Virus record (IMG/VR): IMGVR_UViG_3300035034_002381
Span: 1-64,000 of that record
Reading direction: 5' to 3' (one strand)
Origin: a virus
Taxonomy: Duplodnaviria; Heunggongvirae; Uroviricota; Caudoviricetes
Length of the DNA: 64,000 nt
In this document: piece by piece, positions 1 to 64,000 of the stretch
How the letters are laid out: each line of letters starts with the position of its first letter
How positions within the stretch are numbered: the first letter of the stretch is position 1
The notes under the pieces: model-generated
Told to the model about the DNA's origin: nothing
Databases searched by the model: none
The model's input: the letters and a program-made list of their open reading frames with translations, nothing else
Translations under genes and position numbers: made by a program

Positions 1-7224: not shown

Positions 7225-7425
7225 ATGGAAAGTTTTAAAAGTATACTCGAATCTAAAGATTCTGATAAACTCGCAAAAGAGATCAATAATGCAATCATTA
7301 AAATTGATGATTCTATGTCATACAAAGATTTTGCAGCTGCAGTTATCAAAATAATGAAAGAAGAATACGGAGAACACCTATATACAGAATTCTTAGGAAT
7401 TTTACAAAAAAATCTAAAGAAATGA
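7225..7425 (+). CDS. small hypothetical protein; N-terminus MESFKSILESKDSDKL is paralogous to the 47731 ORF
   Basis: 66 aa; conserved 16-aa N-terminus shared with MKSFKKVLENKEADKL. Confidence 0.45.
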   Translation: MESFKSILESKDSDKLAKEINNAIIKIDDSMSYKDFAAAVIKIMKEEYGEHLYTEFLGILQKNLKK

Positions 7426-7601
7426 AGACTTTTAAAGAATTTATAAACGAATCGGAATATATGGTGGTGAATGGAAAGAAAACGCCGAGATAACAGCTAG
7501 ACAATTATCTTCTGGGTTGGTTATTAGCATTGAACCTACAAAAATAAAAGTATTAGTTAGTACATCATCAGAACTAGATATCGATGTTTTAATGTCTAAC
7601 A

Positions 7602-7790
7602 ATGATAAAATTGAATATAGAAGTTATAGACGACTCGCCGTATACAAAACCAGGATCTACACAAAGTTTTATTAGAATAAAACTGAATGGAAAAACTATA
7701 TATGAAGATAAAGGAGCTAATTATGCCGACGCACCAAGTGACGAGATTATTAGAGCTTATGAAGAGGTGTATAAAATTAGATCCAAATAG
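7602..7790 (+). CDS. small hypothetical protein
   Basis: 62-aa ORF. Confidence 0.3.
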   Translation: MIKLNIEVIDDSPYTKPGSTQSFIRIKLNGKTIYEDKGANYADAPSDEIIRAYEEVYKIRSK

Positions 7791-8026
7791 GGAATACGTT
7801 TGCTTCTATACACAATAATTCAAAATATAAGACTTGAAAATGAAAAGATTTTTTAGAGTTGCTAGTATTACATCATTAATTGTTCTGTGTCTATTCACAT
7901 TTTTAATGCACGCGTTTCCATGGGAATGGTCAACTGATATTAGATTATATTGCATATTCACAATGGTTTCTTCATCGATTGTCGCGTATTTCGTAAGCCG
8001 TTAATAAAATTTAACATATAGATAAC

Positions 8027-8056
8027 AGTGGGACTTTTATAGTCCCACTTTTTTTG
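8027..8056 (+). terminator. rho-independent terminator (AGTGGGACT-TTTA-TAGTCCCACT plus T-run)
   Basis: Hairpin then TTTTTTT. Confidence 0.7.
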
Positions 8057-8273
8057 TTTATATTTATACTGAATTTAAAAACTCAAAATAAATGTCAAGA
8101 GAAAATATGGATTATATGGGCGATGCAGTCTACGCAGAATACACGGGATGGTCAATTGATTTACGAGTCAATGATCATCGGAATCCTGTCGCTGTCGTTT
8201 TAGAAGAACTAGTCTTACAAAATTTAGTCGATTTTGCTAGACGAAAAGGTCTTAAAATCAAATAAATTATGAA

Positions 8274-8636
8274 ATGAAAGTAATTTATTCTGCAGTTTTT
8301 GTTGATAAGTCTACCCTTATAAAAAAATTTAAACCGGTATTTGATAACATTCATGCTCATCACATGACTATTGAATTTAGACCAGAATCAACAGATAATC
8401 TGGATATTGACAAAAATTACAAATTGAAAATTATCGGTAGATTAATTACAGACAAAGTTGATGTTCTTCTTGTTGATGATGGAGGCATCAGTAAAAATGA
8501 ATTCCCACACATTACAATTTCTATAGCTGATGGTGTTAGGCCTTTCGAAAGTAATACCGAAATCAAAAATAATTATTCCAAAATAACTAAACTTCGTGGA
8601 GAAATAACAGGCAAAATCGGAGTTTTCACCGCATAA
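8274..8636 (+). CDS. hypothetical protein
   Basis: 120-aa ORF. Confidence 0.45.
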   Translation: MKVIYSAVFVDKSTLIKKFKPVFDNIHAHHMTIEFRPESTDNLDIDKNYKLKIIGRLITDKVDVLLVDDGGISKNEFPHITISIADGVRPFESNTEIKNNYSKITKLRGEITGKIGVFTA

Positions 8637-8645
8637 ATCTTAACT

Positions 8646-8870
8646 ATGAAAAAGGTAACATTTCTAATTTTAATATTGTTCAACATTAATTTATGGGCAC
8701 AAGAACAACCAGATACAGTTTATGTTCTGAAAAGTTTTACAGTCAAAGGTGTGAGAGCTGATCCTAAAACACCGATCACACAAAAAACAATAGACAAGAA
8801 ATTTATTGAACGCAATTATTTTGGTCAAGAAATTCCTATTCTTTTAAATACCACACCATCAATAAATTAG
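8646..8870 (+). CDS. short secreted protein resembling the N-terminus (signal peptide plus start of plug region) of a Bacteroidetes TonB-dependent receptor; probable truncated host-derived fragment
   Basis: MKKVTFLILILFNINLWAQ signal, then TVKGVRADPKTPITQKTIDKKFIERNYFGQEIPILLNTTPSIN, then stop at 74 aa. Confidence 0.4.
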   Translation: MKKVTFLILILFNINLWAQEQPDTVYVLKSFTVKGVRADPKTPITQKTIDKKFIERNYFGQEIPILLNTTPSIN

Positions 8871-9119
8871 GTATGGAAAAATCTCAAGACTTTGAACCAA
8901 CCGAACCAGAAGAAATGTATTAAAATAATTGAAAATAACTCTTCCAGATTAAAACTTTTTGATTACTTTTGTATATATACTGTATATTTAAACAAACAAT
9001 AATGAAAACACAAATCAACATAACTACCAGTTATTCTTTAAGAAGCTTATGTACGTCGCTGAGACTATATGAGACAGGGTATCTATGTTGATCAAACATA
9101 TTTTTGATTACAAACTAAA

Positions 9120-9151
9120 CCCTGTCTATTTAATTAGACAGGGTTTTTTTA
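9120..9151 (+). terminator. rho-independent terminator (CCCTGTCTA-TTTA-ATTAGACAGGG plus TTTTTTT)
   Basis: Hairpin then T-run, immediately before tRNA block. Confidence 0.7.
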
Positions 9152-9154
9152 TTT

Positions 9155-9245
9155 GGAAGATAAAGCAGCTGCATTGGAGCGGCGACTAGCCTTGAAAACT
9201 AGGTCTCGGAGAAATCTGGGTGGGGTTCGAGTCCTCTGTCTTCCT
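9155..9245 (+). tRNA. tRNA-Ser (TGA), class II
   Basis: Acceptor GGAAGAT/GTCTTCC, anticodon loop CTTGAAA, long variable arm, T-arm GGGG-TTCGAGT-CCTC. Confidence 0.6.
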
Positions 9246-9277
9246 CAAAGTTTTAGTTCATTGACATATTAATATTA

Positions 9278-9361
9278 GAGGATGCGGTAATGGTGGTTAT
9301 TACAGTATCTTGGAAAGGTACCGATCGTTTATTCGGTCAGGGTTCGACTCCCTCATCCTCT
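9278..9361 (+). tRNA. tRNA-Ser (GGA), class II
   Basis: Perfect acceptor GAGGATG/CATCCTC, anticodon stem GTATC/GGTAC with loop TTGGAAA, variable hairpin CCGATCG...CGGTC, T-arm AGGG-TTCGACT-CCCT. Confidence 0.65.
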
Positions 9362-9397
9362 GCTATGTTCTTCTTAGAATAACTAATTTATGTAAAT

Positions 9398-9414
9398 GTG
9401 AGTTCGAATCTCAT
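9398..9414 (+). other. isolated T-arm-like hairpin GTGAG-TTCGAAT-CTCAT preceded by CTTAGAATA motif
   Basis: Seen in sequence. Confidence 0.3.
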
Positions 9415-9492
9415 CAAATGCTTTTAGCATCTGTAGCCAAATGGTTAGGCAATATACTTGAAATATATAACAAACGATTAGAAGAACAACAT

Positions 9493-9565
9493 GCTTCCAT
9501 AGTATAAAGGTTCATTATTCCTGTTTTGTAATCAGGCGATATCGGTTCGATTCCGATTGGGAGCT
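9493..9565 (+). tRNA. tRNA-Thr (TGT)
   Basis: Acceptor GCTTCCA/TGGGAGC, anticodon stem CCTGT/TCAGG (one mismatch) with loop TTTGTAA, T-arm ATCGG-TTCGATT-CCGAT. Confidence 0.65.
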
Positions 9566-9714
9566 CAATGAATATGATGTTTATTTAGATCCTAAAAATG
9601 ATTATCTTATTGGTATAGATAGTAAAAAAATTGAAAAGGTCGAAGAATTGTATAATGTGCGTAATAATAGACAAGGATAATTTATCTTGGAATGATATTC
9701 AAAATAAAATAAAT

Positions 9715-9795
9715 GTTTCAGTGGTGGAATGGTAGACACGTCGGTCTTAGGAACCGATGCCGAAAGGCGTGAGAGTTCGAGTCTCTCCTGGAATA
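9715..9795 (+). tRNA. tRNA-Leu (TAG), class II
   Basis: Acceptor GTTTCAG/CTGGAAT, anticodon stem TCGGT/ACCGA with loop CTTAGGA, variable arm TGCCGAAAGGCGT, T-arm GAGAG-TTCGAGT-CTCTC. Confidence 0.75.
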
Positions 9796-9796
9796 C

Positions 9797-9876
9797 ACTC
9801 TGGTGGATTAGGTAAATTGGTACAGCTAAACGGCTTAGACCCGTATCCCTTCTGGGTTCGAATCCCAGTCAGAGTA
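9797..9876 (+). tRNA. atypical 80-nt tRNA (family member A), anticodon loop CTTAGAC (TAG)
   Basis: Acceptor ACTCTGG/TCAGAGT, extended D-region GTGGATTAGGTAAATTGGTACAGCTAA, stem ACGG/CCGT, T-arm CTGGG-TTCGAAT-CCCAG. Confidence 0.55.
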
Positions 9877-9881
9877 CAAAT

Positions 9882-9961
9882 GCTCCTGTGGTTTATGTAA
9901 ATTGGCACAGCTAAGCGGCTTAAACCCGCAACCTTTATGGGTTCGAGTCCCATCAGGAGTA
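9882..9961 (+). tRNA. atypical 80-nt tRNA (family member B), anticodon loop CTTAAAC (TAA)
   Basis: Acceptor GCTCCTG/CAGGAGT, D-region GTTTATGTAAATTGGCACAGCTAA, stem GCGG/CCGC, T-arm ATGGG-TTCGAGT-CCCAT. Confidence 0.55.
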
Positions 9962-10056
9962 CAAAAGTTTATCAACGTCTTGAGTCAAGTTGGATGATGA
10001 CAAAAAGGCTAACGGCAGAAGTGAATCCATCGCACTGTGTTACATAAACTTTATCT

Positions 10057-10129
10057 GGCCAGGATTCTCAATTGGACGGGACTCTGTCTTCTAAACAGAT
10101 GTTTGTGGGTTCGAATCCCATCTTGGTCT
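10057..10129 (+). tRNA. tRNA-Arg (TCT)
   Basis: Acceptor GGCCAGG/CTTGGTC, anticodon stem TCTGT/ACAGA with loop CTTCTAA, T-arm GTGGG-TTCGAAT-CCCAT. Confidence 0.65.
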
Positions 10130-10135
10130 CTAAAC

Positions 10136-10209
10136 GCAGGTATACCTAAGTGGTTTAAAGGAGCGGATTGCAAACCCGTTATTCATTGGTTCGAATCCAA
10201 TTACCTGCT
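10136..10209 (+). tRNA. tRNA-Cys (GCA)
   Basis: Perfect acceptor GCAGGTA/TACCTGC, anticodon loop TTGCAAA, T-arm ATTGG-TTCGAAT-CCAAT. Confidence 0.7.
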
Positions 10210-10214
10210 CACTT

Positions 10215-10297
10215 GGAAGGTAACTTGATGGTGATAGAGGTAGTTTGCTAAACTACTGGCCGTTTACTCGGTCGAGGTTCGATTCCTCTGCCTTCCG
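10215..10297 (+). tRNA. tRNA-Ser (GCT), class II
   Basis: Acceptor GGAAGGT/GCCTTCC, anticodon stem GTAGT/ACTAC with loop TTGCTAA, variable hairpin GGCCG...CGGTC, T-arm GAGG-TTCGATT-CCTC. Confidence 0.65.
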
Positions 10298-10301
10298 CTA
10301 T

Positions 10302-10379
10302 GCTCCTGTGGATTATGTAAAAGCACAGCTAACACCTTGAGGAGGTGATCCTTTGTGGGTTCGAGTCCCGCCAGGAGTA
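10302..10379 (+). tRNA. atypical 78-nt tRNA (family member C), anticodon loop TTGAGGA (GAG)
   Basis: Acceptor GCTCCTG/CAGGAGT, D-region GATTATGTAAAAGCACAGCTAA, stem CACC/GGTG, T-arm GTGGG-TTCGAGT-CCCGC. Confidence 0.55.
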
Positions 10380-10419
10380 CAAAGAAGCAAAGAGTTAGTT
10401 AGGTTAGACTGGCTTGTTA

Positions 10420-10470
10420 TGTGGTGAAATTGGTAAACGCGAGCGCTTTGGTGCTTAGTAACCTTAACAC
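10420..10470 (+). other. partial tRNA-like paralog (GTGGTGAAATTGGTAAACGC D-region shared with the 10788 element; no T-arm)
   Basis: Sequence similarity only. Confidence 0.25.
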
Positions 10471-10479
10471 TTCTTATTT

Positions 10480-10553
10480 GCTGAGTTAGTATAGTCGGTT
10501 TATTACGATACCCTGGTACGGTATTAACACCAGTTCGATTCTGGTACTCAGCT
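10480..10553 (+). tRNA. tRNA-Thr (GGT)
   Basis: Perfect acceptor GCTGAGT/ACTCAGC, anticodon stem ATACC/GGTAT with loop CTGGTAC, T-arm ACCAG-TTCGATT-CTGGT. Confidence 0.75.
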
Positions 10554-10565
10554 CATGAAAAATAT

Positions 10566-10645
10566 GCCTCTGTGGATTATGTAAATTGGCACAGCTAACG
10601 GTTTCAAACTCCGATCTTTTATGGGTTCGAATCCCATCAGAGGCA
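10566..10645 (+). tRNA. atypical 80-nt tRNA (family member D), anticodon loop TTCAAAC (CAA)
   Basis: Perfect acceptor GCCTCTG/CAGAGGC, D-region GATTATGTAAATTGGCACAGCTAA, stem CGG(T)/(T)CCG, T-arm ATGGG-TTCGAAT-CCCAT. Confidence 0.55.
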
Positions 10646-10661
10646 CAAGTAGGAGAAATTT

Positions 10662-10746
10662 AGTCCAGTGGCGAAACAGGTATACGCACAAGATTTAAGC
10701 TCTTGCTTCCATTGAGGAATTGCGGGTTCGATTCCCGCCTGGATTA
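10662..10746 (+). tRNA. tRNA-Leu (TAA), class II
   Basis: Acceptor AGTCCAG/CTGGATT, anticodon stem CAAGA/TCTTG with loop TTTAAGC, variable hairpin TTCC-ATTGA-GGAA, T-arm GCGGG-TTCGATT-CCCGC. Confidence 0.7.
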
Positions 10747-10750
10747 CTAA

Positions 10751-10785
10751 GTTAGTACGGGTTCGATCCCCGTCTTGGCTACTAA
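10751..10785 (+). other. isolated T-arm-like hairpin ACGGG-TTCGATC-CCCGT (tRNA fragment)
   Basis: Seen in sequence. Confidence 0.3.
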
Positions 10786-10787
10786 AT

Positions 10788-10899
10788 TTGACCGTGGTGA
10801 AATTGGTAAACACACCCTTAAATCAGGGAGTATGAGAATATGTACTTGAAGCTGACGCAGAACATCATACATATGTAGGTTCGAATCCTATCGGTCGAA
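10788..10899 (+). ncRNA. 112-nt tRNA-like RNA with a ~44-nt insertion: a 7-bp hairpin ATATGTA...TACATAT between the anticodon-arm-like region and the T-arm
   Basis: Acceptor TTGACCG/CGGTCGA, D-region GTGAAATTGGTAAACAC, CCCT-TAAATC-AGGG, inserted hairpin 10838-10874, T-arm GTAGG-TTCGAAT-CCTAT. Confidence 0.45.
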
Positions 10900-10904
10900 C
10901 AAAT

Positions 10905-10978
<74 letters not shown>

Positions 10979-10984
10979 CTATCT

Positions 10985-11014
10985 AAAACTTTATTCAATT
11001 TCCATAATATAATG
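10985..11014 (+). promoter_or_regulatory. promoter-like motif AAAACTTTATTCAAT-N5-CATAATATAAT; same motif at 21071-21099
   Basis: Two near-identical copies, each about 30 nt upstream of an ATG. Confidence 0.45.
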
Positions 11015-11261
11015 TGTAACTAAACTTTATAGAAATGGAAAAAATACTAATGTCTGAAATTTTGACTTATGACAACTTCGACGACGGTTTACCTGAAGAA
11101 TATGAATTTGTCGATTCTGAACAAACATATTTTGATGGTGAAAAAGGCTTTGTTAATATCGAAGCTATTATCAGAAGAGAATCAGACTCACAATTTTTAA
11201 AGTAAAATACACCGATTATGGAAAAGGTGAAAATGATCTTATGGAAAGTGTGGGCGAACCT

Positions 11262-11327
11262 GTAACTCAAAAATCCAAAACAATTTTCTACTATGTAACT
11301 CAAAAATCCAAAACAATTTTCTACTAT
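11262..11327 (+). repeat. perfect tandem direct repeat, 2 x 33 bp (GTAACTCAAAAATCCAAAACAATTTTCTACTAT); second copy ends in the ATG of the 11326 ORF
   Basis: Exact duplication seen in sequence. Confidence 0.9.
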
Positions 11328-11598
11328 GAATAGTATGACCTTTTTATTAGGCATTACGTATGTTATCGGATACTTTTTAAGTATCATAATCCTAAAAAGA
11401 TTTCACCATATTTTGGATATTCCAGATTATAATTCATATCCAAAATATAATGAATATTCAAGCAATGCACAAGCATACACAATGTGGTCAATTGTATGGC
11501 CGTTATTTTGGGTCTTAAAAATCATAGTTCTTCTTTTCGAAAAACTTATTAATTTAACTAAATATATACTAAATGGAAACTCAAGCTCAAGAAAGTAA
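11326..11598 (+). CDS. small putative membrane protein
   Basis: 90 aa with hydrophobic segments; start codon embedded in tandem repeat. Confidence 0.35.
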   Translation: MNSMTFLLGITYVIGYFLSIIILKRFHHILDIPDYNSYPKYNEYSSNAQAYTMWSIVWPLFWVLKIIVLLFEKLINLTKYILNGNSSSRK

Positions 11599-12508
11599 TA
11601 GAATAATCAAAGAAATTCATTCTTCTTTTTATTCAATGGATCAAGAAACTGATACATATCTTCAACGCCAAATTCAAGCTGCGTATGACGAATCTATCAA
11701 AGGCTCTTTAGAGAAGACTATCAAAAAATATGGTTTTAATAATGCCAAAAACTCTGACATTTTTGATAAAGCATTACTTGAAAGTCGGGAAGAATTAAAT
11801 GATGTCTTAAACGAATGTTCAGTGACATATCCAGGTAAAAAGTTTATTACTGATGAACAAATAGCACAGCTTTGTATCAAATATAATTTATTACTAACAA
11901 CACCAGATAGATTTATTGGTGAAATACCAGAACGTAATATCCAAGAGTTGAACGACTTTAATCCAAAAGGTAGCGAAAAAAAGGCGTTTTTTGATCCCAA
12001 AGTTTTTTATAAATTATATAACTTTATAAGAGAATATGAAGAGAAGCATTATTATATGAATAAAAATCTAAAAAAATCTATTGCAATGATTTATCGATCA
12101 TTTATGAATCATAGTAACATGGATTCAATACTTTTTCCAGATAATAATAAATATATTGTTCATGGTGTCAATGAAGATAAATCAATCACCACAACTGAAT
12201 TAGGTATTCAAACAGCAAAGAAAATATCTGAAGAATTATCTAAGAAAGAAAGAAATTCTGTACCTATTTTACCGTTGTTTTCACAAACTATGATAGCAGC
12301 GACATCTGATTTACTTGATATTCCTAAACTAGGATTGATCAAGAATAAAAGAAATGAACTTGTTTTAGGTCTTAATTCAAAACAATTTAAAGAAAATTTT
12401 CTACCTGATCCAATTGTACTACATAAAGTAAAACGTGGTGCTATTATTATAACTGCTTGGGGCTTGGAATCTCAAGATGAACTAGTATTCAATCCTATTA
12501 TTAATTGA
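11573..12508 (+). CDS. hypothetical protein
   Basis: 311-aa ORF. Confidence 0.55.
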   Translation: METQAQESNRIIKEIHSSFYSMDQETDTYLQRQIQAAYDESIKGSLEKTIKKYGFNNAKNSDIFDKALLESREELNDVLNECSVTYPGKKFITDEQIAQLCIKYNLLLTTPDRFIGEIPERNIQELNDFNPKGSEKKAFFDPKVFYKLYNFIREYEEKHYYMNKNLKKSIAMIYRSFMNHSNMDSILFPDNNKYIVHGVNEDKSITTTELGIQTAKKISEELSKKERNSVPILPLFSQTMIAATSDLLDIPKLGLIKNKRNELVLGLNSKQFKENFLPDPIVLHKVKRGAIIITAWGLESQDELVFNPIIN

Positions 12509-12512
12509 TAAT

Positions 12513-12695
12513 ATGGAATATACGTGTATAAAGGTAGTAACTATTACAGAAGGTAATTTACCCCCTAGGATAGTAGTTGAATTGAAATCTGGAAATATTA
12601 AAATCGAAATAGAAATAAATGAAGACTTTGAAAAGGTCCCTGAAGATCTATTGAAACTTAAACCGGGCGAAACGTATTCGCTTTTAATAAATTAA
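12513..12695 (+). CDS. small hypothetical protein
   Basis: 60 aa, tightly packed after previous gene. Confidence 0.35.
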   Translation: MEYTCIKVVTITEGNLPPRIVVELKSGNIKIEIEINEDFEKVPEDLLKLKPGETYSLLIN

Positions 12696-12712
12696 TAAAA
12701 ACAAAACCCCTT

Positions 12713-14710
12713 ATGAAAAAACTATTACTATTATTAATGCTATTTTCTTCTGTGAATTTATTTTCACAAGAAAATTATTTGATCCTTGATACCATTGGTA
12801 TGGATCAATACGAAAAACAAATTTTTGAGGAAAAAGTAAATTCCCCAGAATCTAACGAAGAGATTTCATGTTTAACCTTATTTGCTGGATCCAGACATGA
12901 ATTTAATTCAAAGTTAAAATCAATTAACGAATCAAAAAGCAATGTTGATATTAACGAAACTATTAGAATTCCCGTTGTTTATCATATTATGCACATTACC
13001 AAATTTGGTCTTGGTGGAGTTCCTTTCGAATCAGGACTAATTAGCAAACAACAAGTGTGGTCTGCTTTGGATGATCATATTAAAGGATTCCAAGCATATG
13101 TTGGGACTCGTCAAGAAACGGGATATGATACTAATATAGAATTTTATTTAGCAAACCTGGATGAAGAAGGAAATTTATTTGACGGTGTTATTTATTATGA
13201 TATGGACACAGTCCCCTGGGTAACTACTGAGGAAAGAGAACAATTTTTTAATTTCGGAATGTTTGGTATTGGACTTGATGATTTCTTAATCAAAAATAAC
13301 ATTTCATTAGACCCTGATAGATATCTAAATGTTTACATTACTCCAGAGATTTCTGGTAATGATGGAGGTAATGGGATCCAAGGATATGCATTTTTTCCAG
13401 GTGGTACTCAAGCACTTTGGGGACAAACAAATTTATCAAATATAGTAGGATTACCTTCAGTAAACTATTATGATGCTGATTTTGATGGTATAATGGACGA
13501 AGGAGTGGGGCCTTTACTTAAACCCAGTGCTCAAGAAAATGATACCCATCCACACGAAACCGGACATAATTTCCGTCTTTATCATACATTCCAAGGACAA
13601 AGTTGTGCAATTGAAGGTAATTGTGATACCCAAGGAGATGGAATCTGTGATACGGAGCCAACCCCACGTAATACCCAATGTAATTATAATGGGTGTCCGA
13701 CTCCTACCCCCGTTTCTAATAAGAATTATATGTCATATTCAGAATGCAGGTTTGAATTTACCGAAGACCAAAACCATGAAATGCGATCTTCTTTCACTGA
13801 AGATCTACCATTACTTGTTAGCAGTATTGATTCGGGATTATGTTATATTCCAAGACAAACCCAAGTTGAAATGATCATCCCACAATCAAACGATATAACA
13901 GGATGTCCCGATTCTCCTTTCCTTTCTTTTACTGTAAGAAACCTAGGTCCTGAAGTTGATTCAACAGGAATCCCGGTTATGTTAACAAATCTTGTTATAG
14001 CTTATGGAAATGATTTGTCTAACGTTGACACGTTTGAATTTAATTTAAATTTAGGTCCTTTCCAATATGATGATTTAGTTTTACCTTCTGTAGATAATCA
14101 AAGTTCAAATAGAAAGATCAAATTACTTTCTGTTAACGGATTTCCGGTAGAAGATTCAAGCACTCTTTCTACTAATCTTCCAGTAGGACCTAATGAATTA
14201 ATTGTAGTTTGCCAACCAAACTGTTCATCAATACAAGATAATTATTGGAAAGTTACAAATTTAAATACTGGAACTATTGCATTCCAAAGTGAATATTATC
14301 CTGTTAATTATTCAGGACCTCCTATCGAAACAAGGATCTGTTTACCTGGAGGCAATTATCAATTTTCATTAATTGATGAATCTGAAAATGGTTGGAATGG
14401 TACTTTTTGTAATCCCGATTTTTTCGATGAACCATTTATGGAAGTTTATTACAATGGATCCTTATGTCAATCTATACAAGGTGATGAATTTAATAGTTCT
14501 GAGTGGTCATTTACAAATTGTAACACTAGTACTCAGGGACTGATTGAAAATGAAGAAGAACCTGTTTTAGAATATGAGTACTATACTCAACAAATGGAAA
14601 GAGTAGAATTTGAAGATATTGTTACAAACCAATTCTTTATAATTTATACTTATGAAAAATCTGAAAGTTCTAGAGAGTTGATCGATAGAGATTGGATCAT
14701 AAAACAGTAA
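12713..14710 (+). CDS. secreted zinc metallopeptidase, metzincin-like (HExxHxxxxxH; M43/pappalysin-like), Cys-rich
   Basis: Bacteroidetes-type signal peptide MKKLLLLLMLFSSVNLFSQ; motif HETGHNFRLYH; many Cys in the region around it. Confidence 0.55.
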   Translation: MKKLLLLLMLFSSVNLFSQENYLILDTIGMDQYEKQIFEEKVNSPESNEEISCLTLFAGSRHEFNSKLKSINESKSNVDINETIRIPVVYHIMHITKFGLGGVPFESGLISKQQVWSALDDHIKGFQAYVGTRQETGYDTNIEFYLANLDEEGNLFDGVIYYDMDTVPWVTTEEREQFFNFGMFGIGLDDFLIKNNISLDPDRYLNVYITPEISGNDGGNGIQGYAFFPGGTQALWGQTNLSNIVGLPSVNYYDADFDGIMDEGVGPLLKPSAQENDTHPHETGHNFRLYHTFQGQSCAIEGNCDTQGDGICDTEPTPRNTQCNYNGCPTPTPVSNKNYMSYSECRFEFTEDQNHEMRSSFTEDLPLLVSSIDSGLCYIPRQTQVEMIIPQSNDITGCPDSPFLSFTVRNLGPEVDSTGIPVMLTNLVIAYGNDLSNVDTFEFNLNLGPFQYDDLVLPSVDNQSSNRKIKLLSVNGFPVEDSSTLSTNLPVGPNELIVVCQPNCSSIQDNYWKVTNLNTGTIAFQSEYYPVNYSGPPIETRICLPGGNYQFSLIDESENGWNGTFCNPDFFDEPFMEVYYNGSLCQSIQGDEFNSSEWSFTNCNTSTQGLIENEEEPVLEYEYYTQQMERVEFEDIVTNQFFIIYTYEKSESSRELIDRDWIIKQ

Positions 14711-14868
14711 ACAAACAATGTGGGTGTATAGAAATGTACACTCACATTCTAACTAAATTTTTATGTAGCAGATGATGAAGTAGCTAAGAATCAAAAATTA
14801 CGAAAATGGCTTGTGTTACCCAAATGGTAAACTGACTTTTCGGGGATTTCTTAAATCAAAAATAAAAC

Positions 14869-15075
14869 ATGGAAAAAGTAAGAATCGTTCAAGATGAAAG
14901 TAGTCATTGGTACATAATCCCTAATAAAAAATTGGAAGATTTTTATGAAGATTCTGTAAACATTGAAATGTGTGATAATGGGAATTTTGATAGAAAATGG
15001 GCGCAATATGCTACAGGCGGCAGCCCTAATAATATTCAATTATATGCAAATTTAGAAGTTTATTTTTCTATGTGA
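14869..15075 (+). CDS. small hypothetical protein
   Basis: 68 aa. Confidence 0.35.
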   Translation: MEKVRIVQDESSHWYIIPNKKLEDFYEDSVNIEMCDNGNFDRKWAQYATGGSPNNIQLYANLEVYFSM

Positions 15076-15110
15076 ATTATTTTGATTATATTTAAACAAA
15101 TAAAATTGGT

Positions 15111-15422
15111 ATGGAAAGAAATGAATTTTTAGAACTTGATGGTTTAGCAGCAGAAACTGAAACACATGAATGGTTTTGGGACAAAAGTTCTACACTACTT
15201 GCTCACAAAAAATCTATAACTTCTAACGGTAGAGAAGACGATTCACTCGACGTTAAATGTATGGTTTGTAGGAATAAAGAAACTGGTGAGTATGACAGAG
15301 TTGTATTAAACAACAAAAACGAACCTATTTATGATACTAAAAGTTTAGAAAGTCTAGGTTTTTGGATTGATAAACATAAAGTAATTAAAAGATACCAAGA
15401 TCATGACAAAATTTCAAAGTAA
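15111..15422 (+). CDS. hypothetical protein
   Basis: 103 aa. Confidence 0.4.
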   Translation: MERNEFLELDGLAAETETHEWFWDKSSTLLAHKKSITSNGREDDSLDVKCMVCRNKETGEYDRVVLNNKNEPIYDTKSLESLGFWIDKHKVIKRYQDHDKISK

Positions 15423-15603
15423 TTCAATAGGAACTGTAATGATACCCGACGGTACGTATTTAGGTACAGTCACTGGTTTTAGAGTTAAACTTAAAAGAGG
15501 CGGAACGATTTTAGAGTTTGAAGTCAAAGACAATAGTAATCAAAGTAATCTTCCTGTTAATATCATAGTTAATGGTATGCGGGCAAAAGTAATACAAACA
15601 TGA
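15403..15603 (+). CDS. small hypothetical protein
   Basis: 66 aa; overlaps neighbours by a few nt (operon-like). Confidence 0.35.
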   Translation: MTKFQSNSIGTVMIPDGTYLGTVTGFRVKLKRGGTILEFEVKDNSNQSNLPVNIIVNGMRAKVIQT

Positions 15604-16139
15604 AAAACTGGAGATCAGTTGCTGATAAAGGTACAAAATTTGATTTAGTTGAATATACCAAAAAATTTCTTGGTGATTATAATCATAGCGATGTACATAT
15701 TTATGTAGGTTGCGATAGTCAAAATATTCGCAAGTCAAAATGGACTGGTTATGTTACTTGTGTAGCATTTCATATAGGTACAATTGACGGCGATGAATTT
15801 TATGGTAGAGGTGTTCACTTGATTTTTCAAACTGAAAAGTACAAAAAAATCAATGATAACTGGACTCGACTTTGGAAAGAAGTTGAAAAATCTATGGAAG
15901 CAGCAGAAACTTTAAGACAAGCTGGTATTTTAATTCACCAAGTAGATCTTGATTTTAACCAGGATGAACTTCATGATTCTAATAGACTAGTTTCGGCAGG
16001 TGTTGGATTATTTGTGGGTTTAGGTTATAAAGTTGCATCAAAACCTGATGAATTAATTGCATCCCGAGCGGCTGATCATATTATTCATCATACTTCTTGG
16101 AAGAATGTAAAAAGTCTAAATGTAAAAAGTCTAAACTAA
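15600..16139 (+). CDS. hypothetical protein
   Basis: 179 aa; ATGA overlap with previous ORF. Confidence 0.5.
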   Translation: MKNWRSVADKGTKFDLVEYTKKFLGDYNHSDVHIYVGCDSQNIRKSKWTGYVTCVAFHIGTIDGDEFYGRGVHLIFQTEKYKKINDNWTRLWKEVEKSMEAAETLRQAGILIHQVDLDFNQDELHDSNRLVSAGVGLFVGLGYKVASKPDELIASRAADHIIHHTSWKNVKSLNVKSLN

Positions 16140-16355
16140 TGGAGGAAAGAGATATTCGCATTTACATTTATGATCCAGGAAGTTTGAAAAAATTCCACCA
16201 AATCATAAACACAAACATAAAAGTATTGAGTCTGCAGAAGAACTAATAAAAAGGCTACAAGAAAACCCTAAATTTAGATTTGACAGGAGACAATTTGTGA
16301 TTACGGAATACACTGGAGTTTACCAATCATCAATAATCAAAATCATAAATCCTTT

Positions 16356-16688
16356 ATGAAAAAATGGGATGATATAAGAAACTCGATGTCTGGAAATTCA
16401 GATATTATAGAAGTTTGGAAGAAAGTTGTAGATAAACACCAAAATGAAGAAATTGAGTGGATTGAAAACCTTAGAAAACAAGGTTATAAAGCATCTCATC
16501 CTAATGACGGTTGGGTAGACAGAGAAAATAACAAAATACATCTGGTTTATCCACAATTCAACGATGGAATTGGTGTGAATGATAAACTAATGATTGGTAG
16601 TCCAAACAGTGATAATAATCGACCTGTGCGAATAACCGGCATTGATGAATTTGCAATGACATATTATTTATTTGAAGACTTAGAATAA
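16356..16688 (+). CDS. hypothetical protein
   Basis: 110 aa. Confidence 0.45.
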   Translation: MKKWDDIRNSMSGNSDIIEVWKKVVDKHQNEEIEWIENLRKQGYKASHPNDGWVDRENNKIHLVYPQFNDGIGVNDKLMIGSPNSDNNRPVRITGIDEFAMTYYLFEDLE

Positions 16689-16712
16689 CCATAACATATT
16701 ATCCTTTTCTTA

Positions 16713-16747
16713 ATGACCAAGATTCTAAGAATCTTGGTCATTTTTTA
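16713..16747 (+). terminator. rho-independent terminator (ATGACCAAGATTC-TAA-GAATCTTGGTCAT plus TTTTTT)
   Basis: 13-bp perfect hairpin then T-run. Confidence 0.75.
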
Positions 16748-17058
16748 TGAGAAAAATCTATATATATAAACTAATAATATGTATGGACACAGAATCACAT
16801 AGCTCGTTTAGCGAATCTTTACAAGATAGAAATTACTATCTAGTCAAAGATTACTTACATGAACTAGGATTTTTGCCCTCACAATATTATATTAAAGATT
16901 ATCAGAATTCAATTGAAGTTGATTTTGATGATAATCAAGCCGTCTTTTATATTATAGAAGATATCAAAAAGACAAAATACATAGAGCATTTTGATGTTGA
17001 TTATAAAAAGCCGGCGAATTCAAGAAGACATACTGCAGTGTTTAATTTCACTCAGTAA
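16747..17058 (+). CDS. hypothetical protein
   Basis: 103 aa. Confidence 0.4.
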   Translation: MRKIYIYKLIICMDTESHSSFSESLQDRNYYLVKDYLHELGFLPSQYYIKDYQNSIEVDFDDNQAVFYIIEDIKKTKYIEHFDVDYKKPANSRRHTAVFNFTQ

Positions 17059-17119
17059 AAAATGAGAATAAAAAAAATCATTTTATCCTTGATATATAAA
17101 AAAACAAATATAGAAAAAG

Positions 17120-19195
17120 ATGAACAAAGATTCTAATGTATTATTAATACTTGAAAGATCTTCATCAAATCTAGATGTTAACAAGGAATCGGGTGATTAT
17201 ATTCTCGAAGGTATTTTTGCTCAATTTGGAGTTGAAAACAATAACAAAAGGATTTATGAGGAAAAAGAGTATTTACCACATCTCGAATACTTAAAAAAGA
17301 AAATTTCAGAAAATCGATTGATGGGAGAACTTGATCACCCAGAAAAATTTGAAATTGCTTTAGACAAAGTATCTCACGTAATTGAGAATATTGAATATGA
17401 TCAAGCAAAACGCCAGATTAAAGGGCGTGTACGTATTTTAGATACGCCATCCGGAAAAATCGCAAAGAGTCTAATCGACTCTAATATTCCTATTAGTATT
17501 TCATCACGAGCTGCTGGTTCTGTGAGTGAAAATAAAACTGTTTCTATTAAGAGAATTTTTACTTATGATTTAGTTGCTGATCCAGGTTTTGAAGATGCAC
17601 AATTATCAAGAATAAATGAATCATTTGGTTTAGACAACGAAAATAATCTACAAATTTTTGATGCTTCTAGATGGGACAACAATTTTTCGTTTGATGAAAA
17701 AGAAAAAGAAAAGCCTGTTGAGGCAATAAAAGAAAATAAAGAAAATACTACAGATATGAAAGAATTTGTGACAATTGAAAGCATGGAACGCTATTCATTA
17801 ATGGTCAAAGAAGAAATTGCTAAAATCAATACACGATTAGAAACTCTGAATGAGAGTAATGCTAATTCTGATGAAACAGCAGAACTTAGAAAAACCGTTG
17901 ATAATTTAGTAGGGTATGTTAATGAAATGGCTACCGAAATTAATCAAAACAGAGAATACATGTCATATACTGCTGAAATGCTTGACGAAAGTATTTCTTG
18001 GTCAGAAAATGAGATCGGTAATCAAGTTACTAAATTAATTGAATATACTGAATCTGAATTGGCTGTTCATCTTGATGGTTTAATTGAACACAATAACTAT
18101 CTTGCAGAAAAATTAAACACGACTATTGGATACGTTAATGAAGAATTGGCTCCAATTTTAGATGAGTCTATTAATCACAATGATTATTTAGTTGAACAAA
18201 TTGCTAATAACCGAAAATATACTGAGTATCTTGCTGAAAATGCTGTAGACTCAACAAATTTTGATTCGTTAGTAGAATATACTGAACATGTATATGAAAA
18301 TGCTGCTGGAAAATTTGAAGGTAAAATTAATGAATCTGCAACTGCTGAGGATGTAATTAAAAAACATAAACTTAAAACACATCACGATGTTGCTAAGTTT
18401 ATAGGAGATTTTTATGATTTACCAGATACAATTAAAGGATCTACCGATAAATTCACATTTAAAGACGTTGAGGACAACGTAATTAAAGTTGATGGTAAAG
18501 CAGGAACAGTAGACGGTAAAAAATTATCTCTGGCGGGATTGGTTGATCTTATGTCAGGTGGTGATTTTGATCTTCTTATTGAAAATCAAGCTAATAAAAT
18601 TAACGAAAATAAAAACGTATCAACAGATATTGAAAATCGATACATGAGTATCAATGAAAAAATTGACGCGGCTCTTGAGCAGATCAAGAAAACAAAGACT
18701 GAAGAAATCACAGAGTCTAAACGTCATCCTTTCACCAAACTACTCAACGAAAGTAATAGAGCTGCTTTCACTGAGTTAGGAAAAACCGAAAAAGAAAAGG
18801 TTTCAAAAGCTCTAAATGAAAACGGTATTTTAAGTACTGTAAAACTTAACGAAAAATTCACTTCATTGTTAGAAGGTAATTTCGAAATTGTTGAAGAGCC
18901 TAAATGGTTATCTGAAGCACCAGACAAGTATAAAGCTATTTTTGAAAGTTTGAATGAGGAAACTCAGGATAAACTTAGAGCTCAAGCTTCATGGTACGAA
19001 GGTAAACTTAAATCTCCTTATCAAATCGAAAATTTCTGGGCAACTAGAGGACTGAACGAAGACGTTGAGTTGAAGAATCTGAAAGACGATGCTGATGTAA
19101 AACTTATTAAAGAAAGTAATGATAGATCTAAAGATCTGGGTTATTCTTCTGATCGAGTTGCTGCAATTAAACAAGGTCTGAAAAGATTCAAATAA
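17120..19195 (+). CDS. prohead maturation protease (HK97/S78-like N-terminal domain) fused to a scaffolding-like coiled-coil region
   Basis: N-terminal ~150 aa with GELDHPE and ISISSRAAGS resembling the S78 His and Ser motifs; remaining ~540 aa acidic, helical and repeat-rich; immediately upstream of capsid gene. Confidence 0.55.
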   Translation: MNKDSNVLLILERSSSNLDVNKESGDYILEGIFAQFGVENNNKRIYEEKEYLPHLEYLKKKISENRLMGELDHPEKFEIALDKVSHVIENIEYDQAKRQIKGRVRILDTPSGKIAKSLIDSNIPISISSRAAGSVSENKTVSIKRIFTYDLVADPGFEDAQLSRINESFGLDNENNLQIFDASRWDNNFSFDEKEKEKPVEAIKENKENTTDMKEFVTIESMERYSLMVKEEIAKINTRLETLNESNANSDETAELRKTVDNLVGYVNEMATEINQNREYMSYTAEMLDESISWSENEIGNQVTKLIEYTESELAVHLDGLIEHNNYLAEKLNTTIGYVNEELAPILDESINHNDYLVEQIANNRKYTEYLAENAVDSTNFDSLVEYTEHVYENAAGKFEGKINESATAEDVIKKHKLKTHHDVAKFIGDFYDLPDTIKGSTDKFTFKDVEDNVIKVDGKAGTVDGKKLSLAGLVDLMSGGDFDLLIENQANKINENKNVSTDIENRYMSINEKIDAALEQIKKTKTEEITESKRHPFTKLLNESNRAAFTELGKTEKEKVSKALNENGILSTVKLNEKFTSLLEGNFEIVEEPKWLSEAPDKYKAIFESLNEETQDKLRAQASWYEGKLKSPYQIENFWATRGLNEDVELKNLKDDADVKLIKESNDRSKDLGYSSDRVAAIKQGLKRFK

Positions 19196-19213
19196 AAAAT
19201 AATTTCATAATAA

Positions 19214-21007
19214 ATGAAACTTTTAAACGAACAAAAGATCTATGATGAGTGGGCTCCTATGCTAGAGGAGGAAACTTCAATCAAAGATTCTTCAAAATTG
19301 GGATGGATGACTAAATATTGTCACTACCATTCATTAAATGAAGCATTCACTGCACCTGCAGCTGGATTGCTTAACACGCCAGGTATGGGTAATGTAACTC
19401 CTGCTGGAGCTGCTGCCGGTGGTGCTAATGCATTCTACGGAAGTACTACTACTGGTTCAGGAGATAAATTCCCTTCATTATTGCCACTATCTATTCAGGT
19501 AGCTGCAAGAACTGTAGGATTTGATATCGTTCCTGTTATTCCTATGAACGGACCTTCGGGGGTTCTTACATACATGGATTATGTCTATGCTGGTGGAAAA
19601 GGAGCATTCGGAGCACCTCCAGGTGCTGCAGGTGCTGCAAACCCAGGTCTTAACGCTTACGCTGACAAGCCGTTAGTATTCAAAATCCAACTTGTTGGAG
19701 ATGAGAAAACTGCTTTCGATGCTGCTGCTGCGGGTGATGAATTCTTATTTGCTTCTGGTGCACTTGCTGCAACTGGAAACACACTACGTGTTGCTAAAAT
19801 CGGTCCTTCTAGAATCGACGGTCACTCTATTTTTAGAGTAATTGGAGAATCTGGTGATGCTGATGCGACTGGCGGTGCAGCTGCTGCTGTAGCGACAACT
19901 CTTACATCGCCACAATCTATCACATTGGCTTCTGTATTTACAGGAACTGCTGCGATGATTACTGCGGCTGGTGCTTTAGTTGATGCTGCTGATTCAGTAG
20001 TTAATCGTCCAGAACTTGTTAAAGCTCTTGAAGATCACGTTCAAGGTTTTGCTGGTGCAGGTCCAAACGATGATGAAGCATGGTCAGGAAATGCGACTGA
20101 TGGTACTGTATCTTACGAACCAATGCGAAGAGGTGTAGGTGAAGAGCAGTACTTCAGAACTATGGGACTTCAAGCTTTCACGAAATTCATTGAAGCTGAA
20201 ACTTTCCAAGTTGCTGCTAATGTTACTACAGAACAAATTCAAGATTTACAACGTCAGTATGGAATCGATGTGATTGCAATGATCGAGAACTCATTAGTAA
20301 ATGATATCTCTCAATCTATTAACAAGCACATTCTTTCTAGAGCTTTCGCTCTTGGATGGGGTGCAAACCTTACATTCAGAGATGTTGAAGGTGCAAACCT
20401 TAACCTTGAATTGGTAAACACTGGAACTGGTGTTACTGCAACTCCTGCTTACATTGATAAGACTGGAGTAGGTACTGCATCTGTATATCCTGCTTTCCAA
20501 GAATTTGCTGGAGCTGCTGCTGCTGCATCATTGGAAAACCAAGCAACATTCCAACGAAGAGTATATTCTAAAGTACTTGCTGCTGGAAACGTTGTTACTC
20601 AAAGAGGACGTAGAGGACCTGCAAACTTCATTGTTACTAACCTTCAGTTAGCGACAGCGTTGCAAGATTCTGCACAATTCTCTTGGGCACCAATGGCAAA
20701 CACCATTAACCAAAACAACGGTTCGCTTTACCCAGTGGGTACTGTAGCCGGAATGACTGTTTATGTAGATCCTAACATGGGATTCTCTGATAACAGAATT
20801 CTTGTTGGACGTAAAGGTGCTGATGAAGAACCAGGACTTAAATTCATGCCTTACTTAATGGCTGAATCAATCCAAACAATTGCTGAAGGTACAATGGCTC
20901 CGAAAGTTGCCGTAAAATCACGTTATGCTTTAGTTGAAGCTGGACACCACCCAGAAACAATGTACTTTACTATTGCAGTAAATGTACCTGTAGGTGGATT
21001 AGTATAA
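19214..21007 (+). CDS. major capsid protein (putative)
   Basis: 597 aa, Ala/Gly/Thr-rich, directly follows protease-scaffold, followed by strong terminator. Confidence 0.6.
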   Translation: MKLLNEQKIYDEWAPMLEEETSIKDSSKLGWMTKYCHYHSLNEAFTAPAAGLLNTPGMGNVTPAGAAAGGANAFYGSTTTGSGDKFPSLLPLSIQVAARTVGFDIVPVIPMNGPSGVLTYMDYVYAGGKGAFGAPPGAAGAANPGLNAYADKPLVFKIQLVGDEKTAFDAAAAGDEFLFASGALAATGNTLRVAKIGPSRIDGHSIFRVIGESGDADATGGAAAAVATTLTSPQSITLASVFTGTAAMITAAGALVDAADSVVNRPELVKALEDHVQGFAGAGPNDDEAWSGNATDGTVSYEPMRRGVGEEQYFRTMGLQAFTKFIEAETFQVAANVTTEQIQDLQRQYGIDVIAMIENSLVNDISQSINKHILSRAFALGWGANLTFRDVEGANLNLELVNTGTGVTATPAYIDKTGVGTASVYPAFQEFAGAAAAASLENQATFQRRVYSKVLAAGNVVTQRGRRGPANFIVTNLQLATALQDSAQFSWAPMANTINQNNGSLYPVGTVAGMTVYVDPNMGFSDNRILVGRKGADEEPGLKFMPYLMAESIQTIAEGTMAPKVAVKSRYALVEAGHHPETMYFTIAVNVPVGGLV

Positions 21008-21032
21008 GAAATATCTTAAACTATATAAATAC

Positions 21033-21067
21033 CGAGAGGGGATCGAAAGATTCCCTCTTTTTTTTTG
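21033..21067 (+). terminator. rho-independent terminator (GAGAGGGGA-TCGAAAG-ATTCCCTCTC plus TTTTTTTTT)
   Basis: Strong hairpin then 9 T. Confidence 0.8.
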
Positions 21068-21070
21068 CAT

Positions 21071-21099
21071 AAAACTTTATTCAATATTGTATATATAAT
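21071..21099 (+). promoter_or_regulatory. promoter-like motif AAAACTTTATTCAAT-N6-TATATAAT (copy 2)
   Basis: Matches 10985-11014. Confidence 0.45.
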
Positions 21100-21116
21100 A
21101 TACAATTATTAGAGCC

Positions 21117-22802
21117 ATGAACACTTCAGTCAAAGATATTATAAAAAACGTAAAATCCACCAAAGGTTTAGCAGTAAAAATATCAAATTCAGAAAGTCTA
21201 AATAAAGAACTTTTAGAATTAACCAAATACCTACCAACAGACTCTAGTATATCTGAGCGCATTTATAATATCTTAAATAATATTGATGTACAAAGTCTTT
21301 GTATTTGTGGTGACACATTACCATTCATTAAAATTTCCAAAGGTTACAAAACTTCGTGTGGTAATAAAGAATGTAAGTCGCGAACACGGAGTAATATTAA
21401 TAAAGAATCCAGTAAGAAAATAGACTGGGGCGAATCGATCAATAAACAACAAAAAACCAATTTACAAAAATACGGTTATGTTTCTAATCTTGCATCACCT
21501 AAAGAACGAGAAAAACATAAAGTTATTCTTAAAGAATTGACTGGATATGAACACCCATTACAGAATCCTGAATCTAAAAAGAAAAGACATAACACTTGTA
21601 TAAAAAATCATGGTACATTAAATTTCATCCATTCAAATAAATCAATACAAACGTTACAAGCAAAATATAATACCACTGCCACTAATTGTGCTCAAATACC
21701 CGAAATTCAAGATAGATCTGCCAAAACCCAATCTATAAATGCTGATAAAGCTTTATATCAAAAAATTGATAAAATAAATAAAACTATAATAGATCTTAAT
21801 AAAACAAATGCTAATATTGAGTGTGTGGGTTGTGGTCGTATTATGAATATACATCGGCAAGCACTCAATTATTATATTCGAAATTCTATTGACAATTGTT
21901 GGTCTTGCAACCCTGATTTTTCACCATTTGCCAGTAACAAAGAAAAGATGATTGTTACATGGCTCACTGATATAGGTATCACAAATATTGACACAAATCG
22001 CCGGAGATTTGGTGGTAAAGAAATAGATATTTTCTTAAATGATTATAACCTAGGAATTGAATTCAATGGCACATATTGGCATAGTGAATTACACAAAGAA
22101 AAAAATTACCATTTAAATAAAAAAACATATATTGAGAACTTGGGTTTCAAGTTGATTAATGTTTGGGAAGATGATTGGGAAGATGATATAAAACGTAATA
22201 TAATTCAAAGCAGAATTAAAAATTTAATAAACCTAAATCACCGCAAAATATATGGGCGTAAATGTCAGATAGTTCAAATATCTAACAAAGAAGCTAAAGA
22301 ATTTTATACCAATAATCATATTCAAGGTCATGCTATATCAGAAATTAACTACGCATTAGTATATGATAATGAAATTGTTTCAGTCATGAGCTTTTCTAGT
22401 AAAAATAGATTTTTCATTAAGAAAAATAGGGATAATGAAATAGAGTTGACTAGATTTGCAAATTTGATAGGTGTAAGTGTTTTAGGTGGTTTCTCTAAAC
22501 TATTCAAACATTTTTTGAAAAATAATGACCATGATACCATTATTTCATTTGCAGAATTTGATTGGACTGATGAGACTAATAATGTTTATCTTATGAATGG
22601 TTTTAAATTTTTAGGGAATTCTGGACCATCGTATTCATGGGTTGTTAATGGAAAACGGTTTTCTAGATTTAACTTTTCTAAGCAAAAATTAATCAAAGAA
22701 GGTTATGATAAGAATAAAACAGAAGTCGAAATAATGCACGAAAGAAAATATTATCGAGCTTGGAATAGTGGTAACTTAAAATTTATTTATAATAAATTAT
22801 AA
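21117..22802 (+). CDS. free-standing homing-endonuclease-like protein (Zn-ribbon motifs plus Vsr/PD-(D/E)xK-like core)
   Basis: CxxC...CxxxC pairs (CICGD...CGNKEC; CVGCGR...CWSC); segment GGKEIDIFLNDYNLGIEFNGTYWHSE resembles Vsr/DUF559-type nuclease core; inserted after capsid gene and flanked by a duplicated capsid 3' end. Confidence 0.45.
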   Translation: MNTSVKDIIKNVKSTKGLAVKISNSESLNKELLELTKYLPTDSSISERIYNILNNIDVQSLCICGDTLPFIKISKGYKTSCGNKECKSRTRSNINKESSKKIDWGESINKQQKTNLQKYGYVSNLASPKEREKHKVILKELTGYEHPLQNPESKKKRHNTCIKNHGTLNFIHSNKSIQTLQAKYNTTATNCAQIPEIQDRSAKTQSINADKALYQKIDKINKTIIDLNKTNANIECVGCGRIMNIHRQALNYYIRNSIDNCWSCNPDFSPFASNKEKMIVTWLTDIGITNIDTNRRRFGGKEIDIFLNDYNLGIEFNGTYWHSELHKEKNYHLNKKTYIENLGFKLINVWEDDWEDDIKRNIIQSRIKNLINLNHRKIYGRKCQIVQISNKEAKEFYTNNHIQGHAISEINYALVYDNEIVSVMSFSSKNRFFIKKNRDNEIELTRFANLIGVSVLGGFSKLFKHFLKNNDHDTIISFAEFDWTDETNNVYLMNGFKFLGNSGPSYSWVVNGKRFSRFNFSKQKLIKEGYDKNKTEVEIMHERKYYRAWNSGNLKFIYNKL

Positions 22803-22863
22803 TATATACAACATATATACTTGTTGAGGCGGGTCACCACCCAGAAACAATGTTCCCTCTTTT

Positions 22864-22918
22864 TATGTTTAAAACTTATATTAATCTTAGATATATAAAC
22901 TACATATAATCAAATAAT
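22864..22918 (+). promoter_or_regulatory. second copy of promoter-like element ATGTTTAAAACTTATATTAATCTTAGATATATAAAC...TATAAT
   Basis: Near-identical to 6523-6576. Confidence 0.5.
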
Positions 22919-22966
22919 ATGAAGACATTTAATGAATACGAACAAATCAATGAATCTGGTAATTAA
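22919..22966 (+). pseudogene. decayed member of the MK-x-F-x-EF family (MKTFNEYEQINESGN then stop; reading continues in another frame)
   Basis: Start-region paralogy to 6577 copy including upstream promoter element; premature stop after 15 codons. Confidence 0.35.
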
Positions 22967-23235
22967 AACTGCACAAAAAATTCAAATAGATCTTAAGAAA
23001 TTTCTTGAAGATGTAGTAATACCAGCATCTAATGGATATGTTAGAAATGAAGGTGATGCAGCTTTATTGTTATACGATATACTTGCACAAAAATATGATA
23101 TTACAACATAGACGCTATGAATGACGACGAAAAAATATAGTTTAAGTTCCAAATTATAGATTTAGTTAAGAAAAATCCCAACAATGAAAAACTGGGTGAA
23201 AAGATTAGATCTTTTACTAAAAATATGATATAAAG

Positions 23236-23484
23236 ATGAAAAACATAAAAGATTTTGGTGAGTTTAAATTAAATGAAAAAAGAAATGAGGCACTGAAAAA
23301 GGTTAAAACATCTTCGACTGTGCTAGATAATTTTGTTATGGATGTATTAAAAACTCAAAAGCTTTATCAAAACGAAATTCCTAAGCTACTTGCTAATGAT
23401 AAAGAATTAATAACTGAATTCAAAGAAGGTCGACAAGCATTTAATGATCTTCGAATATTAAATGATATGCTTGCAAAGAAATAA
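23236..23484 (+). CDS. small protein with capsid-targeting-like N-terminus MKNIKDFGEFKLNE
   Basis: 82 aa; family N-terminus. Confidence 0.55.
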   Translation: MKNIKDFGEFKLNEKRNEALKKVKTSSTVLDNFVMDVLKTQKLYQNEIPKLLANDKELITEFKEGRQAFNDLRILNDMLAKK

Positions 23485-23492
23485 ATAATACA

Positions 23493-23702
23493 ATGAAAAA
23501 CTTAAAAACATTTGAACAGTTTGTAACTGATAAGCTAATGGAAGGTGCAATGTCTGATATACATCTTATGGCTAAAAATTCTAAAACTATAGAAAATTTT
23601 ATAAAAGCTTTTTATAAAAAATACGATAATAAAGTCAAGAAGGGAAAAAGCACTGATGAATGGATAATCAGTCTATATAATGATATGGAATCAAAAACAT
23701 AA
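23493..23702 (+). CDS. small protein with capsid-targeting-like N-terminus MKNLKTFEQFVTDKLME
   Basis: 69 aa; family N-terminus. Confidence 0.55.
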   Translation: MKNLKTFEQFVTDKLMEGAMSDIHLMAKNSKTIENFIKAFYKKYDNKVKKGKSTDEWIISLYNDMESKT

Positions 23703-23711
23703 ATACCACTA

Positions 23712-24743
23712 ATGAAAAATTTAAAAACATTTGAACAATTTGAACTAGAAAATCTTAATGAGAAAGTGGGTTATAATCAAATTTCACACAAAAATAAAAG
23801 TTTTGTAGTTTATAATCATAAAGGAATTGAAGATTTATCTAAAAAATATAAAATTGTCAACCTAAAGAATTCTGTAGGACCTGATATAGAATTTCCTGCA
23901 ATAGCAGAATTAGATAATAATAAACCTTTTATTAGAAACATCTATAGACATGAGCTTGATAAATTAGAAAAAGGAATCTTTTTCGAATCCCATAATTTAG
24001 ACAAAGATGCTAAACTTTTTGAATCTGGAGCGATAACTAAAATTTTGACAGATGCAGGATTTATCAGTTTTGAAGACTCTGATGAATATGATTATGATAT
24101 AGGAATAGGTGGAGTAATTAACACTGTTGATCCAGGTATAGCTAAAGATATAGCAGATGAATTAAATGATAATGGTATATCTGCGAAAGCAAAAAGAGAT
24201 ACTGTAATTGTTGAATCTGTGAATGAGGGAATTTACGCTGATAAACTCGCAAAAGGATTATGGGATGGTGACATGGATTTTTCCGATTTAAGTAAAAGTG
24301 AACAAGACTTAATCGACAAGTTCGTCAAAAGAAATCTTGGTATCTTTAAAGACGAAAGATTTGAGATTCCCTTTCCTGATGAAGCTGCTGACACTGGAGA
24401 GTTTTGGGATGAAATTCAAAAAGATAAAGATTACTCAAAATTTGCAAAGGCTGTTAAAAAAGCAAGTTTGGGTGAAATTGAGTTTGTGAACGAATCTATT
24501 AATCAGATTCCTGGAGAAATACAATTTAATGTTGAACCACATACGTTTCTTAAAGATCCTAGAGAACTAGACAAAGCAGTAGCTGAAGTTGATAAATATT
24601 TAGCGGGCGGTAAAGAAAACATTGGCGGATTTATGATAGATCGATATTTAAAAGATTCTTTTGATCTTGATGCGTTTATTGACTCTGTGCATTTACATTA
24701 CCCTAGACCAATGATTCCTGAAATTCAATCCAAGAATCTATGA
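23712..24743 (+). CDS. acidic protein with capsid-targeting-like N-terminus MKNLKTFEQFELENLNE
   Basis: 343 aa; family N-terminus. Confidence 0.6.
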   Translation: MKNLKTFEQFELENLNEKVGYNQISHKNKSFVVYNHKGIEDLSKKYKIVNLKNSVGPDIEFPAIAELDNNKPFIRNIYRHELDKLEKGIFFESHNLDKDAKLFESGAITKILTDAGFISFEDSDEYDYDIGIGGVINTVDPGIAKDIADELNDNGISAKAKRDTVIVESVNEGIYADKLAKGLWDGDMDFSDLSKSEQDLIDKFVKRNLGIFKDERFEIPFPDEAADTGEFWDEIQKDKDYSKFAKAVKKASLGEIEFVNESINQIPGEIQFNVEPHTFLKDPRELDKAVAEVDKYLAGGKENIGGFMIDRYLKDSFDLDAFIDSVHLHYPRPMIPEIQSKNL

Positions 24744-24937
24744 ATGAAGCTAGTCATAAAAATGATTTTCTTGATTTTTTCCGAGTTCCTGATTCTAAAA
24801 GGTTAAAATTTGCAATTTATAAATTTGATGGTAATGACGATATGGATGATTTATTTGATGATCTTAAACCTTATGCATCGACAGTTGATGAGGTTAGAAA
24901 CTATTATGAAATAGCAACAAAAACACGCGATAATTAA
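24740..24937 (+). CDS. small acidic hypothetical protein
   Basis: 65 aa; ATGA overlap. Confidence 0.4.
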   Translation: MNEASHKNDFLDFFRVPDSKRLKFAIYKFDGNDDMDDLFDDLKPYASTVDEVRNYYEIATKTRDN

Positions 24938-25806
24938 TGAACTTTAAAACATATTCACATCTGAAGGAAATTCTTCATGAAAGTGAAAATTATCAAGAAG
25001 TAATACATGAAGCTTTTGAATGGATTGAGGATGATTCTATTTTTGAGGCATACGCGTGGGCTTTTATTAAAAGCCCTGTTAAAGTGACTAAAATGTTTAC
25101 TAATCAAAATAAGCTTACAAAATCTTTAATTAGTCAGGCTGTTATTGATATTGATCTACAGAATCGTAAAGAAGCTGCTAAAAAAATATCTGACCCACAG
25201 AAAGCCAAAAACCAGAGAGAAAAACTCCAACAAGCTCATGACATAAAGAAAAAGGGTTTATCCGATAAAATCAGTGGTATAAAACAAAGAATTGATGATT
25301 TAGCTGGTAGTGATTCTAAACTTCAAGAATTGGCTTCAAATTTAAAAACTAAATCTGGATTAGCTGCTGCAGAGAAATTAATTAAGGCAGCTGATGGGGC
25401 AGAACAGAAAGAATTACAAATTAAGATTAGAAAAAGTAAAGAAAAACTTTCGAGACAAGAAAACATTTTTAAAGAATATGAGTCTAATCTTTCTACTGAG
25501 GATAAAGCTAAAGGTCAAGAACAAGCTAAAACTGCTAAATCTGAAGACGATGGAAAATCTGATTCTACTAAAAAGGATGCAGAGTCTTCTATTGAGGAAA
25601 AAATCGAGGCGGAAAAGGATGCAATTAACGATTTAGTTAGAGAATTTAATGGGAAGAAAAAGAAAATTGCAGAAGCTAGAAAAAGATCGCATATTACACA
25701 AGCAAAATTTGATGAGTTAATGAAAAATCTCATGAAAGAAGGTCACCAAGAAAAAATTGATGTTCATAAAAAGAACATTATAGATTTAAAAAAGAATAGC
25801 AAATAA
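24937..25806 (+). CDS. Lys/Glu-rich coiled-coil hypothetical protein
   Basis: 289 aa; N-terminus MNFKTYSHLKEILHE weakly family-like. Confidence 0.5.
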   Translation: MNFKTYSHLKEILHESENYQEVIHEAFEWIEDDSIFEAYAWAFIKSPVKVTKMFTNQNKLTKSLISQAVIDIDLQNRKEAAKKISDPQKAKNQREKLQQAHDIKKKGLSDKISGIKQRIDDLAGSDSKLQELASNLKTKSGLAAAEKLIKAADGAEQKELQIKIRKSKEKLSRQENIFKEYESNLSTEDKAKGQEQAKTAKSEDDGKSDSTKKDAESSIEEKIEAEKDAINDLVREFNGKKKKIAEARKRSHITQAKFDELMKNLMKEGHQEKIDVHKKNIIDLKKNSK

Positions 25807-26081
25807 TGAAAAAGGCAAGAACATTTACAGAATTTAATGAGTCTATATCAAACGAAGAAGAACTAAATGAAGCAGTCGATGTATTTATCGCAATTGCTGA
25901 AGCTTTAGACGTAAGTTTAGATGTCGCAAAAATGATAGTAGCTTTGGCAGGAGTCACCGGAACAGTAACTTTCGCAGCAGCAATGACAAAAATCCAAGAT
26001 GTATTGGCAAAGAAAAATCCTAAATTATCTAAGAAATTAGGTGATATTACAAAAGGAGCAAATAACGCGAGAACACAATAG
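25806..26081 (+). CDS. small protein with N-terminus MKKARTFTEFNESISNEEELNE
   Basis: 91 aa; family-like N-terminus. Confidence 0.5.
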   Translation: MKKARTFTEFNESISNEEELNEAVDVFIAIAEALDVSLDVAKMIVALAGVTGTVTFAAAMTKIQDVLAKKNPKLSKKLGDITKGANNARTQ

Positions 26082-26085
26082 AAAT

Positions 26086-26505
26086 ATGGATGATATTAGC
26101 AATGGAGGTGGAATTCTCCAAAAAACAAAGATACTTACAGTAACAAATAAGATTGGTTATGCCAAGAATTCTGAGGGTGTGACTTCTGTATTTGCTAATA
26201 CTGATATTGGAGCAGGCGATCTTATCGAGGTTGCGACCCTTCTAGAAGTTTCAGATATGGTGATGACAAATAGAGAAATTGCTGATCATGTTTTTACAGT
26301 AAATCCAGAAAGTAAACAATATGCGATCGGTTTAGGATTTGCTTGTTTATATCAACATAACGATAAACCTAACGCCGAGTGGAATATACCTAGCGATAAA
26401 AAGGAAATCAGATTTACTGCTAAAGACGACATAAAAAAATCTGAAGAAATCACAATTTCATACGGAAAGAATTATTTCCTAAGTAGAGAAAAGAAAGAGG
26501 AATAA
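26086..26505 (+). CDS. SET-domain protein (putative lysine methyltransferase, vSET-sized)
   Basis: About 139 aa; LYQHNDKPNAEW resembles the NHSCxPN pseudoknot region; EEITISYGKNYF resembles the ELxxDYG C-terminal SET motif. Start taken at internal ATG 26086 after the stop of the preceding gene. Confidence 0.5.
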   Translation: MDDISNGGGILQKTKILTVTNKIGYAKNSEGVTSVFANTDIGAGDLIEVATLLEVSDMVMTNREIADHVFTVNPESKQYAIGLGFACLYQHNDKPNAEWNIPSDKKEIRFTAKDDIKKSEEITISYGKNYFLSREKKEE

Positions 26506-26562
26506 ATTTTGGAATAAGCTAAAACATTTGAGGCTTTCATGAATATAAACTAAAAGATATTC

Positions 26563-26973
26563 ATGAAAGCCTTTACTTATGTTATAGATATTGATGACAC
26601 TATCAATATTACCGATAGAGATGAAAATAATATAGGACTGTATTCTCAGTCTCGGCCGATACTTAAAGTTATCAATAAAATTCGAAGACTTAAAAAAGAA
26701 GGCCACAAAATCATACTTTTTACTGCTAGAGGTATGCGTACATTTAATAATGATGTCAAAAAAATCGAAGATTTTCATAGAGAAACACTCGTTAAATGGT
26801 TAAATGACCATGAAGTCCCTTATGACGAACTACAGTTCGGTAAACCATGGGGCCCCCATGTAATATATGTCGATGATCGTGCTGTTACTATTAACCAATT
26901 TGTTTTGGGTGGTCCCGAAAATCACAGAAGTTATACACACATTAACAAAACAGTTATAAATGATGAATTATAA
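26563..26973 (+). CDS. HAD-superfamily phosphatase
   Basis: DxDxT motif YVIDIDDTI near N-terminus; 136 aa. Confidence 0.5.
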   Translation: MKAFTYVIDIDDTINITDRDENNIGLYSQSRPILKVINKIRRLKKEGHKIILFTARGMRTFNNDVKKIEDFHRETLVKWLNDHEVPYDELQFGKPWGPHVIYVDDRAVTINQFVLGGPENHRSYTHINKTVINDEL

Positions 26974-28660
26974 AGTAATTATTCCCGCGGCAGGGAAGGC
27001 ATCAAGACTCAAGCCTTTATCTTCTTCAATGTCAAAATCAATGGTGCCAGTAAATGGTAAACCAATAATTTCATATATTCTTGATCAACTGTTTGAACTA
27101 GGAAATCCATTTCAAATAGTTATTGTTGAAAATGAGCTCGGTGATATTCAAGATTTTGTTAAAAACGCATATCCAAATTATTATGAAGAATCCCGTATTC
27201 TTTTTGCAACTCAAAAAGAAAGGTTAGGTCCTTTGCATGCTATTGAAATTGGTGCAAATAGGTTTCCGGAAAATGATAACATGCCAATTATGGTTTGGCT
27301 CGGAGATACAATCTGTTTGGAAATGGGTGAGTTGCCAGTTAATGAATCTTTATTAATTACATCGCCTGTCGCCGATTATAAAAGATGGTGTTTAGTAGAT
27401 AACGAGAATGTCTTCTATGATAAACCAGATAACAAACCAAGCACTAACCAAGCTTTAATAGGTATATATTATTTCCATGATTTTAAGGCCTTCTACGAGG
27501 CCCTAGATAAGGGAATGCAAGCTCCTATGATTAAAGATGAACATCAAATATCGGCTTTATTAGAAGCATATAAAAAACAACATATATTCAAAATCAGAAA
27601 AACTGATGAATGGTTTGATTGTGGTGAGTTACATACATTTTATGAATCTAAAGCAAGACTTCTTGGAAGATCTGCCAGGTCATTTAATAGTCTAGAAGTA
27701 AATACATTCCATAACACAATTACTAAATCTTCATTAACATTCGAAGGTAAACTGAAAATTGAGAATGAAAAAAATTGGTATTTAGGTTTACCTGAGAATA
27801 TTCAGATTCTCACACCTAGAGTATTAAAATCAAATTCAGGTACGCTAGTTATGTCGCAAGAACCTGGAACACCTCTTAATGAAATGTGGCTTTATGAGGA
27901 TTTGACTGATGATACATGGAAAAGAATAATTGATAAAACGTTACTTATACACAATAAAATTTTCTATCAATCTAGATATATTCCTAAATCTTCTAAATTA
28001 GATAGATTTGCTGCAAGAAAGGAAATGTATCTGACTAAAAATATTGACAGATTGACAGAAATTTCATTCCTGCCTTTTGCACAGAAAAATATAAAAATGA
28101 TTCGAGATTTTGTGCGGGTTACTGGTGAATTATTAATTGAAGATGAAGGTCGTTGGTCGCCACATTTTCATGGAGATTCTCACATGGGTAATATTTTATT
28201 TGAACCTTTACAGGGAAGTATGAAATTTTTGGATCCACGTGGAAAGTTTGGAAATATCGTAGGCATTGAGGGCGATATGTATTATGATATGGCTAAAATT
28301 GCGCAAGATTTTCTTTTACGCTATCCTGAAATTTTATCTGGTCATTATCATTTTAGTGGAGATAATTTTGACCAGCTTGAATTTTATAGAAATGACGAGA
28401 GATCTAAAACTATGCTAAAACATTTCAGAAAAAGAATTGGTGAATATGGTTATATTCCTAATCTTGTTTTAATGTTAGCAACTGTGCTTATCATAACTTG
28501 TATACCTTTTCATAAAGACGATCCAGAAAGACAAAAAGCATTTTGGTATATGGCAGTAAATGTTATTAAAGAAAGAGGGTGGAATATCCAACTCGAAGAT
28601 CATCTCAAAAAACAAAAATTACAATTATCAGACAAGATACATAATCTATACAACTTATAA
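26960..28660 (+). CDS. bifunctional sugar/alcohol-phosphate nucleotidyltransferase (LicC/RmlA-like N-terminus) plus choline/aminoglycoside-kinase-like domain (LicA-like C-terminus)
   Basis: N-terminus KVIIPAAGKASRLKPLS...MVPVNGKPIISYILDQL (GxGxR nucleotidyltransferase motif); C-terminus HFHGDSHMGNILFEP and IEGDMYYDMAKIAQDF (kinase-fold catalytic motifs). Confidence 0.6.
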   Translation: MMNYKVIIPAAGKASRLKPLSSSMSKSMVPVNGKPIISYILDQLFELGNPFQIVIVENELGDIQDFVKNAYPNYYEESRILFATQKERLGPLHAIEIGANRFPENDNMPIMVWLGDTICLEMGELPVNESLLITSPVADYKRWCLVDNENVFYDKPDNKPSTNQALIGIYYFHDFKAFYEALDKGMQAPMIKDEHQISALLEAYKKQHIFKIRKTDEWFDCGELHTFYESKARLLGRSARSFNSLEVNTFHNTITKSSLTFEGKLKIENEKNWYLGLPENIQILTPRVLKSNSGTLVMSQEPGTPLNEMWLYEDLTDDTWKRIIDKTLLIHNKIFYQSRYIPKSSKLDRFAARKEMYLTKNIDRLTEISFLPFAQKNIKMIRDFVRVTGELLIEDEGRWSPHFHGDSHMGNILFEPLQGSMKFLDPRGKFGNIVGIEGDMYYDMAKIAQDFLLRYPEILSGHYHFSGDNFDQLEFYRNDERSKTMLKHFRKRIGEYGYIPNLVLMLATVLIITCIPFHKDDPERQKAFWYMAVNVIKERGWNIQLEDHLKKQKLQLSDKIHNLYNL

Positions 28661-28670
28661 AAAACATACT

Positions 28671-28949
28671 ATGAGCAAAGATTTAGAAAAAGCTAGTGAG
28701 ACACTAGAAGAAACATTGACAGATATCCAAAAGGTGGCAGCTGCTAATTTTTATGATATTGTACAAATTAGTTTAGCCGATAAAGAAGGTAAAGTAGTTG
28801 GTAAAGCTTCTATGAAATATGAAGATATTTTAGCAATGACTAAGATGCATACACAAGATTCTTCACACGTTGTAGGAATGTTATTTCATGCAGTCGAATC
28901 AGAAACTCGTAACAAATTACGAGAAGAAAAAGAAAATGAAGCCAAATGA
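28671..28949 (+). CDS. hypothetical protein
   Basis: Internal ATG of listed ORF 28560..28949 chosen to avoid overlap with upstream gene. Confidence 0.4.
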   Translation: MSKDLEKASETLEETLTDIQKVAAANFYDIVQISLADKEGKVVGKASMKYEDILAMTKMHTQDSSHVVGMLFHAVESETRNKLREEKENEAK

Positions 28950-29134
28950 TTTTTAAAGTAAGAGTAGAAGAAAAGAGCATAGAAGATGTTATAGAACTTA
29001 TTGAAACAGGAGAAGGGAAAAAAGGTCTCCAATTTGATCTATATAATGAAAAACCATATTTTTCACATGTAGAAATTTTCGTTAATACTGATGATTTCTA
29101 CACATTAAAGGATTATTTAAATGAACAAACCTAA
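28946..29134 (+). CDS. small hypothetical protein
   Basis: 62 aa; ATGA overlap. Confidence 0.35.
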   Translation: MIFKVRVEEKSIEDVIELIETGEGKKGLQFDLYNEKPYFSHVEIFVNTDDFYTLKDYLNEQT

Positions 29135-31064
29135 GACTATATGTCTTGTTATGATTGTAAAAAATGAGGCAAAAAATTTACCTCGTTGTTTTTCTACGAT
29201 CAAACATATTATTGATTATTGGGTAATTGTTGATACTGGTTCAACTGATAACACACAGGAAGTTATACAGAAAGAGTTAGCCGATATTCCTGGTGTATTA
29301 ATGGAAAGACCGTGGGTCAATTTTGGTCATAATAGATCCGAATCTTTGGCTTTTGCTAAAAACAGAGCAGATTATCTTTTGCTTTGTGATGCTGATGAAC
29401 AAATTATACCTACACACAATTTTGACAAATCTGAGTTGACTCTTGATCAATATCATTTAAGATATAATGGGAGCTTAGATTATATGGTTCCTTATCTTAT
29501 TAAGTCTAATTTGGCTTGGAGATTTGTAGGAGTTACCCATGAATTTTTGACAGCAAGTGACACAAAATCTTCAGGTGAGATTAAAAGCCTTTCAATTAAA
29601 GATTGGGGAGATGGTGGAGCAAAATCTGATAAATTTGAAAGAGACATTAAATTGCTCGAACAAGGTTTGATTGATGAACCGAAGAATGTTAGGTATATGT
29701 TTTATCTAGCAAATTCTTATAAGAATACTAAGGATTTTGATAACGCAATCAAATGGTATAAAAAACGTATCGATGCAGGGGGTTGGATAGAAGAAGTTAC
29801 ATGTTCATATGAATATATGGGAGGATGTTATCAGCAGAAAAATGACCACGGGAATGCGATTAAAACATGGATAGATGGTTATGAATTTAATCCTTCTCGT
29901 GCTGAGTGTTTATATGAGGCAGGTAAATTACTTCGTGAAGAAAATAAGAATAGAATAGCTTACGAATTTTTACAAAAGGCTAAAGAAATTCCATATCCTA
30001 CTAACGATAGATTATTTATCAAAAGAGATGTTTATGAATATTTGATAGATTATGAACTGACTATTTGTGCATATTATGTTAAACCAGAATATGATATGAC
30101 CGAGACATTTAAAAGGCTAATCTTTTGGCCAAGTCATTTACAACAAAACATTATACAAAATTTTAAGTTTTGGGCTAAAGATTTGAATACACTTATAGGT
30201 CAAGAGGAAAGTATGATCTTGGCTAAAGATTTGATTAGTAATGATTTGGTTGAGGGTTTTACACCTAGTTCCCCATCAATTCTTTTTCATAAAAATCGCA
30301 AGTACATAAATGTGCGCCAAGTATCATATAAAATTGACGAAAATGGTAAGTATTTAGATCGTGCAAGTGGAGGTCATTGTAAACATGTGAATACAATTAA
30401 CACAATGTATTGGACTGATGGACCCTCATATGACACGGAAAATTTTAAACCCAATGATATTTCTACTAAACATGTGAATGGTATTGAAGATCTAAAACTA
30501 TATACACACAATGGAGTAATCAAATACACTGGGACAAAATGGTTGGATTATAACAAAATTTCTATAGTTATTGGTGAGTATACTAAAGAAGGTCTAGATA
30601 ATTATGCTATTCTAGAGTCTCCAGAAGGAAGGAATGTTGAAAAAAATTGGGTACCGTTTGGATTAGATAATGAAGAACTTTTTGTATATGATTGGAATCC
30701 AATAAAAATTGGAAGAATCAAAAATAATAAACTAGTAATCAAAAATTTAAAAACTAGTTTTCCTAACTTGCGTGGATCAGCTCCTGGTAAACTTATTGGA
30801 GATCATATCTATTTTTTATGTCATTTTGTAGAATATTCTACACCAAGAATTTACTATCATATCTTCATTAAAATGCATAAAGATAATTGGGAAAAAATCG
30901 AGATTTCTAAACCGTTTGTTTTTGAAAAACCACAAATAGAATATTCAGTAGGATTTGATTATAATATTAAGACTGATGATATACATATTGCATATAGTGT
31001 AAATGATTCGAATGCAAGAATCAAATCTTATTCACAAACACAATTTCAAAAACTTTTTACTTAA
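29121..31064 (+). CDS. family 2 glycosyltransferase with TPR-like middle region and extra C-terminal domain
   Basis: TICLVMIVKNEAKNLPRCFSTIKHIIDYWVIVDTGSTDNT is typical of GT2 N-terminal DXD fold. Confidence 0.6.
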   Translation: MNKPKTICLVMIVKNEAKNLPRCFSTIKHIIDYWVIVDTGSTDNTQEVIQKELADIPGVLMERPWVNFGHNRSESLAFAKNRADYLLLCDADEQIIPTHNFDKSELTLDQYHLRYNGSLDYMVPYLIKSNLAWRFVGVTHEFLTASDTKSSGEIKSLSIKDWGDGGAKSDKFERDIKLLEQGLIDEPKNVRYMFYLANSYKNTKDFDNAIKWYKKRIDAGGWIEEVTCSYEYMGGCYQQKNDHGNAIKTWIDGYEFNPSRAECLYEAGKLLREENKNRIAYEFLQKAKEIPYPTNDRLFIKRDVYEYLIDYELTICAYYVKPEYDMTETFKRLIFWPSHLQQNIIQNFKFWAKDLNTLIGQEESMILAKDLISNDLVEGFTPSSPSILFHKNRKYINVRQVSYKIDENGKYLDRASGGHCKHVNTINTMYWTDGPSYDTENFKPNDISTKHVNGIEDLKLYTHNGVIKYTGTKWLDYNKISIVIGEYTKEGLDNYAILESPEGRNVEKNWVPFGLDNEELFVYDWNPIKIGRIKNNKLVIKNLKTSFPNLRGSAPGKLIGDHIYFLCHFVEYSTPRIYYHIFIKMHKDNWEKIEISKPFVFEKPQIEYSVGFDYNIKTDDIHIAYSVNDSNARIKSYSQTQFQKLFT

Positions 31065-32362
31065 TGTACATTATAAAAAACAATAAACTTGAATCTACTG
31101 ATAATATCGATTTATTTTTTAATGAGATAAATGTTGGACAACATATTGCTAAATATGGATATTTCGAAAGTGACCTTATTAATTGGTTAAAGCTTACATA
31201 TAAAAATAATGATAAAATCTTTTTAGATTTAGGAGCGCACATAGGTTCATATTCAATAGAATTAGCAGAAAATTTTCATTCAGTTCATTCATTTGAACCT
31301 AATCCAACAGTCTATAATCATTTATGTGCTAATGTTGCATTAAAGAGATTATCAAATAGGGTATTTCCACACAGAGTTGCATTATCGGATAATAAATCTA
31401 AACAGCCATATTATGAGAGATCCAAAGATGGTGGAGGTAATGGAATTGAAGTTGTAAGAGAGAACGATAAGCACTCATTCTTTGTAGAATCTAAATGTTT
31501 AGATGATTATTCTTTCGATAAAGAAATCGGTTTGATTAAAATTGATATCGAAGGTCATGAGTATAAAGCTATTTTGGGTGCATATGAAACTTTGAAAAAC
31601 TCATATTTCCCACCTATAATTTTCGAATCTTGGGCGCAAAATACACACCCAGAATATTCACAAGAAATACTTTTAGAAATTCGTGATAAAACATTTGATG
31701 TATTAAAGGATTATGGATACACTGTTAAATCCATAAGTGGATATAATGAAATGTTTATTGCTGTTCAAGAGCGTGAAAAATCTCAAGAAGATATTATTGT
31801 TGAAGGTCTTTTGACAGATAAGTTAGACGTATGGCTTAACTCACCTGGAGGGACTCGAAGCAATTATATAGCCGATGTTCTAGAAAAAAGTAATTTAAGA
31901 GTGAGAAACGAATCCTGGTATAAGTATGGTTGTCATTGGACTTCTCCTTTATTTGAAAGGGAATTTAAAACTACAAGATTGTTTTGCTACACTAGCGATA
32001 TCGGACTCGCATTGACAAGTCAGTTAAATGCCAATACTATTGATAAACTGAATTTTGCAGATTTTTATAATGAACCATGGGATTTATATCGATGGATACA
32101 AAATATTAAAAAACAAGTGATTAACTGGTCGGATCCTGGCGTATTCTTTTTAAATACCGACTATTTAAATGATAAAGATATTCAGTCTGAATTTAAAACT
32201 CTTACTGGAGATAGTTTAGACATATCAGATTTCAGACTTGACCGTAAATCTAAAAAATTACATCCTGCATTAATACAATACATGGATGAGATTAATGAGA
32301 TTAATGAGTTATTAGCAAAATTACCTAATGCCGGTTTTGGCGGAGAAGTTGATGAAGGTTAA
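31064..32362 (+). CDS. FkbM-family SAM-dependent methyltransferase, two-domain
   Basis: FLDLGAHIGSYSIELAE (FkbM glycine-rich motif) in N-terminal domain. Confidence 0.5.
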   Translation: MYIIKNNKLESTDNIDLFFNEINVGQHIAKYGYFESDLINWLKLTYKNNDKIFLDLGAHIGSYSIELAENFHSVHSFEPNPTVYNHLCANVALKRLSNRVFPHRVALSDNKSKQPYYERSKDGGGNGIEVVRENDKHSFFVESKCLDDYSFDKEIGLIKIDIEGHEYKAILGAYETLKNSYFPPIIFESWAQNTHPEYSQEILLEIRDKTFDVLKDYGYTVKSISGYNEMFIAVQEREKSQEDIIVEGLLTDKLDVWLNSPGGTRSNYIADVLEKSNLRVRNESWYKYGCHWTSPLFEREFKTTRLFCYTSDIGLALTSQLNANTIDKLNFADFYNEPWDLYRWIQNIKKQVINWSDPGVFFLNTDYLNDKDIQSEFKTLTGDSLDISDFRLDRKSKKLHPALIQYMDEINEINELLAKLPNAGFGGEVDEG

Positions 32363-32816
32363 AAATATGAAATTAGAAATTGATTTTAGTTTGAGCGATT
32401 TAAAAAATAATTGGAAACCAAAAATTAAGATTTGGTTATCATGGGAGTACTAAAGGTGATAAGATAGAATTTGAAATGTATTTTGATGAATATCACAGTG
32501 AATGGACTTCTTTTAAAGATAAAGCGTTTAAAGGATTTGTTCTTAAAAAAATAGATAGAATATTAGACGAAAATTGTTAAAAGTCAAATATTTTGATTAT
32601 ATTTATCCTAAATTAATAACAATGGAATATAAATATAATGAGCTGGAAAAACTTCTTATTCTTATGGGTAAAAAATATCCAAATGACCATGATCTTGGCA
32701 ATCAAGCGCGTAAACTTATTCAAAAGATCAAAGAAAAATAAATTCAATCCAATAGCTGATTGGAGGCCGTTAACTGAGGAAGAATTAAAGTCAAATCTTT
32801 TTAAACCACCCTTTTA

Positions 32817-33455
32817 ATGAACATATTTGTTCTTGACGAAAATGTCAAAAAATGTGCCGAATATCATTGTGATAAACATGTTGTCAAAATGATTACTGAG
32901 CATAATCAAATTTTGGGTTCGATTTCTTATTTACGTAGAGGTATTTCTAAAAAATCGGAAATAACTGATGAATTTATTCAACAACATTTCCAAAATTTTC
33001 CTAGAAAAAAATTAGCAATTGATATGGATTCATTACCCATTGCTGATCATTCGCCACTTATCAAAAAATTATGGAATTTTGTAAAACCCGCAGAATTGTC
33101 TTGGCCGTACGGTATTGGTTATAAAAATCATCCATGTACACAATGGGCTAATGCGTCTAAAGAAAATTATGATTGGCTATGCTCACTCAATCTTGAATTG
33201 TGTAAAGAATATACTAAACGATATAATCGTCGACATGCTGGTGAGGATATTACTCAATGGTATATTGAAAACGCACCATATCTACCGAATTCTGGCATGA
33301 CTCCATTTGTTTTAGCTATGCCTGATGATTGTAAATCTGATGATCCAGTTGAATCTTATCGAATTTACTACATTTATCATAAATATAAATTTGCCAAATG
33401 GAAAACAAAAGTTCCAAATTGGTATATAAACGTTATAAAACATCAAGAAATATGA
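32817..33455 (+). CDS. hypothetical protein
   Basis: 212 aa. Confidence 0.5.
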   Translation: MNIFVLDENVKKCAEYHCDKHVVKMITEHNQILGSISYLRRGISKKSEITDEFIQQHFQNFPRKKLAIDMDSLPIADHSPLIKKLWNFVKPAELSWPYGIGYKNHPCTQWANASKENYDWLCSLNLELCKEYTKRYNRRHAGEDITQWYIENAPYLPNSGMTPFVLAMPDDCKSDDPVESYRIYYIYHKYKFAKWKTKVPNWYINVIKHQEI

Positions 33456-34009
33456 CAATCAAACACAGAATAACTGATTCTGAAAATACCCATGTTATGC
33501 TCGACATAGAAACTTTGGGTACTGGTGCTAATGCAATCATTTTACAGATTGCAATGGTCAAATTTGGTCTTAACGATCAAAATGGTGAAACAATGAAAAC
33601 TATAGTTAATGTTTTTCCTTGTATCAAAGAACAACATGATGAAGGTAGAACAATGACTTTCGATACAGTTAACTGGTGGCTTGGTCCAGATCATGTGAGC
33701 ATATTAGCAAATCTGCGGAAACAGGAAACATCCAATTTGGTAGATGTTAGATCTCAAATAGCTAAGCACATGGAAGAATTTAGGAAATCGGGAGTTCATC
33801 TGTGGGCAAGGTCACCCAAATTTGACATCAAGATTTTAGAAGATTTTTTAGGAACAGATGTGCCAGAACATTCCCGAAGGCACCAAAGAGATGTTAGAGA
33901 ATATGAATTTATTTCGGGCGATCGCCCAGGTGCATCCCATGATGCAGAAGATGATTGTATTCAACAAATTATATTAGTCACTAATGTTATTCAAAGACTT
34001 TTTATATGA
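33452..34009 (+). CDS. DEDDh 3'-5' exonuclease (DnaQ/oligoribonuclease-like)
   Basis: Exo I motif VMLDIETLG; C-terminal HDAEDD (H-x4-D); start at internal ATG with 4-nt overlap. Confidence 0.55.
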   Translation: MTIKHRITDSENTHVMLDIETLGTGANAIILQIAMVKFGLNDQNGETMKTIVNVFPCIKEQHDEGRTMTFDTVNWWLGPDHVSILANLRKQETSNLVDVRSQIAKHMEEFRKSGVHLWARSPKFDIKILEDFLGTDVPEHSRRHQRDVREYEFISGDRPGASHDAEDDCIQQIILVTNVIQRLFI

Positions 34010-34122
34010 TAACCTCGATAGTAGAAATTATTAAAGAATCTCTAATTGGTAAATCAGTTATAGTTGCCGAGTATTACCCGGATAACAATGAGGGAAATTA
34101 CAAATTCTAAAATAAAGTTAAC

Positions 34123-35022
34123 ATGATATCAGAAGAAAAATTTCCCGATGGACAAATTAATTTTAAAGCAAATACAGAGGACATCAAAAGTCTTTTAACA
34201 CCACCATACATTTTATCAAATGATAATGCGATAAATTTTACAATTGATCTAAGTAACTGGGATAAATTTCAAACTTTGTTGGCAGCCAATGCAAAATTTA
34301 GACAAACGCACAAACAAATTAATTTACATATAGGTTATCTTTTTGGTTCAAGAAGTGACCGTAAATTTGAACATGACGGAATTAACTATTTTCGTGATGT
34401 AATTGCTAAAACAATCAATGATCAAAATTTCAACAAAGTTACTGTATTTGATCCACACTCACTTGCAGTAGAAAATGCAATTAATAATTGTGAGAGTATT
34501 CATCCGTTCCCACAAATCAATCACCATTTTTTAAATATGGTTGGAAATTTAGATTTATCTGAATATGAAATTGTTATAGCGTCTCCAGACCTTGGGGCAT
34601 ACAAAAAAGTCTTTGGAATTTTTGCTAAATTTTCCGAAAAATATCCAAACATACATTTTAATTTTATTTCCGCAAATAAAATTCGTAGTCTGTCTGGTGA
34701 TATTTCTATGGTTTTAAATCCACCATATAAAGAATTTGACAAATCAAAAAAACGAATTCTATATTTAATTGATGATATTTGTGATGGCGGGAGGACCTTT
34801 ATAGAATTTGCTAAACTTCTTAACGAAGATTTTGAGAAAAAGTATCTATATGTATCACATGGAATATTTTCTAAAGGTCTTGATCCATTATTAGAACATT
34901 TCGATAAAATTTTTACTACAAACAGTATTTCGAATACTTATATCAAATATCTAACAAACGATAATACCATTCTAAATTCTAACATTCTTTTTACCACATT
35001 TATTTCGCAACGCAATGAATAA
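34123..35022 (+). CDS. ribose-phosphate pyrophosphokinase (Prs) homolog; could be an Adps-type enzyme
   Basis: 299 aa; PRPP-binding loop ILYLIDDICDGGRTF; VTVFDPHS resembles Prs DLHA region. Confidence 0.55.
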   Translation: MISEEKFPDGQINFKANTEDIKSLLTPPYILSNDNAINFTIDLSNWDKFQTLLAANAKFRQTHKQINLHIGYLFGSRSDRKFEHDGINYFRDVIAKTINDQNFNKVTVFDPHSLAVENAINNCESIHPFPQINHHFLNMVGNLDLSEYEIVIASPDLGAYKKVFGIFAKFSEKYPNIHFNFISANKIRSLSGDISMVLNPPYKEFDKSKKRILYLIDDICDGGRTFIEFAKLLNEDFEKKYLYVSHGIFSKGLDPLLEHFDKIFTTNSISNTYIKYLTNDNTILNSNILFTTFISQRNE

Positions 35023-35989
35023 AAAAGCAACAATTCTTCTTGGACTGCCATTAGCAGGCAAGTCGACTTATATAGGAAACAGAATAGAATATGGTGATTG
35101 GTCAGACACAGGATTAGTTTTAGTATCTGCAGATGATCTTAAAGAAAATCATGAAGATTATGATCCCGACCATGCGTATAAAATTCATGAGTGGTCAGTT
35201 AAAGAGGCCGAAAGGCAAATGAAAGAATACTCAGAATTTGGATCAAAACACATTATCATGGACGGTGGTGGCATTAACAATTCATATACTCGTAGAATTA
35301 TGTCTGATCTACGTTTAAAAGGTTATGAAATTGAACTTATACATATTAAAACGCCGCTCCAAGTTTGTCTTCTTAGAAATGAGAAGCGGGTCCGCAAAGT
35401 TCCAGTGCATGATATTGTAACAAAGGCAGCTCGAGAACGTAAACAATATGAGATACTTAAAGATGTTGTAGATAGTGTTACTATAGTTCCATATTTCACA
35501 AACAAACATATTTTTATAGATATGGATGGAGTTATTGCGGGACAGTCTGTCTTGCCAGAATTTGAAGGAAAAATAGATTTTGTTAATAGCGAAATTTTTA
35601 CTATTTTACCACCTGTTCATCAAGTTATTGATAAACTTAATAGTCTTGATTCTGAAAAACATACACTTTATATTTTATCAGCAACACCGAATTCATATTC
35701 GTATACTGAAAAACATGATTGGTTAGATAAACATTTTAACATACCAAGAGAACGCAGATTTTTTGTAAATGCTGGAAAGCATAAAGCAGAAATGTTAGAA
35801 AATCTAAGAATAAAACTCAAAACTGATAAACGTGATGTCACTCTGATTGAAGATACGCACTCGACACTTAAAGATGTTAGAGACCTTAGAATGAATCCAA
35901 TACATGTATCTGAATTTTTATCAAATGATTTTTTGCGAGATGAAGAATTATATGACTATAAATATTACGAAAACCCAAATAATAAATAA
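35015..35989 (+). CDS. P-loop nucleotide kinase fused to HAD/NT5C-like phosphatase domain (PNKP-like architecture)
   Basis: Walker A GLPLAGKST at N-terminus; C-terminal FIDMDGVIAG (DxDGV) HAD motif. Confidence 0.5.
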   Translation: MNKKATILLGLPLAGKSTYIGNRIEYGDWSDTGLVLVSADDLKENHEDYDPDHAYKIHEWSVKEAERQMKEYSEFGSKHIIMDGGGINNSYTRRIMSDLRLKGYEIELIHIKTPLQVCLLRNEKRVRKVPVHDIVTKAARERKQYEILKDVVDSVTIVPYFTNKHIFIDMDGVIAGQSVLPEFEGKIDFVNSEIFTILPPVHQVIDKLNSLDSEKHTLYILSATPNSYSYTEKHDWLDKHFNIPRERRFFVNAGKHKAEMLENLRIKLKTDKRDVTLIEDTHSTLKDVRDLRMNPIHVSEFLSNDFLRDEELYDYKYYENPNNK

Positions 35990-35995
35990 AAAGAT

Positions 35996-37714
35996 ATGAG
36001 AAAAATGAACGCTTTCTTAGCAACCGATGGTTATAAAACAGGCCATCACATAATGTATCCTGAAGGAACTATTGAGGTATATGATAATTTAACACCCCGC
36101 AGTTTTAAATACGCAATCAACAATGTCGAGTATGTTATTGCTGTGGGTCAAAAAATGGCAGTCACAGAAATCAACGATATGTTTAACGAAACATTTTTTA
36201 GACATGAAGATGTTGAAAGACTTGCCTTTCATTTATTTAGACAAGGATTACCTGAACAAAAAGCTAAAGAAACCGCAAGAAATAAAATTAAAGCCGAAGT
36301 ATGTAGTGAAATCAAAAAGGAGTTTTCGTTATATCTAGATATGAAATATGATGTTTCGCATATTGAAAGACTTTGGGATTTAGGATATCTTCCTGTAAAA
36401 ATAAAAGCTTTACCAGAAGGTGTAAAGGTCCCAATAAAGGTTCCTGTACTTACAATTGTAAATACTTTGCCAGATTTTTTCTGGTTACCTAATTTCTTGG
36501 AGACTATTATTTCTAATTTGTTATGGAAACCTATGACATCTGCAACTATTGCGTACGAGTTCAAGAAAACTTTGACTAAATGGGCAATGAAAACTGATAG
36601 CAAAAATGTTTCTATTGTAGAATTTCAGGCACATGATTTTTCAATGCGAGGAATGGATTCTATTTATGCTGCTGCTTCATCAGGTTTAGGTCATGCATCA
36701 TCATTCCTTGGAAGTGATACAATACCAGTAATTCATGCAGCAAGATATTATTATGGTGATCAAGGTCCTATTATACATTCTGTAAATGCTACAGAACACA
36801 GTGTCATGTGTGCTGGAGAAAAAGATAGTGAAATTGAAACATTCAGACGATTATTGCGTCTTTTCCCGACAGGAATCTTATCAGTAGTTTCTGATACTTG
36901 GGATTTATGGAAAGTGATAGTAAAATATCTTCCTGAATTAAAGGACGAAATTCTAAAAAGAGCAGGAAAACTGGTTATTAGACCTGACTCTGGAAATCCT
37001 GTTGATATTATTTGTGGTTTTGATCATAATAGATTTGATACACACGAAGAAGCAGAAAAATATTATAGAACTTATGGAATAAAAGATCCAAAATACTATG
37101 TAAAAAACGAATTCTTTACTGTAATTTCACATTCAGGCAACAATTTTAAATATGCAGATTTAGAAGAGACTCCTGCTGATAAAGGAGTCGTGCAATTATT
37201 ATGGGAAATCTTTGGAGGGCAAATAAATGAAGATGGATTCAAAGTTTTAAATGAACACATTGGCGCAATTTATGGTGATAGTATTAATTTCGAAAGAGCA
37301 AATCAGATTTGTGAGAGACTAGCCAGCAAAGGATTTGCGACTACAAACGTTGTACTTGGAATAGGATCCTTCACATATCAGTATAACACTCGTGATAACC
37401 ATGGATTTGCCGTTAAAGCTACTCATATAACTATTCAACATCCTGATGGAAAAATGGAAGAAAGAGACATATTCAAAGACCCACTAACATCGGTAGGTAC
37501 AAATAAAACTAGTGCTAAAGGATTTATTCAAGTACTTAAAGAAAATGGAGAGTATATTATGAGAGATCAGGTTAGTAGAGAACAAGAAGAAAATTCTTTA
37601 CTTACAATGATTTATTTAGATGGTAAAGTTCTTTCCGAAGACACACTCAAAAGTATTCGTAGAAATGTGAATAACGAATTGGCTGTTGAATTAGGATTAT
37701 ATGAAGTAGCATAA
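35996..37714 (+). CDS. nicotinamide phosphoribosyltransferase (NAMPT/NadV) homolog; could be Namat-type
   Basis: N-terminus NAFLATDGYKTGHH; VIRPDSGNPVD and IYGDSIN match NAMPT conserved segments. Confidence 0.65.
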   Translation: MRKMNAFLATDGYKTGHHIMYPEGTIEVYDNLTPRSFKYAINNVEYVIAVGQKMAVTEINDMFNETFFRHEDVERLAFHLFRQGLPEQKAKETARNKIKAEVCSEIKKEFSLYLDMKYDVSHIERLWDLGYLPVKIKALPEGVKVPIKVPVLTIVNTLPDFFWLPNFLETIISNLLWKPMTSATIAYEFKKTLTKWAMKTDSKNVSIVEFQAHDFSMRGMDSIYAAASSGLGHASSFLGSDTIPVIHAARYYYGDQGPIIHSVNATEHSVMCAGEKDSEIETFRRLLRLFPTGILSVVSDTWDLWKVIVKYLPELKDEILKRAGKLVIRPDSGNPVDIICGFDHNRFDTHEEAEKYYRTYGIKDPKYYVKNEFFTVISHSGNNFKYADLEETPADKGVVQLLWEIFGGQINEDGFKVLNEHIGAIYGDSINFERANQICERLASKGFATTNVVLGIGSFTYQYNTRDNHGFAVKATHITIQHPDGKMEERDIFKDPLTSVGTNKTSAKGFIQVLKENGEYIMRDQVSREQEENSLLTMIYLDGKVLSEDTLKSIRRNVNNELAVELGLYEVA

Positions 37715-37790
37715 TGGAACAAGTTACATAATTTTCTAAAATAAACTGATTCTATTAAAACTTTTCAAGTCTAGATTAATATAAAATATA

Positions 37791-39107
37791 ATGAAAAGAT
37801 CTGGTATTAAAGTAGCGGTATTTCCCATGGGTTCAATTATCCGATTTAGGAAAGATGGAATCAAAAGATCGTTTGGTCGTTTAGAATATTATAATTTGAT
37901 TTGGGCGTTGGCCAGAAATCCAAGTATTTCGGAAATTTGGCTTTTACAAGTTTCTGATTGGGAACAATTGACTGATGATGAAAAAATTGATTTTGATCCT
38001 AGAAAAGTTATTCGTAACATTTATGCGGAATTTAAAGTAGACAAACCTAATAGTAAAAAACAAGAATCTTACGCTGATCTTTGGAACAAAATTTCTCATC
38101 TTAAGCAACCTGATTTTGCAATTGTATTTTCTACACAAGGTCTTACTAGAATTTCTATACCAAATATTATACCTAAAGTAAAAAATCCTGAAGAAAAAGC
38201 TAAATGTTTAGAAATGACAATACGCTATTGTTCTTCACAAATGTATTATCTAAACAATTCAGAAATTCCATATTTTTTGGTAGTTAATGATGGCAGATTT
38301 TTGTATACTAATACACATACAAAATATCTGGATATGTTTAATTTACCCAAAGAAATCATGGGATTTTACAAAAATGATGATTATATACTTCATCATTATG
38401 ATAAAATGCCGGATGATGGTGGCAAAATGACTACTGATGTTGTTAAGTTATCATACAGTAAAATGATTTGGCTTAATAATATCAGTGAAAAAATCATAGA
38501 CCCTGCCAACATAGAGAAAACTGAAAAGTTTTCTATTGTAGCTATGCAGGCAGCTTATGGTAAAGATAAACATGATCCTAGATATTCTATTCTAAAGGAG
38601 TGGTTTTTAGACGTAGATGGAAATGAAGATGTTTCGATTTATGGTAAATGGGGAGAATCTTATGTTAAAGATTATCAACATTTTAAAGGCTTAAAGCCAC
38701 ATACTGAAATTGATGAAATTTTCAAGAAAACTAGGTACACATTATTGATTCCAACAGAACCTTTATGGGTAACTACGAAAATATGTGAGATGTTGAAATT
38801 GGGTGTTGTCCCGTTTTTGCATCCTAGTTATGATGAAAAAAATCTATCATTTGGAGAGGATTCATTTTTTAGAGTAAAAAATCCGGAAGATTTAAAAAAG
38901 AAGATTTCATTTTTAGAAAAAAATCCAGATAAAAGAATCAAGCTCATACAAAAGGCTCAAGAAAAATATATGGAAGGTGTCACAAACGGAACTTGTGTCG
39001 TCGACGCAATTAATCCATATCTTCAACGGGCTAATATTGATGTAGAATTGCAACATGGATTTAGTGATGAACTAATTCGTAAGCGCAAAGTTAAAAAATT
39101 ATTTTAA
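37791..39107 (+). CDS. hypothetical protein (possible GT-B-like glycosyltransferase C-terminal half)
   Basis: 438 aa; C-terminus ...EMLKLGVVPFLHP faintly GT-B like. Confidence 0.45.
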   Translation: MKRSGIKVAVFPMGSIIRFRKDGIKRSFGRLEYYNLIWALARNPSISEIWLLQVSDWEQLTDDEKIDFDPRKVIRNIYAEFKVDKPNSKKQESYADLWNKISHLKQPDFAIVFSTQGLTRISIPNIIPKVKNPEEKAKCLEMTIRYCSSQMYYLNNSEIPYFLVVNDGRFLYTNTHTKYLDMFNLPKEIMGFYKNDDYILHHYDKMPDDGGKMTTDVVKLSYSKMIWLNNISEKIIDPANIEKTEKFSIVAMQAAYGKDKHDPRYSILKEWFLDVDGNEDVSIYGKWGESYVKDYQHFKGLKPHTEIDEIFKKTRYTLLIPTEPLWVTTKICEMLKLGVVPFLHPSYDEKNLSFGEDSFFRVKNPEDLKKKISFLEKNPDKRIKLIQKAQEKYMEGVTNGTCVVDAINPYLQRANIDVELQHGFSDELIRKRKVKKLF

Positions 39108-39110
39108 ATT

Positions 39111-40319
39111 ATGAAGAATAAATTTTCTAAGGATGGACATTGGAGATTCGGTACTATAGTTCCATTAATCGGGGGAATGACCATATCCAACCAACAAGCA
39201 ACCGGAGATAATCCGGACTTTTTAATATCTTATCCAGCGTTTGCAGGCAATGATTCTCATTGTGTTAATCATTTTAAAGATACCCCATATTATGTAGTCG
39301 ACCCAGAAACTAATGAATTACCTGAAGACGATACTTTTCAAAATGTAGATTTTGTGTCTGCAGTGTGCCCATGTGCAGGACTTTCTATGTTAAATACTTC
39401 TAAGAAAAGAGGATCTGATGCAGAAATGAATAATTGGATGTATAAATCTGCAGAATTAGTTTTAGAACAAATTAAACCCAAAGTTTTTTGGGGGGAGAAT
39501 GCACCAGGTCTATATACAAAATCTGGTGAAGGTGTAGTCAAAAAATTGAGAGAAATTGCTGAAAAGAATGGTTATGTACTTTCATTAGTCAAAACTAATA
39601 CCTTTTTACATGGTATACCACAACATAGAACTAGAACTTTTTACTTTTTTTGGCAAGGTAAACATGCGCCAATACTGAATTATACCGAGCGGGATGCACC
39701 AACTCTTAAAGAATATCTAGATCAAATTCCTGAAAATGCTTCTATGCAAGATGAAAAATTCGGCTTAGAAAGTATGAATAGTCTTTGGTTTAAATTCTTA
39801 AAAGATCAAAACATAAAAATTTCAGATGTACAAAAAAGTACGTGTAAATCAATTATGGATTATTGTGTAGCCGAAAAATTGATGCCGAAAATGGTTGATT
39901 GGGGTGAAGAAAATGGATATGATAAAATGGTCAGGACTGCTAAGCATATTCTACATAAACAATCTATGGGTAAAGGTTGGTGGGACGCTACACCATTAGT
40001 ACCAACAGATACTATTAATGCGCTGATTAGTAAGAATGCTGGAATTGTCCACCCGAACGGAGAAAGACCAATTAATACCCGAGAAGCTTTATGGTTAATG
40101 GGATTACCACATGATTTTACTATGGTCGATTATGACAATAGAAAAAATAGCAATCACATTTGCCAAAACGTACCGGTAACCACTGCAAAAGACTGGACAT
40201 TCGAAGTGATGAAATTTATCAATAAAGATATTGAAAAAATTGCAACGCCGTTTCTAAAACAAAACAATATCAAACAAAGAATAGATTTACAAGAAAATAA
40301 ATCCAAAGCACTTTTTTAA
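39111..40319 (+). CDS. DNA (cytosine-5)-methyltransferase-like protein
   Basis: VPLIGGM (motif I-like), VCPCAGLS (PC catalytic motif IV), GENAPGL (ENV motif VI). Confidence 0.55.
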   Translation: MKNKFSKDGHWRFGTIVPLIGGMTISNQQATGDNPDFLISYPAFAGNDSHCVNHFKDTPYYVVDPETNELPEDDTFQNVDFVSAVCPCAGLSMLNTSKKRGSDAEMNNWMYKSAELVLEQIKPKVFWGENAPGLYTKSGEGVVKKLREIAEKNGYVLSLVKTNTFLHGIPQHRTRTFYFFWQGKHAPILNYTERDAPTLKEYLDQIPENASMQDEKFGLESMNSLWFKFLKDQNIKISDVQKSTCKSIMDYCVAEKLMPKMVDWGEENGYDKMVRTAKHILHKQSMGKGWWDATPLVPTDTINALISKNAGIVHPNGERPINTREALWLMGLPHDFTMVDYDNRKNSNHICQNVPVTTAKDWTFEVMKFINKDIEKIATPFLKQNNIKQRIDLQENKSKALF

Positions 40320-40321
40320 AT

Positions 40322-41761
40322 ATGAAACCTTTATTTGTAATAGAAGACGAAATACAAAATAAGTCTAATATATTCGAACTAATTAATCCACAAAAATTAG
40401 ATCCGAATAAAAAGACTATATTAATAATCACATACAAAAATTTTGCTGGTGATTTTGACTATATTTATGGATTTAATCACAAGATTATTGAATTATTAAA
40501 AGATCAATATAATATTGTATTTGCTGGAAAGGAAATTAAAAAGAATGTCATCGATATAGATAATTTCTATTTAATTGATATGAAAGGTTATACGAGTTTA
40601 AATCAGAATAGATTTAAGCGCAAAAAAGAAGATCCTAACAGTAACCAAATTAACAGAAATATTTTATGGGAAGAATTTGAATCTGCGTTCGGTGATTTAG
40701 AAATTGATTTAATTTTTTATGCGACACCAGAGTATGCGATTTTACCTCATGGTAAATCTTATCATAAAGATTTCAAAGAAATACAAAACGAAATTCATGA
40801 TTATGTAGGCGCAGATACTAAAAAGATTCAGCGTATTAACGAAATTATGTACGATATCTATGAAAATTATGATACCCATGCATCTATTTTAATGTTTTCT
40901 GCCTGGCATAAAAATGTCATGATGAACTTGCCGGTTTTTCTAAAAGAAAGAAATTCGTTTAAAGTCATTGCATTTTCTATTGATCCTGCAAATACTTATC
41001 GATATTTGGAACACCATGGAATAGAATGTACCAATTTTTATTTTGAAGAAGATAAACGTGGTACTCGCAATTTCGAAAAATTTCCAATAGCACATCTTCA
41101 ACATTTAATTTTTGAAAACAACGAAAATCCTACAGAAAAATATAGTTTAGAAAAAACTACAGATTTTTTCTTTATGGGAACGATTATTCAAGAAAAGGGA
41201 AGTAGAATGCAGATGTGGTATGAATTTTTATCAGATTTAAAATTAGACGATAAATCTAATTTTTGGATCCCAATTAAACATAATGGAATTTACCGAACTA
41301 AAAAACAAGAAACTAGTGGTCATACCAAAAAGGGTTTACAGATTATTGATGAAAAATTCACAGACATTAAAAATGCTATCATAAATCATCCCAATTTTTC
41401 TGGACATTTATTACCATCAGAAGTCAAAAAACATATTGTAGCTTATAAATATTCATTAGTATTGCGATGTGTTTCTATTTATGATAGTCTAAATTTTAGA
41501 CCTATTTATTATGTTTATTTAAACATTCTTCCATTTTTAGATCATATGTATGATCCAGATTATTTACAGATTCCTAAGAAATTTCAAGACAAATTAGCAG
41601 TATCTAATTCACGAGATATCGAGGATAGAATCAAATATTATAATCAAAATCCAAAAGAAAGAATTCAGTTATTAAAAGAAATGAGAGAGTTTTTTGAAAT
41701 AGACGAGTTTTTAGAAGATTGGAAAAACATAACACTAAAACATATAGATCATGCTAAATAA
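40322..41761 (+). CDS. hypothetical protein
   Basis: 479 aa. Confidence 0.5.
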   Translation: MKPLFVIEDEIQNKSNIFELINPQKLDPNKKTILIITYKNFAGDFDYIYGFNHKIIELLKDQYNIVFAGKEIKKNVIDIDNFYLIDMKGYTSLNQNRFKRKKEDPNSNQINRNILWEEFESAFGDLEIDLIFYATPEYAILPHGKSYHKDFKEIQNEIHDYVGADTKKIQRINEIMYDIYENYDTHASILMFSAWHKNVMMNLPVFLKERNSFKVIAFSIDPANTYRYLEHHGIECTNFYFEEDKRGTRNFEKFPIAHLQHLIFENNENPTEKYSLEKTTDFFFMGTIIQEKGSRMQMWYEFLSDLKLDDKSNFWIPIKHNGIYRTKKQETSGHTKKGLQIIDEKFTDIKNAIINHPNFSGHLLPSEVKKHIVAYKYSLVLRCVSIYDSLNFRPIYYVYLNILPFLDHMYDPDYLQIPKKFQDKLAVSNSRDIEDRIKYYNQNPKERIQLLKEMREFFEIDEFLEDWKNITLKHIDHAK

Positions 41762-42398
41762 GATATTTAAAAGTTTGAGTAATTCTGAAAATGAAGCATT
41801 ATGTGTACAAAGAACTAATCTTTTATTCGAAGCATTAGATATTATAGAAAAACATAATGGGAAAGCTTGGTTAGATTGTGGTACTTTGTTAGGTGCGTAT
41901 AGAGATGGTGAATATATTCCATGGGACGTCGATGTAGATTTAGGAATTAATATCGAGGATGTTACTGAGGAAATGCTAAATGATTTCAGAGATAAATATA
42001 ATATACGACACGATAATGGAAACTTAGATCAATACAAATTTTGCTCATTTTATAAGAGAGATGAAAATGGTGATAATTACAAATTTAGAAGATGTAATTT
42101 ATGGATTGATTTACATATGTACTATCCAAATTATGATGGTACAAGAACTATGACAATTACTACAGGAAAAATTAGAGCACCTAAAAAAATCTTTCCAGCA
42201 CCTGCTGAATGTATCGAGAATTTAGAACAAATTGAATGGCAAGGTAGAAAAGTAAATATTCCTAGTAAAACTGTAAAATATTTAGAACAATGGTATGGAT
42301 ATGATTGGGACGTACCTAACGATAAATGGAAAATGTCTCCGAGTTGGTACGATAATCCAACAAATGACAAAATTATTCAAGGTAAAACCCTCTTTTAA
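41751..42398 (+). CDS. LicD-family phosphotransferase (CDP-alcohol phospho-group transferase, fukutin-like)
   Basis: LDCGTLLGAYRDGEYIPWDVDVDLGI matches LicD signature. Confidence 0.6.
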   Translation: MLNKIFKSLSNSENEALCVQRTNLLFEALDIIEKHNGKAWLDCGTLLGAYRDGEYIPWDVDVDLGINIEDVTEEMLNDFRDKYNIRHDNGNLDQYKFCSFYKRDENGDNYKFRRCNLWIDLHMYYPNYDGTRTMTITTGKIRAPKKIFPAPAECIENLEQIEWQGRKVNIPSKTVKYLEQWYGYDWDVPNDKWKMSPSWYDNPTNDKIIQGKTLF

Positions 42399-42416
42399 AC
42401 AAAATAAACAAAACAA

Positions 42417-43178
42417 ATGCATATATTAAATGAATATTTTGACAAGATTTATATTACCAACCTCGACTCGGCCAAAGATAGATATGAAAGATTATCTAAA
42501 GAACTGGATTCATTTGGCGTTGTTTATGAAAGATTCAAAGCATTGACTCCAGATGATGCAAGAAAGGTATTTGCTGAAAAAGGCCTAAAGATTCCTAAAA
42601 GTAATAGTGGAGCTCTTGGTTGCGCAACTTCACATTATATATGCTGTCAACAGGCTGCGAAAAATGGACTTAAAAGAATTTTGATTCTTGAAGATGATGC
42701 AAGAATAACCGATATAGATTTTAATCAAGAGACTCAAAATTTAGTTGAACAAATAAGAAAAACCGACTGGTTTTATCTAAAGCTTGGTTATAATATCACT
42801 AACCAGATGTTAGACGAAAATTTTGAGTTTCATAGAGTTTCAGAAAATTTGTTTAATCTTTCAAAAAGTTCTATGACCACCGCTATAGCTTTCAATATCG
42901 AAAAAATCGTAGAGGATGAGAATGCTTCCACAGTTTTTATTTCTGATCACGCATTAGAAAATAGTAAATTGAATATTCATATTGACCATAGATTGTTTAT
43001 GATGTGTAACGAATTCGGAATTCTACAATGCCATTATTATCCAGCAATATTTACTCAGACTGATGGGTATTCATACATAGGAAAAGAAGAAAGGAAATTC
43101 TCTAATATTGATAAAAGAACAAACAGAATATTCAAAGAGCATATACAATCTTCTAGCTCAACAAAAAAATTATTTTAA
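42417..43178 (+). CDS. family 25 glycosyltransferase-like (Lic2B/LgtB type)
   Basis: KIYITNLDSAKDRYERL..., GALGCATSHY, ILILEDDARI. Confidence 0.5.
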   Translation: MHILNEYFDKIYITNLDSAKDRYERLSKELDSFGVVYERFKALTPDDARKVFAEKGLKIPKSNSGALGCATSHYICCQQAAKNGLKRILILEDDARITDIDFNQETQNLVEQIRKTDWFYLKLGYNITNQMLDENFEFHRVSENLFNLSKSSMTTAIAFNIEKIVEDENASTVFISDHALENSKLNIHIDHRLFMMCNEFGILQCHYYPAIFTQTDGYSYIGKEERKFSNIDKRTNRIFKEHIQSSSSTKKLF

Positions 43179-43196
43179 ACAAAGAAAATAGAAAAT

Positions 43197-43976
43197 ATGG
43201 AATTTTTAAATATACTACAATCGGAATTACAATCGGGATTTATTTACATACCTAATAGAGGCAATGCTGGGGATGTTGTCATTCAACAATCTACTATTAA
43301 ATTTTTTGAAAAAAATAATCTAAACTTCGAATTAGGAAAAAACACTACAACTTATGTTGGGGAAAATCTAGTTTATGGTGGGGGTGGAAATTTGATTGGA
43401 AAATACCAACCGGCTAAAAAATTCATAAAATTAAATGCGGAAAAAAATCATATAATGATATTACCGCATACAATTAAGAACAGCGAAAAGTCTTTAAATA
43501 TGCTGAATAAGGATTCTATTGTTTTTTGCAGAGAAAGAATATCTCATGAATATGTTAGTAAATTTATTGAAAAATGTTATTTACATAAAGATATGGCTTT
43601 TCATCTAGATTTAGAATCTTATAAAAAGGAATCTAAATATGAAGTAGGAAATATATTTAGAATGGATGTCGAATCTTCTAATAACGTTAAAAAAATTCCA
43701 TCTAATAATGTGGATATATCCAGTGTTTTTAATCGTAGAAATCAGCATACAAATTTAGAAGTAGCTCAAGCTGTATTTGATGATTTTGTTAATTATATAG
43801 CAGATTTCGAAATTGTAAACACAGATAGATTACATATTGCAATTATTGCTGCAATATTGGGAAAAAATGTTAATCTTTATCCTAACTCATATTATAAAAA
43901 TAAAGCCGTATATGACTATACATTATCGTTAGAATATCCCAACGTCAATTTTATCGATGAAGTAAAATATAGATGA
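43197..43976 (+). CDS. polysaccharide pyruvyl-transferase-like protein
   Basis: IPNRGNAGDVVI resembles the GxxNxGDxxI pyruvyl-transferase motif. Confidence 0.4.
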   Translation: MEFLNILQSELQSGFIYIPNRGNAGDVVIQQSTIKFFEKNNLNFELGKNTTTYVGENLVYGGGGNLIGKYQPAKKFIKLNAEKNHIMILPHTIKNSEKSLNMLNKDSIVFCRERISHEYVSKFIEKCYLHKDMAFHLDLESYKKESKYEVGNIFRMDVESSNNVKKIPSNNVDISSVFNRRNQHTNLEVAQAVFDDFVNYIADFEIVNTDRLHIAIIAAILGKNVNLYPNSYYKNKAVYDYTLSLEYPNVNFIDEVKYR

Positions 43977-44030
43977 TGCATTTTAAAACTTTTTATTAAT
44001 GTATTAATATAAACTTTAATATACTTTTTT

Positions 44031-44603
44031 ATGAAAACAATTATTATTGAAGGATGTGATAGAGTAGGAAAAGATACAGTTTGTAATGGAATAAAACTGA
44101 CTGCGGACTGTTTACTTTATCGACATTGGCTTAAACCTAAAGGTCAAACTAATGATGAAAGAGTTAATTATCAAAAGACAACATTTAAAAAGGAATTTGA
44201 TTTACGTAAATCTTTTTTGGATGATTGGTATCTTAATGATAATGATAAAAATTCTGATTTAATTCTTTGGAACAGAAGTCATATTGGAGAATATGTTTAT
44301 GGAAAACTATATCGAGACTATGATCCAAATTGGATTTATAATCTGGAAAATCTTTATAATTTTTCTGATAATAACATTTATTTGGTAATGTTATATGCAG
44401 ATCCAGATTTTTTGTGTGAGAATGATGATGGACATTCATTCAGTTCTGATATTGAAGGTAAAACGCAAGAAATCAATTTATTCCACGAAGCAGTGGATAA
44501 AAGTCTAATACCAAATAAAATAAAAATAAAAGTAAATGACGGAAAACGTTACCGAGACAGAAAAGAAATTAGAAAAGAAATTTTTGATCGAATCTTCAAT
44601 TAA
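44031..44603 (+). CDS. dNMP kinase (thymidylate-kinase-like P-loop)
   Basis: IIIEGCDRVGKDT Walker A at N-terminus; 190 aa. Confidence 0.55.
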   Translation: MKTIIIEGCDRVGKDTVCNGIKLTADCLLYRHWLKPKGQTNDERVNYQKTTFKKEFDLRKSFLDDWYLNDNDKNSDLILWNRSHIGEYVYGKLYRDYDPNWIYNLENLYNFSDNNIYLVMLYADPDFLCENDDGHSFSSDIEGKTQEINLFHEAVDKSLIPNKIKIKVNDGKRYRDRKEIRKEIFDRIFN

Positions 44604-44649
44604 TCAAAGATTCCAAGAACTTATTGAGCAGATTGAGATATCTGCAGAA

Positions 44650-45468
44650 ATGAATGGTACAGTTAATCCACGAGATTTACTGGTTAAAGAATCACTACTT
44701 ACAGGATTTTCTATTGATCCAAGATATCCATGTATAGATTTCGAAGCAAGAAAATTCAACTATAAATATTTTGCTGCTGAGGTTGCATGGTATTTATTAA
44801 AAGATAATACAACAGAATTTATTTCTAAGTTTTCCAATTTCTGGAATAATATTACAAATCCAGATGGAACTATTAATTCTAATTATGGAAAAATTCTATT
44901 AACACAAATAAACAATACTATCACACCAATAGCATGGGTAGTAAATTCTTTAAGAAAAGATAAAAATTCTAGACAAGCAATTGCATATATTGGAAGTAAG
45001 GATTTTCAATATGAAGGAAATAAAGATTTTGTGTGTACTCAATATATTTTGTTTTTTATTCGAAACGATGAACTTCATATGAAAGTTCAAATGAGATCAA
45101 ACGATATTTTTTATGGATTATCTTATGATGCTCCTTGGTTTTCGTTAGTTCATCAAAATACATTTCTTGAACTAAAAGAATTATATCCAGAATTAAAAAT
45201 TGGAAAGTATTTTCATTTTTCTGATAACTCACATTTTTATCAAAGACATTTTAGTAAAGCTCAAGAAGTCTTACAAGAAGAGGTTAAGCTTGGTCCTAAA
45301 ATTGTTCTTGAGAAACCTTTATGGAGAACTTATGAAAATGGTAATTGCGTTATTACTGAAACGGCTAGTAATTATATAGATTTTTTCAATAAAAATTTAG
45401 GTGATTTATCCGAGTATAAAAACGAACAATTTAAAGAAGTTCTCAAAAAAATCGTAAAAATTAACTAA
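44650..45468 (+). CDS. thymidylate synthase / dCMP hydroxymethylase family pyrimidine-modifying enzyme
   Basis: SRQAIAYIGS, FVCTQYILFF (catalytic Cys position), MRSNDIFYGLSYDAPWFSLV parallel ThyA core motifs; start set at internal ATG (first ATG 44536 would overlap kinase gene). Confidence 0.55.
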   Translation: MNGTVNPRDLLVKESLLTGFSIDPRYPCIDFEARKFNYKYFAAEVAWYLLKDNTTEFISKFSNFWNNITNPDGTINSNYGKILLTQINNTITPIAWVVNSLRKDKNSRQAIAYIGSKDFQYEGNKDFVCTQYILFFIRNDELHMKVQMRSNDIFYGLSYDAPWFSLVHQNTFLELKELYPELKIGKYFHFSDNSHFYQRHFSKAQEVLQEEVKLGPKIVLEKPLWRTYENGNCVITETASNYIDFFNKNLGDLSEYKNEQFKEVLKKIVKIN

Positions 45469-45532
45469 ACAAAAATTTTATAGTACCAATATTTTTTATT
45501 ATATTTGTACTGTAATTAAAAACAACACATAC

Positions 45533-46681
45533 ATGAATAATCAAAAAACAATCCAGGCGATTGAGGATAAATTCTCCGCCGCAATTGAACCGCTGAAAAA
45601 GCAAACTGTTCGTAAAGAAATTAATTTTAGAGACATTGAAATCAATGATTCTAAATTATATTTTCAAGATACACCACTTTCAAAAATTGCACAAAGAAAA
45701 ATTTTGAATGAGTTGCAAGTCAAAAGTGGATTTATCAATTATTCTGAAAAATTGGAAGATCGTGACTGGGAAATGATTTCTAAAAAACTTAAAGATGCAC
45801 AAGGTGATCGGGTTGTTTATGGAAATTTTGAAACCGACTCAGAAAACAAAGAAATTATCCAAAACGTTTTTGGTAAAAAACAAGACAAACCTGCTGCCGA
45901 TCCTGGAGATTATGATTTTTTCATAAACTCAATTACAGAGTCTTTAGGAAAATCTGAAATTGAATATGATTTGGGATCATTTAATTTTGATCAATACCGA
46001 AGAATTTTTGATTTATCCCTGCTAAACAGAGAATCAAGTATTGATATCTTTAAGGATGGAAAAGATATTTGGGATGGCGGTCATTCATTCACATTCAATA
46101 CTTCACAATTTTCTACTTCACCATTTTTCGAAAGATTGGTTTGTACTAATGGAATGAGAAGTCGCCAAAACATGTTTAGCTCTTCAATTAACCAAAGTAA
46201 ATTCAATGTTAAGAAAATATCCAGATTGATTGAAAAAAATATTTTGGATGGTACGGAATCTTTGAATGAAGCAATCATGATTCAAGCTAATCACTTGATC
46301 AAAAACAACATCTCAATTAATGAATTTGATATTTTCCGCAAGAAATTCATTACATCCGACGAAGAAAAACAACACCTTTTCGAAAAAATTCGTAATCAAT
46401 ATTTTGATGATAAGCCTTTCTATAAAGCTTATGGAGAAAATATTGCGGAAAAATCGAAAAAATGGAGATCAACCGCAAATTCAGGAATCAATGCATATCA
46501 ATTTTTTAATATGCTTACCTGGTTAGGTTCTCACCAAAAAGAAACTGGATTGTCTGACACAGTTTCTAGAGATATCCAACTAAGCGCCTCTAATCTGTTT
46601 TTCAAAGAAAATCTTGATTTGGAAGATGTGGCTGGAAATGTTAACGTGGATTATCCTGTTAATGATATTGCGTTCGCATAA
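45533..46681 (+). CDS. hypothetical protein
   Basis: 382 aa. Confidence 0.5.
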   Translation: MNNQKTIQAIEDKFSAAIEPLKKQTVRKEINFRDIEINDSKLYFQDTPLSKIAQRKILNELQVKSGFINYSEKLEDRDWEMISKKLKDAQGDRVVYGNFETDSENKEIIQNVFGKKQDKPAADPGDYDFFINSITESLGKSEIEYDLGSFNFDQYRRIFDLSLLNRESSIDIFKDGKDIWDGGHSFTFNTSQFSTSPFFERLVCTNGMRSRQNMFSSSINQSKFNVKKISRLIEKNILDGTESLNEAIMIQANHLIKNNISINEFDIFRKKFITSDEEKQHLFEKIRNQYFDDKPFYKAYGENIAEKSKKWRSTANSGINAYQFFNMLTWLGSHQKETGLSDTVSRDIQLSASNLFFKENLDLEDVAGNVNVDYPVNDIAFA

Positions 46682-46717
46682 GATTTTCTTTTCATAATTA
46701 ATCCATTCTGTGGATTA

Positions 46718-46751
46718 AAGCCCGAGCAAATTAATGCTCGGGCTTTTTTAT
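46718..46751 (+). terminator. rho-independent terminator (AAAGCCCGAGC-AAATTAAT-GCTCGGGCTTT plus TTTTA)
   Basis: 11-bp hairpin; second hairpin TTAATCCA-TTCTG-TGGATTAA just upstream. Confidence 0.7.
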
Positions 46752-46796
46752 GTTGTTTAAAAATTGATATATAATCTATAAAGAAAATAACATATA

Positions 46797-47360
46797 ATGA
46801 AAAATTTAAAATCTTACGAAAATTTTGAGAATCAACTTTTAGAAAATGGGTGGAGTGGTGAACATCTCGACGCAAATTTTAAACTTGATGGAAATGAAGT
46901 AATTGTGACTTTTGATAAAGCCATGACTTCAGCAGTCAAAAAAGTTCTTGCTGGAAAGAACGATCCTCTACTTGATACAGTAGAGGATGAGATCAGAATT
47001 CAATTAGGTAGAGAAATTGACTGGGATCAAGATGTTGAACCATCTAAATCAGGTATAGGAATGAGATTTGTGCTTGAACATATTCAACTTTTTGAAGGAA
47101 AAGCTTCGCCTGGTGGTGAAATAGAAATTAAAGAACTACAAGATTTGGTAGATGATTTACCTAAAACTGTAATTACACAAAACGCAGAGTACGACAGATT
47201 CGACAGAAATTTTAATTTTGAATTTACAATTAGTGGTGATAATTGGCAGATATATTATGACAAATTGGCCAAGTCACCATATTTATTAAATCTGGATAGT
47301 GGAACGGATAAAGAAATAGTTAATCCACTGGAATTACAAAAATTACTTAAATCATTTTAA
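46797..47360 (+). CDS. protein with capsid-targeting-like N-terminus MKNLKSYENFENQLLE
   Basis: 187 aa; family N-terminus. Confidence 0.55.
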   Translation: MKNLKSYENFENQLLENGWSGEHLDANFKLDGNEVIVTFDKAMTSAVKKVLAGKNDPLLDTVEDEIRIQLGREIDWDQDVEPSKSGIGMRFVLEHIQLFEGKASPGGEIEIKELQDLVDDLPKTVITQNAEYDRFDRNFNFEFTISGDNWQIYYDKLAKSPYLLNLDSGTDKEIVNPLELQKLLKSF

Positions 47361-47361
47361 A

Positions 47362-47640
47362 ATGGAAAATGTAGACATGGGATTATGGGCAGTGAATGTA
47401 ACTGTTTATCAAGAAGATTCAAAAGGCAAAGAAAAGGGTGTTAGACATCCTTATCTAGTAAATGCAGCAAGCGCAAAGCATGCGATTGAAATTGTTGAAG
47501 AAGATTATAAAGGTTCACCACAAAAATGGAAAATATCAGCAATTAAAAAATCTAATGTTGTTGATGTATTAAACTATTCTGGTGTACAGAACCTCACGAA
47601 AAATACACAGCTTGATACTAGTTTAATGTTAAATGATTAA
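47362..47640 (+). CDS. hypothetical protein
   Basis: 92 aa. Confidence 0.45.
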   Translation: MENVDMGLWAVNVTVYQEDSKGKEKGVRHPYLVNAASAKHAIEIVEEDYKGSPQKWKISAIKKSNVVDVLNYSGVQNLTKNTQLDTSLMLND

Positions 47641-47730
47641 TATATATTATATTAACAAGTATAACTGAGGTCATTCTAGGCCATCTAGATTTAACACAGA
47701 AGGTCATAGATATAAAATTTAATACACAAA

Positions 47731-47925
47731 ATGAAAAGTTTCAAAAAAGTCTTAGAAAACAAAGAAGCTGATAAGCTATATACTTTAAAACTGGACTTGA
47801 TCAGTTGGTGGAAAGAAAATTCAAGTAAACCAAATGTTATAAAAAAGAGAAAAAACATTCAAGGTAAAATTGATCAAGTAGTAAAATTATTAGATGAAGT
47901 TGTAGATGAAACTTATGAAAAGTAA
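47731..47925 (+). CDS. small protein, N-terminus MKSFKKVLENKEADKL paralogous to the 7225 ORF
   Basis: 64 aa. Confidence 0.45.
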   Translation: MKSFKKVLENKEADKLYTLKLDLISWWKENSSKPNVIKKRKNIQGKIDQVVKLLDEVVDETYEK

Positions 47926-47930
47926 ATTAA

Positions 47931-48263
47931 ATGGACACACAACAGTTTAACGAAATTGAAGAGATTAATCAGATTAAAGTTATTCCAAATGGTTGGCGAG
48001 AAGTTACAATTGAGTACGGAATTAAAAAGTATGGGACCAGTGCATCACTACTTTTTTGCTGGAGAGTAGAAAATACTAATTTAATTTTCGAGGCGCCATT
48101 AAATCAAGTTTATGAAGATTGTCAAGGTAAGTATGAAGAACATTTTATCAAAGTTTTGGAAGTCTTCTGGAAAGACTTCGTTGAGTGGAAATCACAAGGA
48201 TTCCCAAAACCCTGGATGCGAAAACACAAAGAGCAATTCGGAAAATACATATACACTTATTAA
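47931..48263 (+). CDS. hypothetical protein
   Basis: 110 aa. Confidence 0.45.
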   Translation: MDTQQFNEIEEINQIKVIPNGWREVTIEYGIKKYGTSASLLFCWRVENTNLIFEAPLNQVYEDCQGKYEEHFIKVLEVFWKDFVEWKSQGFPKPWMRKHKEQFGKYIYTY

Positions 48264-48273
48264 AATTAAACAA

Positions 48274-48876
48274 ATGCAAGGACAATTATACCAATGGCAA
48301 AAAGGTGAATACATTGAACAATATTCTAAAGCTATCGATGTAGAAGAAGAAGGCGAGATGTCATTTCTGATTTTTGAAGATGGTAGAAGAATTAACATCG
48401 AACTTATTGAAGAATTTCTTATACCAGTAAATTCAGAAGACGAAGGTTATATTATCAGAGAAGAAGTTATAGATGATTTAGTAGAAATGAAAGGTAAAGA
48501 CGGTGGGATATATACTGTTCCTGGACCAGATCATGGTAAGCGTCGGATCACGAAAAAACCTAAAACCAAACAAGCCAAACCCATCATCACATCGACACCT
48601 AAACAACAAATTAAAGAGGAACCTAAAAATCTTTATCCTAATGATCCTATAATAGCACTCTTAGAAAAATCAAAAAAGGTCACCAAACCTATTAATATAA
48701 CATTACGTTTAGATATTATTACACAAGGTACATACGATCTGATTATTGACAATTTTGAAGATAGTGAAGAAAGCATTGTTGAATATTTGATTTCTTCTAT
48801 CGATAAAAAGGAATTAGTGGAAAGTATAAAGGTTCAACTTAAAGGTTCGTATTCGAAAACACCAATCACAGTATGA
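48274..48876 (+). CDS. hypothetical protein
   Basis: Internal ATG of ORF 48112..48876 chosen to avoid overlap. Confidence 0.45.
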   Translation: MQGQLYQWQKGEYIEQYSKAIDVEEEGEMSFLIFEDGRRINIELIEEFLIPVNSEDEGYIIREEVIDDLVEMKGKDGGIYTVPGPDHGKRRITKKPKTKQAKPIITSTPKQQIKEEPKNLYPNDPIIALLEKSKKVTKPINITLRLDIITQGTYDLIIDNFEDSEESIVEYLISSIDKKELVESIKVQLKGSYSKTPITV

Positions 48877-49403
48877 AAGATAAAAATTTAAAATATGAAT
48901 CGAAGAGATTTAACGTTGTTAAAAAACAGGGTAGAGTTAAAATAGATTATAAAAAAATGACAGTTGGCGTTTTACCATATACTATTAAAGATGGACTCCT
49001 AGACAAAATTGGTATTCTGCATGAATGGAATCCTACAAGACAAGATGATTTTTGTCACACGATAATCACTGGTACTGTAGACCCAGAAGATACTGATTAT
49101 CTTTTTGCGGCAAAAAGAGAATTACTTGAGGAAGGTGGCATTAAAGATACTAATGACGATAATTGGATATTTTTAGGTTCATTTTACGTTTCAAAAGGCA
49201 GTAATGAAATGTGTCACACCTTTGCAGTAGATGTTACAGATCTAGAAATTGGTGAAGCAGTAGGAGATGGTTCTGATGCTGAAGAAAAATCTGAATTTTC
49301 TTTAATGGATTCAGGAAATGCAATTACAATTACTAATGAAAGTTTAGTCTTAGCCTCATTTCTAAGACTGTTTGACTTCTTTTATCAAAAGAATAATGGG
49401 TAA
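48873..49403 (+). CDS. Nudix hydrolase
   Basis: Nudix box GTVDPEDTDYLFAAKRELLEEGGI (G-x5-E-x7-REL-x-EE-GG). Confidence 0.65.
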   Translation: MKDKNLKYESKRFNVVKKQGRVKIDYKKMTVGVLPYTIKDGLLDKIGILHEWNPTRQDDFCHTIITGTVDPEDTDYLFAAKRELLEEGGIKDTNDDNWIFLGSFYVSKGSNEMCHTFAVDVTDLEIGEAVGDGSDAEEKSEFSLMDSGNAITITNESLVLASFLRLFDFFYQKNNG

Positions 49404-49746
49404 TTATATCAATTCATATTTACATGAGAAATTGGATAATAAAATTCAATTAATACATGTTACCACACCTGAAATAGCTAAACAAATAAAAATTGAAGGT
49501 TTTATATCCAGGGGATATATAAATCATAAGTATTATTCAAATTTAGGAAATAACGGAATATATTTTTACGATAATAGAAGACAGGCACAATTTTATGCGG
49601 GACATTTAATGAGTAAAATTAATTCAAAAAAGTGGCACTTATATTTTGTGAAATATTGCGTGGATATACAATGCACAATAGTAAAATTGAAGATGGAATA
49701 TTTATCAAAACTGAAGATTTACCAAAAATTAAAATTAATGGTGTGA
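49372..49746 (+). CDS. hypothetical protein
   Basis: 124 aa. Confidence 0.4.
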   Translation: MTSFIKRIMGNYINSYLHEKLDNKIQLIHVTTPEIAKQIKIEGFISRGYINHKYYSNLGNNGIYFYDNRRQAQFYAGHLMSKINSKKWHLYFVKYCVDIQCTIVKLKMEYLSKLKIYQKLKLMV

Positions 49747-49796
49747 CCATAGAATCATATAGCGAAATTTATTGATACCAATTAAAACAAAATTAG

Positions 49797-50012
49797 ATGA
49801 ACAGAAAAGATCGTAGAAATGCAGAAAGAAGCATGGGTTTATTAAAAGAGAATAGTAAAAAATCTTGGAGTGCCAGAAAAGAAATCTATGACAGAAAACG
49901 TAAGATTGGTAAAAAAATTCATAATGAGAATGTAGAACGTATCCATAATCAACAATTAGAAGAAGAGGATAGAAAGTACACCCAGCGAATGATTGATAAT
50001 ACAGAAGTCTAA
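49797..50012 (+). CDS. small basic hypothetical protein
   Basis: 71 aa. Confidence 0.35.
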   Translation: MNRKDRRNAERSMGLLKENSKKSWSARKEIYDRKRKIGKKIHNENVERIHNQQLEEEDRKYTQRMIDNTEV

Positions 50013-50015
50013 AAT

Positions 50016-50456
50016 ATGCAACTTAAAGATAAAAAAATTTATGTAACAACATTAAAAAAATCTAAACTTAGAAATAAATTTCTAAACTTCAGATTTTACT
50101 ATTTCATATCAGTCCCAGATATTATCAAGGAGTTAGGTGAAGACCCAGAAAATCTTACTGATCGAGGTATTTTTCTAGTTAATAATAAGATTGTTGAAGA
50201 TATTCATAATTGTTTAAAAAGAAAAAAGTATATGGCCATCATATATTCGAATCCTGATTTAAATTATGAAGCAATTAAGAATCTACAAGAAAAATACGCT
50301 GAACATGAAAATATTCTCAGCATATCATTCTTAGATTATAAAAATAAACCAGAAAATGTGGATCTTTGGCAATTATTCGAAGAAGTCATATTCTTTCCAG
50401 AAATGACAAAGAAAAAAATCATTGAATGTAAATCTATTCAAATAGAAGATATATAA
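50016..50456 (+). CDS. hypothetical protein
   Basis: 146 aa. Confidence 0.45.
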   Translation: MQLKDKKIYVTTLKKSKLRNKFLNFRFYYFISVPDIIKELGEDPENLTDRGIFLVNNKIVEDIHNCLKRKKYMAIIYSNPDLNYEAIKNLQEKYAEHENILSISFLDYKNKPENVDLWQLFEEVIFFPEMTKKKIIECKSIQIEDI

Positions 50457-50462
50457 TTCATA

Positions 50463-51734
50463 ATGGCAATAAACTTTCCAATACCTACAGTCGTAGGACA
50501 GATTTATACAAGCGGTGCAAATTCATGGGAGTGGACAGGTCAAGCTTGGAAGGGACTTGGTACTGTTTTACCTGGACCTACAGGCCCTCCTGGGCCTAGC
50601 GAGTACATTCCGCCACCTAGAATTCCTACTATAGAATTAGGAGTTAGAAAGGCTATAAGAGAACTTGGTGAATTTGATAGCATTATGTACAGAATTCCTG
50701 AGATAGATTTTTATACAGAATTTCAAGCTTATAATCCTAAAATATTTCTATTCAGAAAAAACTTTAATAACAAGAGAAAATATGAAACAGATCCAAATGG
50801 TATAGGCACTACTATAAGAACTAATAGAAATGGATCATTCGGACGACCTAAACATATATTTGAATCTAGGAATCCAAATATTGTTAAACAGGCGGCAAAA
50901 AGATTTACTATTTTTGAATGTGATACTAATTTTACTCCATCTTGGGGCGATTCTTTTCCAGAACAAATCCAATTAGTCAATAGTGATTTTACAACGGCAG
51001 TAAATGTTGATGAATGGTTGGTTGATGGTGGAGTACTTGTTACAGGCACTGGAATATTTGTTGATAATAAGGAGACTTTTGAAACACCCGCTATTTCATT
51101 ACCAGCGTACGTAGATAATAACTCTAGAACTAAATTTTCTATACCTATAAAATTTTCAAGTATTCAAGATACAATTGAAATTATAGTTGAAGATGCAAAT
51201 TCTAACGAGATTTCTAGATATCAGATAGTTGAAGTGTTACTAGATACCTTTTATATACCGCTGTTTAATACTGGTGTGAATAATCCTGCCTTTGATATGT
51301 CAGAAATTAAGATTTATCTTAACGCTGATGGTGGATCTTTTGTAATTGAAAAGATTGGTCAACATCCTGATTTTCAAATAGGTAATGTTCCAGATACAAA
51401 TATGTATCAATGGAAAGATATGTTATTATTACCTGAACTAATTCCGTCCGATGCGTTCACTGTATCTAATCCAACATATAATTCAGGAGAACCCTCAAAC
51501 ACACAATTTTTCGATTCAAGCAAAATTGTGTGTGATTGGTATACTAGAGATCCTGGAGTTAGATGGTTATCTACATCAAGTAATGGTTCAAAACAATTTT
51601 TTAAATTTGCGATCGGAATAGAATATCAAAACAAATTATATTATGGACCAAAATCACCAGAGACTCTAGTATGTGAGTATAAAAGAGCTGACGGAATTGA
51701 TGATAATGCTCCTATAGCATTAAATATAAAATAA
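50463..51734 (+). CDS. tail fiber / tail-associated structural protein
   Basis: N-terminus MAINFPIPTVVGQIYTSGANSWEWTGQAWKG, a motif I recognise from tail-fiber N-termini, then collagen-like GPTGPPGPS. Confidence 0.55.
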   Translation: MAINFPIPTVVGQIYTSGANSWEWTGQAWKGLGTVLPGPTGPPGPSEYIPPPRIPTIELGVRKAIRELGEFDSIMYRIPEIDFYTEFQAYNPKIFLFRKNFNNKRKYETDPNGIGTTIRTNRNGSFGRPKHIFESRNPNIVKQAAKRFTIFECDTNFTPSWGDSFPEQIQLVNSDFTTAVNVDEWLVDGGVLVTGTGIFVDNKETFETPAISLPAYVDNNSRTKFSIPIKFSSIQDTIEIIVEDANSNEISRYQIVEVLLDTFYIPLFNTGVNNPAFDMSEIKIYLNADGGSFVIEKIGQHPDFQIGNVPDTNMYQWKDMLLLPELIPSDAFTVSNPTYNSGEPSNTQFFDSSKIVCDWYTRDPGVRWLSTSSNGSKQFFKFAIGIEYQNKLYYGPKSPETLVCEYKRADGIDDNAPIALNIK

Positions 51735-52052
51735 GAAATTAAAAATATTGGGTGGTTATTATATAGAACAAAAATATTGACCTATTACTATACGAAGCAA
51801 AACTTATTGGTTCGTTATTATACCGCCCAAAACTATTGAATAGTGTCTGTCACTTAAAGACACTTCCAAAATTGGGAAGCTTGAACCGAGTTAATTCTTT
51901 TTTTCCTCGAGAAAATTTCTTTTTAGAAAATTTTAGTCTTTCTTTCTTTTCTTTGCCAGGTTCCATACCCGAACTAAAGGAAGTATCATGTTTTTCTTCT
52001 GGCATATGATTTATGATTAATTTAAGATATATATCTTAAATACACAGATTTA

Positions 52053-53924
52053 ATGGCAAACCCAAATTTTTCAGCCACCAGAAATATAACTAATGAGGTC
52101 GACCTTAATTCTCAAGAAGCACAAAATACTCTTGATAATTCTTCTGACCCAAGTGCACCAAGTTCACTTAATGAATCCAGATTAACCAATGATTCAAATA
52201 TTGGTAAAGGTGGTCCATATTCAAATCCAGGTAGAGCAAGTGGCGGGTGGCCTAATTTCAGAAGACCAGGCGAAGAGCCCGACGATATTGCAGCAATTGG
52301 TGCCGACAGTCTTATCGGAATGCCCTTTCCCGATGATGAAGGTGGTAACGGCTATACCATAACTGCGTTAAAAAGAGGACCAGATTCTACAGGAAACTTG
52401 AACGGTTTCGCCGATCCAAGAACATTTATTGATCGACCAGGTGAACAACCTTGGTATAATACTGATGGTGTAAATGCCAGAGAACCATTAACATCCGAAA
52501 TTATTAAATGGGCTCAAAACGGCCAAGGCAGTAGTGAAGGTGGCGGTCGGAACAAAAGGCCATATAAATACACTGATTTTGTTTTCGCGAAATATTGGAA
52601 CAAAATTCCAAATAACTATATGATGACTTTACGTAGGTTTCCATATCCTGTATTTGATAATTTGCAATTTCCTGGAGAGAATGGTGGTGAAGATGTATCT
52701 CCACAAAAATACTACGCGCCTATAGCACAGGCTATAACTTATATGGGAGATGAAACTGAAAACAAACTTTCGAATATAGTTTCGTTTGATGCGGGATTAC
52801 CTCATAGCGAATTAAAGGCGGAAGTCCATGAGATAACTGGTCAAAATCCAGGGGCTGGGTCTGGTCCAGGAGGCGGATTAGCTAGGGTTTTAGGAATACT
52901 TTCTGGTGAAGCAAATGCACAGACAATCATTCGAAATGGAGAAGCAGTAGATCCTTATACAAATGGACCATATATGAATAGAGTACAAGGTCCATTAAAT
53001 AGAATAGATTCAGTTAATCGAAGAGATCCAGGCCTAACGTTTGATCAAAAATTTGAATTAAAGTTTCATTATGTAGCTAGACCGATTGGTGGATCTAATA
53101 CCAAGGCAGTAATGTTAGATATATTGGCTAATTTACTTACGTTAACATATGCTGAAGCCTCATTTTGGGGAGGATCACATAGATTTACAGGCGGAAGGCC
53201 TGCTTATCCGTTTTTAGGTGGTGCTGCTGGAACAAACGCTTTATTCCAAGGTGATATGGGCGGGTTTTATGATGCACTAACAAATCAAATTGCTGACGCG
53301 GGAGCAAATATTTCCAGTATATTCGATTCATTATTGTCTGGAGATCCAATCGAAGGTCTTAAAAATTTAGCTGCTGGTGGTGCCAAATTAGGAATTTCTG
53401 CTCTAATGGCAGGTAAAAGGCCGATGGCTTGGCAATTACCTGCTTTACTTACGGGTAATCCAGTGGGAGAATGGCATCTGACTGTGGGTAATCCATTAAA
53501 TCCAATTATGGAAATTGGTAATTTGGTATGTACAAATATTAAAATAGAGTTTGGTGATGAGATGGGTCCTGATGACTTTCCACTTGAAATGACCGCTACA
53601 ATTTCACTTGATCATGGAATGCCTAGAGATAAAGCTTCGATTGAATCTATGTTTAACCGCGGAGGTGGGAAAATTTATTATGTACCGGATGAATACCAGT
53701 TTGGTACTGGGAAAAATAGTCTTAATGGTACTTCTGTGGATGCGGCCTCATCTCGAGATGCTACAGAACAAGGACAAACTGTTCATCAACGAACTTCTTC
53801 ACAGAGAAATGTAGAAGAAATCGATAGATTAATTACTAACGGAAAAAGAGATGTATCAGCAGTCTCTAAAAATTTATTAGAAACAGCCAAAATGGTTACT
53901 GGTTATGGGACTAATCAAGTCTAA
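52053..53924 (+). CDS. Gly-rich virion structural protein (function unassigned)
   Basis: 623 aa; first gene of tail/baseplate block after long intergenic region. Confidence 0.5.
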   Translation: MANPNFSATRNITNEVDLNSQEAQNTLDNSSDPSAPSSLNESRLTNDSNIGKGGPYSNPGRASGGWPNFRRPGEEPDDIAAIGADSLIGMPFPDDEGGNGYTITALKRGPDSTGNLNGFADPRTFIDRPGEQPWYNTDGVNAREPLTSEIIKWAQNGQGSSEGGGRNKRPYKYTDFVFAKYWNKIPNNYMMTLRRFPYPVFDNLQFPGENGGEDVSPQKYYAPIAQAITYMGDETENKLSNIVSFDAGLPHSELKAEVHEITGQNPGAGSGPGGGLARVLGILSGEANAQTIIRNGEAVDPYTNGPYMNRVQGPLNRIDSVNRRDPGLTFDQKFELKFHYVARPIGGSNTKAVMLDILANLLTLTYAEASFWGGSHRFTGGRPAYPFLGGAAGTNALFQGDMGGFYDALTNQIADAGANISSIFDSLLSGDPIEGLKNLAAGGAKLGISALMAGKRPMAWQLPALLTGNPVGEWHLTVGNPLNPIMEIGNLVCTNIKIEFGDEMGPDDFPLEMTATISLDHGMPRDKASIESMFNRGGGKIYYVPDEYQFGTGKNSLNGTSVDAASSRDATEQGQTVHQRTSSQRNVEEIDRLITNGKRDVSAVSKNLLETAKMVTGYGTNQV

Positions 53925-54637
53925 TGAAATTAGAAAAAACTATAGATAATAAGAGGGTTTTTGAAAAACCTAATGGCGATCAAGTAATTGATTTGACTCA
54001 ACAAAATTATAATCCGGCGAATTTTACAAAAATCATAGATTATATCATAGTAAGTCAAGATTTGGCTATGCGCCCGGATTTAATTTCTATTGCAGCTTAT
54101 CGAGATATATCCGCGACTGATCTTATAATGAAACAGAATGCCATATCTAATCCTTTTTCGATTGATGAAGGTGAAATAATTTTTATTCAAGAAAGGAGAG
54201 AAATAAATCGCCAGTTTAAAGATGTTGGTCGAATAGCAGATAAAAATAGAGTACGTACACAATATATTGATTCTGATAAAGCACCTGGAATCGATGACAA
54301 TTTAGAAAAATTCAATATTAGACAAAAACCTAAACCTGGCATCAATAAACCAGTAGCTTTACCACCTAATTTTGCTAATTTTGGAGATGAAGAAATTAAA
54401 TTTAGAGGTGGAAAAGTCGTATTTGGAGAAGATATTACAGACAATAAAGAAGTTTGTGAGGAAGAAACATTATCAAAATCAGAGTTTTTGAAAAGACTTT
54501 CCAAAAATAGAATGACGAATACAAATAGAAGATCGATTGAGACTGCACAATCAACTTTTAGAACAGATCAGAACAATATTGATAACCCACCAAATAATGG
54601 AAATTTTAGAAATGGTGGTACTGAAGGAGGTAGATAA
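53924..54637 (+). CDS. hypothetical structural-module protein
   Basis: 237 aa; ATGA overlap. Confidence 0.45.
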   Translation: MKLEKTIDNKRVFEKPNGDQVIDLTQQNYNPANFTKIIDYIIVSQDLAMRPDLISIAAYRDISATDLIMKQNAISNPFSIDEGEIIFIQERREINRQFKDVGRIADKNRVRTQYIDSDKAPGIDDNLEKFNIRQKPKPGINKPVALPPNFANFGDEEIKFRGGKVVFGEDITDNKEVCEEETLSKSEFLKRLSKNRMTNTNRRSIETAQSTFRTDQNNIDNPPNNGNFRNGGTEGGR

Positions 54638-56094
54638 TGGCACAAGAAGAAAAAAGTATAATACGTTCATTATTAGAACCAACAATTGCTTTAGATGAAC
54701 TTTCATTTGCGGATGTCGAAGAAGGTACAAATTCGGGTAATTTTAGAGGAGATAAAGTCCAAAAAACAATAGGTAATTTATTTCCTATGATAGTTATTAA
54801 CGACTATATTATTTCTGAGGAAGAGCTTGAAAGAATGACAATCGACACTACTGGATTTATTCCATTAATTACGATAAAAATGGTTTTGTCTCAAACGTCA
54901 ACATTTGTATCCAAAGCAATGCCCAAAGATGGTGATTTAATGAATGTCTTTGTACGAGCAAGATCAAACGAATTTAAACCTATACGCAATGATTATCTAA
55001 TCACAAACGTTTCAACATCTAAAAGTGTAACTCCTGACGGACATGGAATGTCTATTATTATAGGAGGCGAATTATTTATACCCAATTTATATGATGAAAG
55101 AATAGTTGCTAAGAATGGTTCTTCGTATGAGGCTATAAAAGAAATTGCGCAAGACTTAGGTTTAGGATTTGCGTCAAACGAATCTTTTACAGCTGACGAA
55201 CAAACATGGTTATGTGGTAACAATTCATATTATAATTTTATCCATCATATTACAGATTCTTCTTGGAAAAATGAAAATTCTTTTTTCCAATGCTTTATTG
55301 ATATCTATTATCATTTAAATTTTGTGAATGTGAACAATCAATTCAGTGATCAAGTTAGAATAGATGACGCGCTGGTCGATACGTTATTTTCACAAGATAC
55401 ATTAGAAGGAGAAGAAATAGCATTGACTATTGACCGTAAAGTATTCACAAATATTACTGATAAACAGGGAACACCCATGTGGATTAAGAAATATGCTATG
55501 ATTAACCAATCATCTGATTTGGCCAAAAAATATGGTTATAAAATGCATTGTGAGTTTTTTGAACAAAATACATTAGAGAAATGGGATATTTTTTCAGAAC
55601 CATTAATTGTAGAAAGTTCAGAAAATAACAAAATTCTATTAAAAGGTAGACCTAATGAGGATTTTTATAAAACTCAGATTAAAAAGAGATGGGCAGGTCT
55701 GCAATATTCATTACCCGAACATAATGTACATGATAAATATTTGTATGCACAAATTAATAATCTTATGAACAATACTGAGCTGAAAAAATTACAGCTCAAA
55801 ATTGAAGTACCTAGAGCAAATTTCAATATTTATCGGGGAGAGCGGGTGCCTTGTGTACTTATTTCAGTTGGTGATCCTAGGAAAACTCCGTATTTACAAG
55901 GAGAACAAGAATTGTCCGAAGGCGGAGATTTGTCATCACCGACTGCACCTGTTCTTGATAAATTTTTAAGCGGATACTATATGATTCAGGGTATGGTATT
56001 TTCTTACAAAACAAGAAATCCTGATTTACCGGAAGATCGAGCATTTTTCTCGGAGGATATTATACTTTCTAGAAGGGTTTGGCCTGTACCGTGA
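54637..56094 (+). CDS. hypothetical structural-module protein
   Basis: 485 aa; ATGG overlap. Confidence 0.5.
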   Translation: MAQEEKSIIRSLLEPTIALDELSFADVEEGTNSGNFRGDKVQKTIGNLFPMIVINDYIISEEELERMTIDTTGFIPLITIKMVLSQTSTFVSKAMPKDGDLMNVFVRARSNEFKPIRNDYLITNVSTSKSVTPDGHGMSIIIGGELFIPNLYDERIVAKNGSSYEAIKEIAQDLGLGFASNESFTADEQTWLCGNNSYYNFIHHITDSSWKNENSFFQCFIDIYYHLNFVNVNNQFSDQVRIDDALVDTLFSQDTLEGEEIALTIDRKVFTNITDKQGTPMWIKKYAMINQSSDLAKKYGYKMHCEFFEQNTLEKWDIFSEPLIVESSENNKILLKGRPNEDFYKTQIKKRWAGLQYSLPEHNVHDKYLYAQINNLMNNTELKKLQLKIEVPRANFNIYRGERVPCVLISVGDPRKTPYLQGEQELSEGGDLSSPTAPVLDKFLSGYYMIQGMVFSYKTRNPDLPEDRAFFSEDIILSRRVWPVP

Positions 56095-56104
56095 TATATA
56101 ACTT

Positions 56105-59023
56105 ATGTCAGCAAATACTAAATATCTAAAAAGAAAGCATGTTTCTAAATTTTTGCAATCTGCACAATTTTTAGGAAAAAGAGGTGTCCTACATAATGAT
56201 TATGACGAACCTACATACGTTGGGTTCTGGGTAGAATTTGATTTTGTTGGCCCTTCATTAGATGATCCTGCGCTGATTAATTATAATCGGATGCCTAATG
56301 GACTTTTAGGTACTGAAAATGGTACATATTCGGCTGAAAAATATCTTAGAAGCATCAACGAGGATCGTAAGGCTGATATGATTAATGCGTTTAATAAACT
56401 TCTTCGAGATATTTCTAAAGAAACTCCGGATGCAATAGCATCAATATCGGGTTTGGATTCTCTGTATAAATTAGATCCGACAAAAAGTTGGAGAGCATCA
56501 GAAGCTGAAATTACATTGAATTTTGAAGAATCTATAGATAATCGCATCAACGCACTGTTTGATCTTTATCGCCAGGGTGCATTCGATGCGTCATTTATGC
56601 GTTGGGCATTACCGGATATTCATAGGTTTTTTAAAATGAATATTTATGTTACAGAGTTTAGAGCTTTCCATGTACCAAGAGGTAATAACGAAAGAGCAAC
56701 ACTAGAAGAAAATGAAGACTTTATAGATATAGGAGATCAAAATAGATCAGGTAAAAGTTTTTTGAATCAACAAGTTGATGGATACAAAACACAATTCAAT
56801 AATATCAGTGATTCAATTAATGAAAGAACTGCTACAGGACCTGATGGTAAAAGTCGTCTAGCAAGTGAAGTGAGTTCAGGATCATTTTTCAGTGCACAAA
56901 CGTCTGATGATATTTCAACTAACGATTATTTTTTGAAGGTTCTCGATAAGAATCTCACGATATTAAAATTTGAACTTGGTGACTGTGAAATTGTTTTACC
57001 TGAACTTGCACCTTCGTGGACACAAGAAATATCAAATCAAATTCATGGAGAATCTTTAACAGCAGCAATGAAGATAAAAATTGGTAATATTTGTGAGGTT
57101 AATGAATATTCAGCTTTAGGTGCTAGCTTATTTCAAGGTTTAGATAATTTAAGTGATTACGTTTTATCCTGTAAATTCAAAACACAGAAAACTGATATTG
57201 ATAAATATTTCGAAATTTTAGGTGATAGTTCTAAATCTACTGCGGACAGTGTCTATTCTGACGTTAATTATCCTTATGGTAAAGGACATTTAACAAACAG
57301 TGATAATGAAATTTTTAAAGGCATAGGCGAAAGATTGTTAGAAAATTCATTTACATTATTAGAATCTACTATACAAAATGCAGTGAGTGAAGAAGTTAAT
57401 GGTGTGTTTTTAGGAAATGTTTATAATTTTTCTGCTGCAAGTGCATTCAGAAGCTTATCAGCTGATCCAAGAGCAATTGGTGCATCACTTTCACAGATTA
57501 TTAATAACGCAAATGGGTCTGAGAATGGTGGAGAAATTCTAAACAACATTAACCTAGAAATCACAAGGGCACCAGACTTAATCAAAAATAATCCTAAACT
57601 TGAATTAAATTTTTCAGAAACTAGAGATCAGAATCCTGGAAGCGCAGATATTGAATCTGTTGACCCACAGGAACAAGACCCGGGAAATTCTGGCTTGACA
57701 CAAGTCGAAATTAATGAGTCTTCACCAGGTAACATTGGATTATTAAGCACACCCACCAATCCAGGTAATCCAGGATCAATAGATTTAAGAATACCAGAAA
57801 AAGCTCAGGCAAATCAAGAAAATGTAGATTTAAATTCTCCAGATTCTCCACAAGCCTCTCCACAAAACGCAGATCTAAATTTTACAGAGCCTCAGAATCA
57901 GAGTACAGGAAATATAGAATTAACACAAGTACCAAACTCTGAAGCTGACACGGGTAACATCGGATTATCCGATGTTCCAGTAAATGACATAAGTGAGCTT
58001 GGAAATCAAGATCTAAACTTTAGAGAGACTACAGACGAAAATCCAGGTAATGTTGATTTAGACGAAATTAGTATATCAGAAGGAAATTTAAGTAATGTTG
58101 GTTTAGACATTAATGAAGTGCAATCAGATACAGAAGATAATGTTGATTTAAATTATCCACCAATAAATGATGCTGATCAAAATAATGTACAACTCACACA
58201 AGTCGAGTCCTCTAATGATCAACCTAATAATGTTGGAATAGATTTTTCTGAATCTACTGATACAAATTTAGATAATCTCGAATTGAATTATCCATCAAAA
58301 TCTACAACCAAAGAAGAAAACGTGGGTTTAGATAATGTAGAAATAAAATCAGACAGACCTACAAATGTTGGTTTGGAAATTGATGAAAACATTAATGAAA
58401 CTGACAAAAACGTAGATCTCAATTATGTTAATAACAAATCTAGTGTTGACGAAAATATCAATTTATCTGAGGTCGAATTAAAATCAAAAAGACCACAATC
58501 TGTTGATTTAAAATTTAATACTAATCCTGAAGCTGAAAATGATAACGTAGACTTAGATTATCCTAAGAAGATTAATAAGGAAAATGAACCAGTTGAAAAT
58601 ATTTCATTATCCGAAGTTAATGATCCTAAAAATACTGTAAATAACGTTGACATTAATTATATAGAACAAAAGAAAAAGGAAAGACCTACAAAAATAGAAA
58701 TAGATGGTGATTATCTTAGAAAGGAAGCGCTAGGTAAAATTGAATTAAAAGGACAAGAATCAACAGGAAAAATTGACACGAAAGTAAATGTCAGTTATCC
58801 ACAAAAAGATAAGAATGAGCCTGGCAATTCCGGTATTGAATATGAATACACAACCGAGAAGGATGTTATAGGAAATACACAAGAAGAATCACCAGAAAAT
58901 GAGACTAATTTAGATAACAAAAACGCAGGTTTAAAATATAGAGATCATAAAACTTTTCCAAAAGAAGGAACAGAAATTCAGTCAACAAAACCTATTAAAA
59001 AGCCTAAGCGCAAAAACGAATAA
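56105..59023 (+). CDS. large structural protein with ~400-aa C-terminal degenerate tandem repeats (NVDLNY / NVGL units)
   Basis: 972 aa; acidic repeat region about 57600-58900. Confidence 0.5.
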   Translation: MSANTKYLKRKHVSKFLQSAQFLGKRGVLHNDYDEPTYVGFWVEFDFVGPSLDDPALINYNRMPNGLLGTENGTYSAEKYLRSINEDRKADMINAFNKLLRDISKETPDAIASISGLDSLYKLDPTKSWRASEAEITLNFEESIDNRINALFDLYRQGAFDASFMRWALPDIHRFFKMNIYVTEFRAFHVPRGNNERATLEENEDFIDIGDQNRSGKSFLNQQVDGYKTQFNNISDSINERTATGPDGKSRLASEVSSGSFFSAQTSDDISTNDYFLKVLDKNLTILKFELGDCEIVLPELAPSWTQEISNQIHGESLTAAMKIKIGNICEVNEYSALGASLFQGLDNLSDYVLSCKFKTQKTDIDKYFEILGDSSKSTADSVYSDVNYPYGKGHLTNSDNEIFKGIGERLLENSFTLLESTIQNAVSEEVNGVFLGNVYNFSAASAFRSLSADPRAIGASLSQIINNANGSENGGEILNNINLEITRAPDLIKNNPKLELNFSETRDQNPGSADIESVDPQEQDPGNSGLTQVEINESSPGNIGLLSTPTNPGNPGSIDLRIPEKAQANQENVDLNSPDSPQASPQNADLNFTEPQNQSTGNIELTQVPNSEADTGNIGLSDVPVNDISELGNQDLNFRETTDENPGNVDLDEISISEGNLSNVGLDINEVQSDTEDNVDLNYPPINDADQNNVQLTQVESSNDQPNNVGIDFSESTDTNLDNLELNYPSKSTTKEENVGLDNVEIKSDRPTNVGLEIDENINETDKNVDLNYVNNKSSVDENINLSEVELKSKRPQSVDLKFNTNPEAENDNVDLDYPKKINKENEPVENISLSEVNDPKNTVNNVDINYIEQKKKERPTKIEIDGDYLRKEALGKIELKGQESTGKIDTKVNVSYPQKDKNEPGNSGIEYEYTTEKDVIGNTQEESPENETNLDNKNAGLKYRDHKTFPKEGTEIQSTKPIKKPKRKNE

Positions 59024-59025
59024 AT

Positions 59026-59817
59026 ATGAGTACTAAAAACCAAGAAAAAAGATTATTATCCCAAGATCTTAAAGAGAAAAATTGGATTGGTGAAGTAGTA
59101 GAAAACGATGATCCCGAAATAGAATTCAGATGTAAAATAAAAGTCTTTGGACTATTTGATGATTTAGAAACAGATTCTATTCCCTGGGCATTTCCTGCTA
59201 ATCAAGGAATTTTTGCGTCTGAAGCGGGTGGTGCAGGTAGTGGTTCAGTTCCAAAAATCGGTACTTTACTCAAGGTGACTTTTGAAAATGGAGATATATA
59301 TTCTCCTATGTATCATGCAATACAAAATATTAACCCAGCACTTAAAGAAGAGATTAGAGATGATTATCTTGGATCACATGTGATTGCATATGATGAAGAT
59401 GCAGATTTAAAGATTTTATACCAACCTGATACCGGAATAAAAATCCATCTCAGAGATTCCCATGTTACAATTAATCCTGATGAAAGCATTACAATAGAAC
59501 ATAGGGATTCTTTAAGTATCATAGAACTTGTAGGCGATACAGTGAATGTAGTTACACAGAATAGAATAGAAATGACAGCAGATACGGATATTATTGCGAC
59601 TGCACCACAAGCTACTATTAATGGTACACAAAGAACTACGTTAGGTCCATTAGGTAATTTTGGTGCAGTAGGTTCTGAACCTTTATGGGCATTTCTAAAA
59701 AGTTTAGCAGCCGTAGTTGATGCTAAATGGCCTCCAACACCAGGTATTAATGCTGCAGCTGCAGCGGCAGGAGAAGTAGCAAGTACATCACTCAACAATA
59801 AAGTCTCAGTTCCGTAA
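59026..59817 (+). CDS. baseplate hub/spike protein, gpV / gp5 N-terminal OB-fold like
   Basis: GEVVENDDPEIEFRCKIKVFGLFDD...IPWAFPANQGIFASEAGGAGSGSVPKIGTLLKVTFENGDIYSPMY matches the gpV/VgrG N-terminal pattern. Confidence 0.6.
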   Translation: MSTKNQEKRLLSQDLKEKNWIGEVVENDDPEIEFRCKIKVFGLFDDLETDSIPWAFPANQGIFASEAGGAGSGSVPKIGTLLKVTFENGDIYSPMYHAIQNINPALKEEIRDDYLGSHVIAYDEDADLKILYQPDTGIKIHLRDSHVTINPDESITIEHRDSLSIIELVGDTVNVVTQNRIEMTADTDIIATAPQATINGTQRTTLGPLGNFGAVGSEPLWAFLKSLAAVVDAKWPPTPGINAAAAAAGEVASTSLNNKVSVP

Positions 59818-59827
59818 AAAATAAAAA

Positions 59828-62587
59828 ATGTCATTAGAACAAGCAACTTCAGAACTCAACAGATTATTAAACACTATACCAAATAGATCGGAAGAGATTC
59901 AAAATTTTATTGAGTTACAAAAAGAATCTTTCAGAAACATTGATGGTGAATTATTTCCTAAGACAGGATTTGAAGAATTATCTTCCGCTGAGTTATTAAA
60001 TATTATAGATCAAACTTATCCTGGGTTCAAAGAAAACTTTCAAGAAATATTCGATACAATTGTACCTGTCACAATTAACGAATTTGACTCTGATGTCTAT
60101 AGCGAAAAGGAAATTCTTGAAGTAATTGAAGATTGGAAGAAAGAATGTGCTATTAGATCGTTAGGTCAAGAAAATTTTTCTAAAGAAGAGATTATAGACT
60201 CTGTTAAAGAGTGTCGGCAACAAGTAGAAAATCCTATCATTCCGTTCACAAGACAAGAAATTATTAAGGCTGCATGTGAAAAAATTATAGAAGAATCGGA
60301 AGTAAATCCAGAAGCAGTCATTCCAGGAAACCCCGATATTGAAGATGTTATTGGTGTCGACACAATAGAACCTGAACTAGGAGTCCAAGAATTAGACAAT
60401 TTACTAGAAGCAATCAAGGATCCGACTGATGTGATAATTATCGGAAATACTTTAGACACAATCCTAGAAATTTTAGTAAAAGTTGGTGATCAAATCTCAT
60501 GTGCCACACCGTTATTTAGAACAGAATCTGGAATAATACCCGGAGGATTTGACTCAGGAGTTGTAAAAGAAATATTTGTGACTGTCGGAGATTCAATACA
60601 AAACACAGAATTAATTCACATAAATGTTCTTTCAAAAAGTAAGTTAGAAAAATCTTTTGCTGAATCTAAAGAACAGATATCAGAAATTCAACAAGCTGTG
60701 GCTCTAAAGGAACAACAATATCAAGCTGAAAAGAAATGGTATTTTTTAAGATTAGAAGAAGCTTGGTTATCAGGTCGCTATGAATCATATGAATATTATT
60801 TTTCTGGTTTTACTGAAGCATTACAAAGAAGAGATACAGAAAATCAAAGATTACAGGATTTAACACAAGAAATTACTGATATCGAAGATCAAATCAATAC
60901 ATTATTTCAGGGTTATGAAACTACATTTGGAACTGGATCATTACCATTAGCAACAAGACAAAATTTAAGAAGTTTAATAGATCTTAGAAATGTTATTTAT
61001 ATTCAGATTCAGGGTGCCGTTTCCATTATAAACCAAGCGAATGGTGAAATCTTACAATTAAGAAATGAACAATACATTTTTGCTGCTACTGAGGCTGATA
61101 TTAATGCGGAAATCACGTCCGAAACTTCTATTATTGACGATTCTATTTTTTCTGTAGATATTCAAGGTAATCCAGCACCGAATGGAAATTTTATTGTTAA
61201 TCCAATTTTTGATGGTGGTACCCAAGTTCAATTCTTTATTCCTTCACAAGAAACAGTGAATGCGTATCCATCATCAAGAACTTTGGCAAAAGGAGTTCAA
61301 CAAAGAATCGAAGAATTCACAAATGAATTAGGAATCAATAATACTATTTCTAGATATATGGACGATGACGATTATTCGTTTAGTTATAATTTATCGTTTA
61401 CACGATTCCCTATAGATATTGATGGAGATGACGATGACGCATGGATCGAAGCTGAAATTATATCTAGAGATAATAGGCGAGATAGATTGTCGGGACCCTT
61501 TCATAATTTACGAGTAGGATTTTATTTGTTTGTTACAGAATCTAGTGATACATTAAAATCTACACCAGCATGGAATATTGAAGTTAAGGAAAAGGAAAAC
61601 TTATTAAGACTAAATATTGATAGTGCTATTAATAATGCTGAAAATAGAATTCGAGATTATTCTAAACAATATGGCCACATTGCTATAAAACTTCAGGACG
61701 CGTTTTTAGAAATACCTGGCACTAGTACTTTAGATTCATTTAGAATTTCTCTAGAAAATAAAGGGGCTGAACGACAAGCAGCCGAAGAATTAGTCTCAAC
61801 TATTAGAGGTGGATTAGAATCAGCAGAAGAAAAAATTCAACAATTAGAAGAAACTCTGAATTCAATAGATAATAAGACTTGCGAATATTATAAGATTTAT
61901 TCCACAGAACTCAGAAATGATATTAATTTTAAATTATGTATTTGGCCACAAGCTACATCTTTAAACGGTAATGGTGGTAGTGAAAATGGAGTACCATTAG
62001 TAAATGAGGAAATTAATTATAGATCTAATCCAAGATCATTAGAAGAATCTCCACCAATAACTGATCTAGAATGGTGGAAAAAATTCTGTAATTTAGCAAC
62101 AATATTTAATTTAGTACCCATTTATTGGCCTATTGGATTATTAATTCCTAATCCTAGTGGTATACTCAAAATTCCTTTACCAGTTATTTGGAGACCTATA
62201 TTTGTATTACAGACTCCATTAGCATTGATTGTAATTGGAATTGCACAAGCCGGAGTATTACCTGGACCATTTGTTTTTGTACTAAATCCTAATGCGTTTA
62301 GTTTGGGGCCAGTAAGTTTAAATTCTTGTTGGTTTACTGGTGCAGTCAGACCATTCAAAAAAATTAAAAATAAACCAGGATCTCAAATTTTACCTATTGC
62401 ACCAATTATACAAATAGGATTGAACAAAATTGACATAAATCCGAGTGCTACTTCTTTGATTCCATTTATTAAGGATGATCTGCCACCATACGAAAGACTT
62501 TCTTTAAATAACATTCTATTTTTGTTATTCTTGAATAGTTGGTGTAGTGCTGGCAAGAAAAGCCAAGGATTTTTTACTAACCCCTAA
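59828..62587 (+). CDS. large baseplate-associated protein with Pro/Gly-rich hydrophobic C-terminus
   Basis: 919 aa immediately after spike gene. Confidence 0.5.
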   Translation: MSLEQATSELNRLLNTIPNRSEEIQNFIELQKESFRNIDGELFPKTGFEELSSAELLNIIDQTYPGFKENFQEIFDTIVPVTINEFDSDVYSEKEILEVIEDWKKECAIRSLGQENFSKEEIIDSVKECRQQVENPIIPFTRQEIIKAACEKIIEESEVNPEAVIPGNPDIEDVIGVDTIEPELGVQELDNLLEAIKDPTDVIIIGNTLDTILEILVKVGDQISCATPLFRTESGIIPGGFDSGVVKEIFVTVGDSIQNTELIHINVLSKSKLEKSFAESKEQISEIQQAVALKEQQYQAEKKWYFLRLEEAWLSGRYESYEYYFSGFTEALQRRDTENQRLQDLTQEITDIEDQINTLFQGYETTFGTGSLPLATRQNLRSLIDLRNVIYIQIQGAVSIINQANGEILQLRNEQYIFAATEADINAEITSETSIIDDSIFSVDIQGNPAPNGNFIVNPIFDGGTQVQFFIPSQETVNAYPSSRTLAKGVQQRIEEFTNELGINNTISRYMDDDDYSFSYNLSFTRFPIDIDGDDDDAWIEAEIISRDNRRDRLSGPFHNLRVGFYLFVTESSDTLKSTPAWNIEVKEKENLLRLNIDSAINNAENRIRDYSKQYGHIAIKLQDAFLEIPGTSTLDSFRISLENKGAERQAAEELVSTIRGGLESAEEKIQQLEETLNSIDNKTCEYYKIYSTELRNDINFKLCIWPQATSLNGNGGSENGVPLVNEEINYRSNPRSLEESPPITDLEWWKKFCNLATIFNLVPIYWPIGLLIPNPSGILKIPLPVIWRPIFVLQTPLALIVIGIAQAGVLPGPFVFVLNPNAFSLGPVSLNSCWFTGAVRPFKKIKNKPGSQILPIAPIIQIGLNKIDINPSATSLIPFIKDDLPPYERLSLNNILFLLFLNSWCSAGKKSQGFFTNP

Positions 62588-62634
62588 TTGATATATACTA
62601 AATAAACAATTATCAATTTTTTAAAAATAACAAA

Positions 62635-63840
62635 ATGAATAACATTACTGAACAAGGAGATCCAGATTTTGACTGGGCAACATATGAATCGGAAGATTTT
62701 AAAGGTTATAACAAGGATATCCAAAAAATCTATCCAGAGTCTAGAGTTTTATGTAGAAAAGACTATGCTTTAGATTTATACGAGTTAATGCTGGATTATC
62801 CAGTCAAAATTAAAGATGTCCAAGATGGAGATATAGTACAAATAACCTCTATTGAACCTGTCGAGGAATACACAGTATTAGTTACGACATATAATGGATT
62901 ATCTTTACGAGTAGATTTAACTAAAGAAAAAAGGTTCTGCGGGTTTTACGATTTAACACCCGAAGATTTATGGGAAGTTTTACAATCACCAGAAAATCAA
63001 ACAGAAATATTGGAGTCTGAACCAGTGTATATCGAAATTAAGAATACATCACAAGGGATAATTGGAAGCTTATCTAAAGCTCGAGATCATAAAGTTCAAC
63101 ATGATTTTCTTGAAGAAATTAAAAGCCCTTCTAGTGCATATCAAGCAAAGGTTGTTGGATTAAATAAGGGTGGATTTTTTGTAAAGGTTCAAGGTATTGA
63201 CGCATTTCTACCAGGTGGATTAGCTGCGGCAAATAAAATTACGAATTTTGAATCTTATTTAGGTAAAGAAATACCTGTAATGATTGAAGATTACTTGAAG
63301 GATAATGATACATTCATTGTTAGTAACAAAAAATATTTAGATCATATTTTACCAGGTAAAATTGCAAATTTATCCTTAGATAAGGAATATAAAGGTACAG
63401 TTACTGGTACTGCAAAGTTTGGTATTTTTATTGAATTTGATGAAATTTTTACTGGACTGATCCATGTTTCTAAAATGATTAAAGAAACCAAAGAACTTTT
63501 TAAGAACAGGGAAATTAAAGCAGGAGATGAAATGTATTTCTGGATCAAAGAAATCACTGATACTAACAAGATTATTTTGTCTGAAGAAAATCCTATGCTT
63601 AAAAAGATTGCGTTTGATCAATTCAAAGAAAGTAGTGTAGGAATGATTAAAGAAGGTAAAGTTATCTCAAACAAACCCTTTGGGACATTAGTCAAAATGG
63701 AAAAAGATATCATAGGATTAATTTCTAAAAAGGAATTAAAAACAAAAAATATTTTTCCTGAAGTAGGTGGAACTATTATGGTGACTGTGGATGATATCAA
63801 GAAAAATAAAATTTATCTTTCATTACCTAATGAAGCCTAA
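62635..63840 (+). CDS. multi-S1-domain RNA-binding protein (ribosomal protein S1-like repeats)
   Basis: Repeated S1-like segments: YQAKVVGLNKGGFFVKVQGIDAFLPGG, KGTVTGTAKFGIFIEFDEIFTGLIHVSKM, GKVISNKPFGTLVKMEKDIIGLISKKEL. Confidence 0.5.
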   Translation: MNNITEQGDPDFDWATYESEDFKGYNKDIQKIYPESRVLCRKDYALDLYELMLDYPVKIKDVQDGDIVQITSIEPVEEYTVLVTTYNGLSLRVDLTKEKRFCGFYDLTPEDLWEVLQSPENQTEILESEPVYIEIKNTSQGIIGSLSKARDHKVQHDFLEEIKSPSSAYQAKVVGLNKGGFFVKVQGIDAFLPGGLAAANKITNFESYLGKEIPVMIEDYLKDNDTFIVSNKKYLDHILPGKIANLSLDKEYKGTVTGTAKFGIFIEFDEIFTGLIHVSKMIKETKELFKNREIKAGDEMYFWIKEITDTNKIILSEENPMLKKIAFDQFKESSVGMIKEGKVISNKPFGTLVKMEKDIIGLISKKELKTKNIFPEVGGTIMVTVDDIKKNKIYLSLPNEA

Positions 63841-63844
63841 ACAT

Positions 63845-64000
63845 TATACACAGAATGAAATTTTAGAAGGTTCTAGAATAGGAATCGAGTTTGAGTTTTA
63901 TACCAAAATTTCACCAAATAAAGTAGGAAAAATGCTTTCTGAAAAATTAGGTAAAAACGTGGTAGTACCAAAATCTATTACCGAACTTGAGAAAAAAGAA
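63845..64000 (+). CDS. partial ORF running off the window end
   Basis: Open frame ...EILEGSRIGIEFEFYTKISPNKVGKMLSEKLGKNVVVPKSITELEKKE with no stop before 64000. Confidence 0.25.

Follow-up and report, generated by a model that had tools for sequence, protein, structure and literature searches.

Two small genes of an uncultured phage share a portable N-terminal leader that resembles the T4 head-loading sequence

Why would two small genes that lie 40 kb apart in a phage genome begin with nearly the same peptide and then have nothing recognizable in common? The question is raised by two plus-strand open reading frames (ORFs) in the 64,000-nucleotide (nt) stretch of viral DNA analyzed here, referred to below as the window. 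ORF 7225 (7225 to 7425) encodes 66 amino acids (aa) starting MESFKSILESKDSDKL, and ORF 47731 (47731 to 47925) encodes 64 aa starting MKSFKKVLENKEADKL. A preliminary description of this DNA proposed that the two share a 16-aa N terminus with an [IV]-L-E triplet, that they diverge completely after it, and that they may represent a second class of protease-processed targeting peptide besides an MKNLKTFEQF family. The shared N terminus is borne out by pairwise BLASTP, with 10/16 residues identical and 15/16 positive (E value, 1e-5). The triplet is I7-L8-E9 in ORF 7225 and V7-L8-E9 in ORF 47731, and the divergence is complete to the limit of sequence methods: a profile-profile comparison of the two gene families aligns no more than the first 19 columns, and the BLASTP alignment consists of residues 1 to 16 only.

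When the first 16 residues of 73 nonoverlapping plus-strand ORFs of the window were compared, ORFs 7225 and 47731 were the top-scoring pair (BLOSUM62 score of 57). This score was reached in 0 of 2,000 column-preserving shuffles, in which the largest score of any pair was 46. At the DNA level, 33 of the first 48 bases are identical, 4 of the 10 identical residues are encoded by different codons (TTT/TTC, CTC/TTA, AAA/AAG, and CTC/CTA), and the upstream DNA of the two ORFs does not align. The synonymous codon differences and the unrelated upstream DNA indicate that the N terminus is conserved at the protein level, with selection acting on the peptide. As for further members, none were found in six frames of the window for the strict motif M[EK]SFK.[IV]LE.K[DE].DKL, which occurs at these two places only; the leader that forms its first part has more carriers, in related and unrelated viral contigs. 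Our analysis leads us to favor, with moderate confidence, the explanation that the first nine residues, M-[EK]-S-F-K-x-[IV]-L-E, are a short-register version of the T4-type capsid targeting sequence (CTS), which would be cut after Glu9 by a gp21-type protease.

The two small genes and their families

Both ORFs are real, conserved genes that encode small helical proteins. Fifteen homologues of ORF 7225 are found on metagenomic contigs, the longest being 202 kb. The body of this family, ESK[DE]SD.LAKEI..IKIDDSMSYKDFAAAV, starts at an invariant E-S, and the junction [LIV]xE-S is likewise invariant. The prefix before the body varies freely (MESFKSILE, MKTFIDHLNE, MKSIQEINE, MTHVTKFNDFVNE, MENTKTFNDFLNE, and MKPVKLFDDYL...YLSE), and all of these forms end in [LIV]-x-E; the hydrophobic-x-Glu end is kept in 15/15 homologues. 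In related contigs, the ORF 7225 orthologue always lies inside a block of leader genes. A putative cut after Glu9 would release a 57-aa product starting SKDSDKLAKEI. The body is predicted to be helical, with low confidence in the AF2 model (pLDDT of 63) and a helix break at residues 9 and 10.

ORF 47731 has seven full-length remote homologues, and its place after a DUF4494 gene is kept in related contigs. The family N terminus is mostly MKT[FY]K[QE]x[IVM]xE, and [IVLM]xE is found in 7/8 family members. The homologue P0023 is without the Glu, which we count against a role of the leader in targeting. Homologues that start MKTYKQTITE or MKTFKQSITE are identical to the T4 CTS, MKTYQEFIAE, at up to 6 of 10 positions (6/10 for MKTYKQTITE). 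Compared with these relatives, the window copy has lost one residue, which places V-L-E at positions 7 to 9, and a putative cut after Glu9 would leave 55 aa starting NKEADKLYTLKL. The body is modeled by AF2 as a helical hairpin (pLDDT of 83), with residues 1 to 8 below 50, and in the models of both ORFs the leader is a low-confidence N-terminal extension. Neither ORF, nor any other leader-bearing protein of the window, had a match in Pfam or PHROGs, and the ORF 47731 model had no significant match among viral predicted structures (best E value, 0.9).

The window has a G+C content of 32%, and all of its genes appear to lie on the plus strand. A nucleotide search with both ORF regions found no relatives among 50,697 phage records, and a protein search of the phage collection with an ORF 7225 homologue found none either. 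The capsid protein of the window shares about 40% identity with its counterparts in Lak megaphages and in an uncultured 462-kb phage. The window phage is only distantly T4-like and probably infects a species of Bacteroidota, with a marine flavobacterium as the probable host. The window also carries 21 tRNA genes in three clusters (229 to 1094, 3901 to 4355, and 9277 to 10979), with three tRNA-Met genes and duplicated Tyr, Ile, Val, Thr, Arg, Ser, and Leu genes.

One leader in short and long forms

Nine ORFs of the window bear the leader (6577, 7225, 7422, 23236, 23493, 23712, 25806, 46797, and 47731). The short form, M-KTFKQFIxE, and the long form, MKNL-KTFEQFVNE, share one nine-residue core that sits three residues further in for the long form. 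Read this way, the MKNLKTFEQF leader looks to be the short-form signal with three extra residues in front. Orthologues of ORF 7225 with the same body carry long leaders of the MKxxKxFxxF(L/V)NE type (MTHVTKFNDFVNE, MENTKTFNDFLNE, and MKPVKLFDDYL...), and with this and the common core we reject an independent second class. The earlier proposal thus survives in kind, in that the peptide has the features expected of a protease-processed targeting peptide, and fails in its separation of two classes; in practical terms, the "second family" and the MKNLKTFEQF family should be treated as one.

Short leaders are MESFKSILE in ORF 7225 (7225 to 7251) and MKSFKKVLE in ORF 47731 (47731 to 47757). Long leaders are found on two plus-strand genes of 187 aa each, one at 6577 to 7140 (MKNVKNFREFLNE), which opens the transcription unit of ORF 7225, and one at 46797 to 47360 (MKNLKSYENFENQLLE), which opens the unit of ORF 47731. 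That these two genes are paralogues is unsupported, as they show no similarity beyond the leader. Four more long-leader genes (23236 to 23484, 23493 to 23702, 23712 to 24743, and 25806 to 26081, all on the plus strand) form a block at 23236 to 26081, downstream of the head genes.

The ninth carrier is a plus-strand ORF of 23 codons (MKTFKEFINESEYMVVNGKKTPR, followed by a stop; 7422 to 7493) that overlaps the stop codon of ORF 7225 (ATGA) and joins a short-form leader to a truncated body. Its leader is identical to the T4 CTS at 7/10 positions. The DNA after this ORF is broken in all frames, and related contigs have a gene of 108 to 111 aa at that place; the gene that follows the ORF 7225 orthologue has the leader in L001 and L021 and is without it in L020. 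ORF 7422 is probably a decayed leader gene or gene remnant.

A Sec or lipoprotein signal peptide was considered for the leader and rejected, as the leader is charged and amphipathic and is without a hydrophobic core of eight or more residues behind a basic N terminus. Typical hydrophobic signal peptides, of a kind common in Bacteroidota, do occur in the window at 8646 to 8870 (MKKVTFLILILFNINLWAQ) and 12713 to 14710 (MKKLLLLLMLFSSVNLFSQ), and they give a hint of a Bacteroidota host.

Several leader genes are preceded by a candidate late-promoter motif, GATATATAA. The window has seven exact copies (6547 to 6555 and at 17091, 22890, 46766, 49514, 50448, and 56093), all on the plus strand, versus 2.08 expected; seven copies were reached in 0/100 shuffles. 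Six of the seven lie 12 to 42 nt upstream of genes, namely the protease gene, the tail-like genes 50463 and 56105, the leader block after the capsid gene, and the 187-aa genes 6577 and 46797. The copy at 22890 heads the long-leader block, and the copy at 49514 lies inside an ORF (49396 to 49746). A one-mismatch variant, GATATAAAA, is found at 47709 to 47717, 22 nt before ORF 47731, with further variants at 52026 and 62590, and the motif also occurs upstream of leader blocks in the related contigs L003, L005, and L007. A terminator hairpin at 6492 to 6517 and the copy at 6547 lie just upstream of gene 6577, and a hairpin at 46717 to 46746 and the copy at 46766 lie upstream of gene 46797. The units with ORFs 7225 and 47731 thus open alike, with a terminator hairpin, the motif, and a long-leader gene of exactly 187 aa. 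Related contigs share this layout, and the presence of one motif before both units, the protease gene, and tail-like genes speaks for the targeting reading.

Head genes of the window and the comparison with T4

The window encodes a prohead protease of the T4 gp21 family (17120 to 19195, plus strand; 691 aa), which we presume to be the enzyme that processes the leader. Its protease domain occupies residues ~17 to 214 (Pfam Peptidase_S77, 5e-12; Peptidase_S80, 8e-8; phrog_207, 3e-40) and aligns to the structure of T4 gp21 (5JBL), including the catalytic motifs DHP and SSR. The remainder is rich in [LI]xE. Residues 231 to 691 contain 5.2 such sites per 100 aa versus 1.5 elsewhere in the proteome (P = 2e-7), and [LI]NE is enriched 12-fold over background (P = 9e-8); in all, this tail of ~460 residues has 24 [LI]xE and 9 [LI]NE sites. 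By its composition, it looks like a scaffold made to be cut up by its own N-terminal domain, and the homologue in Tenacibaculum phage PTm1 is annotated as scaffold plus protease. No T4_CASP scaffold domain was found in the window protein with Pfam, which counts against the targeting reading.

Directly after the protease gene lies the gene for a gp23-type major capsid protein (19214 to 21007, plus strand; Pfam Gp23, 4e-35). Its L41-N42-E43 (19334 to 19342), followed by Ala, is a likely propeptide cut site: HSLNE/AF (residues 39 to 45) aligns with TINE/NM of the PTm1 capsid protein, with the cut after E. The same kind of site marks the leaders, as [LIV]xE ends within residues 8 to 20 in 7/8 window leader ORFs versus 17/65 other ORFs (P = 0.0013). 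The capsid gene is directly followed by a gene for a 561-aa homing or HNH endonuclease (21117 to 22802; phrog_3339, 7e-105), and PTm1 has a Hef-like homing endonuclease in the same place. PTm1, in which the protease-scaffold fusion is likewise followed by the capsid protein and then the homing endonuclease, is the nearest cultured relative that has this arrangement of head genes. A scan of its complete genome found no expanded leader family, and this too we count against targeting.

In T4, gp21 cuts after the Glu of L/I-x-E, and the ten residues of the CTS, MKTYQEFIAE, suffice for a protein to be loaded into the head; targeting needs residues 4 and 7 (Y4 and F7), and processing needs residues 8 and 10 (PMC9026906, PMC8442874). 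The leaders of ORFs 7225 and 47731 likewise run from Met1, as residues 1 to 9. Both have F4 and a hydrophobic residue 7 (I7 or V7), followed by L8 and E9, and both end in hydrophobic-x-Glu in a register one residue shorter than that of T4. The likeness therefore comprises about ten residues from Met1, MK-[TS]-aromatic at positions 1 to 4, hydrophobic residues at 7 and 8, and a hydrophobic-x-Glu end on otherwise unrelated small proteins, in a genome that, like that of T4, encodes a gp21-family protease, here with its catalytic His and Ser, and a gp23-type capsid protein. In a profile built from 12 short leaders, none from T4, the T4 CTS scores 19.6 bits versus a maximum of 13.8 among 331 PTm1 N termini; without its initial MK, it ranks in the top 9e-5 of 80,558 internal 10-mers.

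There are also differences. ORFs 7225 and 47731 have their Glu at position 9 rather than 10, with residue 7 as P3. The group of the window phage has a far larger leader family than the handful of T4, and many predicted mature products of leader genes are acidic (pI 4.5 to 6.5), whereas T4 internal proteins are basic; that related contigs have so many tagged genes, and that the products are so often acidic, both count against targeting. The T4 scaffold gp22, cut by gp21 at L/I-x-E, may have its counterpart in the [LI]xE-packed tail of the 17120 protein. The prohead-core genes 67 and 68 of T4 lie between the portal and protease genes, and in gene position a leader gene holds this slot in six T4-type contigs from IMG/VR. 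ORFs 7225 and 47731, unlike gp67 and gp68, are encoded outside the head module, and this again weighs against the targeting reading.

Two other systems invite comparison. In phiKZ-like giant phages, N-terminal propeptides target many head-internal proteins, such as ejection and inner-body proteins, and a protease (phiKZ gp175 or SPN3US gp245) cuts them after the Glu of S/A/G-x-E; paralogues have identical N termini and diverged bodies (PMC5694885). That protease is related to gp21 and also cuts after Glu, and the window protease matches Peptidase_S80 as well; the phiKZ-like propeptides, however, are often over 100 residues long, and their P3 is small rather than hydrophobic. Encapsulin nanocompartments offer an analogy only: a short portable peptide loads diverse cargo into an HK97-fold shell. 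Encapsulin peptides are usually C-terminal, are kept on the cargo, and are nonviral, and they have no sequence relation to the leader.

If the leader works as the T4 comparison suggests, its amphipathic peptide, with an aromatic residue at 4 and hydrophobic residues at 7 and 8, would bind the scaffolding core of the assembling prohead, and the core-bound protein would thereby be enclosed in the head. The gp21-type protease would then cut after Glu9 in the hydrophobic-x-Glu site. The leader would exit the head, and the mature protein of about 55 aa would stay in the capsid and enter the host with the DNA. The sequence data themselves establish the features of the leader, its conservation and portability, the protease and capsid genes, and the link with T4-type head modules; we infer core binding, cleavage, packaging, and injection from T4.

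Spread of the leader and alternative readings

In the related contigs L001, L003, L005, and L007, each locus of 17 to 20 kb has 4 to 10 leader ORFs with unrelated bodies, including 8/26 ORFs in L005 and 10/35 in L007 (counts by regular expression, with a few more found by eye). Among 186 ORFs, a strict version of the leader core was counted 16 times within residues 1 to 20 and twice in 38,707 internal residues. A scan of IMG/VR for MK[TS]FKxx[hydrophobic]xE extended this to at least 120 contigs, and among the matches listed, 129/131 open ORFs of at least 40 aa. The free positions of this pattern show preferences: among the 117 leaders from the matches listed, position 6 is Q or E in 76 and position 7 is F, Y, or H in 104. 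With only MKTFKQF fixed, 84/91 unique IMG/VR ORFs have a Glu at position 9 or 10 (background Glu, 5.6%), and those with the Glu read F-x-E or F-[hydrophobic]-x-E. As both spacings are seen, the E9 register of the window ORFs is a common variant.

These leaders are associated with T4-type head modules. Among the matches listed, T4-type portal, protease, scaffold, terminase, sheath, tube, or gp32 genes are found at 34/120 leader loci of about 9 kb each, and a leader gene lies between a T4-type portal and an S77 protease in six contigs that include both of these genes (L014, L033, L053, L069, L119, and L138). In L043 the leader gene is just after the portal gene, and the protease is off the contig. 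When the portal-adjacent leader protein of L119 was compared with cultured phages by tblastn, the only match was to an unrelated C-terminal segment. The bodies that follow the IMG/VR leaders include cytidylyltransferase-like, HD_4, GNAT, DUF6267, and DUF5661 proteins. A literature search, itself incomplete, found no published description of the leader outside the T-even phages.

Could the leader instead be a peptide that stays on the protein? It might dock on a phage or host hub protein, mark its carrier for degradation, or give a cotranslational signal. A short, amphipathic, and portable peptide suits any docking role, and several facts fit such a role well: the tagged genes are very numerous, they include cytidylyltransferase-like, HD_4, and GNAT enzymes whose need to be packaged is not obvious, and PTm1 has the protease without the leader family. 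A docking or regulatory peptide leaves unexplained the near-invariant hydrophobic-x-Glu end (the 84/91 count), the recurrence of this type of site in the capsid protein and in the scaffold-like tail, the high profile score of the T4 CTS, and the placement between portal and protease in six T4-type contigs. We consider this alternative unlikely, though it is the most serious competitor of the cleaved leader.

A second alternative is that ORFs 7225 and 47731 are old paralogues or share a 5' segment, so that their N termini would reflect common descent and the start of a structural helix rather than a portable signal. Both are two-helix proteins of ~65 aa, and their likeness runs on for seven residues beyond the proposed cut. 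A pure tag leaves this extension unexplained, and it counts against the targeting reading. In a profile-profile comparison of the two families, the N-terminal 19 columns align (E value, 3.7e-4; probability, 36%). The residues past the Glu, xK[DE]xDKL, belong to the body and are conserved within both families, and they are absent after other leaders: among the matches listed, the 117 IMG/VR leaders have no such preference at positions 12, 15, and 17. An IMG/VR scan with the full 16-residue signature gave six matches, about what base composition predicts, and is uninformative on the tail, whose residues it forces. Since xK[DE]xDKL is absent after other leaders, we place it outside the portable signal, which by this comparison would end with residue 9 of the shared 16.

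The tail itself is most likely an old shared 5' segment or a sign of distant paralogy between the two families. As an account of the leader, descent fares worse: residues 1 to 9 recur on many clearly unrelated bodies of 50 to 966 aa, the body of ORF 7225 is kept in orthologues that have the long form in place of its prefix, and no similarity is detectable beyond column 19. We therefore regard paralogy as an improbable explanation of the shared start as a whole; it explains the tail and not the leader, and it is compatible with a targeting leader. That the similarity arose by chance, or as a by-product of A+T-rich codon usage or weak mRNA structure at starts in a genome of 32% G+C where many ORFs start MK, is effectively refuted by the 0/2,000 composition-keeping shuffles and the 84/91 Glu count, as well as by the differing codons, the unconserved upstream DNA, and an aromatic and Glu pattern specific enough to hold across contigs of differing G+C (e.g., 30% and 42% in L003 and L016).

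If the T4-like leader does work as in T4, sequence alone would identify the head-loaded, host-delivered proteins of an uncultured phage. Some of the head-delivered proteins of T4 inhibit host restriction, and another is an enzyme that modifies the RNA polymerase of the host. As T4 injected proteins counter the host, the tagged genes would be prime candidates for early counterdefense functions. The scheme of targeting and cleavage would also be conserved over a very large evolutionary distance, and the leader would serve as a compact tag with which to load foreign proteins into the capsids of other T4-like phages. More tentatively, and with somewhat less than even confidence, the pattern MK-[TS]-F-K-[QE]-aromatic-(hydrophobic)-x-Glu may serve the whole T4 superfamily as a capsid-loading code that marks hundreds of different packed and injected proteins of uncultured phages. 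Such a code would include enzymes (cytidylyltransferase-like, HD, and GNAT) as well as small proteins like those of ORFs 7225 and 47731, each genome in this lineage of Bacteroidota phages would have come to carry dozens of such genes, and the leader would give a general readout of the injected, probably antidefense, proteome of environmental phages.

Several individual loci in other contigs deserve mention. In the IMG/VR contig L014, a very lysine-rich protein of 83 aa (918 to 1169; MKTYKELVQE/DKEDDDL) is encoded directly after a T4-type portal gene and before an S77 protease and a T4_CASP scaffold, and it resembles a basic internal or core protein of the T4 style. In L126 (IMG/VR; 6502 to 9422), four genes between T4-type tube and sheath genes start MKTFKQFI[TSL]E, the first three of them adjacent, and have unrelated bodies of 119 to 275 aa; blocks of leader genes thus extend beyond the lineage of the window. 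A 164-aa protein of L020 (1635 to 2129), which starts MKNVKTYQQFLNE, has a second, internal leader core, AFEQFLNENKK, at about residue 70 and looks as if two leader genes had fused. Finally, a 73-aa short-leader gene (MKTFKQVLNE...) with its own copy of GATATATAA is inserted in L003 (13491 to 13712) between two baseplate-like genes that are adjacent in the window (54637 to 56094 and 56105 to 59023).

Follow-up and report, generated by a model that had tools for sequence, protein, structure and literature searches.

The complete gene at 12713..14710 (+ strand; ATG start, 665 aa) of the 64-kb stretch of phage DNA analysed here (the window) very probably encodes, in pre-pro form, a 'lower pappalysin' of the ulilysin/mirolysin type (MEROPS M43) that is carried by a phage, as indicated by sequence comparisons and structural models. 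The gene was delimited from the open reading frame listing and identified through Pfam PF05572, and its product is identical to protein P0001, recorded on contig k141_21517 (64,373 bp). Taken alone, the window gene can be assigned with good support to a protease family that has been studied in depth; its product is also a divergent representative of a large and so far undescribed set of proteases carried by phages. Phages of Flavobacteriales-like hosts appear to harbour secreted M43 proteases of the zymogen type, which make up a large family; these would have been systematically cut down from host type IX secretion system (T9SS) cargo to a sorting-signal stub and, in many phages, seem to form part of the holin-endolysin operon, alongside a second protein with a T9SS tag.

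Catalytic domain and family assignment

The M43 catalytic domain was placed at residues ~82-375 (12956..13837, + strand) on the basis of Foldseek matches and of phmmer alignments to ulilysin, which span residues 82-353 (PDB, E-value 4e-6). An earlier note on this DNA had seen in the motif HETGHNFRLYH a resemblance to metzincin-like peptidases of the M43/pappalysin family, and the call was borne out by Pfam, by profile matches to PDB entries and by fold. Residues 199-359 matched PF05572 (Peptidase_M43) at E 1.5e-10, with 41.6 bits where the gathering cut-off is 23, refuting a fortuitous motif, and the same family was matched by all five members of the window protein's clade (best E 2e-13). A profile built on 23 relatives retrieved proulilysin and mirolysin with E-values of 3e-99 and 2e-93, respectively. 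The AlphaFold model (mean pLDDT 72; 80-95 in the catalytic core, with low-confidence loops at 248-274, 294-303 and 317-335) resembled ulilysin and mirolysin with Foldseek E-values of 4e-12 to 2e-11 and target TM-scores of 0.63-0.68 (2cki, E 4e-12, TM 0.63; 7od0, E 1.6e-11, TM 0.68), and PAPP-A (7ufg) was also matched (E 1.6e-9).

The translation places the zinc motif H281-E282-T-G-H285-N-F-R-L-Y-H291 at 13553..13585 (+ strand), and H281, E282, H285 and H291 are invariant in the 23 sequences aligned. The eighth motif residue, usually a glycine, is arginine in the window protein, asparagine in ulilysin and aspartate in mirolysin (PMC6949598). The Met-turn region N338-Y-M340-S-Y342-S-E-C345-R (13724..13750, + strand) was aligned to the ulilysin stretch NYMDYVDDKC, with M340, Y342 and C345 matching ulilysin M290, Y292 and C297; M340 is nearly invariant and Y342 invariant among the 23 relatives, and a tyrosine two residues after the methionine of the turn is a described feature of the family (PMC6949598, PMC11674741). 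Four cysteines, C304, C323, C328 and C345, are likewise invariant in the 23 relatives and align to ulilysin C250, C269, C277 and C297, from which we infer that they form the two family disulfides. Every catalytic and disulfide residue is kept across the clade at 30-45% identity.

Ulilysin from Methanosarcina acetivorans and mirolysin from Tannerella forsythia, both M43B enzymes, share with the window protein (at ~20-23% identity) the catalytic fold, an HExxHxxxxxH motif with a non-glycine eighth residue, the Met-turn with its tyrosine, and the four disulfide cysteines. In both enzymes the signal peptide precedes a short pro-segment whose cysteine blocks the zinc, a residue for which the window protein has a candidate. 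Mirolysin is likewise a secreted protease from Bacteroidota. Beyond what these two enzymes have, the window protein carries two Ig-like domains, a 49-aa tail and an extra cysteine pair in the catalytic domain (C298/C312), and it differs from both in being phage-encoded. The S1' aspartate linked to P1' Arg/Lys specificity (D295 in ulilysin, D289 in mirolysin) has no aligned equivalent in the window protein, because the Y342-C345 loop is two residues shorter than in ulilysin (Y292-V-D-D295-K-C297), P0004 and P0005. Given this shortened loop, cleavage before Arg or Lys is not to be assumed, and a specificity unlike that of the LysargiNase enzymes used in proteomics is predicted. The S1' aspartate is a trait of ulilysin and mirolysin and not of the whole family, and it concerns specificity, not membership.

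Export signal, pro-segment and cysteine content

The protein opens with a Sec-type signal peptide (residues 1-18; 12713..12766, + strand), read from the sequence, with signal peptidase I predicted to cut before Gln19. By inspection, the N-terminus MKKLLLLLMLFSSVNLFS|QE comprises two lysines and a hydrophobic core of 13 residues (Kyte-Doolittle mean of 2.63 over 10 residues), and it shows an MKK n-region, an LFS|QE junction with Gln19 at the predicted +1 position and no lipobox cysteine. The first five residues (M1-K2-K3-L4-L5) are invariant across the 5-member clade. Gln19 is nearly invariant among the 23 aligned relatives, which fits the Bacteroidetes Q-rule, that is, glutamine at +1 of signal peptidase I substrates (PMC5837995), and which agrees with the Bacteroidetes signal peptide that the earlier note had recognised. 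Its description of the protein as cysteine-rich also held, with 15 cysteines in 665 residues (2.3%); across the 40 window ORFs that reach 150 aa the median is 0.68%, and the M43 protein, at 3.3 times this value, ranks third among them.

Between the predicted mature N-terminus and the catalytic domain lies a pro-segment (residues 19 to ~81; 12767..12955, + strand), which carries the first cysteine of the protein, Cys53 (codon 12869-12871), as a candidate cysteine switch. This residue is invariant in the 5-member clade and nearly invariant in the 23 relatives, and its column in the 23-relative profile aligned to the 'RCG' cysteine of proulilysin (8cdb/8cd8), whose pro-segment cysteine has been named as the switch (PMC6949598, PMC11674741). 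Cys53 is a candidate counterpart of that residue. The window protein departs from ulilysin and mirolysin at two points: the residue after Cys53 is leucine, where the family has a conserved Cys-Gly, and ~33 additional residues are inserted between Gln19 and Cys53, which sits 34 residues past the predicted mature N-terminus in place of the usual 2-4. Given the Cys-Leu pair, these extra residues and a pLDDT below 50 across the modelled pro-segment, it is the alignment that carries the proposed cysteine switch.

Domains behind the catalytic domain and the C-terminal tail

The model and the Foldseek matches placed an Ig-like (CARDB-like) beta-sandwich behind the catalytic domain (domain 2, residues ~383-490; 13859..14182, + strand), with a pLDDT of ~90 in the C-terminal model and matches to tandem FN3/Ig-like structures. 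Domain 2 of the window protein gave no match in the Pfam search; the equivalent domain of the viral homologue at locus L189 passed the Pfam CARDB cut-off of 22.7 with 28.3 bits. A second beta-sandwich with four cysteines (domain 3, residues ~494-603; 14192..14521, + strand), delimited from the model and from homologues, was modelled with a pLDDT of ~80 and is matched by no Pfam family. Together, the two Ig-like domains hold eight cysteines, and the fold search with the C-terminal half returned generic FN3/Ig matches only, with no functional clue. Cytophagalysin CPL1 (described in PMC11674741) and the M43 proteins of Flavobacteriales and Cryomorphaceae follow the same order of signal peptide, cysteine-bearing pro-segment, M43 domain and Ig-like domains. 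The Flavobacteriales proteins are homologous over the first two sandwiches, the second one included, up to ~query residue 560 (25-31% identity), and they continue with PKD, SprB-type and other repeats before ending in a full 75-85-aa sorting domain, whereas the phage protein ends after two sandwiches, with a stub at most.

This last part is a tail of 49 aa (residues 617-665; 14561..14707, + strand, from the translation), located where relatives carry a truncated T9SS sorting domain (CTD). Models gave it three or four short strands; one of the two had a pLDDT of 72-83 here, while the second stayed below 50. When the tails of the 23 relatives were compared together with 19 true CTDs, hhalign returned a probability of 89% (E 2e-6) and a score of 30.6, as opposed to a maximum of 14.8 in shuffles, and the family tail thus appears homologous to the second half of the T9SS CTD; with 5 tails only, hhalign found no significant match to the CTDs. 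The tail of the closest relative (P0002) scored 8.4 bits against an HMM of the mini-tails, with 0 of 200 shuffles as good. The window tail, tested in the same way, scored -4.6 bits, with 181 of the 200 shuffles as good, and gave -0.7 bits or no match against an HMM of the 19 CTDs of relatives. Neither PF18962 nor the NCBIfam T9SS models were matched by any of the five clade members at E-values up to 10. A type-A CTD is a seven-strand 3+4 beta-sandwich of ~70-100 residues (PMC11285876), and the 49 residues that follow domain 3 in the window protein do not provide for such a fold. Two CTD motifs, the L-beta3-beta4 loop and the C-terminus, are reported to be essential, and the G699R substitution in RgpB blocks secretion (PMC11285876); in the 23-sequence alignment, the glycine column of the CTD is occupied by Met628 in the window protein, and the 'GxY' column by Asn639 and Phe641. 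The HMM and shuffle tests ruled out the window tail as a recognisable T9SS sorting domain. Its link to that domain is by equivalent position only, and it would have diverged beyond recognition; it nevertheless shows conservation with P0030, at 37.7 bits and 34% identity across 58 columns.

Phage relatives, gene neighbourhood and possible role

The cellular relatives, from Flavobacteriales, are T9SS cargoes of 1,100-2,000 aa with a type-A CTD. Genome searches gave 417 matches that span M43 and both sandwiches, and most of the best 79 loci were titled Flavobacteriales or Cryomorphaceae. The phage relatives, of ~580-670 aa, separate from the cellular forms in a neighbour-joining tree, which points to phage copies that are old and distinct from the cellular ones and not recent captures. 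Scanning IMG/VR with the marine clade produced 99 confirmed matches; the same scan with the window clade as query found nothing, given that the back-translated patterns are clade-specific. The HExxHxxxxxH motif and the Met-turn are kept in 54 of 55 IMG/VR homologues, and in most phage relatives the C-terminus is a ~37-aa tail that shares homology with the latter half of a T9SS sorting domain. Elsewhere the family was scarce: it was missing from 50,697 deposited phage genomes and, bar one giant-virus entry, was not found in the viral structure set; neither megablast of the gene nor tblastn of the window protein matched GenBank phages, among which a marine-clade homologue used in tblastn hit one 84-residue fragment (query 207-290) on a 7.6-kb faecal contig. 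No description of phage M43 proteases was found in the literature searched.

The M43 proteins of uncultivated marine and freshwater phages (IMG/VR; loci L004, L189, L210 and others), all phage-borne, constitute a clade separate from the window protein. They have the same architecture in 577-656 aa, including a Q-rule signal peptide and a cysteine near the mature N-terminus, and their active site is intact. Unlike the window copy, they bear a clear ~37-aa truncated sorting domain ('IYDxxGRxV...GVYILKW...KKVFVQ'), they often contain EF-hand-like calcium loops, and they come with a CHU_C-tagged partner gene and with holin and endolysin genes nearby. The EF-hand matches in these marine-clade proteins are sub-threshold, and no dockerin is claimed for them. 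Behind 38 of the 55 IMG/VR copies comes a secreted protein that bears a CHU_C sorting domain of type B, and an endolysin homologue lies within 3.5 kb in 27 of the 55, a count that ignores kinship among contigs; as a rough estimate, such proximity would arise by chance in ~15% of cases in a 40-60-kb genome. In L001 the M43 gene is followed by three genes and an M15 endolysin, with tail-fibre-like and BNR genes upstream; in the crAss-like L002 by two genes and an Amidase_2, with the crAss Ring and muzzle genes nearby. L210 reads portal, one gene, M43 and M15, and L189 reads tape measure, two large genes, M43, CHU_C partner, holin and amidase, all abutting.

The phage setting assumed by the earlier note was substantiated in the window by a prohead protease of family S77 (17120..19195, + strand; PF03420, 46.1 bits) and a Gp23-type major capsid protein (19214..21007, + strand; PF07068, 122.2 bits), encoded 2.4-4.5 kb downstream of the M43 gene on the same strand, and by 21 tRNA genes. 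The 64-kb window is wholly one-stranded and densely packed. The capsid protein is 42.7% identical over 99% of its length to that of LR756500.1 (462 kb, uncultured phage) and ~40% identical over 98% to those of Lak-A1, A2, B and C (540-550 kb; E ~1e-125). By this one marker, the contig, a 64-kb fragment, would derive from a huge phage related to the Lak megaphages. Its host would belong to Bacteroidota. Two orphan ORFs of 311 and 60 aa (11573..12695, + strand, from the ORF list), 4 nt apart and ending 17 nt before the M43 gene, are possibly co-transcribed with it; they matched nothing in Pfam or PHROGs, and no homologues of either adjoin M43 genes elsewhere. Between the M43 gene and the head genes lie six small orphan ORFs and one RNase H-like gene. 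Across ten neighbouring ORFs, Pfam and PHROGs recognised the RNase H-like gene, the head protease, the capsid and two PHROGs of unknown function only, and the M43 protein itself gave two non-significant PHROG matches, both to families of unknown function. Homologues of the M15 and Amidase_2 endolysins and of the CHU_C partner, as well as proteins with a type-A CTD, were sought in the window and none was found, and no recognisable holin or endolysin gene accompanies the M43 gene, whose neighbours are orphans. Bar one unrelated match, the window has no flanking genes in common with 154 related loci, nor with the contig of the closest homologue (L236). Promoter and terminator sites between 10900 and 15200 were no more numerous than in shuffles.

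Taken together, the most likely reading is that of a Sec-exported M43 zymogen cutting host envelope or surface proteins. The host Sec system would export the protein to the periplasm, where it would be cleaved before Gln19 and then fold with its disulfides, Cys53 blocking the zinc until the pro-segment is removed; the active enzyme could then cut extracytoplasmic proteins, either of the host envelope or surface or of a surrounding protein matrix. Its ancestor may have been a T9SS-secreted multidomain protease of Flavobacteriales-like bacteria, trimmed in the phage lineage to ~600 aa, with the sorting domain reduced to a stub. The enzyme would act late, as an accessory to lysis or to the release of progeny, for example by removing surface or receptor proteins or by loosening the envelope. 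This combination of a phage-borne pre-pro-M43 enzyme, descent from T9SS cargo and a late accessory role is on balance our preferred explanation, held with moderate confidence. Its lysis or release component, when considered separately, is tentative: it is favoured because many phage homologues sit between tail genes and holin-endolysin genes, and the window's own gene order does not support it. The suggestion of the earlier note that the enzyme is lysis-associated gains indirect support from phage homologues elsewhere that adjoin holin and endolysin genes, an arrangement that the window does not show.

An alternative that we regard as unlikely is that the protein is a true T9SS cargo, its tail being recognised by the type IX translocon after Sec export so that the enzyme is displayed or released at the surface before lysis, where it would destroy the phage's own receptor or T9SS adhesins, block superinfection and keep progeny off debris. 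The homology of the 23 phage tails covers the beta3/beta4 and beta6/beta7 part of type-A CTDs, including both motifs reported as essential, and the targeting signal of HBP35 was mapped to its last 22 residues (PMC11285876). The CHU_C-tagged protein behind most IMG/VR copies also agrees with such export, as do published reports that Flavobacterium phage resistance maps to gliding and T9SS genes. A phage-encoded set of T9SS cargo has been reported once before, in 'Cryophage' (Bellas et al. 2020, PMC7468147), a Bacteroidota phage with secreted-enzyme genes derived from host T9SS cargo; that cargo, made up of glycoside hydrolases and a PA14 protein, bears full type-A sorting domains, and the report includes no protease, truncated tag or lysis linkage. 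Set against this are the negative HMM scores and the shuffle result of the window tail, Met628 in place of a functionally required glycine, a length of ~49 aa as against 70-100 for the seven-strand CTD, the lack of a CHU_C partner or other CTD protein in the window, and the need for an intact folded CTD stated in the literature (PMC11285876). It is similarly improbable that the phage M43 tail works as a minimal T9SS signal through which a latent protease reaches the surface or the translocon before lysis. If it did, the phage would use the host translocon just before holin-endolysin lysis, the CHU_C-tagged partner of the marine clade would be delivered alongside the protease, and the protease would represent a novel third component of lysis or release, enzymatic in nature, or else an enzyme that destroys receptors, restricted to T9SS hosts, the window gene being a diverged member retained by a huge phage. 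The phage tails also offer a natural experiment on the minimum sorting domain that T9SS needs.

The earlier note had also mentioned a moron, a role that is possible for the window gene because it lies among orphan genes beside tRNA arrays, outside any structural or lysis block. In its auxiliary form, in which a captured host extracellular protease feeds amino acids to a very large phage and has no part in lysis or entry, we consider this reading rather unlikely. The nearest cellular homologues are indeed secreted multidomain Flavobacteriales proteases like cytophagalysin, and the flanks differ wholly between carrier phages, as expected of a mobile accessory gene; yet the phage copies are old and distinct from the cellular ones, they are consistently shortened to ~600 aa, many are tightly linked to holin/endolysin genes, and an enzyme with no working sorting domain would stay periplasmic until lysis, too late to feed the phage. 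The virion-associated enzyme suggested in the same note, which would here be a tail or baseplate 'depolymerase' opening a path across a protein coat on the host surface as infection begins, is disfavoured and very unlikely. Ig-like domains are common in virion proteins, and some room for a structural role is left by relatives in which the gene closes the tail module (L001, L189; in L002 Ring and muzzle are nearby) and by a faint Baseplate_J_C match in the gene after M43 on the P0004 contig. Nevertheless, a conserved signal peptide with a predicted cleavage site and Gln at +1, a pro-segment with its candidate latency switch, 14 further cysteines suited to disulfides and what may be the remains of a secretion tag together indicate export and periplasmic folding, whereas tailed-phage virions assemble in the cytoplasm; PHROGs gives no structural family, and the window gene lies outside the structural block. 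The least probable reading, to which we give hardly any weight, is a functionless decaying passenger, or a cellular or chimeric assembly in place of a phage. The contig is a metagenome assembly from one sample, the tail has diverged beyond recognition and the pro-segment has an insertion; the ORF is nonetheless intact, its catalytic and disulfide residues all persist at the clade's level of divergence, even the odd tail is conserved with P0030, and the one-stranded, tightly packed window holds a phage capsid, a head protease and tRNA arrays.

Returning to the preferred reading, a late accessory enzyme of lysis or release would have functional parallels. Mycobacteriophage LysB and the spanins of phages of Gram-negative hosts are third-step lysis factors encoded beside holin and endolysin genes, and the outer envelope layer is where they act; LysB is an esterase, and spanins are not enzymes. 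The M43 relatives may share this role by analogy, with no relationship in sequence or fold. Lysis and release are poorly understood in Bacteroidota phages, in which recognisable spanins are seldom found, and a secreted protease encoded beside lysis genes is a candidate for the missing lysis step or for a receptor-destroying function.

A putatively exported M43 metallopeptidase encoded by a phage contig

The earlier note had placed a secreted metzincin-like peptidase resembling the M43/pappalysin family at 12713-14710, and the ORF listing returned an ORF with exactly these limits on the + strand, encoding 665 aa from an ATG start. Peptidase_M43 (PF05572) matched the protein at 41.6 bits (gathering cut-off 23), and other metzincin models scored it under their cut-offs. 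A single-sequence search for solved relatives retrieved ulilysin entries only (E 4e-6), and a profile of 23 relatives compared with known structures matched proulilysin (E 3e-99), mirolysin (E 2e-93) and the human pappalysins (E 1e-26 to 1e-21). The AlphaFold model (mean pLDDT 72, 80-95 in the core) also matched ulilysin, mirolysin and PAPP-A in Foldseek (E 4e-12 to 2e-9), with target TM-scores of 0.63-0.68 for the first two. The zinc motif HETGHNFRLYH is encoded at 13553-13585, and its residues H281, E282, H285 and H291 are invariant in the relatives. M340 and Y342 align with M290 and Y292 of ulilysin, and C304, C323, C328 and C345 with the four disulfide cysteines; all of these residues agree with family features described in PMC6949598 and PMC11674741. 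The position of the zinc motif usually held by Gly is occupied by Arg, which is no obstacle to the family assignment, since ulilysin has Asn and mirolysin Asp there. The family originally proposed is correct on Pfam score, profile, fold and residues, and the gene represents a new and divergent form of this known group of proteases, carried by a phage.

The N-terminus, MKKLLLLLMLFSSVNLFS|QE, contains two Lys, a 13-residue hydrophobic core and, at the predicted +1 position, Gln19, which is almost invariant in the alignment of 23 relatives. The leader therefore fits the Bacteroidetes Q-rule, according to which signal peptidase I substrates carry Gln at +1 (PMC5837995). As the first Cys is residue 53, the protein is not a lipoprotein. 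It has 15 Cys (2.3%), compared with a median of 0.68% for the window's 40 ORFs that are 150 aa or longer. A second Q-rule export candidate, a 74-aa ORF at 8646-8870 (+) with the N-terminus MKKVTFLILILFNINLWA|QEQ, contains no Cys and gave no match in a Pfam search.

Two regions depart from ulilysin. The pro-segment cysteine of proulilysin has been named as the switch (PMC6949598, PMC11674741), and the 23-relative profile aligned the conserved Cys53 with this 'RCG' cysteine; judged from the alignment, Cys53 is a likely candidate for such a switch. It is followed by Leu instead of the Gly of proulilysin and comes after an insertion of ~33 residues, and the surrounding region of the model is of low confidence. 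Compared with ulilysin, the loop after Tyr342 lacks 2 residues, and nothing in it corresponds to the S1' aspartate, so cleavage with Arg/Lys at P1' is not to be assumed for this protein.

Phage setting and relatives

Every ORF of at least 150 aa in the window lies on one strand. The + strand carries all 21 tRNA genes, in dense arrays at 229-1094 and 9277-10979 (9 and 10 genes) and as two further genes at 3901-4355. Within the whole set, Met, Tyr, Ile, Leu, Ser, Thr, Arg and Val species occur in duplicate. A prohead protease gene (S77) and a capsid gene of the gp23 type are located 2.4-4.5 kb downstream of the M43 gene, whose immediate neighbours are orphans. The major capsid protein (19214-21007) has its closest matches in the Lak megaphages (540-550 kb) of Prevotella, at about 40% identity and 98% coverage, and in a 462-kb uncultured phage, at 42.7% identity and 99% coverage. 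The source record is a metagenome contig of 64,373 bp and therefore a fragment, and these capsid affinities indicate that it probably derives from a huge phage. TAG is recoded in Lak phages, but the standard code gives long ORFs in the window, and none of the 21 tRNA genes was reported as a suppressor. Directly after the capsid gene, a 561-aa ORF (21117-22802, +) matched DUF7487 just over the cut-off and REase_MTES_1575 weakly, below threshold; its product could be a nuclease of a mobile kind, the gene having been inserted next to that for the capsid. Directly after the M43 stop codon, an imperfect inverted repeat (14720-14750; GTGGGTGTA...TACACTCAC) precedes a T-rich stretch, and the terminator scan made no call there.

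An exhaustive search yielded 1,800 representatives at E ≤1e-3 and 19 at E ≤1e-30, about eight of them full-length. The closest, P0002, was 45% identical over the matched stretches in phmmer and 41% in BLASTP, followed by P0030 (43%), P0003 (39%) and P0031 (35%). These close relatives occupy unrelated phage backgrounds: the P0002 gene has tail-fibre-like genes on one side and an M15 endolysin on the other, the P0003 gene adjoins Amidase_2, Ring and muzzle genes in a crAss-like phage, and no flanking genes common to the window and the relatives' contigs were found. The gene after that of another homologue, P0004 (L237, 2144-2995), overlaps the end of the M43 gene and has a faint Baseplate_J_C match, the sole hint that any of these M43 genes is sited within a baseplate block.

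Cellular relatives gave 417 genome matches, and most of the best 79 loci of these 417 were titled Flavobacteriales or Cryomorphaceae. The cellular proteins differ in their length (1,100-2,000 aa), further repeats and a terminal type-A sorting domain of a type IX secretion system (T9SS). Short forms of 577-656 aa that lack a full sorting domain make up a second and far bigger group, on contigs of 20-113 kb. The viral nature of these contigs shows in their genes (tape measure, portal, holin, endolysins, primase-helicase) and in their inclusion in IMG/VR, where 99 matches were confirmed. A catalytic-domain tree built by neighbour joining, which carries no support values, set the window protein's clade and the marine viral clade each apart from the cellular proteins. 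Such a gene was absent from 50,697 deposited phage genomes, and the literature searched contained no paper linking pappalysins or M43 to phages. No bacteriophage entry in BFVD matched the catalytic domain; the sole viral M43 fold there was A0A6N1NN82, named 'Ulilysin', from the giant virus Tupanvirus deep ocean (E 1e-11).

The C-terminal half and its tail

Two beta-sandwiches, domain 2 (aa about 383-490, pLDDT about 90) and domain 3 (aa 494-603, pLDDT about 80), together resemble tandem FN3/Ig domains in fold searches and are common to the cellular relatives up to about residue 560; the domain 2 equivalent of a viral homologue reaches the Pfam CARDB cut-off. The final 49 residues, after domain 3, form a separate tail. 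In 23 non-redundant short forms, the ending is a ~37-residue mini-tail, IYDxxGRxV-x(6-9)-LxxGVYILKW-x(4)-KKVFVQ. Profile-profile comparison of these tails with 19 genuine C-terminal sorting domains (CTDs) gave a probability of 89% (E 2e-6, score 30.6), the maximum score among 40 column-shuffled controls being 14.8. The match, in which the middle strand is deleted, spans CTD columns 37-94. Both motifs that secretion reportedly requires (PMC11285876) fall in this region.

The P0002 tail matched the mini-tail model at 8.4 bits (0 of 200 shuffles as good). The window tail gave no signal with either the CTD model (-0.7 bits) or the mini-tail model (-4.6 bits; 181 of 200 shuffles as good), and in the alignment Met628 occupies the column of the required Gly, for which reasons we did not file the protein as T9SS cargo. 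The tail is conserved with that of P0030 (34% identity over 58 columns, 37.7 bits) and hence is not random decay; by its position, we treated it as a diverged derivative.

Some M43 proteins (from contigs L004, L027, L044 and L025) have paired DxDxDG-type calcium-loop repeats ('DYDGNGVIGNNDIL...DTNEDGVVGIQDLL') about 60-120 residues before the C-terminus, dockerin-like by eye and with only sub-threshold EF-hand scores in Pfam; certain of these proteins (580-587 aa) stop right after the repeats, without the tail.

Gene neighbourhoods and possible role

Neighbourhoods were counted in 55 complete non-redundant IMG/VR copies, as raw numbers that ignore contig kinship. The zinc motif and Met-turn are kept in 54 of the 55 and the strict tail pattern in 44. 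In 38, the M43 gene is followed, usually through an ATGA overlap, by a gene whose ~300-aa, Cys-rich secreted product has a C-terminal CHU_C sorting domain of type B (PF13585, E 6e-14 and 2e-13). On marine contigs (e.g. L004 11881-12777 and L189 11872-12870) this translationally coupled partner measures ~300-380 aa, and its N-terminal ~200 residues matched no family. An M15 or Amidase_2 endolysin homologue lies within 3.5 kb in 27 of the 55 copies. In L189, one strand carries the tape measure gene, a pair of large genes, M43, the partner, the holin and the amidase in this order, each abutting the next; the order in L210 is portal, one gene, M43 and M15. Linkage to endolysins recurs with two distinct families and in several arrangements, contig kinship again being ignored. 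In the window itself, the homologue search detected no CHU_C partner, CTD protein or endolysin.

In the window protein, the M43 active site is intact, the leader is of the Sec type and has Gln at +1, a Cys of the pro-segment is conserved and cysteines are numerous; its gene has a phage setting. Its product would be exported by Sec and cleaved before Gln19, would fold oxidatively in the periplasm and would stay latent through Cys53 until removal of the pro-segment; the active enzyme could then cut extracytoplasmic targets. We favour a late role as an accessory to lysis or to the release of progeny, one suggested by the neighbourhoods of the relatives and not by the window's own. Among the rival explanations, a protein truly secreted by the T9SS might serve receptor destruction, and the gene might also be a nutritional moron. 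It might instead encode a virion enzyme or be a relic; signal peptide, pro-segment and the many putative disulfides count against the former, and conservation against the latter.

Beyond the window, these genes make up a large family in phages, absent from the papers searched, that probably descends from T9SS cargo and shows linkage to genes for lysis. One viral-like contig (L025) encodes at 14218-16644 (-) an 809-aa protein whose type-A sorting domain is complete (PF18962, 27.7 bits; cut-off 27), indicating that such phages encode complete-tag cargo too.

Follow-up and report, generated by a model that had tools for sequence, protein, structure and literature searches.

A predicted Hef-type homing endonuclease gene beside the capsid gene of an uncultured large phage, and the probable recombination scar behind it

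Genes and features of the locus

The window (the whole 64-kb stretch of DNA that was analyzed) carries a gp23-like major capsid protein gene, an endonuclease gene behind it, and, behind that, a short second copy of the capsid gene's 3' end (Table 1). The capsid ORF is uninterrupted and terminates in the conserved GGLV followed by the stop codon. The stem of its terminator (21034-21059) folds at -17.6 kcal/mol (z, -4.5) and is the only plus-strand terminator-like site between 17 and 27 kb. An earlier reading made from the sequence only had described an ORF between the two copies of the capsid end, and we found it as described. The gene is free-standing: its ORF is intergenic, the capsid ORF is intact, no group I intron was matched in Rfam, and the upstream region is conserved with that of the orthologue at locus L019. 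Neither a transposase domain nor notable terminal inverted repeats were found, and the flanks were rejected as the target-site duplication of an insertion sequence; the repeats are of 34 nt and 11 nt, imperfect, and internally deleted.

Table 1. Features of the locus (window coordinates) and domains of the endonuclease (residues)
Feature	Position	Strand	Description
Major capsid protein gene, gp23-like	19214..21007	+	597 aa, intact; Pfam Gp23, E 4e-35; relatives 44-99% identity
Left (functional) repeat copy	20930..20963	+	L V E A G H H P E T M + one base: TTA GTT GAA GCT GGA CAC CAC CCA GAA ACA ATG T
Capsid intrinsic terminator	21034..21067	+	11-bp stem, GAAA loop, T9 run
Endonuclease-associated upstream region	21068..21116	+	ATAAAACTTT...TATATATAAT late-promoter-like core at 21090-21099, then 5' UTR
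Segment missing from endonuclease-less haplotype	21101..23673	not applicable	2,573 bp: endonuclease gene, scar, ORFs d1-d3
Predicted free-standing Hef-type (EDxHD) homing endonuclease gene	21117..22802	+	561 aa; phrog_3339, Hef-like match, 3R3P profile match
AT-rich spacer, endonuclease stop codon to capsid fragment	22803..22819	+	Presumed illegitimate joint
Non-coding capsid 3' pseudo-fragment	22820..22853	+	CTT GTT GAG GCG GGT CAC CAC CCA GAA ACA ATG T
Terminator 3' arm and T-run remnant, TCCCTCTTTTT	22854..22864	+	5' arm and 68 nt missing
Ancestral capsid-downstream promoter region	22865..22931	+	ATGTTTAAAAC...TAGATATATAAACTAC at 22888-22903
Small ORFs d1-d3	22932..23702	+	59, 82, 69 aa; inside polymorphic segment
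Endonuclease domain: Zn ribbon	~62-86 (residues)
Endonuclease domain: DUF7487 helical repeats	~100-220 (residues)
Endonuclease domain: second Zn ribbon	~236-264 (residues)
Endonuclease domain: Vsr-like nuclease	~270-370 (residues)		E276, D304, N317, H322, D352
Endonuclease domain: Mom-like GNAT (predicted)	~375-561 (residues)		S460, R446

Family and domains of the endonuclease

Over its full length the ORF matched phrog_3339, "homing endonuclease" (E, 7e-105), and by tblastn it matched the "Hef-like" gene that Escherichia phage N2 (Tequatrovirus N2; E, 7e-33; 91% coverage) carries between nrdA and nrdB, a position that is the hef locus of T4-like phages. A single-sequence PDB search and NCBIfam gave no matches to the endonuclease; only the family profile reached PDB 3R3P, the catalytic domain of I-Bth0305I (E, 3e-5). 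In that alignment D304, N317, and H322 correspond to D196, N208, and H213, and E351/D352 to D222. Among 42 homologues, D304, H322, E351, and D352 never vary, and conservation at E276 and N317 is 90% or higher. The Pfam MTES_1575 nuclease matched the window protein below the gathering score (E, 2.6e-6) and was found in 24 of the 42 relatives; Vsr was found in 1. Taylor et al. (2011) assigned Hef-type enzymes to the EDxHD family of I-Bth0305I. Judged by its sequence, then, the ORF is a full-length, free-standing homing endonuclease of the Hef type (EDxHD, Vsr-like). F-CphI was dropped as a Hef-like comparator because the literature shows it with an Endo VII motif.

The two ribbons and the helical repeats are candidate DNA-binding modules on the N-terminal side of the nuclease. 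Both ribbons are of the Cys4 type, with C62, C64, and C81 invariant among the 42 relatives and C239, C261, and C264 at least 90% conserved. The DUF7487 repeats are present in all 42, and ribbons and repeats were modelled at a pLDDT of ~85 to 90. NUMOD was sought in the endonuclease and gave no match. These findings bear out the earlier description of the 1.7 kb as encoding a Zn-ribbon plus Vsr/PD-(D/E)xK-like protein, which had missed the Mom-like C-terminal domain discussed below.

A second copy of the capsid gene's end

The 3' end of the capsid gene at 20933-20963 recurs at 22823-22853 with 28 of 31 bases identical. With the preceding Leu codon (TTA versus CTT), the in-frame match extends to 34 nt (20930-20963 versus 22820-22853). 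The repeat had been recognized from the sequence alone, with bounds (20932-20964 and 22823-22854) that were slightly off. Its 22-nt core, GGNCACCACCCAGAAACAATGT, has exactly two copies in the window (expected, 0.00 in 100 shuffles), and no significant capsid similarity was found beyond 22820. The right-hand copy is directly abutted by TCCCTCTTTTT (22854-22864), and this exact 11-mer lies at only one other place in the window, 21052-21062, where it forms the 3' arm and T-run of the capsid terminator; the copy is indeed joined directly to the 3' half of that terminator, as had been claimed. This 11-nt piece has no stable GC-rich hairpin just before its T-run, as an intrinsic terminator would. 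It folds at -7.6 kcal/mol (z, +0.18), and since 111 of 200 shuffles fold at least as well, we regard it as a remnant and not a working hairpin.

The two capsid-end copies differ at five positions, and all five differences are synonymous; under random substitution such a pattern has a P of ~2e-4 for five changes and 7e-3 for three. The variants in the pseudo-fragment, CTT, GAG, GCG, and GGT, are states that occur in the capsid genes of L020, L021, L023, L025, and L001. Compared with the resident capsid end, the fragment is thus a distinct synonymous allele, consistent with flanking sequence that was imported or left stranded. Synonymous-only divergence is, however, also expected if an in-place duplicate had stayed unchanged while the functional copy drifted. 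The exact scar junction was scanned for in viral contigs and found in none. The capsid stretch represented in the scar does not stand out as the gene's best-conserved part: its conservation among close relatives is moderate, above average only (rank 470 of 1851 30-nt capsid windows), which counts against homing. Within the homing explanation developed below, the 34-nt capsid fragment and half terminator behind the endonuclease gene are probably a recombination scar.

Flanks and carriage among relatives

The region upstream of the endonuclease gene (21068-21116) resembles those upstream of the endonuclease genes of L019 (score of 51 versus a null of 18.4; 0/500) and L023 (3/500) and has no similarity to the capsid-downstream regions of L021 and L025, which lack the endonuclease. 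The region to the right of the scar (22865-22931) is significantly similar to the sequence right after the capsid terminator in L021 (1/500) and L025 (2/500), and also to the region behind the L019 endonuclease gene (2/500). As a dispersed repeat family its promoter motif, TAGATATATAAACTAC, was rejected: the window has 1 exact copy and 5 matches at ≤3 mismatches, versus 2.1 expected.

The capsid gene is the sole flank common to all endonuclease-bearing relatives. Type A endonucleases (the window, L019, and L028) and type B endonucleases (L020 and L023) share one site, and their distribution over the phages conflicts with the capsid tree; the window is 42% identical to L028 in the endonuclease and 56% in the capsid, and the corresponding values for L020 are 35% and 77%. 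Lak-A2, Lak-B1, and L076 also have an endonuclease at the capsid 3' end, but there it is oriented the other way. L021, L025, and L026 have none at this flank, and L020 and L025 differ by a clean gap that lies after the T-run of the terminator and before the promoter that follows. The L019 orthologue (73% amino acid identity) has the same repeat, made up of terminator arm, T-run, and promoter, in its flanks (score of 42 versus a null of 19.7; standard deviation, 2.7). A candidate second capsid fragment in the L019 hairpin loop (CCAGTAGTGGATTAGT) was set aside as marginal, its score being reached by 1 to 31 of 1000 shuffles in five comparisons and by 200 to 312 in two. No significant capsid-derived scar was found behind the endonuclease genes of L020, L023, L028, L076, and Lak-A2, which we count against homing, and a search of viral contigs for related loci with the endonuclease protein gave no confirmed relative.

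Presence and absence at one locus among close relatives, together with the disagreement between endonuclease and capsid identities, mark this gene as behaving like a mobile element. The sequence-only reading had called it a mobile free-standing homing endonuclease and proposed a comparison with phages lacking the insert. Such phages exist (L021, L025, and L026, and three contigs ~99.3% identical to the window), so that not all relatives carry the gene; with the family and nuclease-domain matches, the sporadic carriage, and the ~99%-identical phages without the gene, that call has held up. Within the homing explanation, the 3' flank of the gp23-like capsid gene is likely a hot spot for such endonuclease genes.

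Proposed route of entry

Our preferred explanation, which we consider probable, is that a homing endonuclease cassette entered beside the capsid gene by homologous recombination within that gene and illegitimate joining downstream, leaving the scar behind. A recipient's capsid gene, broken toward its 3' end, would have been repaired from an endonuclease-bearing relative. Because downstream genes differ between relatives, homology would have existed on the capsid side only; copying would therefore have brought in the donor's endonuclease gene along with its capsid end, terminator, and promoter, and the far side would have been joined to the broken end of the recipient by an illegitimate event. 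The capsid end, terminator, and downstream promoter that belonged to the recipient would have been stranded as a second copy, which a later 68-nt deletion may have trimmed to the present fragment and terminator 3' arm, an extra step that counts against the model. Later still, one lineage would have lost the endonuclease gene, the scar, and d1-d3 by a microhomology deletion between two late-promoter-like repeats. The three ~99.3%-identical contigs retain the first 33 nt of the endonuclease-associated upstream region and so look like secondary losses, not pristine empty (virgin) target sites. We infer that the endonuclease made the break, and the cut position and the order of events likewise. 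The likeness of the sequence right of the scar to the post-terminator sequence of endonuclease-less relatives, and of the sequence left of the gene to that upstream of other phages' endonuclease genes, appears to support this route.

Alternative explanations

Ordinary accessory-gene turnover in a hypervariable post-capsid region would leave the endonuclease uninvolved, with short promoter/terminator repeats driving duplication, insertion, and deletion through illegitimate or short-homology recombination, in the manner of the mobile regulatory cassettes of T4-type phages, and the capsid-end duplicate as a by-product. Gene content downstream of the capsid gene does differ in every relative, and three contigs from three other samples (L068=L088, L087, and L089), the ~99.3%-identical ones, lack 21101-23673. 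They have one junction in common (...TATATAATA/ATGATATG..., with the 3-nt microhomology ATA), which falls inside the late-promoter-like 11-mers GTATATATAAT (21089-21099) and GTCTATATAAT (23666-23676). The same indel takes out three unrelated small ORFs, d1-d3, and the two haplotypes also differ by a second indel, of 2.3 kb (12765-15051), that has a direct repeat at its borders. The borders are thus promoter-like repeats and not the capsid repeat, which counts against homing; the capsid-end repeat that had been proposed to bound the insert is real, but the polymorphic 2.57-kb unit has other borders. The endonuclease-less haplotype also has the window's capsid allele, GAA GCT GGA, so no contrast between a target and an immune allele is visible, a further point against homing. 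No homologues of d1-d3 were found in any relative's locus examined, and outgroups therefore do not settle the direction of the indel (d2, d3, and d4 share the N terminus MKN[IL]K.FE.F). Turnover of this kind does not account well for at least two endonuclease lineages, in two orientations, arriving repeatedly at one spot beside the only conserved neighbor; the gene's family has experimentally shown homing-type activity, and the fragment's distinct synonymous allele points to exchange between genomes. We consider it unlikely that turnover alone explains the locus.

The C-terminal domain raises a different possibility, that the protein is not primarily a homing enzyme but a single-polypeptide, restriction-modification-like weapon, its Mom-like domain modifying the phage's own adenines, its nuclease attacking unmodified host or competitor DNA, and its patchiness reflecting conflict-gene turnover. 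The model of the C-terminal 190 aa has a Mom/GNAT fold, with phage Mu Mom (8BV8) as the best Foldseek match (E, 5e-6). Pfam Mom matched 13 of the 42 relatives and not the window protein itself, whose Mom match had an hhalign probability of only 13%. S460 and R446 align to Mom S124 and R111 and are invariant, but Mom D149 is replaced by E480, and conservation is lacking at the position of R151. Residues ~375-561 thus probably form a Mom-like GNAT domain, a likeness at the level of the fold. Iyer et al. (2021) proposed exactly such a restriction-modification-like role for nuclease-Mom fusions in jumbo phages, as a prediction. However, family members sit between essential genes (nrdA/nrdB, topoisomerase subunits, and capsid), like free-standing homing endonuclease genes, and prototype Hef has reported homing endonuclease activity. 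A primary role as a weapon therefore seems improbable to us, although the two roles are not mutually exclusive.

A reading that joins them, which we hold as doubtful, would make the scar the fossil of one-sided homing, with homologous recombination at the capsid side and end joining at the opposite one. The scar's left edge (~20925-20932 in capsid coordinates) would mark the Hef-type cut, three clustered synonymous changes (GAA GCT GGA versus GAG GCG GGT) would make the resident allele immune, and the Mom-like domain would add modification-based self-protection. If so, this would be a homing endonuclease with built-in restriction-modification logic.

The fragment might instead have been kept for a function, as a terminator of the endonuclease transcript, a binding or decoy site for the endonuclease, or a homology arm for further homing. 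It is 53% GC in a region of ~26 to 28% G+C, it has no protein-changing difference from the capsid copy, and a T-run follows it. Yet it forms no stable hairpin (z, +0.2), does not occur at other endonuclease-bearing loci, and is deleted from the 99%-identical haplotype together with the endonuclease gene; its only carriers are two near-identical genomes, too few to gauge conservation. Retention for function is very unlikely. A chance match or assembly chimera, for which nothing speaks beyond the AT-rich, repeat-prone context, is scarcely credible and was already refuted, since no match is expected by chance, the 11-mer lies exactly against the repeat, and the identical scar in the independent assembly of another run (Logan SRR7141805, locus L018) means that it is not an assembly artefact.

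Significance of the locus

Huge phages are rich in Hef-type endonuclease genes: of the 8,000 candidates scored, 977 were homologues at E <1e-10, and a single huge-phage genome had as many as 9 matching places. To our knowledge, almost nothing is known of what these enzymes cut. The locus offers a natural pair of ~99.3%-identical haplotypes with and without the cassette, and the scar suggests a candidate cleavage region in the capsid gene. The element behaves as mobile, and its fusion of nuclease and Mom-like domains also bears on two published readings of such proteins, as homing endonucleases and as restriction-modification-like weapons.

Comparison with known systems

Promoter/terminator cassette shuffling in T4-type phages (PeSL elements) was reportedly described by Arbiol and colleagues in 2010. 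The cassette loss in the sister haplotype likewise lies between two promoter-like repeats; unlike PeSL, the repeats here are of 11 nt with 3-nt microhomology, and there is no stem-loop cassette family.

The closest counterparts are Hef of phage U5 and the "Hef-like" genes of T4-like, RaK2-like, Campylobacter, and Lak phages, with full-length homology at 29 to 37% identity and ~90% coverage; homology to the Hef lineage was judged by the N2 "Hef-like" gene and phrog_3339. These share the layout of Zn-ribbon, helical-repeat, Vsr-like nuclease, and C-terminal domains and are likewise intergenic, adjoining an essential gene. They differ in that the neighbor here is the capsid gene, whereas theirs are nrdA/nrdB or topoisomerase genes; the phage here is uncultured and large, a capsid-end scar is preserved, and the activity is predicted from sequence. 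I-Bth0305I, the EDxHD prototype (PDB 3R3P), has a homologous Vsr-like catalytic domain with the conserved E/D/N/H/D residues. It differs in coming from an intron of recA, in carrying NUMOD DNA-binding repeats while lacking a Mom-like domain, and in being roughly half as big as the window protein. Phage Mu Mom and the jumbo-phage nuclease-Mom fusions (Iyer et al., 2021) have in common with our protein the GNAT/Mom fold and the equivalents of S124 and R111; unlike Mu Mom, the domain here is fused to nuclease and candidate DNA-binding modules, has E for D149, lacks a conserved R151 equivalent, and would modify DNA only putatively.

T4 SegG, MobE, and the "HEG islands" (Barth et al., 2023, PMC10448857) also place an endonuclease gene beside an essential conserved gene; the islands adjoin capsid, terminase, and RNR genes, and capsid neighborhoods are common sites. 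With SegG and MobE, flanking markers move with the endonuclease gene (co-conversion). These systems use other nuclease families (GIY-YIG, HNH, and T5orf172) and proceed by clean gene conversion, whereas in the window one junction appears illegitimate and a duplicated gene end was left. The absence of the gene from 99%-identical phages makes the locus a clear, if ordinary, case of a known kind of mobile element; it is otherwise a textbook selfish element next to an essential gene.

Endonuclease gene and its domains

The ORF next to the capsid gene (561 aa) matched phrog_3339, "homing endonuclease," end to end (E 7e-105), and it is the only copy of its family in the window. In the databases it is related to the "Hef-like homing endonucleases" of Lak, RaK2-like, Campylobacter, and T4-like phages. 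The Tequatrovirus N2 homologue lies between nrdA and nrdB, which is the position of the hef locus, whose product cleaves nrdB (review); the RaK2 homologue lies between the genes for two topoisomerase subunits. A profile of 42 homologues matched the catalytic domain of I-Bth0305I (PDB 3R3P, E 3e-5), and the Vsr-like "EDxHD" family explicitly takes in Hef-type enzymes (Taylor et al. 2011). Among these homologues the active-site equivalents D304, H322, E351, and D352 were invariant, and E276 and N317 were at least 90% conserved. Because no group I intron was detectable at the locus and the capsid ORF is intact, the gene is free-standing, as the sequence-only reading had proposed.

That reading also described a Zn-ribbon and Vsr-like protein, which held as far as it went: two Cys-rich ribbons and DUF7487 helical repeats lie in the N-terminal half, but a C-terminal Mom/GNAT-fold domain had been missed. 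The AlphaFold model was confident (mean pLDDT 88.9), and its best structural match was no nuclease but phage Mu Mom (8BV8, E 5e-6), over the C-terminal ~190 residues, with GNAT acetyltransferases next. The Pfam Mom family matched 13 of the 42 relatives, and the invariant S460 and R446 align with Mom S124 and R111. Fusions of nuclease and Mom in jumbo phages have been interpreted as restriction-modification-like systems (Iyer et al. 2021). Given its Mom-like domain, the endonuclease could have such a role, which could coexist with homing.

Features of the window
Feature	Position	Remark
Resident capsid 3′ end	20930-20963	Repeat 20933-20963
Capsid terminator stem	21034-21059	-17.6 kcal/mol, z -4.5
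Segment absent from L068, L087, L089	21101-23673	
Endonuclease ORF	21117-22802	
Mom/GNAT-fold domain	22239-22799	Residues ~375-561; structural match 8BV8
Capsid fragment	22820-22853	Repeat 22823-22853
Terminator remnant	22854-22864	
Mini-ORF, d2, d3, d4	22920-24743	d4, 23712-24743
Unaligned versus L068	24260-24457	In d4
Unaligned versus L068	18371-18597	In prohead protease/scaffold gene, 17120-19195
Second indel	12765-15051	~2.3 kb
Peptidase_M43-like ORF	12713-14710	665 aa

Relatives of the window

The window's contig is ENA ERZ27315366 k141_21517. It encodes a gp23-like capsid protein, and the catalogued phages closest to it are uncultured huge phages and Prevotella Lak phages.

Carriage of an endonuclease gene after the capsid gene in relatives
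Locus	Capsid identity to window (aa)	Next to the capsid gene
L019	85-86%	Endonuclease orthologue (73% aa) at the same place, on the same strand
L020	76-77%	Other-lineage endonuclease gene (63% to that of L023, 35% to the window's)
L025	73%	No endonuclease gene
L021/L022	70%	No endonuclease gene
L023/L024	66-68%	Endonuclease gene of L020's lineage
L026/L027	65%	No endonuclease gene
L028	51-56%	Same-lineage endonuclease gene, 41-42% aa
Lak-A2, Lak-B1, L076	40-58%	Convergently oriented endonuclease gene
Most of ~50 more distant loci	38-66%	No endonuclease gene

Because the endonuclease and capsid identities are discordant, more than one invasion or replacement has taken place at the post-capsid site. 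The downstream genes differ in every endonuclease-bearing genome, so the capsid gene is the only flank in common. Between L020 and L025 there is a clean indel, running from the terminator T-run to the next promoter without a capsid scar. Lak-B phages (L031, which is Lak-B1, 4001-6504) carry partial and full Hef-like copies in tandem beside the capsid gene, and L028 (1-291) has an additional Hef-like fragment upstream of the protease gene; both point to repeated invasion and decay.

A capsid scar behind the endonuclease gene

A repeat of the capsid 3′ end joined directly to the 3′ half of its terminator had been noted, and both parts were confirmed, the left copy's start being one base off. The copies share 28 of 31 bases; in the capsid frame the repeat begins one codon earlier and totals 34 nt. 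The resident copy reads TTA GTT GAA GCT GGA and the fragment CTT GTT GAG GCG GGT, each followed by CAC CAC CCA GAA ACA ATG T. The 22-nt core occurs twice in 64 kb, once per copy, against a chance expectation of zero. The right copy directly abuts TCCCTCTTTTT, an exact 11-mer whose sole other occurrence in the window is the 3′ arm and T-run of the capsid terminator. Relative to the left copy, the right one lacks 68 nt between ATGT and TCCCTC. The capsid terminator is strong; the right-hand remnant folded no better than shuffled sequence. L018, from an independent assembly of another sequencing run (SRR7141805), has an identical structure.

Fragment and resident copy differ at five sites, all of them synonymous (P ~2e-4 under random changes), and the states CTT, GAG, GCG, and GGT are those in other relatives' capsid genes. 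The fragment thus stems from a functional capsid allele, ancestral or foreign, with hardly any decay, which agrees with the idea that flanking sequence was duplicated or imported. Its GC content is 53% in a region of ~26-28% G+C. Conservation of the scar segment among close relatives was only moderate, and no scar was found behind the endonuclease genes of L020, L023, L028, L076, and Lak-A2.

The nucleotide pattern GTTGARGCNGGNCAYCAYCCAGARACNATGT (VEAGHHPETM; window 20933-20963) occurred in 54 viral and metagenome loci (within L032-L083), 50 of which matched the capsid at 38-66% aa identity (one of them being the 99% haplotype). Relatives that are nearer, at 65-77%, have H/Q-T-Q at the last three codons of this segment, so the window's ETM state is either ancestral or imported.

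To the right of the fragment (T-run, ATGTTTAAAAC..., TAGATATATAAACTAC), the sequence is homologous both to the post-terminator capsid flank of endonuclease-less relatives and to the stretch behind the endonuclease gene of L019, where terminator arm, T-run, and promoter are directly repeated around the orthologous gene, as in the window. Behind that gene L019 also has a hairpin (11566-11600) whose 16-nt loop is unusually large and contains CCAGTAGTGGATTAGT. This stretch resembles the final capsid codons (CCTGTAGGTGGATTAGT) and lies directly against TCCCTCTTTTTT, just as the fragment in the window abuts its remnant. This may be a second capsid-derived stretch; its significance is marginal.

A near-identical haplotype without the endonuclease gene

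A motif scan of metagenomes found L068 (JGI Ga0307983_1000289), and cluster and contig look-ups found L087 and L089 in two further ENA samples. All three are ~99.3% identical to the window on either side, have the same capsid allele, and lack the endonuclease gene with its 5′ UTR, the scar, the TAGATATATAAACTAC promoter, d1, d2, and d3 minus its last nine codons. They share a single junction, ...TTGTATATATAATA|ATGATATGTAATC..., with 3-nt microhomology; it falls within two late-promoter-like 11-mers that resemble each other, GTATATATAAT and GTCTATATAAT.

Comparison with insert-less phages, proposed in the sequence-only reading, thus yielded contigs without the gene, but with promoter-like borders, and we consider them quite likely to be secondary losses rather than virgin sites. 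They keep post-terminator sequence (GCATAAAACTTT...TATATATAAT) that is like the endonuclease-upstream regions of L019 and L023 and unlike the sequence downstream of the capsid gene in L021 and L025, which have no endonuclease gene; in the L020/L025 pair, the ATAAACTT-type region comes together with the endonuclease gene; and the d3 3′ tail is retained as noncoding sequence with an internal stop. The borders of this recent indel, at promoter-like repeats, are what ordinary accessory-gene turnover would produce as well. The same haplotypes differ by a second, unrelated indel. This one, seen against L087, removes the Peptidase_M43-like ORF and has its junction in the direct repeat TTTTCT.CTGTGAATT, at ~12744 and ~15064. 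The two blocks unaligned versus L068 lie in repeat-rich coding regions and have the look of in-frame indels or of segments that were replaced.

The ORFs d2, d3, and d4, which begin with a common peptide, MKN[IL]K.FE.F, form a small family of tandem paralogues downstream of the capsid gene; a mini-ORF of 15 codons at 22920 (MKTFNEYEQ...) appears to be a decayed member. All 41 gene-like ORFs of at least 150 aa in the window are on the + strand, the sole - strand exception (59364-59846) lying almost wholly inside two + strand ORFs. Stop-codon recoding is reportedly found in Lak phages; the window showed no sign of it, with long ORFs under standard code 11.

Proposed origin and relation to known systems

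The flank homologies of scar and endonuclease give a layout of three blocks: capsid end and terminator; endonuclease promoter and gene; and the old versions of capsid end, terminator, and promoter, followed by the downstream genes. In the third block, capsid end and terminator would later have lost 68 nt. The simplest route, every step of which we infer, would be a break within the recipient's 3′ capsid region, repair from an endonuclease-bearing relative with homology on the capsid side alone, and illegitimate joining of the far end to the recipient's broken end.

The observation of the sequence-only reading was confirmed, and its interpretation is supported with these refinements. The locus offers a recombination scar that is unusually easy to read, and a haplotype almost identical to the window that lacks the endonuclease gene. 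By its sequence, the endonuclease is a further member of the known Hef-type EDxHD family of free-standing homing endonucleases, and its site, beside the capsid gene, is of a known type.

Follow-up and report, generated by a model that had tools for sequence, protein, structure and literature searches.

The shared N-terminus and the question it raises

Why would a phage place the same short peptide at the head of proteins whose remaining sequences are unrelated? The question arises in a stretch of 64,000 nucleotides (hereafter, the window) of a huge-phage contig with a G+C content of about 32%, whose major capsid protein is 40-43% identical to those of the Lak megaphages. A six-frame regular-expression scan for N-termini of the form MK[NK]x[KR]x[FY]xxF, followed by [LI]xE by residue 22, recovered six plus-strand ORFs of 69 to 343 aa, starting at 6577, 23236, 23493, 23712, 25806 and 46797, and these are exactly the six that a sequence-only reading of this DNA had named. 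We consider, with a probability of about 0.7, that this N-terminus acts as a T4-type capsid targeting sequence (CTS) in a new lineage, probably cleaved by the phage's own prohead protease. The consensus of this 13-residue tag, M-K-N-[IL]-K-x-F-[EQ]-[EQ]-F-[ILV]-N-E, is that of a short amphipathic peptide.

The boundary of the tag is sharp. All-against-all BLASTP confines the similarity among the six ORFs to the first 10-18 residues, so that the earlier claim of unrelated downstream sequences stands, with one partial exception: 23236 and 23493 show a weak similarity over their full length. In the window copies, conservation is strongest at the two aromatic positions. All six ORFs carry [LI]xE within residues 9-22, against 15 of the 61 other window proteins; since this motif is found there in 25% of the latter, its signal is modest within the window alone. 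In four of the six copies it is displaced to residues 14-22 instead of residues 11-13, which makes the cleavage point of these four less certain. A position matrix trained solely on N-termini from outside the window gave the six ORFs scores of 37.1, 35.9, 31.7, 26.0, 12.1 and 1.5, the best score among the 1,144 other Met positions being -3.5. With its score of 1.5, ORF 25806 is a marginal member.

The protease, its scaffold-like tail and the capsid protein

Two head genes lie upstream of the main cluster of tagged genes:

17120..19195, plus strand: prohead protease (T4 gp21 / Peptidase_S77, domain at about residues 16-140) with a scaffold-like tail
19214..21007, plus strand: gp23-type major capsid protein, whose 43-residue N-terminal segment (19214-19342) ends in LNE, then A

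The prohead protease that had been read at 17120 is confirmed as a Peptidase_S77. It matches the T4 gp21 structure 5JBL (E 1e-5), and the His of GELDHP and the Ser of SSRAAGS align with the catalytic positions H85 and S140 (H85A, S140A) of this structure, in which the chain numbering appears to be offset by 19 residues. The scaffold-like tail fused to the protease extends over about 550 aa and contains 12 [LIV]NE sites, for a background of 0.2 per 100 aa (Poisson P = 3e-8). The capsid protein belongs to phrog_138, and PF07068 was found on the gene of locus L019, which is 99% identical; against the T4 gp23 structures, the window protein gives an E-value of 7.5e-5. Throughout the clade, its first 43 residues are conserved and close with an invariant LxE, after which comes a variable Gly/Ala linker.

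These features suggest the following scenario. As the prohead assembles, the tag would bind its scaffolding core, and unrelated proteins would thus be pulled inside. The gp21-type protease of 17120 would then cut the tag after the Glu of [ILV]-x-E; through the same enzyme, the capsid protein would lose its 43-residue propeptide, cut after LNE, and the scaffold tail would be cleaved at each of the twelve [LIV]NE sites. Once mature, the cargoes would remain beside the DNA in the head and most likely pass into the host at infection. We infer every step from sequence, from core binding and cleavage to retention in the virion and ejection, and likewise any action on the host; an anti-defence role of the cargoes is speculative, and some of the cargoes may be components of the head core rather than ejected effectors.

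The tagged genes and their neighbours

Most of the tagged genes follow the capsid gene, and two others stand apart from them:

6577..7140, plus strand: tagged ORF of 187 aa; tag MKNVKNFREFLNE at 6577-6615, predicted cleavage after E13, matrix score 31.7
21117..22802, plus strand: homing endonuclease between the capsid gene and the tagged cluster, outside the tag system
22919..23235, plus strand: decayed tagged gene, MKTFNEYEQINE, with a stop at codon 16
23236..23484, plus strand: tagged ORF of 82 aa; tag MKNIKDFGEFKLNE, predicted mature part of 7.9 kDa, pI 9.5
23493..23702, plus strand: tagged ORF of 69 aa; tag MKNLKTFEQF..KLME, predicted mature part of 6.1 kDa, pI 9.3
23712..24743, plus strand: tagged ORF of 343 aa, modular; tag MKNLKTFEQFELENLNE, internal sites SVNE/G and FVNE/S
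24740..24937, plus strand: ORF of 65 aa without the tag
24937..25806, plus strand: Lys/Glu-rich basic protein of 289 aa, kept in relatives; looser N-terminus MNFKTYSHLKEILHE, then S
25806..26081, plus strand: tagged ORF of 91 aa; degenerate tag MKKARTFTEFNE..ELNE, then A, matrix score 1.5
46797..47360, plus strand: tagged ORF of 187 aa; tag MKNLKSYENFENQLLE, the body being an acidic ORFan

The decayed copy that had been proposed at 22919 is real: it reads MKTFNEYEQINESGN up to its stop, and the frame is broken by frameshifts and further stops as far as 23235. The protein of 24937, with its looser variant of the tag, is an addition to the earlier list, and its orthologue in locus L264 begins with MNFNTYNTL..TLNE, then D. 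In the same locus, the ORF found at the position of the degenerate 25806 has a canonical MKNVRTFEDFLNE, then G. A distant homologue of 23493 in locus L031 begins with MKHIKTFEQFINE. The modular organization of the 343-aa protein and its two internal sites make it possibly a polyprotein, and in a close relative the 24740 ORF is fused in frame to its C-terminus. The cargoes differ in size and charge: three are of 6-8 kDa with a pI of 9.3-9.5, one is of 31 kDa with a pI of 9.2, and three are acidic (pI 4.5-5.6).

The bodies of the cargoes have few relatives. The proteins of 6577 and 46797 are ORFans, each matching only itself among 5.8e9 proteins. A homologue search with 23712 gave four proteins; its clear homologues among 1.84e9 representatives are three, all mosaic, to which an exhaustive profile search of the same set added three marginal matches. 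Nothing above noise was obtained for the cargoes against Pfam and PHROGs, and the AlphaFold2 models of 46797 (single sequence, mean pLDDT 34.8) and 23712 (4-row alignment, 37.4) were unusable.

Gene turnover and the level at which the tag is conserved

Few parts of the genome are exchanged as rapidly as the tagged genes, down to the level of strains. Between the window and loci L019/L020, which share about 99% DNA identity, the segment 21100-23677 is present in the window only, 23236 and 23493 are both missing from L019/L020, and a 176-aa tagged gene is found in L019 only. Near-identical genomes (99%) thus gain and lose whole tagged genes. The homing endonuclease is lacking in L019-L022, and it is found at the same place in L264.

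Some of these genes are preceded by promoter-like cassettes:

21034..21100, plus strand: terminator hairpin of the capsid gene, then promoter-like GTATATATAA; here the 2.6-kb segment that close relatives lack has its left end
22850..22898, plus strand: half terminator and GATATATAA promoter-like cassette heading the tagged-gene cluster, kept in L264
46720..46774, plus strand: terminator hairpin and GATATATAA promoter-like cassette

A terminator and a GATATATAA cassette are also found upstream of 6577. The GATATATAA motif precedes not only the tagged cassettes but also the tail-module genes and the protease gene, of which it lies 21 nt upstream; a late timing of this motif is possible, as judged from the genes downstream of it. 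T4-type phages reportedly contain mobile regulatory cassettes made of a promoter and a stem-loop (PeSLs). The resemblance is one of layout only, in that terminator hairpin and promoter-like segments flank the cassettes at 6577, 22919 and 46797, whereas GATATATAA here also precedes structural genes.

A duplicated promoter/RBS segment had been named beforehand as the explanation that would undo the idea of a targeting peptide, and it is excluded by two observations. The upstream DNA is unrelated among the in-operon copies 23236, 23493, 23712 and 25806, the pair 23493 and 23712 sharing, for its part, about 80% DNA identity over the upstream region and the tag. Moreover, among 54 distinct tags, 31% of the same-residue codon pairs use different codons, and L, I or V at tag positions 4 and 11 are encoded by many different codons. 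The differing codons and the unrelated in-operon upstream DNA indicate that selection acts on the peptide and not on the DNA.

The tag in other viruses

The tag is common in uncultured phages. Viral contigs were scanned with a DNA pattern that constrained residues 1-10, including F7 and F10, and left residues 11-13 free; 113 of the 129 matches head ORFs of at least 60 aa. They represent 77 distinct N-termini; in 52 of these, [LIVMF]xE occupies precisely residues 11-13, and E13 is present in 55. The conserved stretch ends after residue 14, which is a small or polar one (S, A, N, D). In the cellular control, made of bacterial and archaeal genomes, 41 of 109 pattern matches lie in ORFs of 60 aa or more, and the [LIVMF]xE continuation is found in only 5 of these 41. 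Among the motif-selected viral loci, 17 contain a homologue of the protease-scaffold and 7 a capsid gene; in several, a tagged 115-aa ORF lies directly 5' of the protease, and in locus L054 the tag sits on leucine-rich-repeat-like proteins.

The distribution has its limits, and no cultured phage with the tag came to light in the following searches. No match was obtained by megablast of positions 15000-27000 against 50,697 phage records, nothing relevant when two cargoes common in metagenomes were compared with the phage collection by tblastn, and no tag family in the entire Tenacibaculum phage PTm1 or in regions of about 40 kb of Lak-A2 and LR756500. No relevant paper came up for the tag peptides in the library searched. 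In the sister-clade loci L005-L017, of which the capsid protein is 51-55% identical, the exact tag is absent, and the ORFs 3' of the capsid gene carry looser N-termini of the aromatic...[LF]xE type.

Comparison with known systems

The T4 CTS is MKTYQEFIAE (PMC8442874), in which residues 4 and 7 are important for targeting, residues 8 and 10 for processing (PMC9026906), and gp21 cleaves after the Glu of I/LxE (PMC12991175). It is carried by IPI, IPII and IPIII, which are internal proteins (Mullaney & Black 1996; reviewed in PMC9026906 and PMC3012670). Its positions 4, 7, 8 and 10 align with F7, F10, I11 and E13 of the window tag, and the core T-F-E-Q-F-I-N-E found here compares with T-Y-Q-E-F-I-A-E in T4: two aromatics three residues apart, then directly [IL]-x-E. 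As with the T4 internal proteins, a short N-terminal peptide is common to otherwise unrelated and non-conserved proteins, the loci vary between close relatives, and there are small, basic proteins among the cargoes (6-8 kDa, pI 9.3-9.5). The same genome encodes a protease of the gp21 family together with a capsid protein of the gp23 family, and the [ILV]xE cleavage motif recurs at the end of the capsid propeptide and in the scaffold tail.

There are also differences. The window tag has 13 residues, three more than that of T4 (N-[IL]-K, following MK); the site found most often is [ILV]-N-E; protease and scaffold form one fused protein; and the phage is a Lak-related huge phage whose capsid similarity to T4 is barely detectable (E 7.5e-5). 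Several cargoes are large and acidic (pI 4.5-5.6) and one is polyprotein-like, whereas those of T4 are basic. Packaging, cleavage and ejection as in T4 are predictions for these proteins. The sequence-only reading had proposed T4-like tags cut after LxE: the likeness holds, through the match to the T4 CTS, the sharp boundary, the S77 catalytic residues, the motif in capsid and scaffold, the peptide-level selection and the gene turnover, while the cutting itself keeps the status of a prediction.

According to PMC12373910, the T-even phages have hyperplastic internal-protein loci (Repoila et al. 1994, cited therein), and Ip1-3 are GmrSD inhibitors. Like these loci, the tagged clusters gain or lose whole genes between near-identical genomes and encode bodies without homologues, but they lie beside the capsid gene and in tRNA-rich regions, not at the T4 positions. 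In phiKZ and SPN3US, a gp21-related protease also cuts after Glu, paralogues have identical N-termini, and N-terminal propeptides are inferred to target the prohead; however, the sites are A/S/G-x-E and the propeptides mostly exceed 100 residues (PMC5694885). The [ILV]-x-E sites found here and the 13-aa tag, which is short like that of T4, do not fit a phiKZ-like propeptide system.

Alternative explanations

The tagged proteins might be ordinary paralogues born of tandem duplication, which would have kept an N-terminal helix for a partner unconnected with the capsid (a host target, for instance, or a chaperone). The DNA identity between 23493 and 23712 fits local duplication, as does the weak full-length similarity of 23236 and 23493, but we find this account unlikely: in many phages the module sits on clearly unrelated domains, such as the leucine-rich-repeat-like ones of L054, the conservation stops exactly at a protease-type [ILV]xE that also ends the capsid propeptide and recurs in the scaffold tail, and the tagged genes cluster near the protease and capsid genes. 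We give somewhat less credit still to a removable propeptide that would hold the proteins in an inactive state up to head maturation or the late phase of infection, without any targeting to the capsid. Any protease-dependent maturation would agree with the S77 protease and with a tag that ends in [ILV]xE; a cleavage site alone, however, would not need aromatics, which in T4 serve targeting and not cleavage (PMC9026906) and which are the best conserved residues of the window tags.

Conservation at the level of the nucleic acid, be it a duplicated promoter/RBS, a 5' coding region that enhances translation or a site of recombination, could draw on the favourable AT-rich start ATG AAA AAT and on the terminator-promoter segment shared upstream of 6577, 22919 and 46797. 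It is largely refuted by the unrelated DNA upstream of the four in-operon copies and by the codon differences, and the cellular pattern matches mostly lack the [ILV]xE continuation; we regard it as very improbable. Finally, in a genome of about 32% G+C in which MK is a frequent start, N-termini rich in Lys, Asn, Glu and Phe could resemble one another by chance. The externally trained matrix, which separates the six ORFs from all other Met positions, and the extension of the motif at the free positions in the viral N-termini (52/77) versus the cellular ones (5/41) refute this, and leave chance a negligible probability.

What a capsid targeting tag would imply

Virion-delivered anti-restriction factors have their archetype in the T4 internal proteins, and the T4 tag has been used for loading foreign proteins into capsids. 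We put at even odds the broader proposal that the tag is a packaging label, readable from sequence, in a large and wholly uncultured group of phages, marine and huge, whose heads are of the T4 type. In that case, the proteins that these phages deliver from the virion could be listed straight from metagenomes: hundreds of unrelated cargoes of fast turnover, among them repeat proteins and polyproteins cleaved at [LIV]NE sites in their interior. The interaction between tag, scaffold and protease would be among the most conserved features of the head lineage, since the tag core is nearly identical to that of T4 despite almost no capsid similarity. The cargoes would form a candidate list of early-acting host-takeover or counter-defence proteins, and the peptide would be a new, testable tag for loading capsids. 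Should the same tag logic hold in Lak-related and marine phages, the proteins that accompany the DNA would be predictable from sequence alone.

A second class of N-termini

A second and shorter N-terminus, absent from the earlier list, is common to two small ORFs:

7225..7425, plus strand: ORF of 66 aa beginning with MESFKSILE, then SKDSD
47731..47925, plus strand: ORF of 64 aa beginning with MKSFKKVLE, then N

The homologue of 7225 in locus L072 begins with MKGLFKNLNE, then SKDSD, and in that locus the MKGLFKNLNE N-terminus also heads an unrelated ORF of 225 aa.

An N-terminal tag shared by unrelated proteins

Six ORFs of the window, named like all ORFs here by their start positions on the + strand, carry the same N-terminal peptide, MK[NK]x[KR]x[FY]xxF...[LI]xE, which we will call the tag. 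A six-frame regular-expression scan of the window returned exactly the six that a sequence-only reading had named (6577, 23236, 23493, 23712, 25806 and 46797), and no others. Their downstream bodies had been described as unrelated, and this largely holds: in BLASTP among the six and their neighbours, similarity is confined to the first 10-18 residues, except for a weak one between 23236 and 23493. The L-x-E noted after the shared start is found, as [LI]xE within residues 9-22, in all six ORFs versus 15 of the 61 other window proteins, and the decayed copy at 22919 is real, consisting of MKTFNEYEQINESGN, a stop and a frameshifted remainder. The N-terminus of 24937, MNFKTYSHLKEILHE, is a looser form of the pattern, and the ORF at the position of 25806 in a more distant relative (L264) has the canonical start MKNVRTFEDFLNE/G, the slash marking predicted cleavage. 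A second, shorter N-terminus is found on unrelated small proteins, each just downstream of a main-tag gene:

7225-7425: MESFKSILE/S
47731-47925: MKSFKKVLE/N

The same arrangement is seen in another viral locus (L072), where MKGLFKNLNE/ begins unrelated small proteins at 795 and 1014 (minus strand); within 10 kb, this locus carries six two-aromatic tags and two MKGLFKNLNE/ copies on unrelated ORFs.

IMG/VR was scanned with a degenerate DNA pattern fixing only M-K-N-x-K-x-F-x-[EQ]-F, which gave at least 117 loci. Among the matches listed, 113 of 129 stand at the head of ORFs of at least 60 aa, nearly all within a few codons of an upstream stop. Residues 11-14 lie outside the pattern and were thus unconstrained by the scan. 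Among the same listed matches, [LIVMF]-x-E nevertheless occupies exactly residues 11-13 in 52 of the 77 distinct N-termini (INE 16, VNE 9, LNE 8, ITE 5) and Glu stands at 13 in 55 of them. S, A, N and D predominate at residue 14, with no conservation beyond. Applied to 185,579 bacterial and archaeal genomes, the same pattern matched 109 times; 41 of the matches lie in ORFs of 60 aa or more, and just 5 of these continue with [LIVMF]-x-E. Scored with a position matrix derived only from the viral N-termini, the six window ORFs range from 37.1 to 1.5, and no other of the 1,150 Met positions in the window exceeds -3.5; 25806, which has the lowest score, is therefore marginal. At the level of sequence, the observation holds and far exceeds what chance would produce, and the tag is a discrete, virus-specific module.

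The sequence-only reading had itself raised the possibility that a duplicated promoter/RBS segment accounts for the shared starts. This is ruled out, because the in-operon copies (23236, 23493, 23712 and 25806) are preceded by unrelated 3' ends of upstream genes and show synonymous differences among their tag codons. Likewise, in 54 distinct tags taken from other phages, the codons differ in 31% of the pairs that encode the same residue, and positions 4 and 11 take Leu, Ile or Val via many codons. It is thus the peptide, and not the DNA, that is conserved.

Likeness to the T4 capsid targeting system

The tag consensus in these phages is M-K-N-[IL]-K-T-F-E-Q-F-I-N-E. The T4 capsid targeting sequence (CTS), MKTYQEFIAE, undergoes a single cleavage by gp21 (PMC8442874), which prefers I/LxE (PMC12991175), and suppressor analysis assigned targeting to residues 4 and 7 and processing to residues 8 and 10 (PMC9026906). 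After a three-residue insertion in the tag, T-Y-Q-E-F-I-A-E of T4 aligns to T-F-E-Q-F-I-N-E, so that the four mapped T4 positions are matched by the two aromatics, spaced three apart, and by the [IL]-x-E; the decayed copy, MKTFNEYEQINE, is even closer to the T4 CTS in length. A search of a phage collection with two common metagenomic cargoes, together with scans of all of PTm1 and of about 40-kb regions of Lak-A2 and LR756500, revealed no cultured phage that carries the tag. In Tenacibaculum phage PTm1 (6343-7146, ORF-068 and ORF-069), ORF-069 starts with MKITFEELLAE, near the T4 sequence, as an isolated case.

The window, which takes up nearly all of a metagenomic contig of 64,373 nt and has a G+C content of about 32%, has all its long ORFs on the + strand. 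ORF 19214 (597 aa) encodes a major capsid protein of the gp23 type; its counterpart in a 99%-identical contig is annotated with PF07068. Among phage records its best matches are LR756500, an uncultured 462-kb phage with which it shares 42.7% identity, and the Prevotella Lak megaphages, at about 40%. The prohead protease previously placed at 17120 is confirmed: this 691-aa ORF has an N-terminal Peptidase_S77 domain that matches the T4 gp21 structure 5JBL (E 1e-5). Its His (GELDHP) and Ser (SSRAAGS) align with the two positions mutated in the crystallised protein, which we infer, given a 19-residue tag offset, to be H85 and S140, the named catalytic residues of gp21 (PMC12991175). The remaining ~550 residues are scaffold-like, and the PTm1 homologue is annotated as 'prohead core scaffolding protein and protease'.

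The same motif recurs in these head proteins. Residues 1-43 of the capsid protein are conserved clade-wide, from 99% down to about 30% identity, and end in an invariant L-x-E (LNE, LYE, LTE) followed by a variable Gly/Ala-rich linker, the layout of the 65-residue T4 gp23 propeptide (PMC9026906). The protease-scaffold protein holds 12 [LIV]NE tripeptides, all within residues 165-645, against a background of 0.2 per 100 residues in other window proteins (Poisson P = 3e-8), a density that fits a scaffold being chopped up and expelled. A gp21-type protease would cut the capsid propeptide after LxE and the scaffold tail at the [LIV]NE sites; the motif sits where such cleavage is predicted in both.

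The best-supported explanation is that a phage lineage far removed from T4 has a T4-type system of CTS and prohead protease, with packaging and cleavage of the tagged proteins as its predictions. Compared with that of T4, this system would have a tag of slightly greater length, a protease fused to the scaffold, and cargoes that are all new. No mention of the tag was found in the literature searched, where its wide occurrence in uncultured phages appears to be unreported.

Genomic neighbourhood of the tagged genes

Homologues of the protease-scaffold protein (29-54% identity) occur in at least 17 of the roughly 10-kb viral loci picked by the motif, and the capsid protein in at least 7. In several of them, a tagged 115-aa ORF (MKNLKTFEQFVLE...) precedes the protease gene by about 75 nt. 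The locus L018 has a tagged 161-aa ORF between the protease and capsid genes. The locus L054 has three tandem tagged paralogues on the minus strand (8372, 9942 and 10723), whose bodies, made of FNGDISKWDVSNV-type repeats, look leucine-rich-repeat-like by eye, apparently a recognisable domain behind the tag. In a sister clade (L005-L017, capsid 51-55% identical), as in L007 at 11883-16687, five consecutive ORFs 3' of the capsid gene start with a looser aromatic...[LF]xE pattern (for instance MQNRIFKIHEFVLE and MKYFSNKFSSLLE), which may be a diverged tag.

Promoter-like elements flank the variable cassettes and also precede the protease and tail-module genes:

6480-6555, 21034-21100, 22850-22898, 46720-46774: terminator hairpin and conserved promoter-like motif (T-run, TTTAAAA, GATATATAA)
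17091, 50448, 56093: GATATATAA nonamer before protease and tail-module genes

The hairpin and then GATATATAA precede cassettes 6577, 22919 and 46797, a layout similar to the promoter-stem-loop cassettes described for T4-type phages. The nonamer, with 7 occurrences in the window versus 2.1 expected, is also found 12-31 nt ahead of the protease gene, 50463 and 56105, the latter two in or beside the tail/baseplate module, and it is kept ahead of the tagged cluster in L264. We infer that it may be a late promoter. The ORF 50463-51734 (423 aa), with a collagen-like Gly-Pro-rich stretch (GPTGPPGP) near its N-terminus, is probably a fibre protein.

Cargoes and their turnover

Over most of their extent, the closely related contigs L019-L022 match the window at about 99% identity, with several indels. 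The segment 21100-23677, with a homing endonuclease, the decayed copy, 23236 and 23493, is found only in the window; the endonuclease (21117-22802, 561 aa), between the capsid gene and the tagged cluster, is absent from L019-L022 and occupies the same place in L264. Conversely, only L019 has a 1.2-kb segment that carries a tagged gene of 176 aa (MKNIKSFEEFLYE/G); L019 also lacks 198 nt inside 23712, the protein there being fused to the 24740 ORF. Further differences are 244 nt of the scaffold tail (18363-18607; the protein has 691 aa in the window, and its close relatives 608 and 611 aa) and the complete segment 12764-15052. This last segment, missing from L019, overlaps a 665-aa ORF (12713-14710) with an N-terminal signal peptide (MKKLLLLLMLFSSVNLFSQ) and no match in a family search.

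Pfam and PHROG searches assigned the cargoes, the bodies behind the tags, to no family, and their structure models were unusable. No relative of 46797 or 6577 was found among 5.8 billion proteins. Of the 1.84 billion representatives searched, three are clear members of the 23712 family, all mosaics. Its C-terminal domain (INQIPGE...) is conserved and always preceded by [LV]NE/S, and in another protein (P0003) it directly follows the tag. In 23712-24743, SVNE/G (about residue 171) and FVNE/S (about residue 258) fall at module borders of homologues. The [LV]NE/S before the C-terminal domain and the internal SVNE/G suggest that 23712 (343 aa) may be cut into several modules.

The predicted mature 23236, 23493 and 25806 (6-8 kDa) and 24937 (31 kDa) are basic, and those of 6577, 23712 and 46797 are acidic. 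T4 Ip1-3 inhibit GmrSD enzymes (PMC12373910); by this analogy and the rapid turnover, anti-defence is a speculative candidate role for the cargoes, as the sequence-only reading had proposed. Instead, some of the tagged proteins may be components of the head core, for example the 115-aa ORF beside the protease gene and perhaps 24937.

Directly 3' of the tagged cluster (26086-32362) lie a SET-domain ORF and then nucleotidyltransferase, glycosyltransferase and methyltransferase genes, with a nicotinamide phosphoribosyltransferase gene further downstream (35996-37714). The window also carries 21 tRNA genes (duplicates Met x3, Tyr x2, Ile x2), in three arrays:

229-1094: tRNA array
3901-4355: tRNA array
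9277-10979: tRNA array

Such arrays with duplicates are typical of huge phages.

Follow-up and report, generated by a model that had tools for sequence, protein, structure and literature searches.

The window, a 64-kb stretch of viral DNA, encodes a genuine SET-fold protein of vSET size; within the SET family, this protein of a large T4-like phage is a new and divergent member. The fold assignment was made because the Pfam score, the sequence match to vSET and the structural match found by Foldseek all agree. The explanation we consider best for the data as a whole, and to which we give an even chance, is a vSET-type methyltransferase belonging to a phage SET lineage linked to the head genes, with the window copy leaderless and its cofactor pocket remodelled. 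The features of the locus are listed in Table 1.

Table 1. Features of the SET gene and of the genes and signals around it, in window positions
Feature	Position	Strand	Details
Prohead protease, T4 gp21 / Peptidase_S77 type	17120..19195	+	PHROG 207, E 3e-40; PF03420
Major capsid protein, gp23 family	19214..21007	+	PF07068, 122 bits
Promoter-like GATATATAA and 15-codon leader-only ORF, MKTFNEYEQINESGN plus stop	22890..22966	+	ORF at 22919-22966
82-aa and 69-aa genes	23236..23702	+	leaders MKNIKDFGEFKLNE and MKNLKTFEQF
343-aa gene	23712..24743	+	leader MKNLKTFEQFELENLNE
289-aa Lys/Glu-rich gene	24937..25806	+	leader MNFKTYSHLKE; 48% identical to the same-position L007 protein; no Pfam or PHROG match
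91-aa gene directly upstream of SET	25806..26081	+	T4 CTS-like leader MKKARTFTEFNE
SET-domain gene	26086..26505	+	ATG start; 139 aa plus stop; first base 4 nt past the stop of the upstream gene
SAM-binding motif I (GxG) site	26182..26187	+	reads T33-S34 in place of x-G
SET domain proper	26188..26466	+	residues 35-127, the Pfam match; pLDDT 83-97 there
His68	26287..26289	+	Tyr in 88% of the family; vSET 'DYLF'
Pseudoknot/cofactor motif LYQHNDKPN	26347..26373	+	NHSxxPN equivalent; Gln90 replaces Asn; His91, Pro95 and Asn96 kept
C-terminal catalytic motif EEITISYG	26443..26466	+	Tyr126 aligned to vSET Tyr105
Perfect 16-bp inverted repeat, 10-nt loop	26531..26572	+	directly 3' of SET; dG -27.5 kcal/mol, z -6.3

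The original prediction, made from the DNA letters, was of a phage-encoded minimal SET protein of about 139 aa, to be checked against Pfam PF00856 and refuted by the absence of a SET HMM match. The ORF was confirmed, and its product matched PF00856 (Pfam SET) with 43.7 bits, clearly above the gathering cut-off of 22.4 (E 4e-11), in an alignment spanning profile positions 4 to 105 of 105. On the 5' side the reading frame offers just a short GTG extension without recognisable features. The architecture is minimal, with a single Pfam domain in 139 aa and no pre-SET or post-SET domain. By sequence, the best match in the PDB was vSET (1n3j; phmmer, E 1e-9), followed by P. falciparum PFL0690c and S. 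pombe Set7. Both motifs that had been pointed out, LYQHNDKPNAEW (residues 88-99) and EEITISYGKNYF (residues 120-131), are present, and phmmer aligned them with FNHSKDPNARH and EEITISYGDDYW of vSET. In the second of them EEITISYG is identical between the two proteins; the first departs from what was expected, as Gln takes the place of the NH-motif Asn, unlike in 90% of the family.

An AlphaFold2 model built from 88 homologues had a mean pLDDT of 82, compared with 32 when three close homologues alone were supplied; its SET core exceeds 83 and residues 1-20 are of low confidence. Among solved structures, the top Foldseek match was vSET (3kma; TM 0.87 normalised to the target, rmsd 2.2 Å, 27% identity), and the top matches were all SET enzymes (vSET, PFL0690c, SUV420H, Set7 and MLL; E 1e-10 to 1e-8). 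A chlorovirus protein ranked first among viral structure models. The proposed comparison in size with vSET (139 aa versus 119 aa) thus extends to a top rank by both sequence and fold. There is no second SET copy in the 64-kb window, no PHROGs v4 family matches the protein, and 12 kb searched by megablast matched nothing in the phage collection. Two forms of fusion were considered and rejected. Read-through of TAG from the 91-aa gene into SET, as in Lak-style recoding, would meet a TGA after four codons, so that no fusion is possible, and a BLASTP search for SET homologues fused to other window proteins gave one weak, unrelated match only.

The GxG motif I of SET enzymes contacts SAM via its backbone, and positions 34 and 90 of the window protein belong to the textbook SAM-binding motifs. 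In an alignment of 262 relatives to one profile, column 34, the second Gly of GxG, is Gly in 235 sequences (90%) and Ser in the window protein. Column 68 is Tyr in 88% of the relatives and His in the window, and column 90, the Asn of the NH motif, is Asn in 235 of 262 (90%), Gln in 6 and Gln in the window. The His of column 91 (97%) and the Tyr of column 126 (260 of 262, 99%) are kept; a role for the corresponding Tyr105 of vSET has been described (PMC3914023). The window protein therefore reads Ser/His/Gln at the positions where 220 of the 262 relatives have the canonical Gly/Tyr/Asn triple. His68 is found in 5 of the 262 members and Gln90 (26353-26355) in 6, with both together in 4, of which one (P0007) falls outside the window clade; this co-occurrence has the look of a compensatory active-site pair. 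His68, Gln90, His91 and Tyr126 are invariant across the three members of the window clade. Syntenic orthologues on contigs L014, L016, L018 and L012 have the canonical triple. In the groups nearest to the window clade (P0006, P0007, P0019, P0021, P0026, P0036 and others) positions 34, 68 and 90 vary freely, with Asn90 replaced by Arg, Lys, Ser, Thr or Ala, and His91 and Tyr126 are retained. EZH2 Tyr641 and DIM-5 Tyr178 were considered as equivalents of His68 and dropped because the residue register was not secured, and nothing is claimed on product specificity.

A HMMER scan recovered 2,031 relatives at E <= 1e-3, yet apart from the protein's own cluster only one representative cluster beat 1e-27. 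Only two close homologues, 73% and 69% identical, came out of a word-based search, and no relatives above 45% identity were found outside the resulting three-member clade; judged by these searches, the window protein is a member of a small, distinct clade. Within it, dN/dS is 0.10-0.26 (rough values, as dS is near saturation), and the gene is under purifying selection. The exact protein is present on 7 metagenomic contigs (each <=64 kb) from several samples, with the same gene order. Broadly, the wider family divides into three: proteins with a transmembrane helix at the N-terminus, cellular forms and phage forms. One transmembrane form, P0183, lies on a giant-virus-like contig (L013) with ankyrin and PIF1 genes. 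The cellular forms, scanned for with a profile from 7 sequences, gave at least 555 matches in bacterial and archaeal genomes, many of them in aquatic Bacteroidota (Saprospiraceae and others), Patescibacteria and Methanosarcina.

The view that SET-domain proteins are rare in phages proved overstated. In IMG/VR, 154 stretches encode relatives, and the phage genes stand in several unrelated contexts: some neighbour a tail sheath gene, some are flanked by homologues of SbcD and SbcC, and others lie close to a terminase gene. BFVD and UniProt hold entries named 'SET domain containing protein [uncultured Caudovirales phage]', and ORF62 of the cultured Stenotrophomonas phage Ps15 is annotated as SET (PMC9025141). 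Within the phage collection, only the records of the 735-kb phage LR756501/3 and of Lak phages contain a relative of the protein. Given the IMG/VR stretches, the UniProt-derived models and the annotated Stenotrophomonas phage ORF, SET proteins in phages are uncommon, yet not novel. In the literature we found no phage SET protein that had been characterised.

The window DNA belongs to a tailed phage whose head is of the T4-like type. Its G+C content is ~31%, and almost all long ORFs lie densely on one strand. The capsid protein is 40-43% identical to those of Lak phages and of LR756500 (a 462-kb uncultured phage), and by this sequence identity it links the window phage to a lineage of very large phages. 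A set of 21 tRNA genes in 229-10979 (~11 kb), with duplicates for Met (three), Tyr (two), Ile (two) and Arg-TCT (two), fits a very large phage genome. The order of protease, capsid protein and, a few kb on, SET is kept in four large viral contigs, L014 (136 kb), L015 (238 kb), L016 (86 kb) and L018 (143 kb), whose capsid proteins are 58-60% identical to that of the window and whose SET proteins are only 32-34% identical. Synteny that outlasts such divergence argues for a link between SET and the head genes, and the gene context points towards a head or internal-protein module rather than a named host target. The neighbouring 343-aa and 289-aa products, and the 610-aa and 790-aa neighbours on L014 and L016, belong to no PHROG family. 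A 561-aa ORF (21117-22802) with weak matches to REase (MTES_1575) and DUF7487 stands between the capsid gene and the leader cluster described below; it is present in L001 and L005, absent in L002-L004, and probably a mobile insertion.

The genes directly upstream of SET share a short N-terminal leader that resembles the capsid-targeting sequence (CTS) of T4. In T4, a 10-residue CTS directs proteins into the prohead core before gp21 cleaves it off; Alt and the internal proteins enter the core in this way, undergo trimming by the protease and are ejected together with the DNA. In the CTS, residues 4 and 7 serve targeting and residues 8 and 10 processing (PMC9026906), the internal proteins of T4-type phages are diverse with the CTS as their sole common element (PMC3012670), and related prohead proteases all cleave after Glu (PMC5694885). 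Six window ORFs start MK..K.F.EF, usually followed by L/I-x-E (6577, 23236, 23493, 23712, 25806 and 46797), and four of the six fall in the run 23236-26081 that ends directly before SET. A looser form of the pattern occurs in 7 of 67 window ORFs, compared with 1.0 +/- 1.0 in shuffled N-termini. The consensus is MKN[LIV]K.F.EF...L/I-x-E (cluster form MKNLKTFEQF...LxE), and further starts are at 7225, 24937 and 47731. The ORFs that share the leader are otherwise unrelated, none with a Pfam or PHROG match; by their leaders they are probably head internal or ejected proteins. The 289-aa product was read as a coiled-coil, scaffold-like protein. A histone-like 'ARKRS' in it was considered as a substrate site and dropped because it is not conserved in the L007 homologue.

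Comparable leaders are found at the loci of the close homologues, on neighbours in L007 (MKNIKSFHEFLNE, MYVKTFKEFMLNE and MKNIKTFKEFVNE) and in L009 (MITFKEFLNE and ...KTYQELNE), and on SET homologues themselves. Three of the latter, P0012 (MKKFLEFINE), P0023 (MITFTEFITE) and P0005 (MRTFDNFLNE), match the T4 rule exactly, with aromatic residues at 4 and 7, I/L at 8 and E at 10; T4 IPII and IPIII start MKTYQEFIAE. The P0006 SET protein begins MKVFNDILNE, those of L014 and L015 begin MDFKSFEEILE (a looser fit in L014), and a larger homologue group has ...LEEY..LNE-DF(F/Y)NPF. On the resemblance to T4 and the gene context, we infer that the leader-bearing SET relatives would be packaged into the capsid and trimmed there. 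In the long homologues P0010, P0014, P0028, P0094, P0110 and P0020, a leader-like ..L..Y...INE-DF(Y/F)NPF is internal, between an N-terminal part of ~200 aa (or 560 aa) and the SET domain. Some of these proteins are ~400 aa long, the element resembles a cleavable linker, and a C-terminal tail ending GQS is common to all but P0020. In sequence layout, these long homologues look like polyproteins cut by the prohead protease.

The window SET protein starts MDDISNGGGILQK, and no in-frame leader lies upstream. It lines up with the point at which the mature L014 protein is predicted to begin, where MDFKSFEEILE gives way to SDIFVHGGGLLRK. In a neighbour-joining tree of the SET core, computed without support values, the window clade nests within leader-bearing phage forms. 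In L012, the nearest outgroup, the neighbouring HAD and nucleotidyl-transferase genes share 62-64% identity with those of the window, and the SET protein has an N-terminal extension and the canonical Gly/Tyr/Asn. Because of this nesting and the extension in L012, the simpler reading would be that the leader was lost, rather than gained, in the window clade. Since its first residues correspond to those predicted for the trimmed enzyme of its relatives, the window protein is probably made free in the infected cell along with its leader-bearing neighbours. It would stay cytoplasmic unless a partner carries it into the capsid; as it has no leader, the packaging idea is not directly applicable to it.

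Signals around the cluster were examined for how SET may be expressed. The exact motif GATATATAA occurs in 7 copies, all on the + strand (6547, 17091, 22890, 46766, 49514, 50448 and 56093), versus 2.1 +/- 1.4 expected, and 6 of the 7 lie 12-31 nt before start codons, including those of the protease gene (17120) and of the leader-only ORF at 22919. The exact form alone is enriched, and with one mismatch allowed the motif is not. Matches to the T4 late promoter TATAAATA are not in excess (14 versus 13.6 expected), and a sigma-70 scan was uninformative (48 sites versus 46.5 expected). A strong terminator stands 3' of the capsid gene (21034-21059), and from the motif copy at 22890 we infer the start of the cluster that ends with SET. 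At its far end, the inverted repeat behind SET encloses the AUG of the next gene at 26563 and may be an operon end or terminator, or a translational control element. This arrangement suggests a single transcription unit from ~22890 to ~26572 that closes with SET and shares its mode of control with the protease gene. The leader-only ORF overlaps, in another frame, a 59-aa ORF (22932-23111) annotated by gene callers, and looks like a frameshifted internal-protein gene. Before 6577, 22919 and 46797, a terminator hairpin, TTTATGTTTAAAAC and GATATATAA form a repeated terminator-promoter cassette, and these cassettes stand in front of leader-bearing genes.

In the mechanism that we propose, the SET protein would most likely act as a SAM-dependent protein-lysine methyltransferase, belonging to a SET lineage associated with the head genes of large T4-like phages. 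In related phages the orthologue carries a CTS-like N-terminal propeptide, with aromatics three apart and then L/I-x-E, and in this form would be loaded into the prohead core. The S77 protease would trim the loaded enzyme after the Glu, and the trimmed protein would be ejected with the DNA, as are Alt and the internal proteins of T4; PBCV-1 likewise packages vSET. The window copy would be a derived form that begins at the mature-enzyme start and stays free in the cell, with its cofactor and lysine pocket remodelled (Ser34, His68, Gln90) and the catalytic Tyr126 retained. The original prediction had suggested host nucleoid or ribosomal proteins, or phage structural proteins, as possible substrates. 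We would favour lysine-rich proteins of the head core, or internal proteins, encoded in the cluster itself, or else proteins of the host. On a broader scale, T4-like jumbo phages near the Lak and other huge phages may carry CTS-loaded, protease-trimmed and ejected methyltransferases that act on the host at the start of infection, with the window gene as a leaderless, His68/Gln90-compensated offshoot whose target has shifted to the inside of the cell, perhaps to head-core proteins of the phage itself. We put this broader proposal forward tentatively and rate its chance as below even.

The changes in the pocket could also mark an inactive or repurposed SET protein, in which the fold and peptide groove are kept without methyl transfer and the product serves as a lysine or peptide binder, an assembly factor or a decoy among the head and internal proteins. 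The GxG glycine, Tyr68 and Asn90 were replaced together in a family where 220 of 262 relatives have the canonical triple, and the nearest groups vary at the same positions, including Arg or Lys at 90; such free variation among sister groups could mean that catalysis was relaxed or lost in this branch. We consider an inactive protein rather unlikely, as His68, Gln90, His91 and Tyr126 have stayed invariant in a clade at 69-73% identity with dN/dS of 0.10-0.26, and 260 of 262 family members retain the catalytic Tyr. In addition, Asn to Gln, Tyr to His and Gly to Ser are conservative changes, and His68 and Gln90 occur together in 4 of the 5 His68 sequences, which looks compensatory. Because the substitutions are conservative, invariant at this level of identity and, for His68, paired with Gln90, several points favour a pocket that was rebuilt in the window clade, and an active methyltransferase appears to be the more likely reading than lost catalysis, if only modestly.

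The protein might also be a host effector of the vSET kind with no functional link to the head, methylating nucleoid-associated, transcription or translation proteins so that the host is shut down or redirected, as the repression of host transcription by vSET via H3K27 methylation (PMC3089700), the methylation of the chromatin protein MC1-alpha by archaeal Go1-SET and the action of bacterial SET effectors on chromatin (PMC10117894) would allow. Leader-bearing relatives would reach the host at ejection. The window copy, however, has no leader, its gene ends a cluster headed by the promoter-like motif of the protease gene, and, if that motif marks late expression, host shut-off would be of little benefit; the sequence also names no host target, and we hold this reading to be unlikely. 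Many relatives from the wider search lie on giant-virus-like contigs (L013, GVMAG) or are transmembrane forms, and the bacterial and archaeal genomes contribute their 555 or more, which would be in keeping with a window from a eukaryotic giant virus or a cell. Such an origin is scarcely conceivable for DNA with a gp23 capsid protein, an S77 protease, 21 tRNA genes and dense co-directional genes, in an order found on 7 contigs. The same very low probability applies to a chance open frame, which the Pfam and fold matches together with purifying selection exclude.

The favoured reading, a head-linked phage methyltransferase, has its nearest counterpart by structure in vSET (A612L of Paramecium bursaria chlorella virus 1; 1n3j/3kma), which is likewise a minimal virus-encoded SET protein. 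PBCV-1 'encodes and packages' vSET (PMC7019647), and packaging in the virion is what the leaders predict for the phage relatives. In contrast, the GxG, Tyr50 and Asn69 of vSET are T-S, His and Gln in the window protein, which also has an extra 20-30 N-terminal residues, poorly modelled, with a conserved GGG(I/L)L(Q/R)K. A tailed phage has a prokaryotic host without histones, so the substrate must differ from that of vSET, and H3K27 is presumably not shared. T4 IPI-III and Alt resemble the window cluster as diverse small genes with only the leader in common, near a gp21-type protease and a gp23-type capsid gene, and the leaders of the SET homologues follow the T4 residue rule. T4 Alt is a precedent for a packaged protein-modifying enzyme. 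The T4 proteins have no sequence homology to SET, and the window SET is leaderless; Alt performs ADP-ribosylation, whereas lysine methylation is predicted for SET. The small SET proteins of prokaryotes (Go1-SET of Methanosarcina mazei, and those of Saprospiraceae and Chitinophagales) are also single-domain, with 30-41% core identity, but are encoded by cellular genes and not by genes of a phage head cluster. The annotated phage SET ORFs (uncultured Caudovirales, Ps15 ORF62) have the same fold in tailed phages but other gene contexts, and none is characterised.

Lysine methylation by SET proteins is well known as a chromatin mark, and intracellular pathogens and one algal virus use it as a tool; to our knowledge, its place in the conflict between phage and bacterium is essentially unstudied. 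The locus offers a concrete handle, a conserved SET gene beside capsid genes in a widespread lineage of large aquatic phages. Its link to head and internal-protein genes and the leaders of its sister proteins turn a lone annotation into a testable idea of an ejected methyltransferase. If the capsid-delivery reading is true, phages would deliver a protein-methylating enzyme with their DNA, a bacterial-virus counterpart of packaged vSET and a new chemistry among ejected phage effectors; if the protein is inactive, the finding amounts to just another annotated ORF with a SET fold. How much change the SET cofactor pocket tolerates can be probed with the triple substitution that nature provides (Ser34, His68, Gln90).

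The remainder of the window has cargo of its own. Two regions, 26563-32362 and 37791-45468, are dense in genes for modifying sugars and nucleotides, which encode a HAD phosphatase, a nucleotidyl-transferase that has a long C-terminal extension, GT2-TPR, an FkbM methyltransferase, a GT-like protein, a C5 DNA methylase, LicD, GT25 (with a weak match to TET-associated glycosyltransferase), a pyruvyl transferase and a thymidylate-synthase homologue. These genes may serve DNA hypermodification or glycan decoration. An NAD salvage cluster at 34123-37714 encodes a PRPP-synthetase-like protein, an AAA_33/zeta-type kinase and a nicotinamide phosphoribosyltransferase (PHROG 448, E 8e-172). More unusual genes encode an SPFH/Band-7 protein (1201-2661), an M43 metallopeptidase with a signal-peptide-like N-terminus (12713-14710) and a triple-S1 RNA-binding protein (62635-63840).
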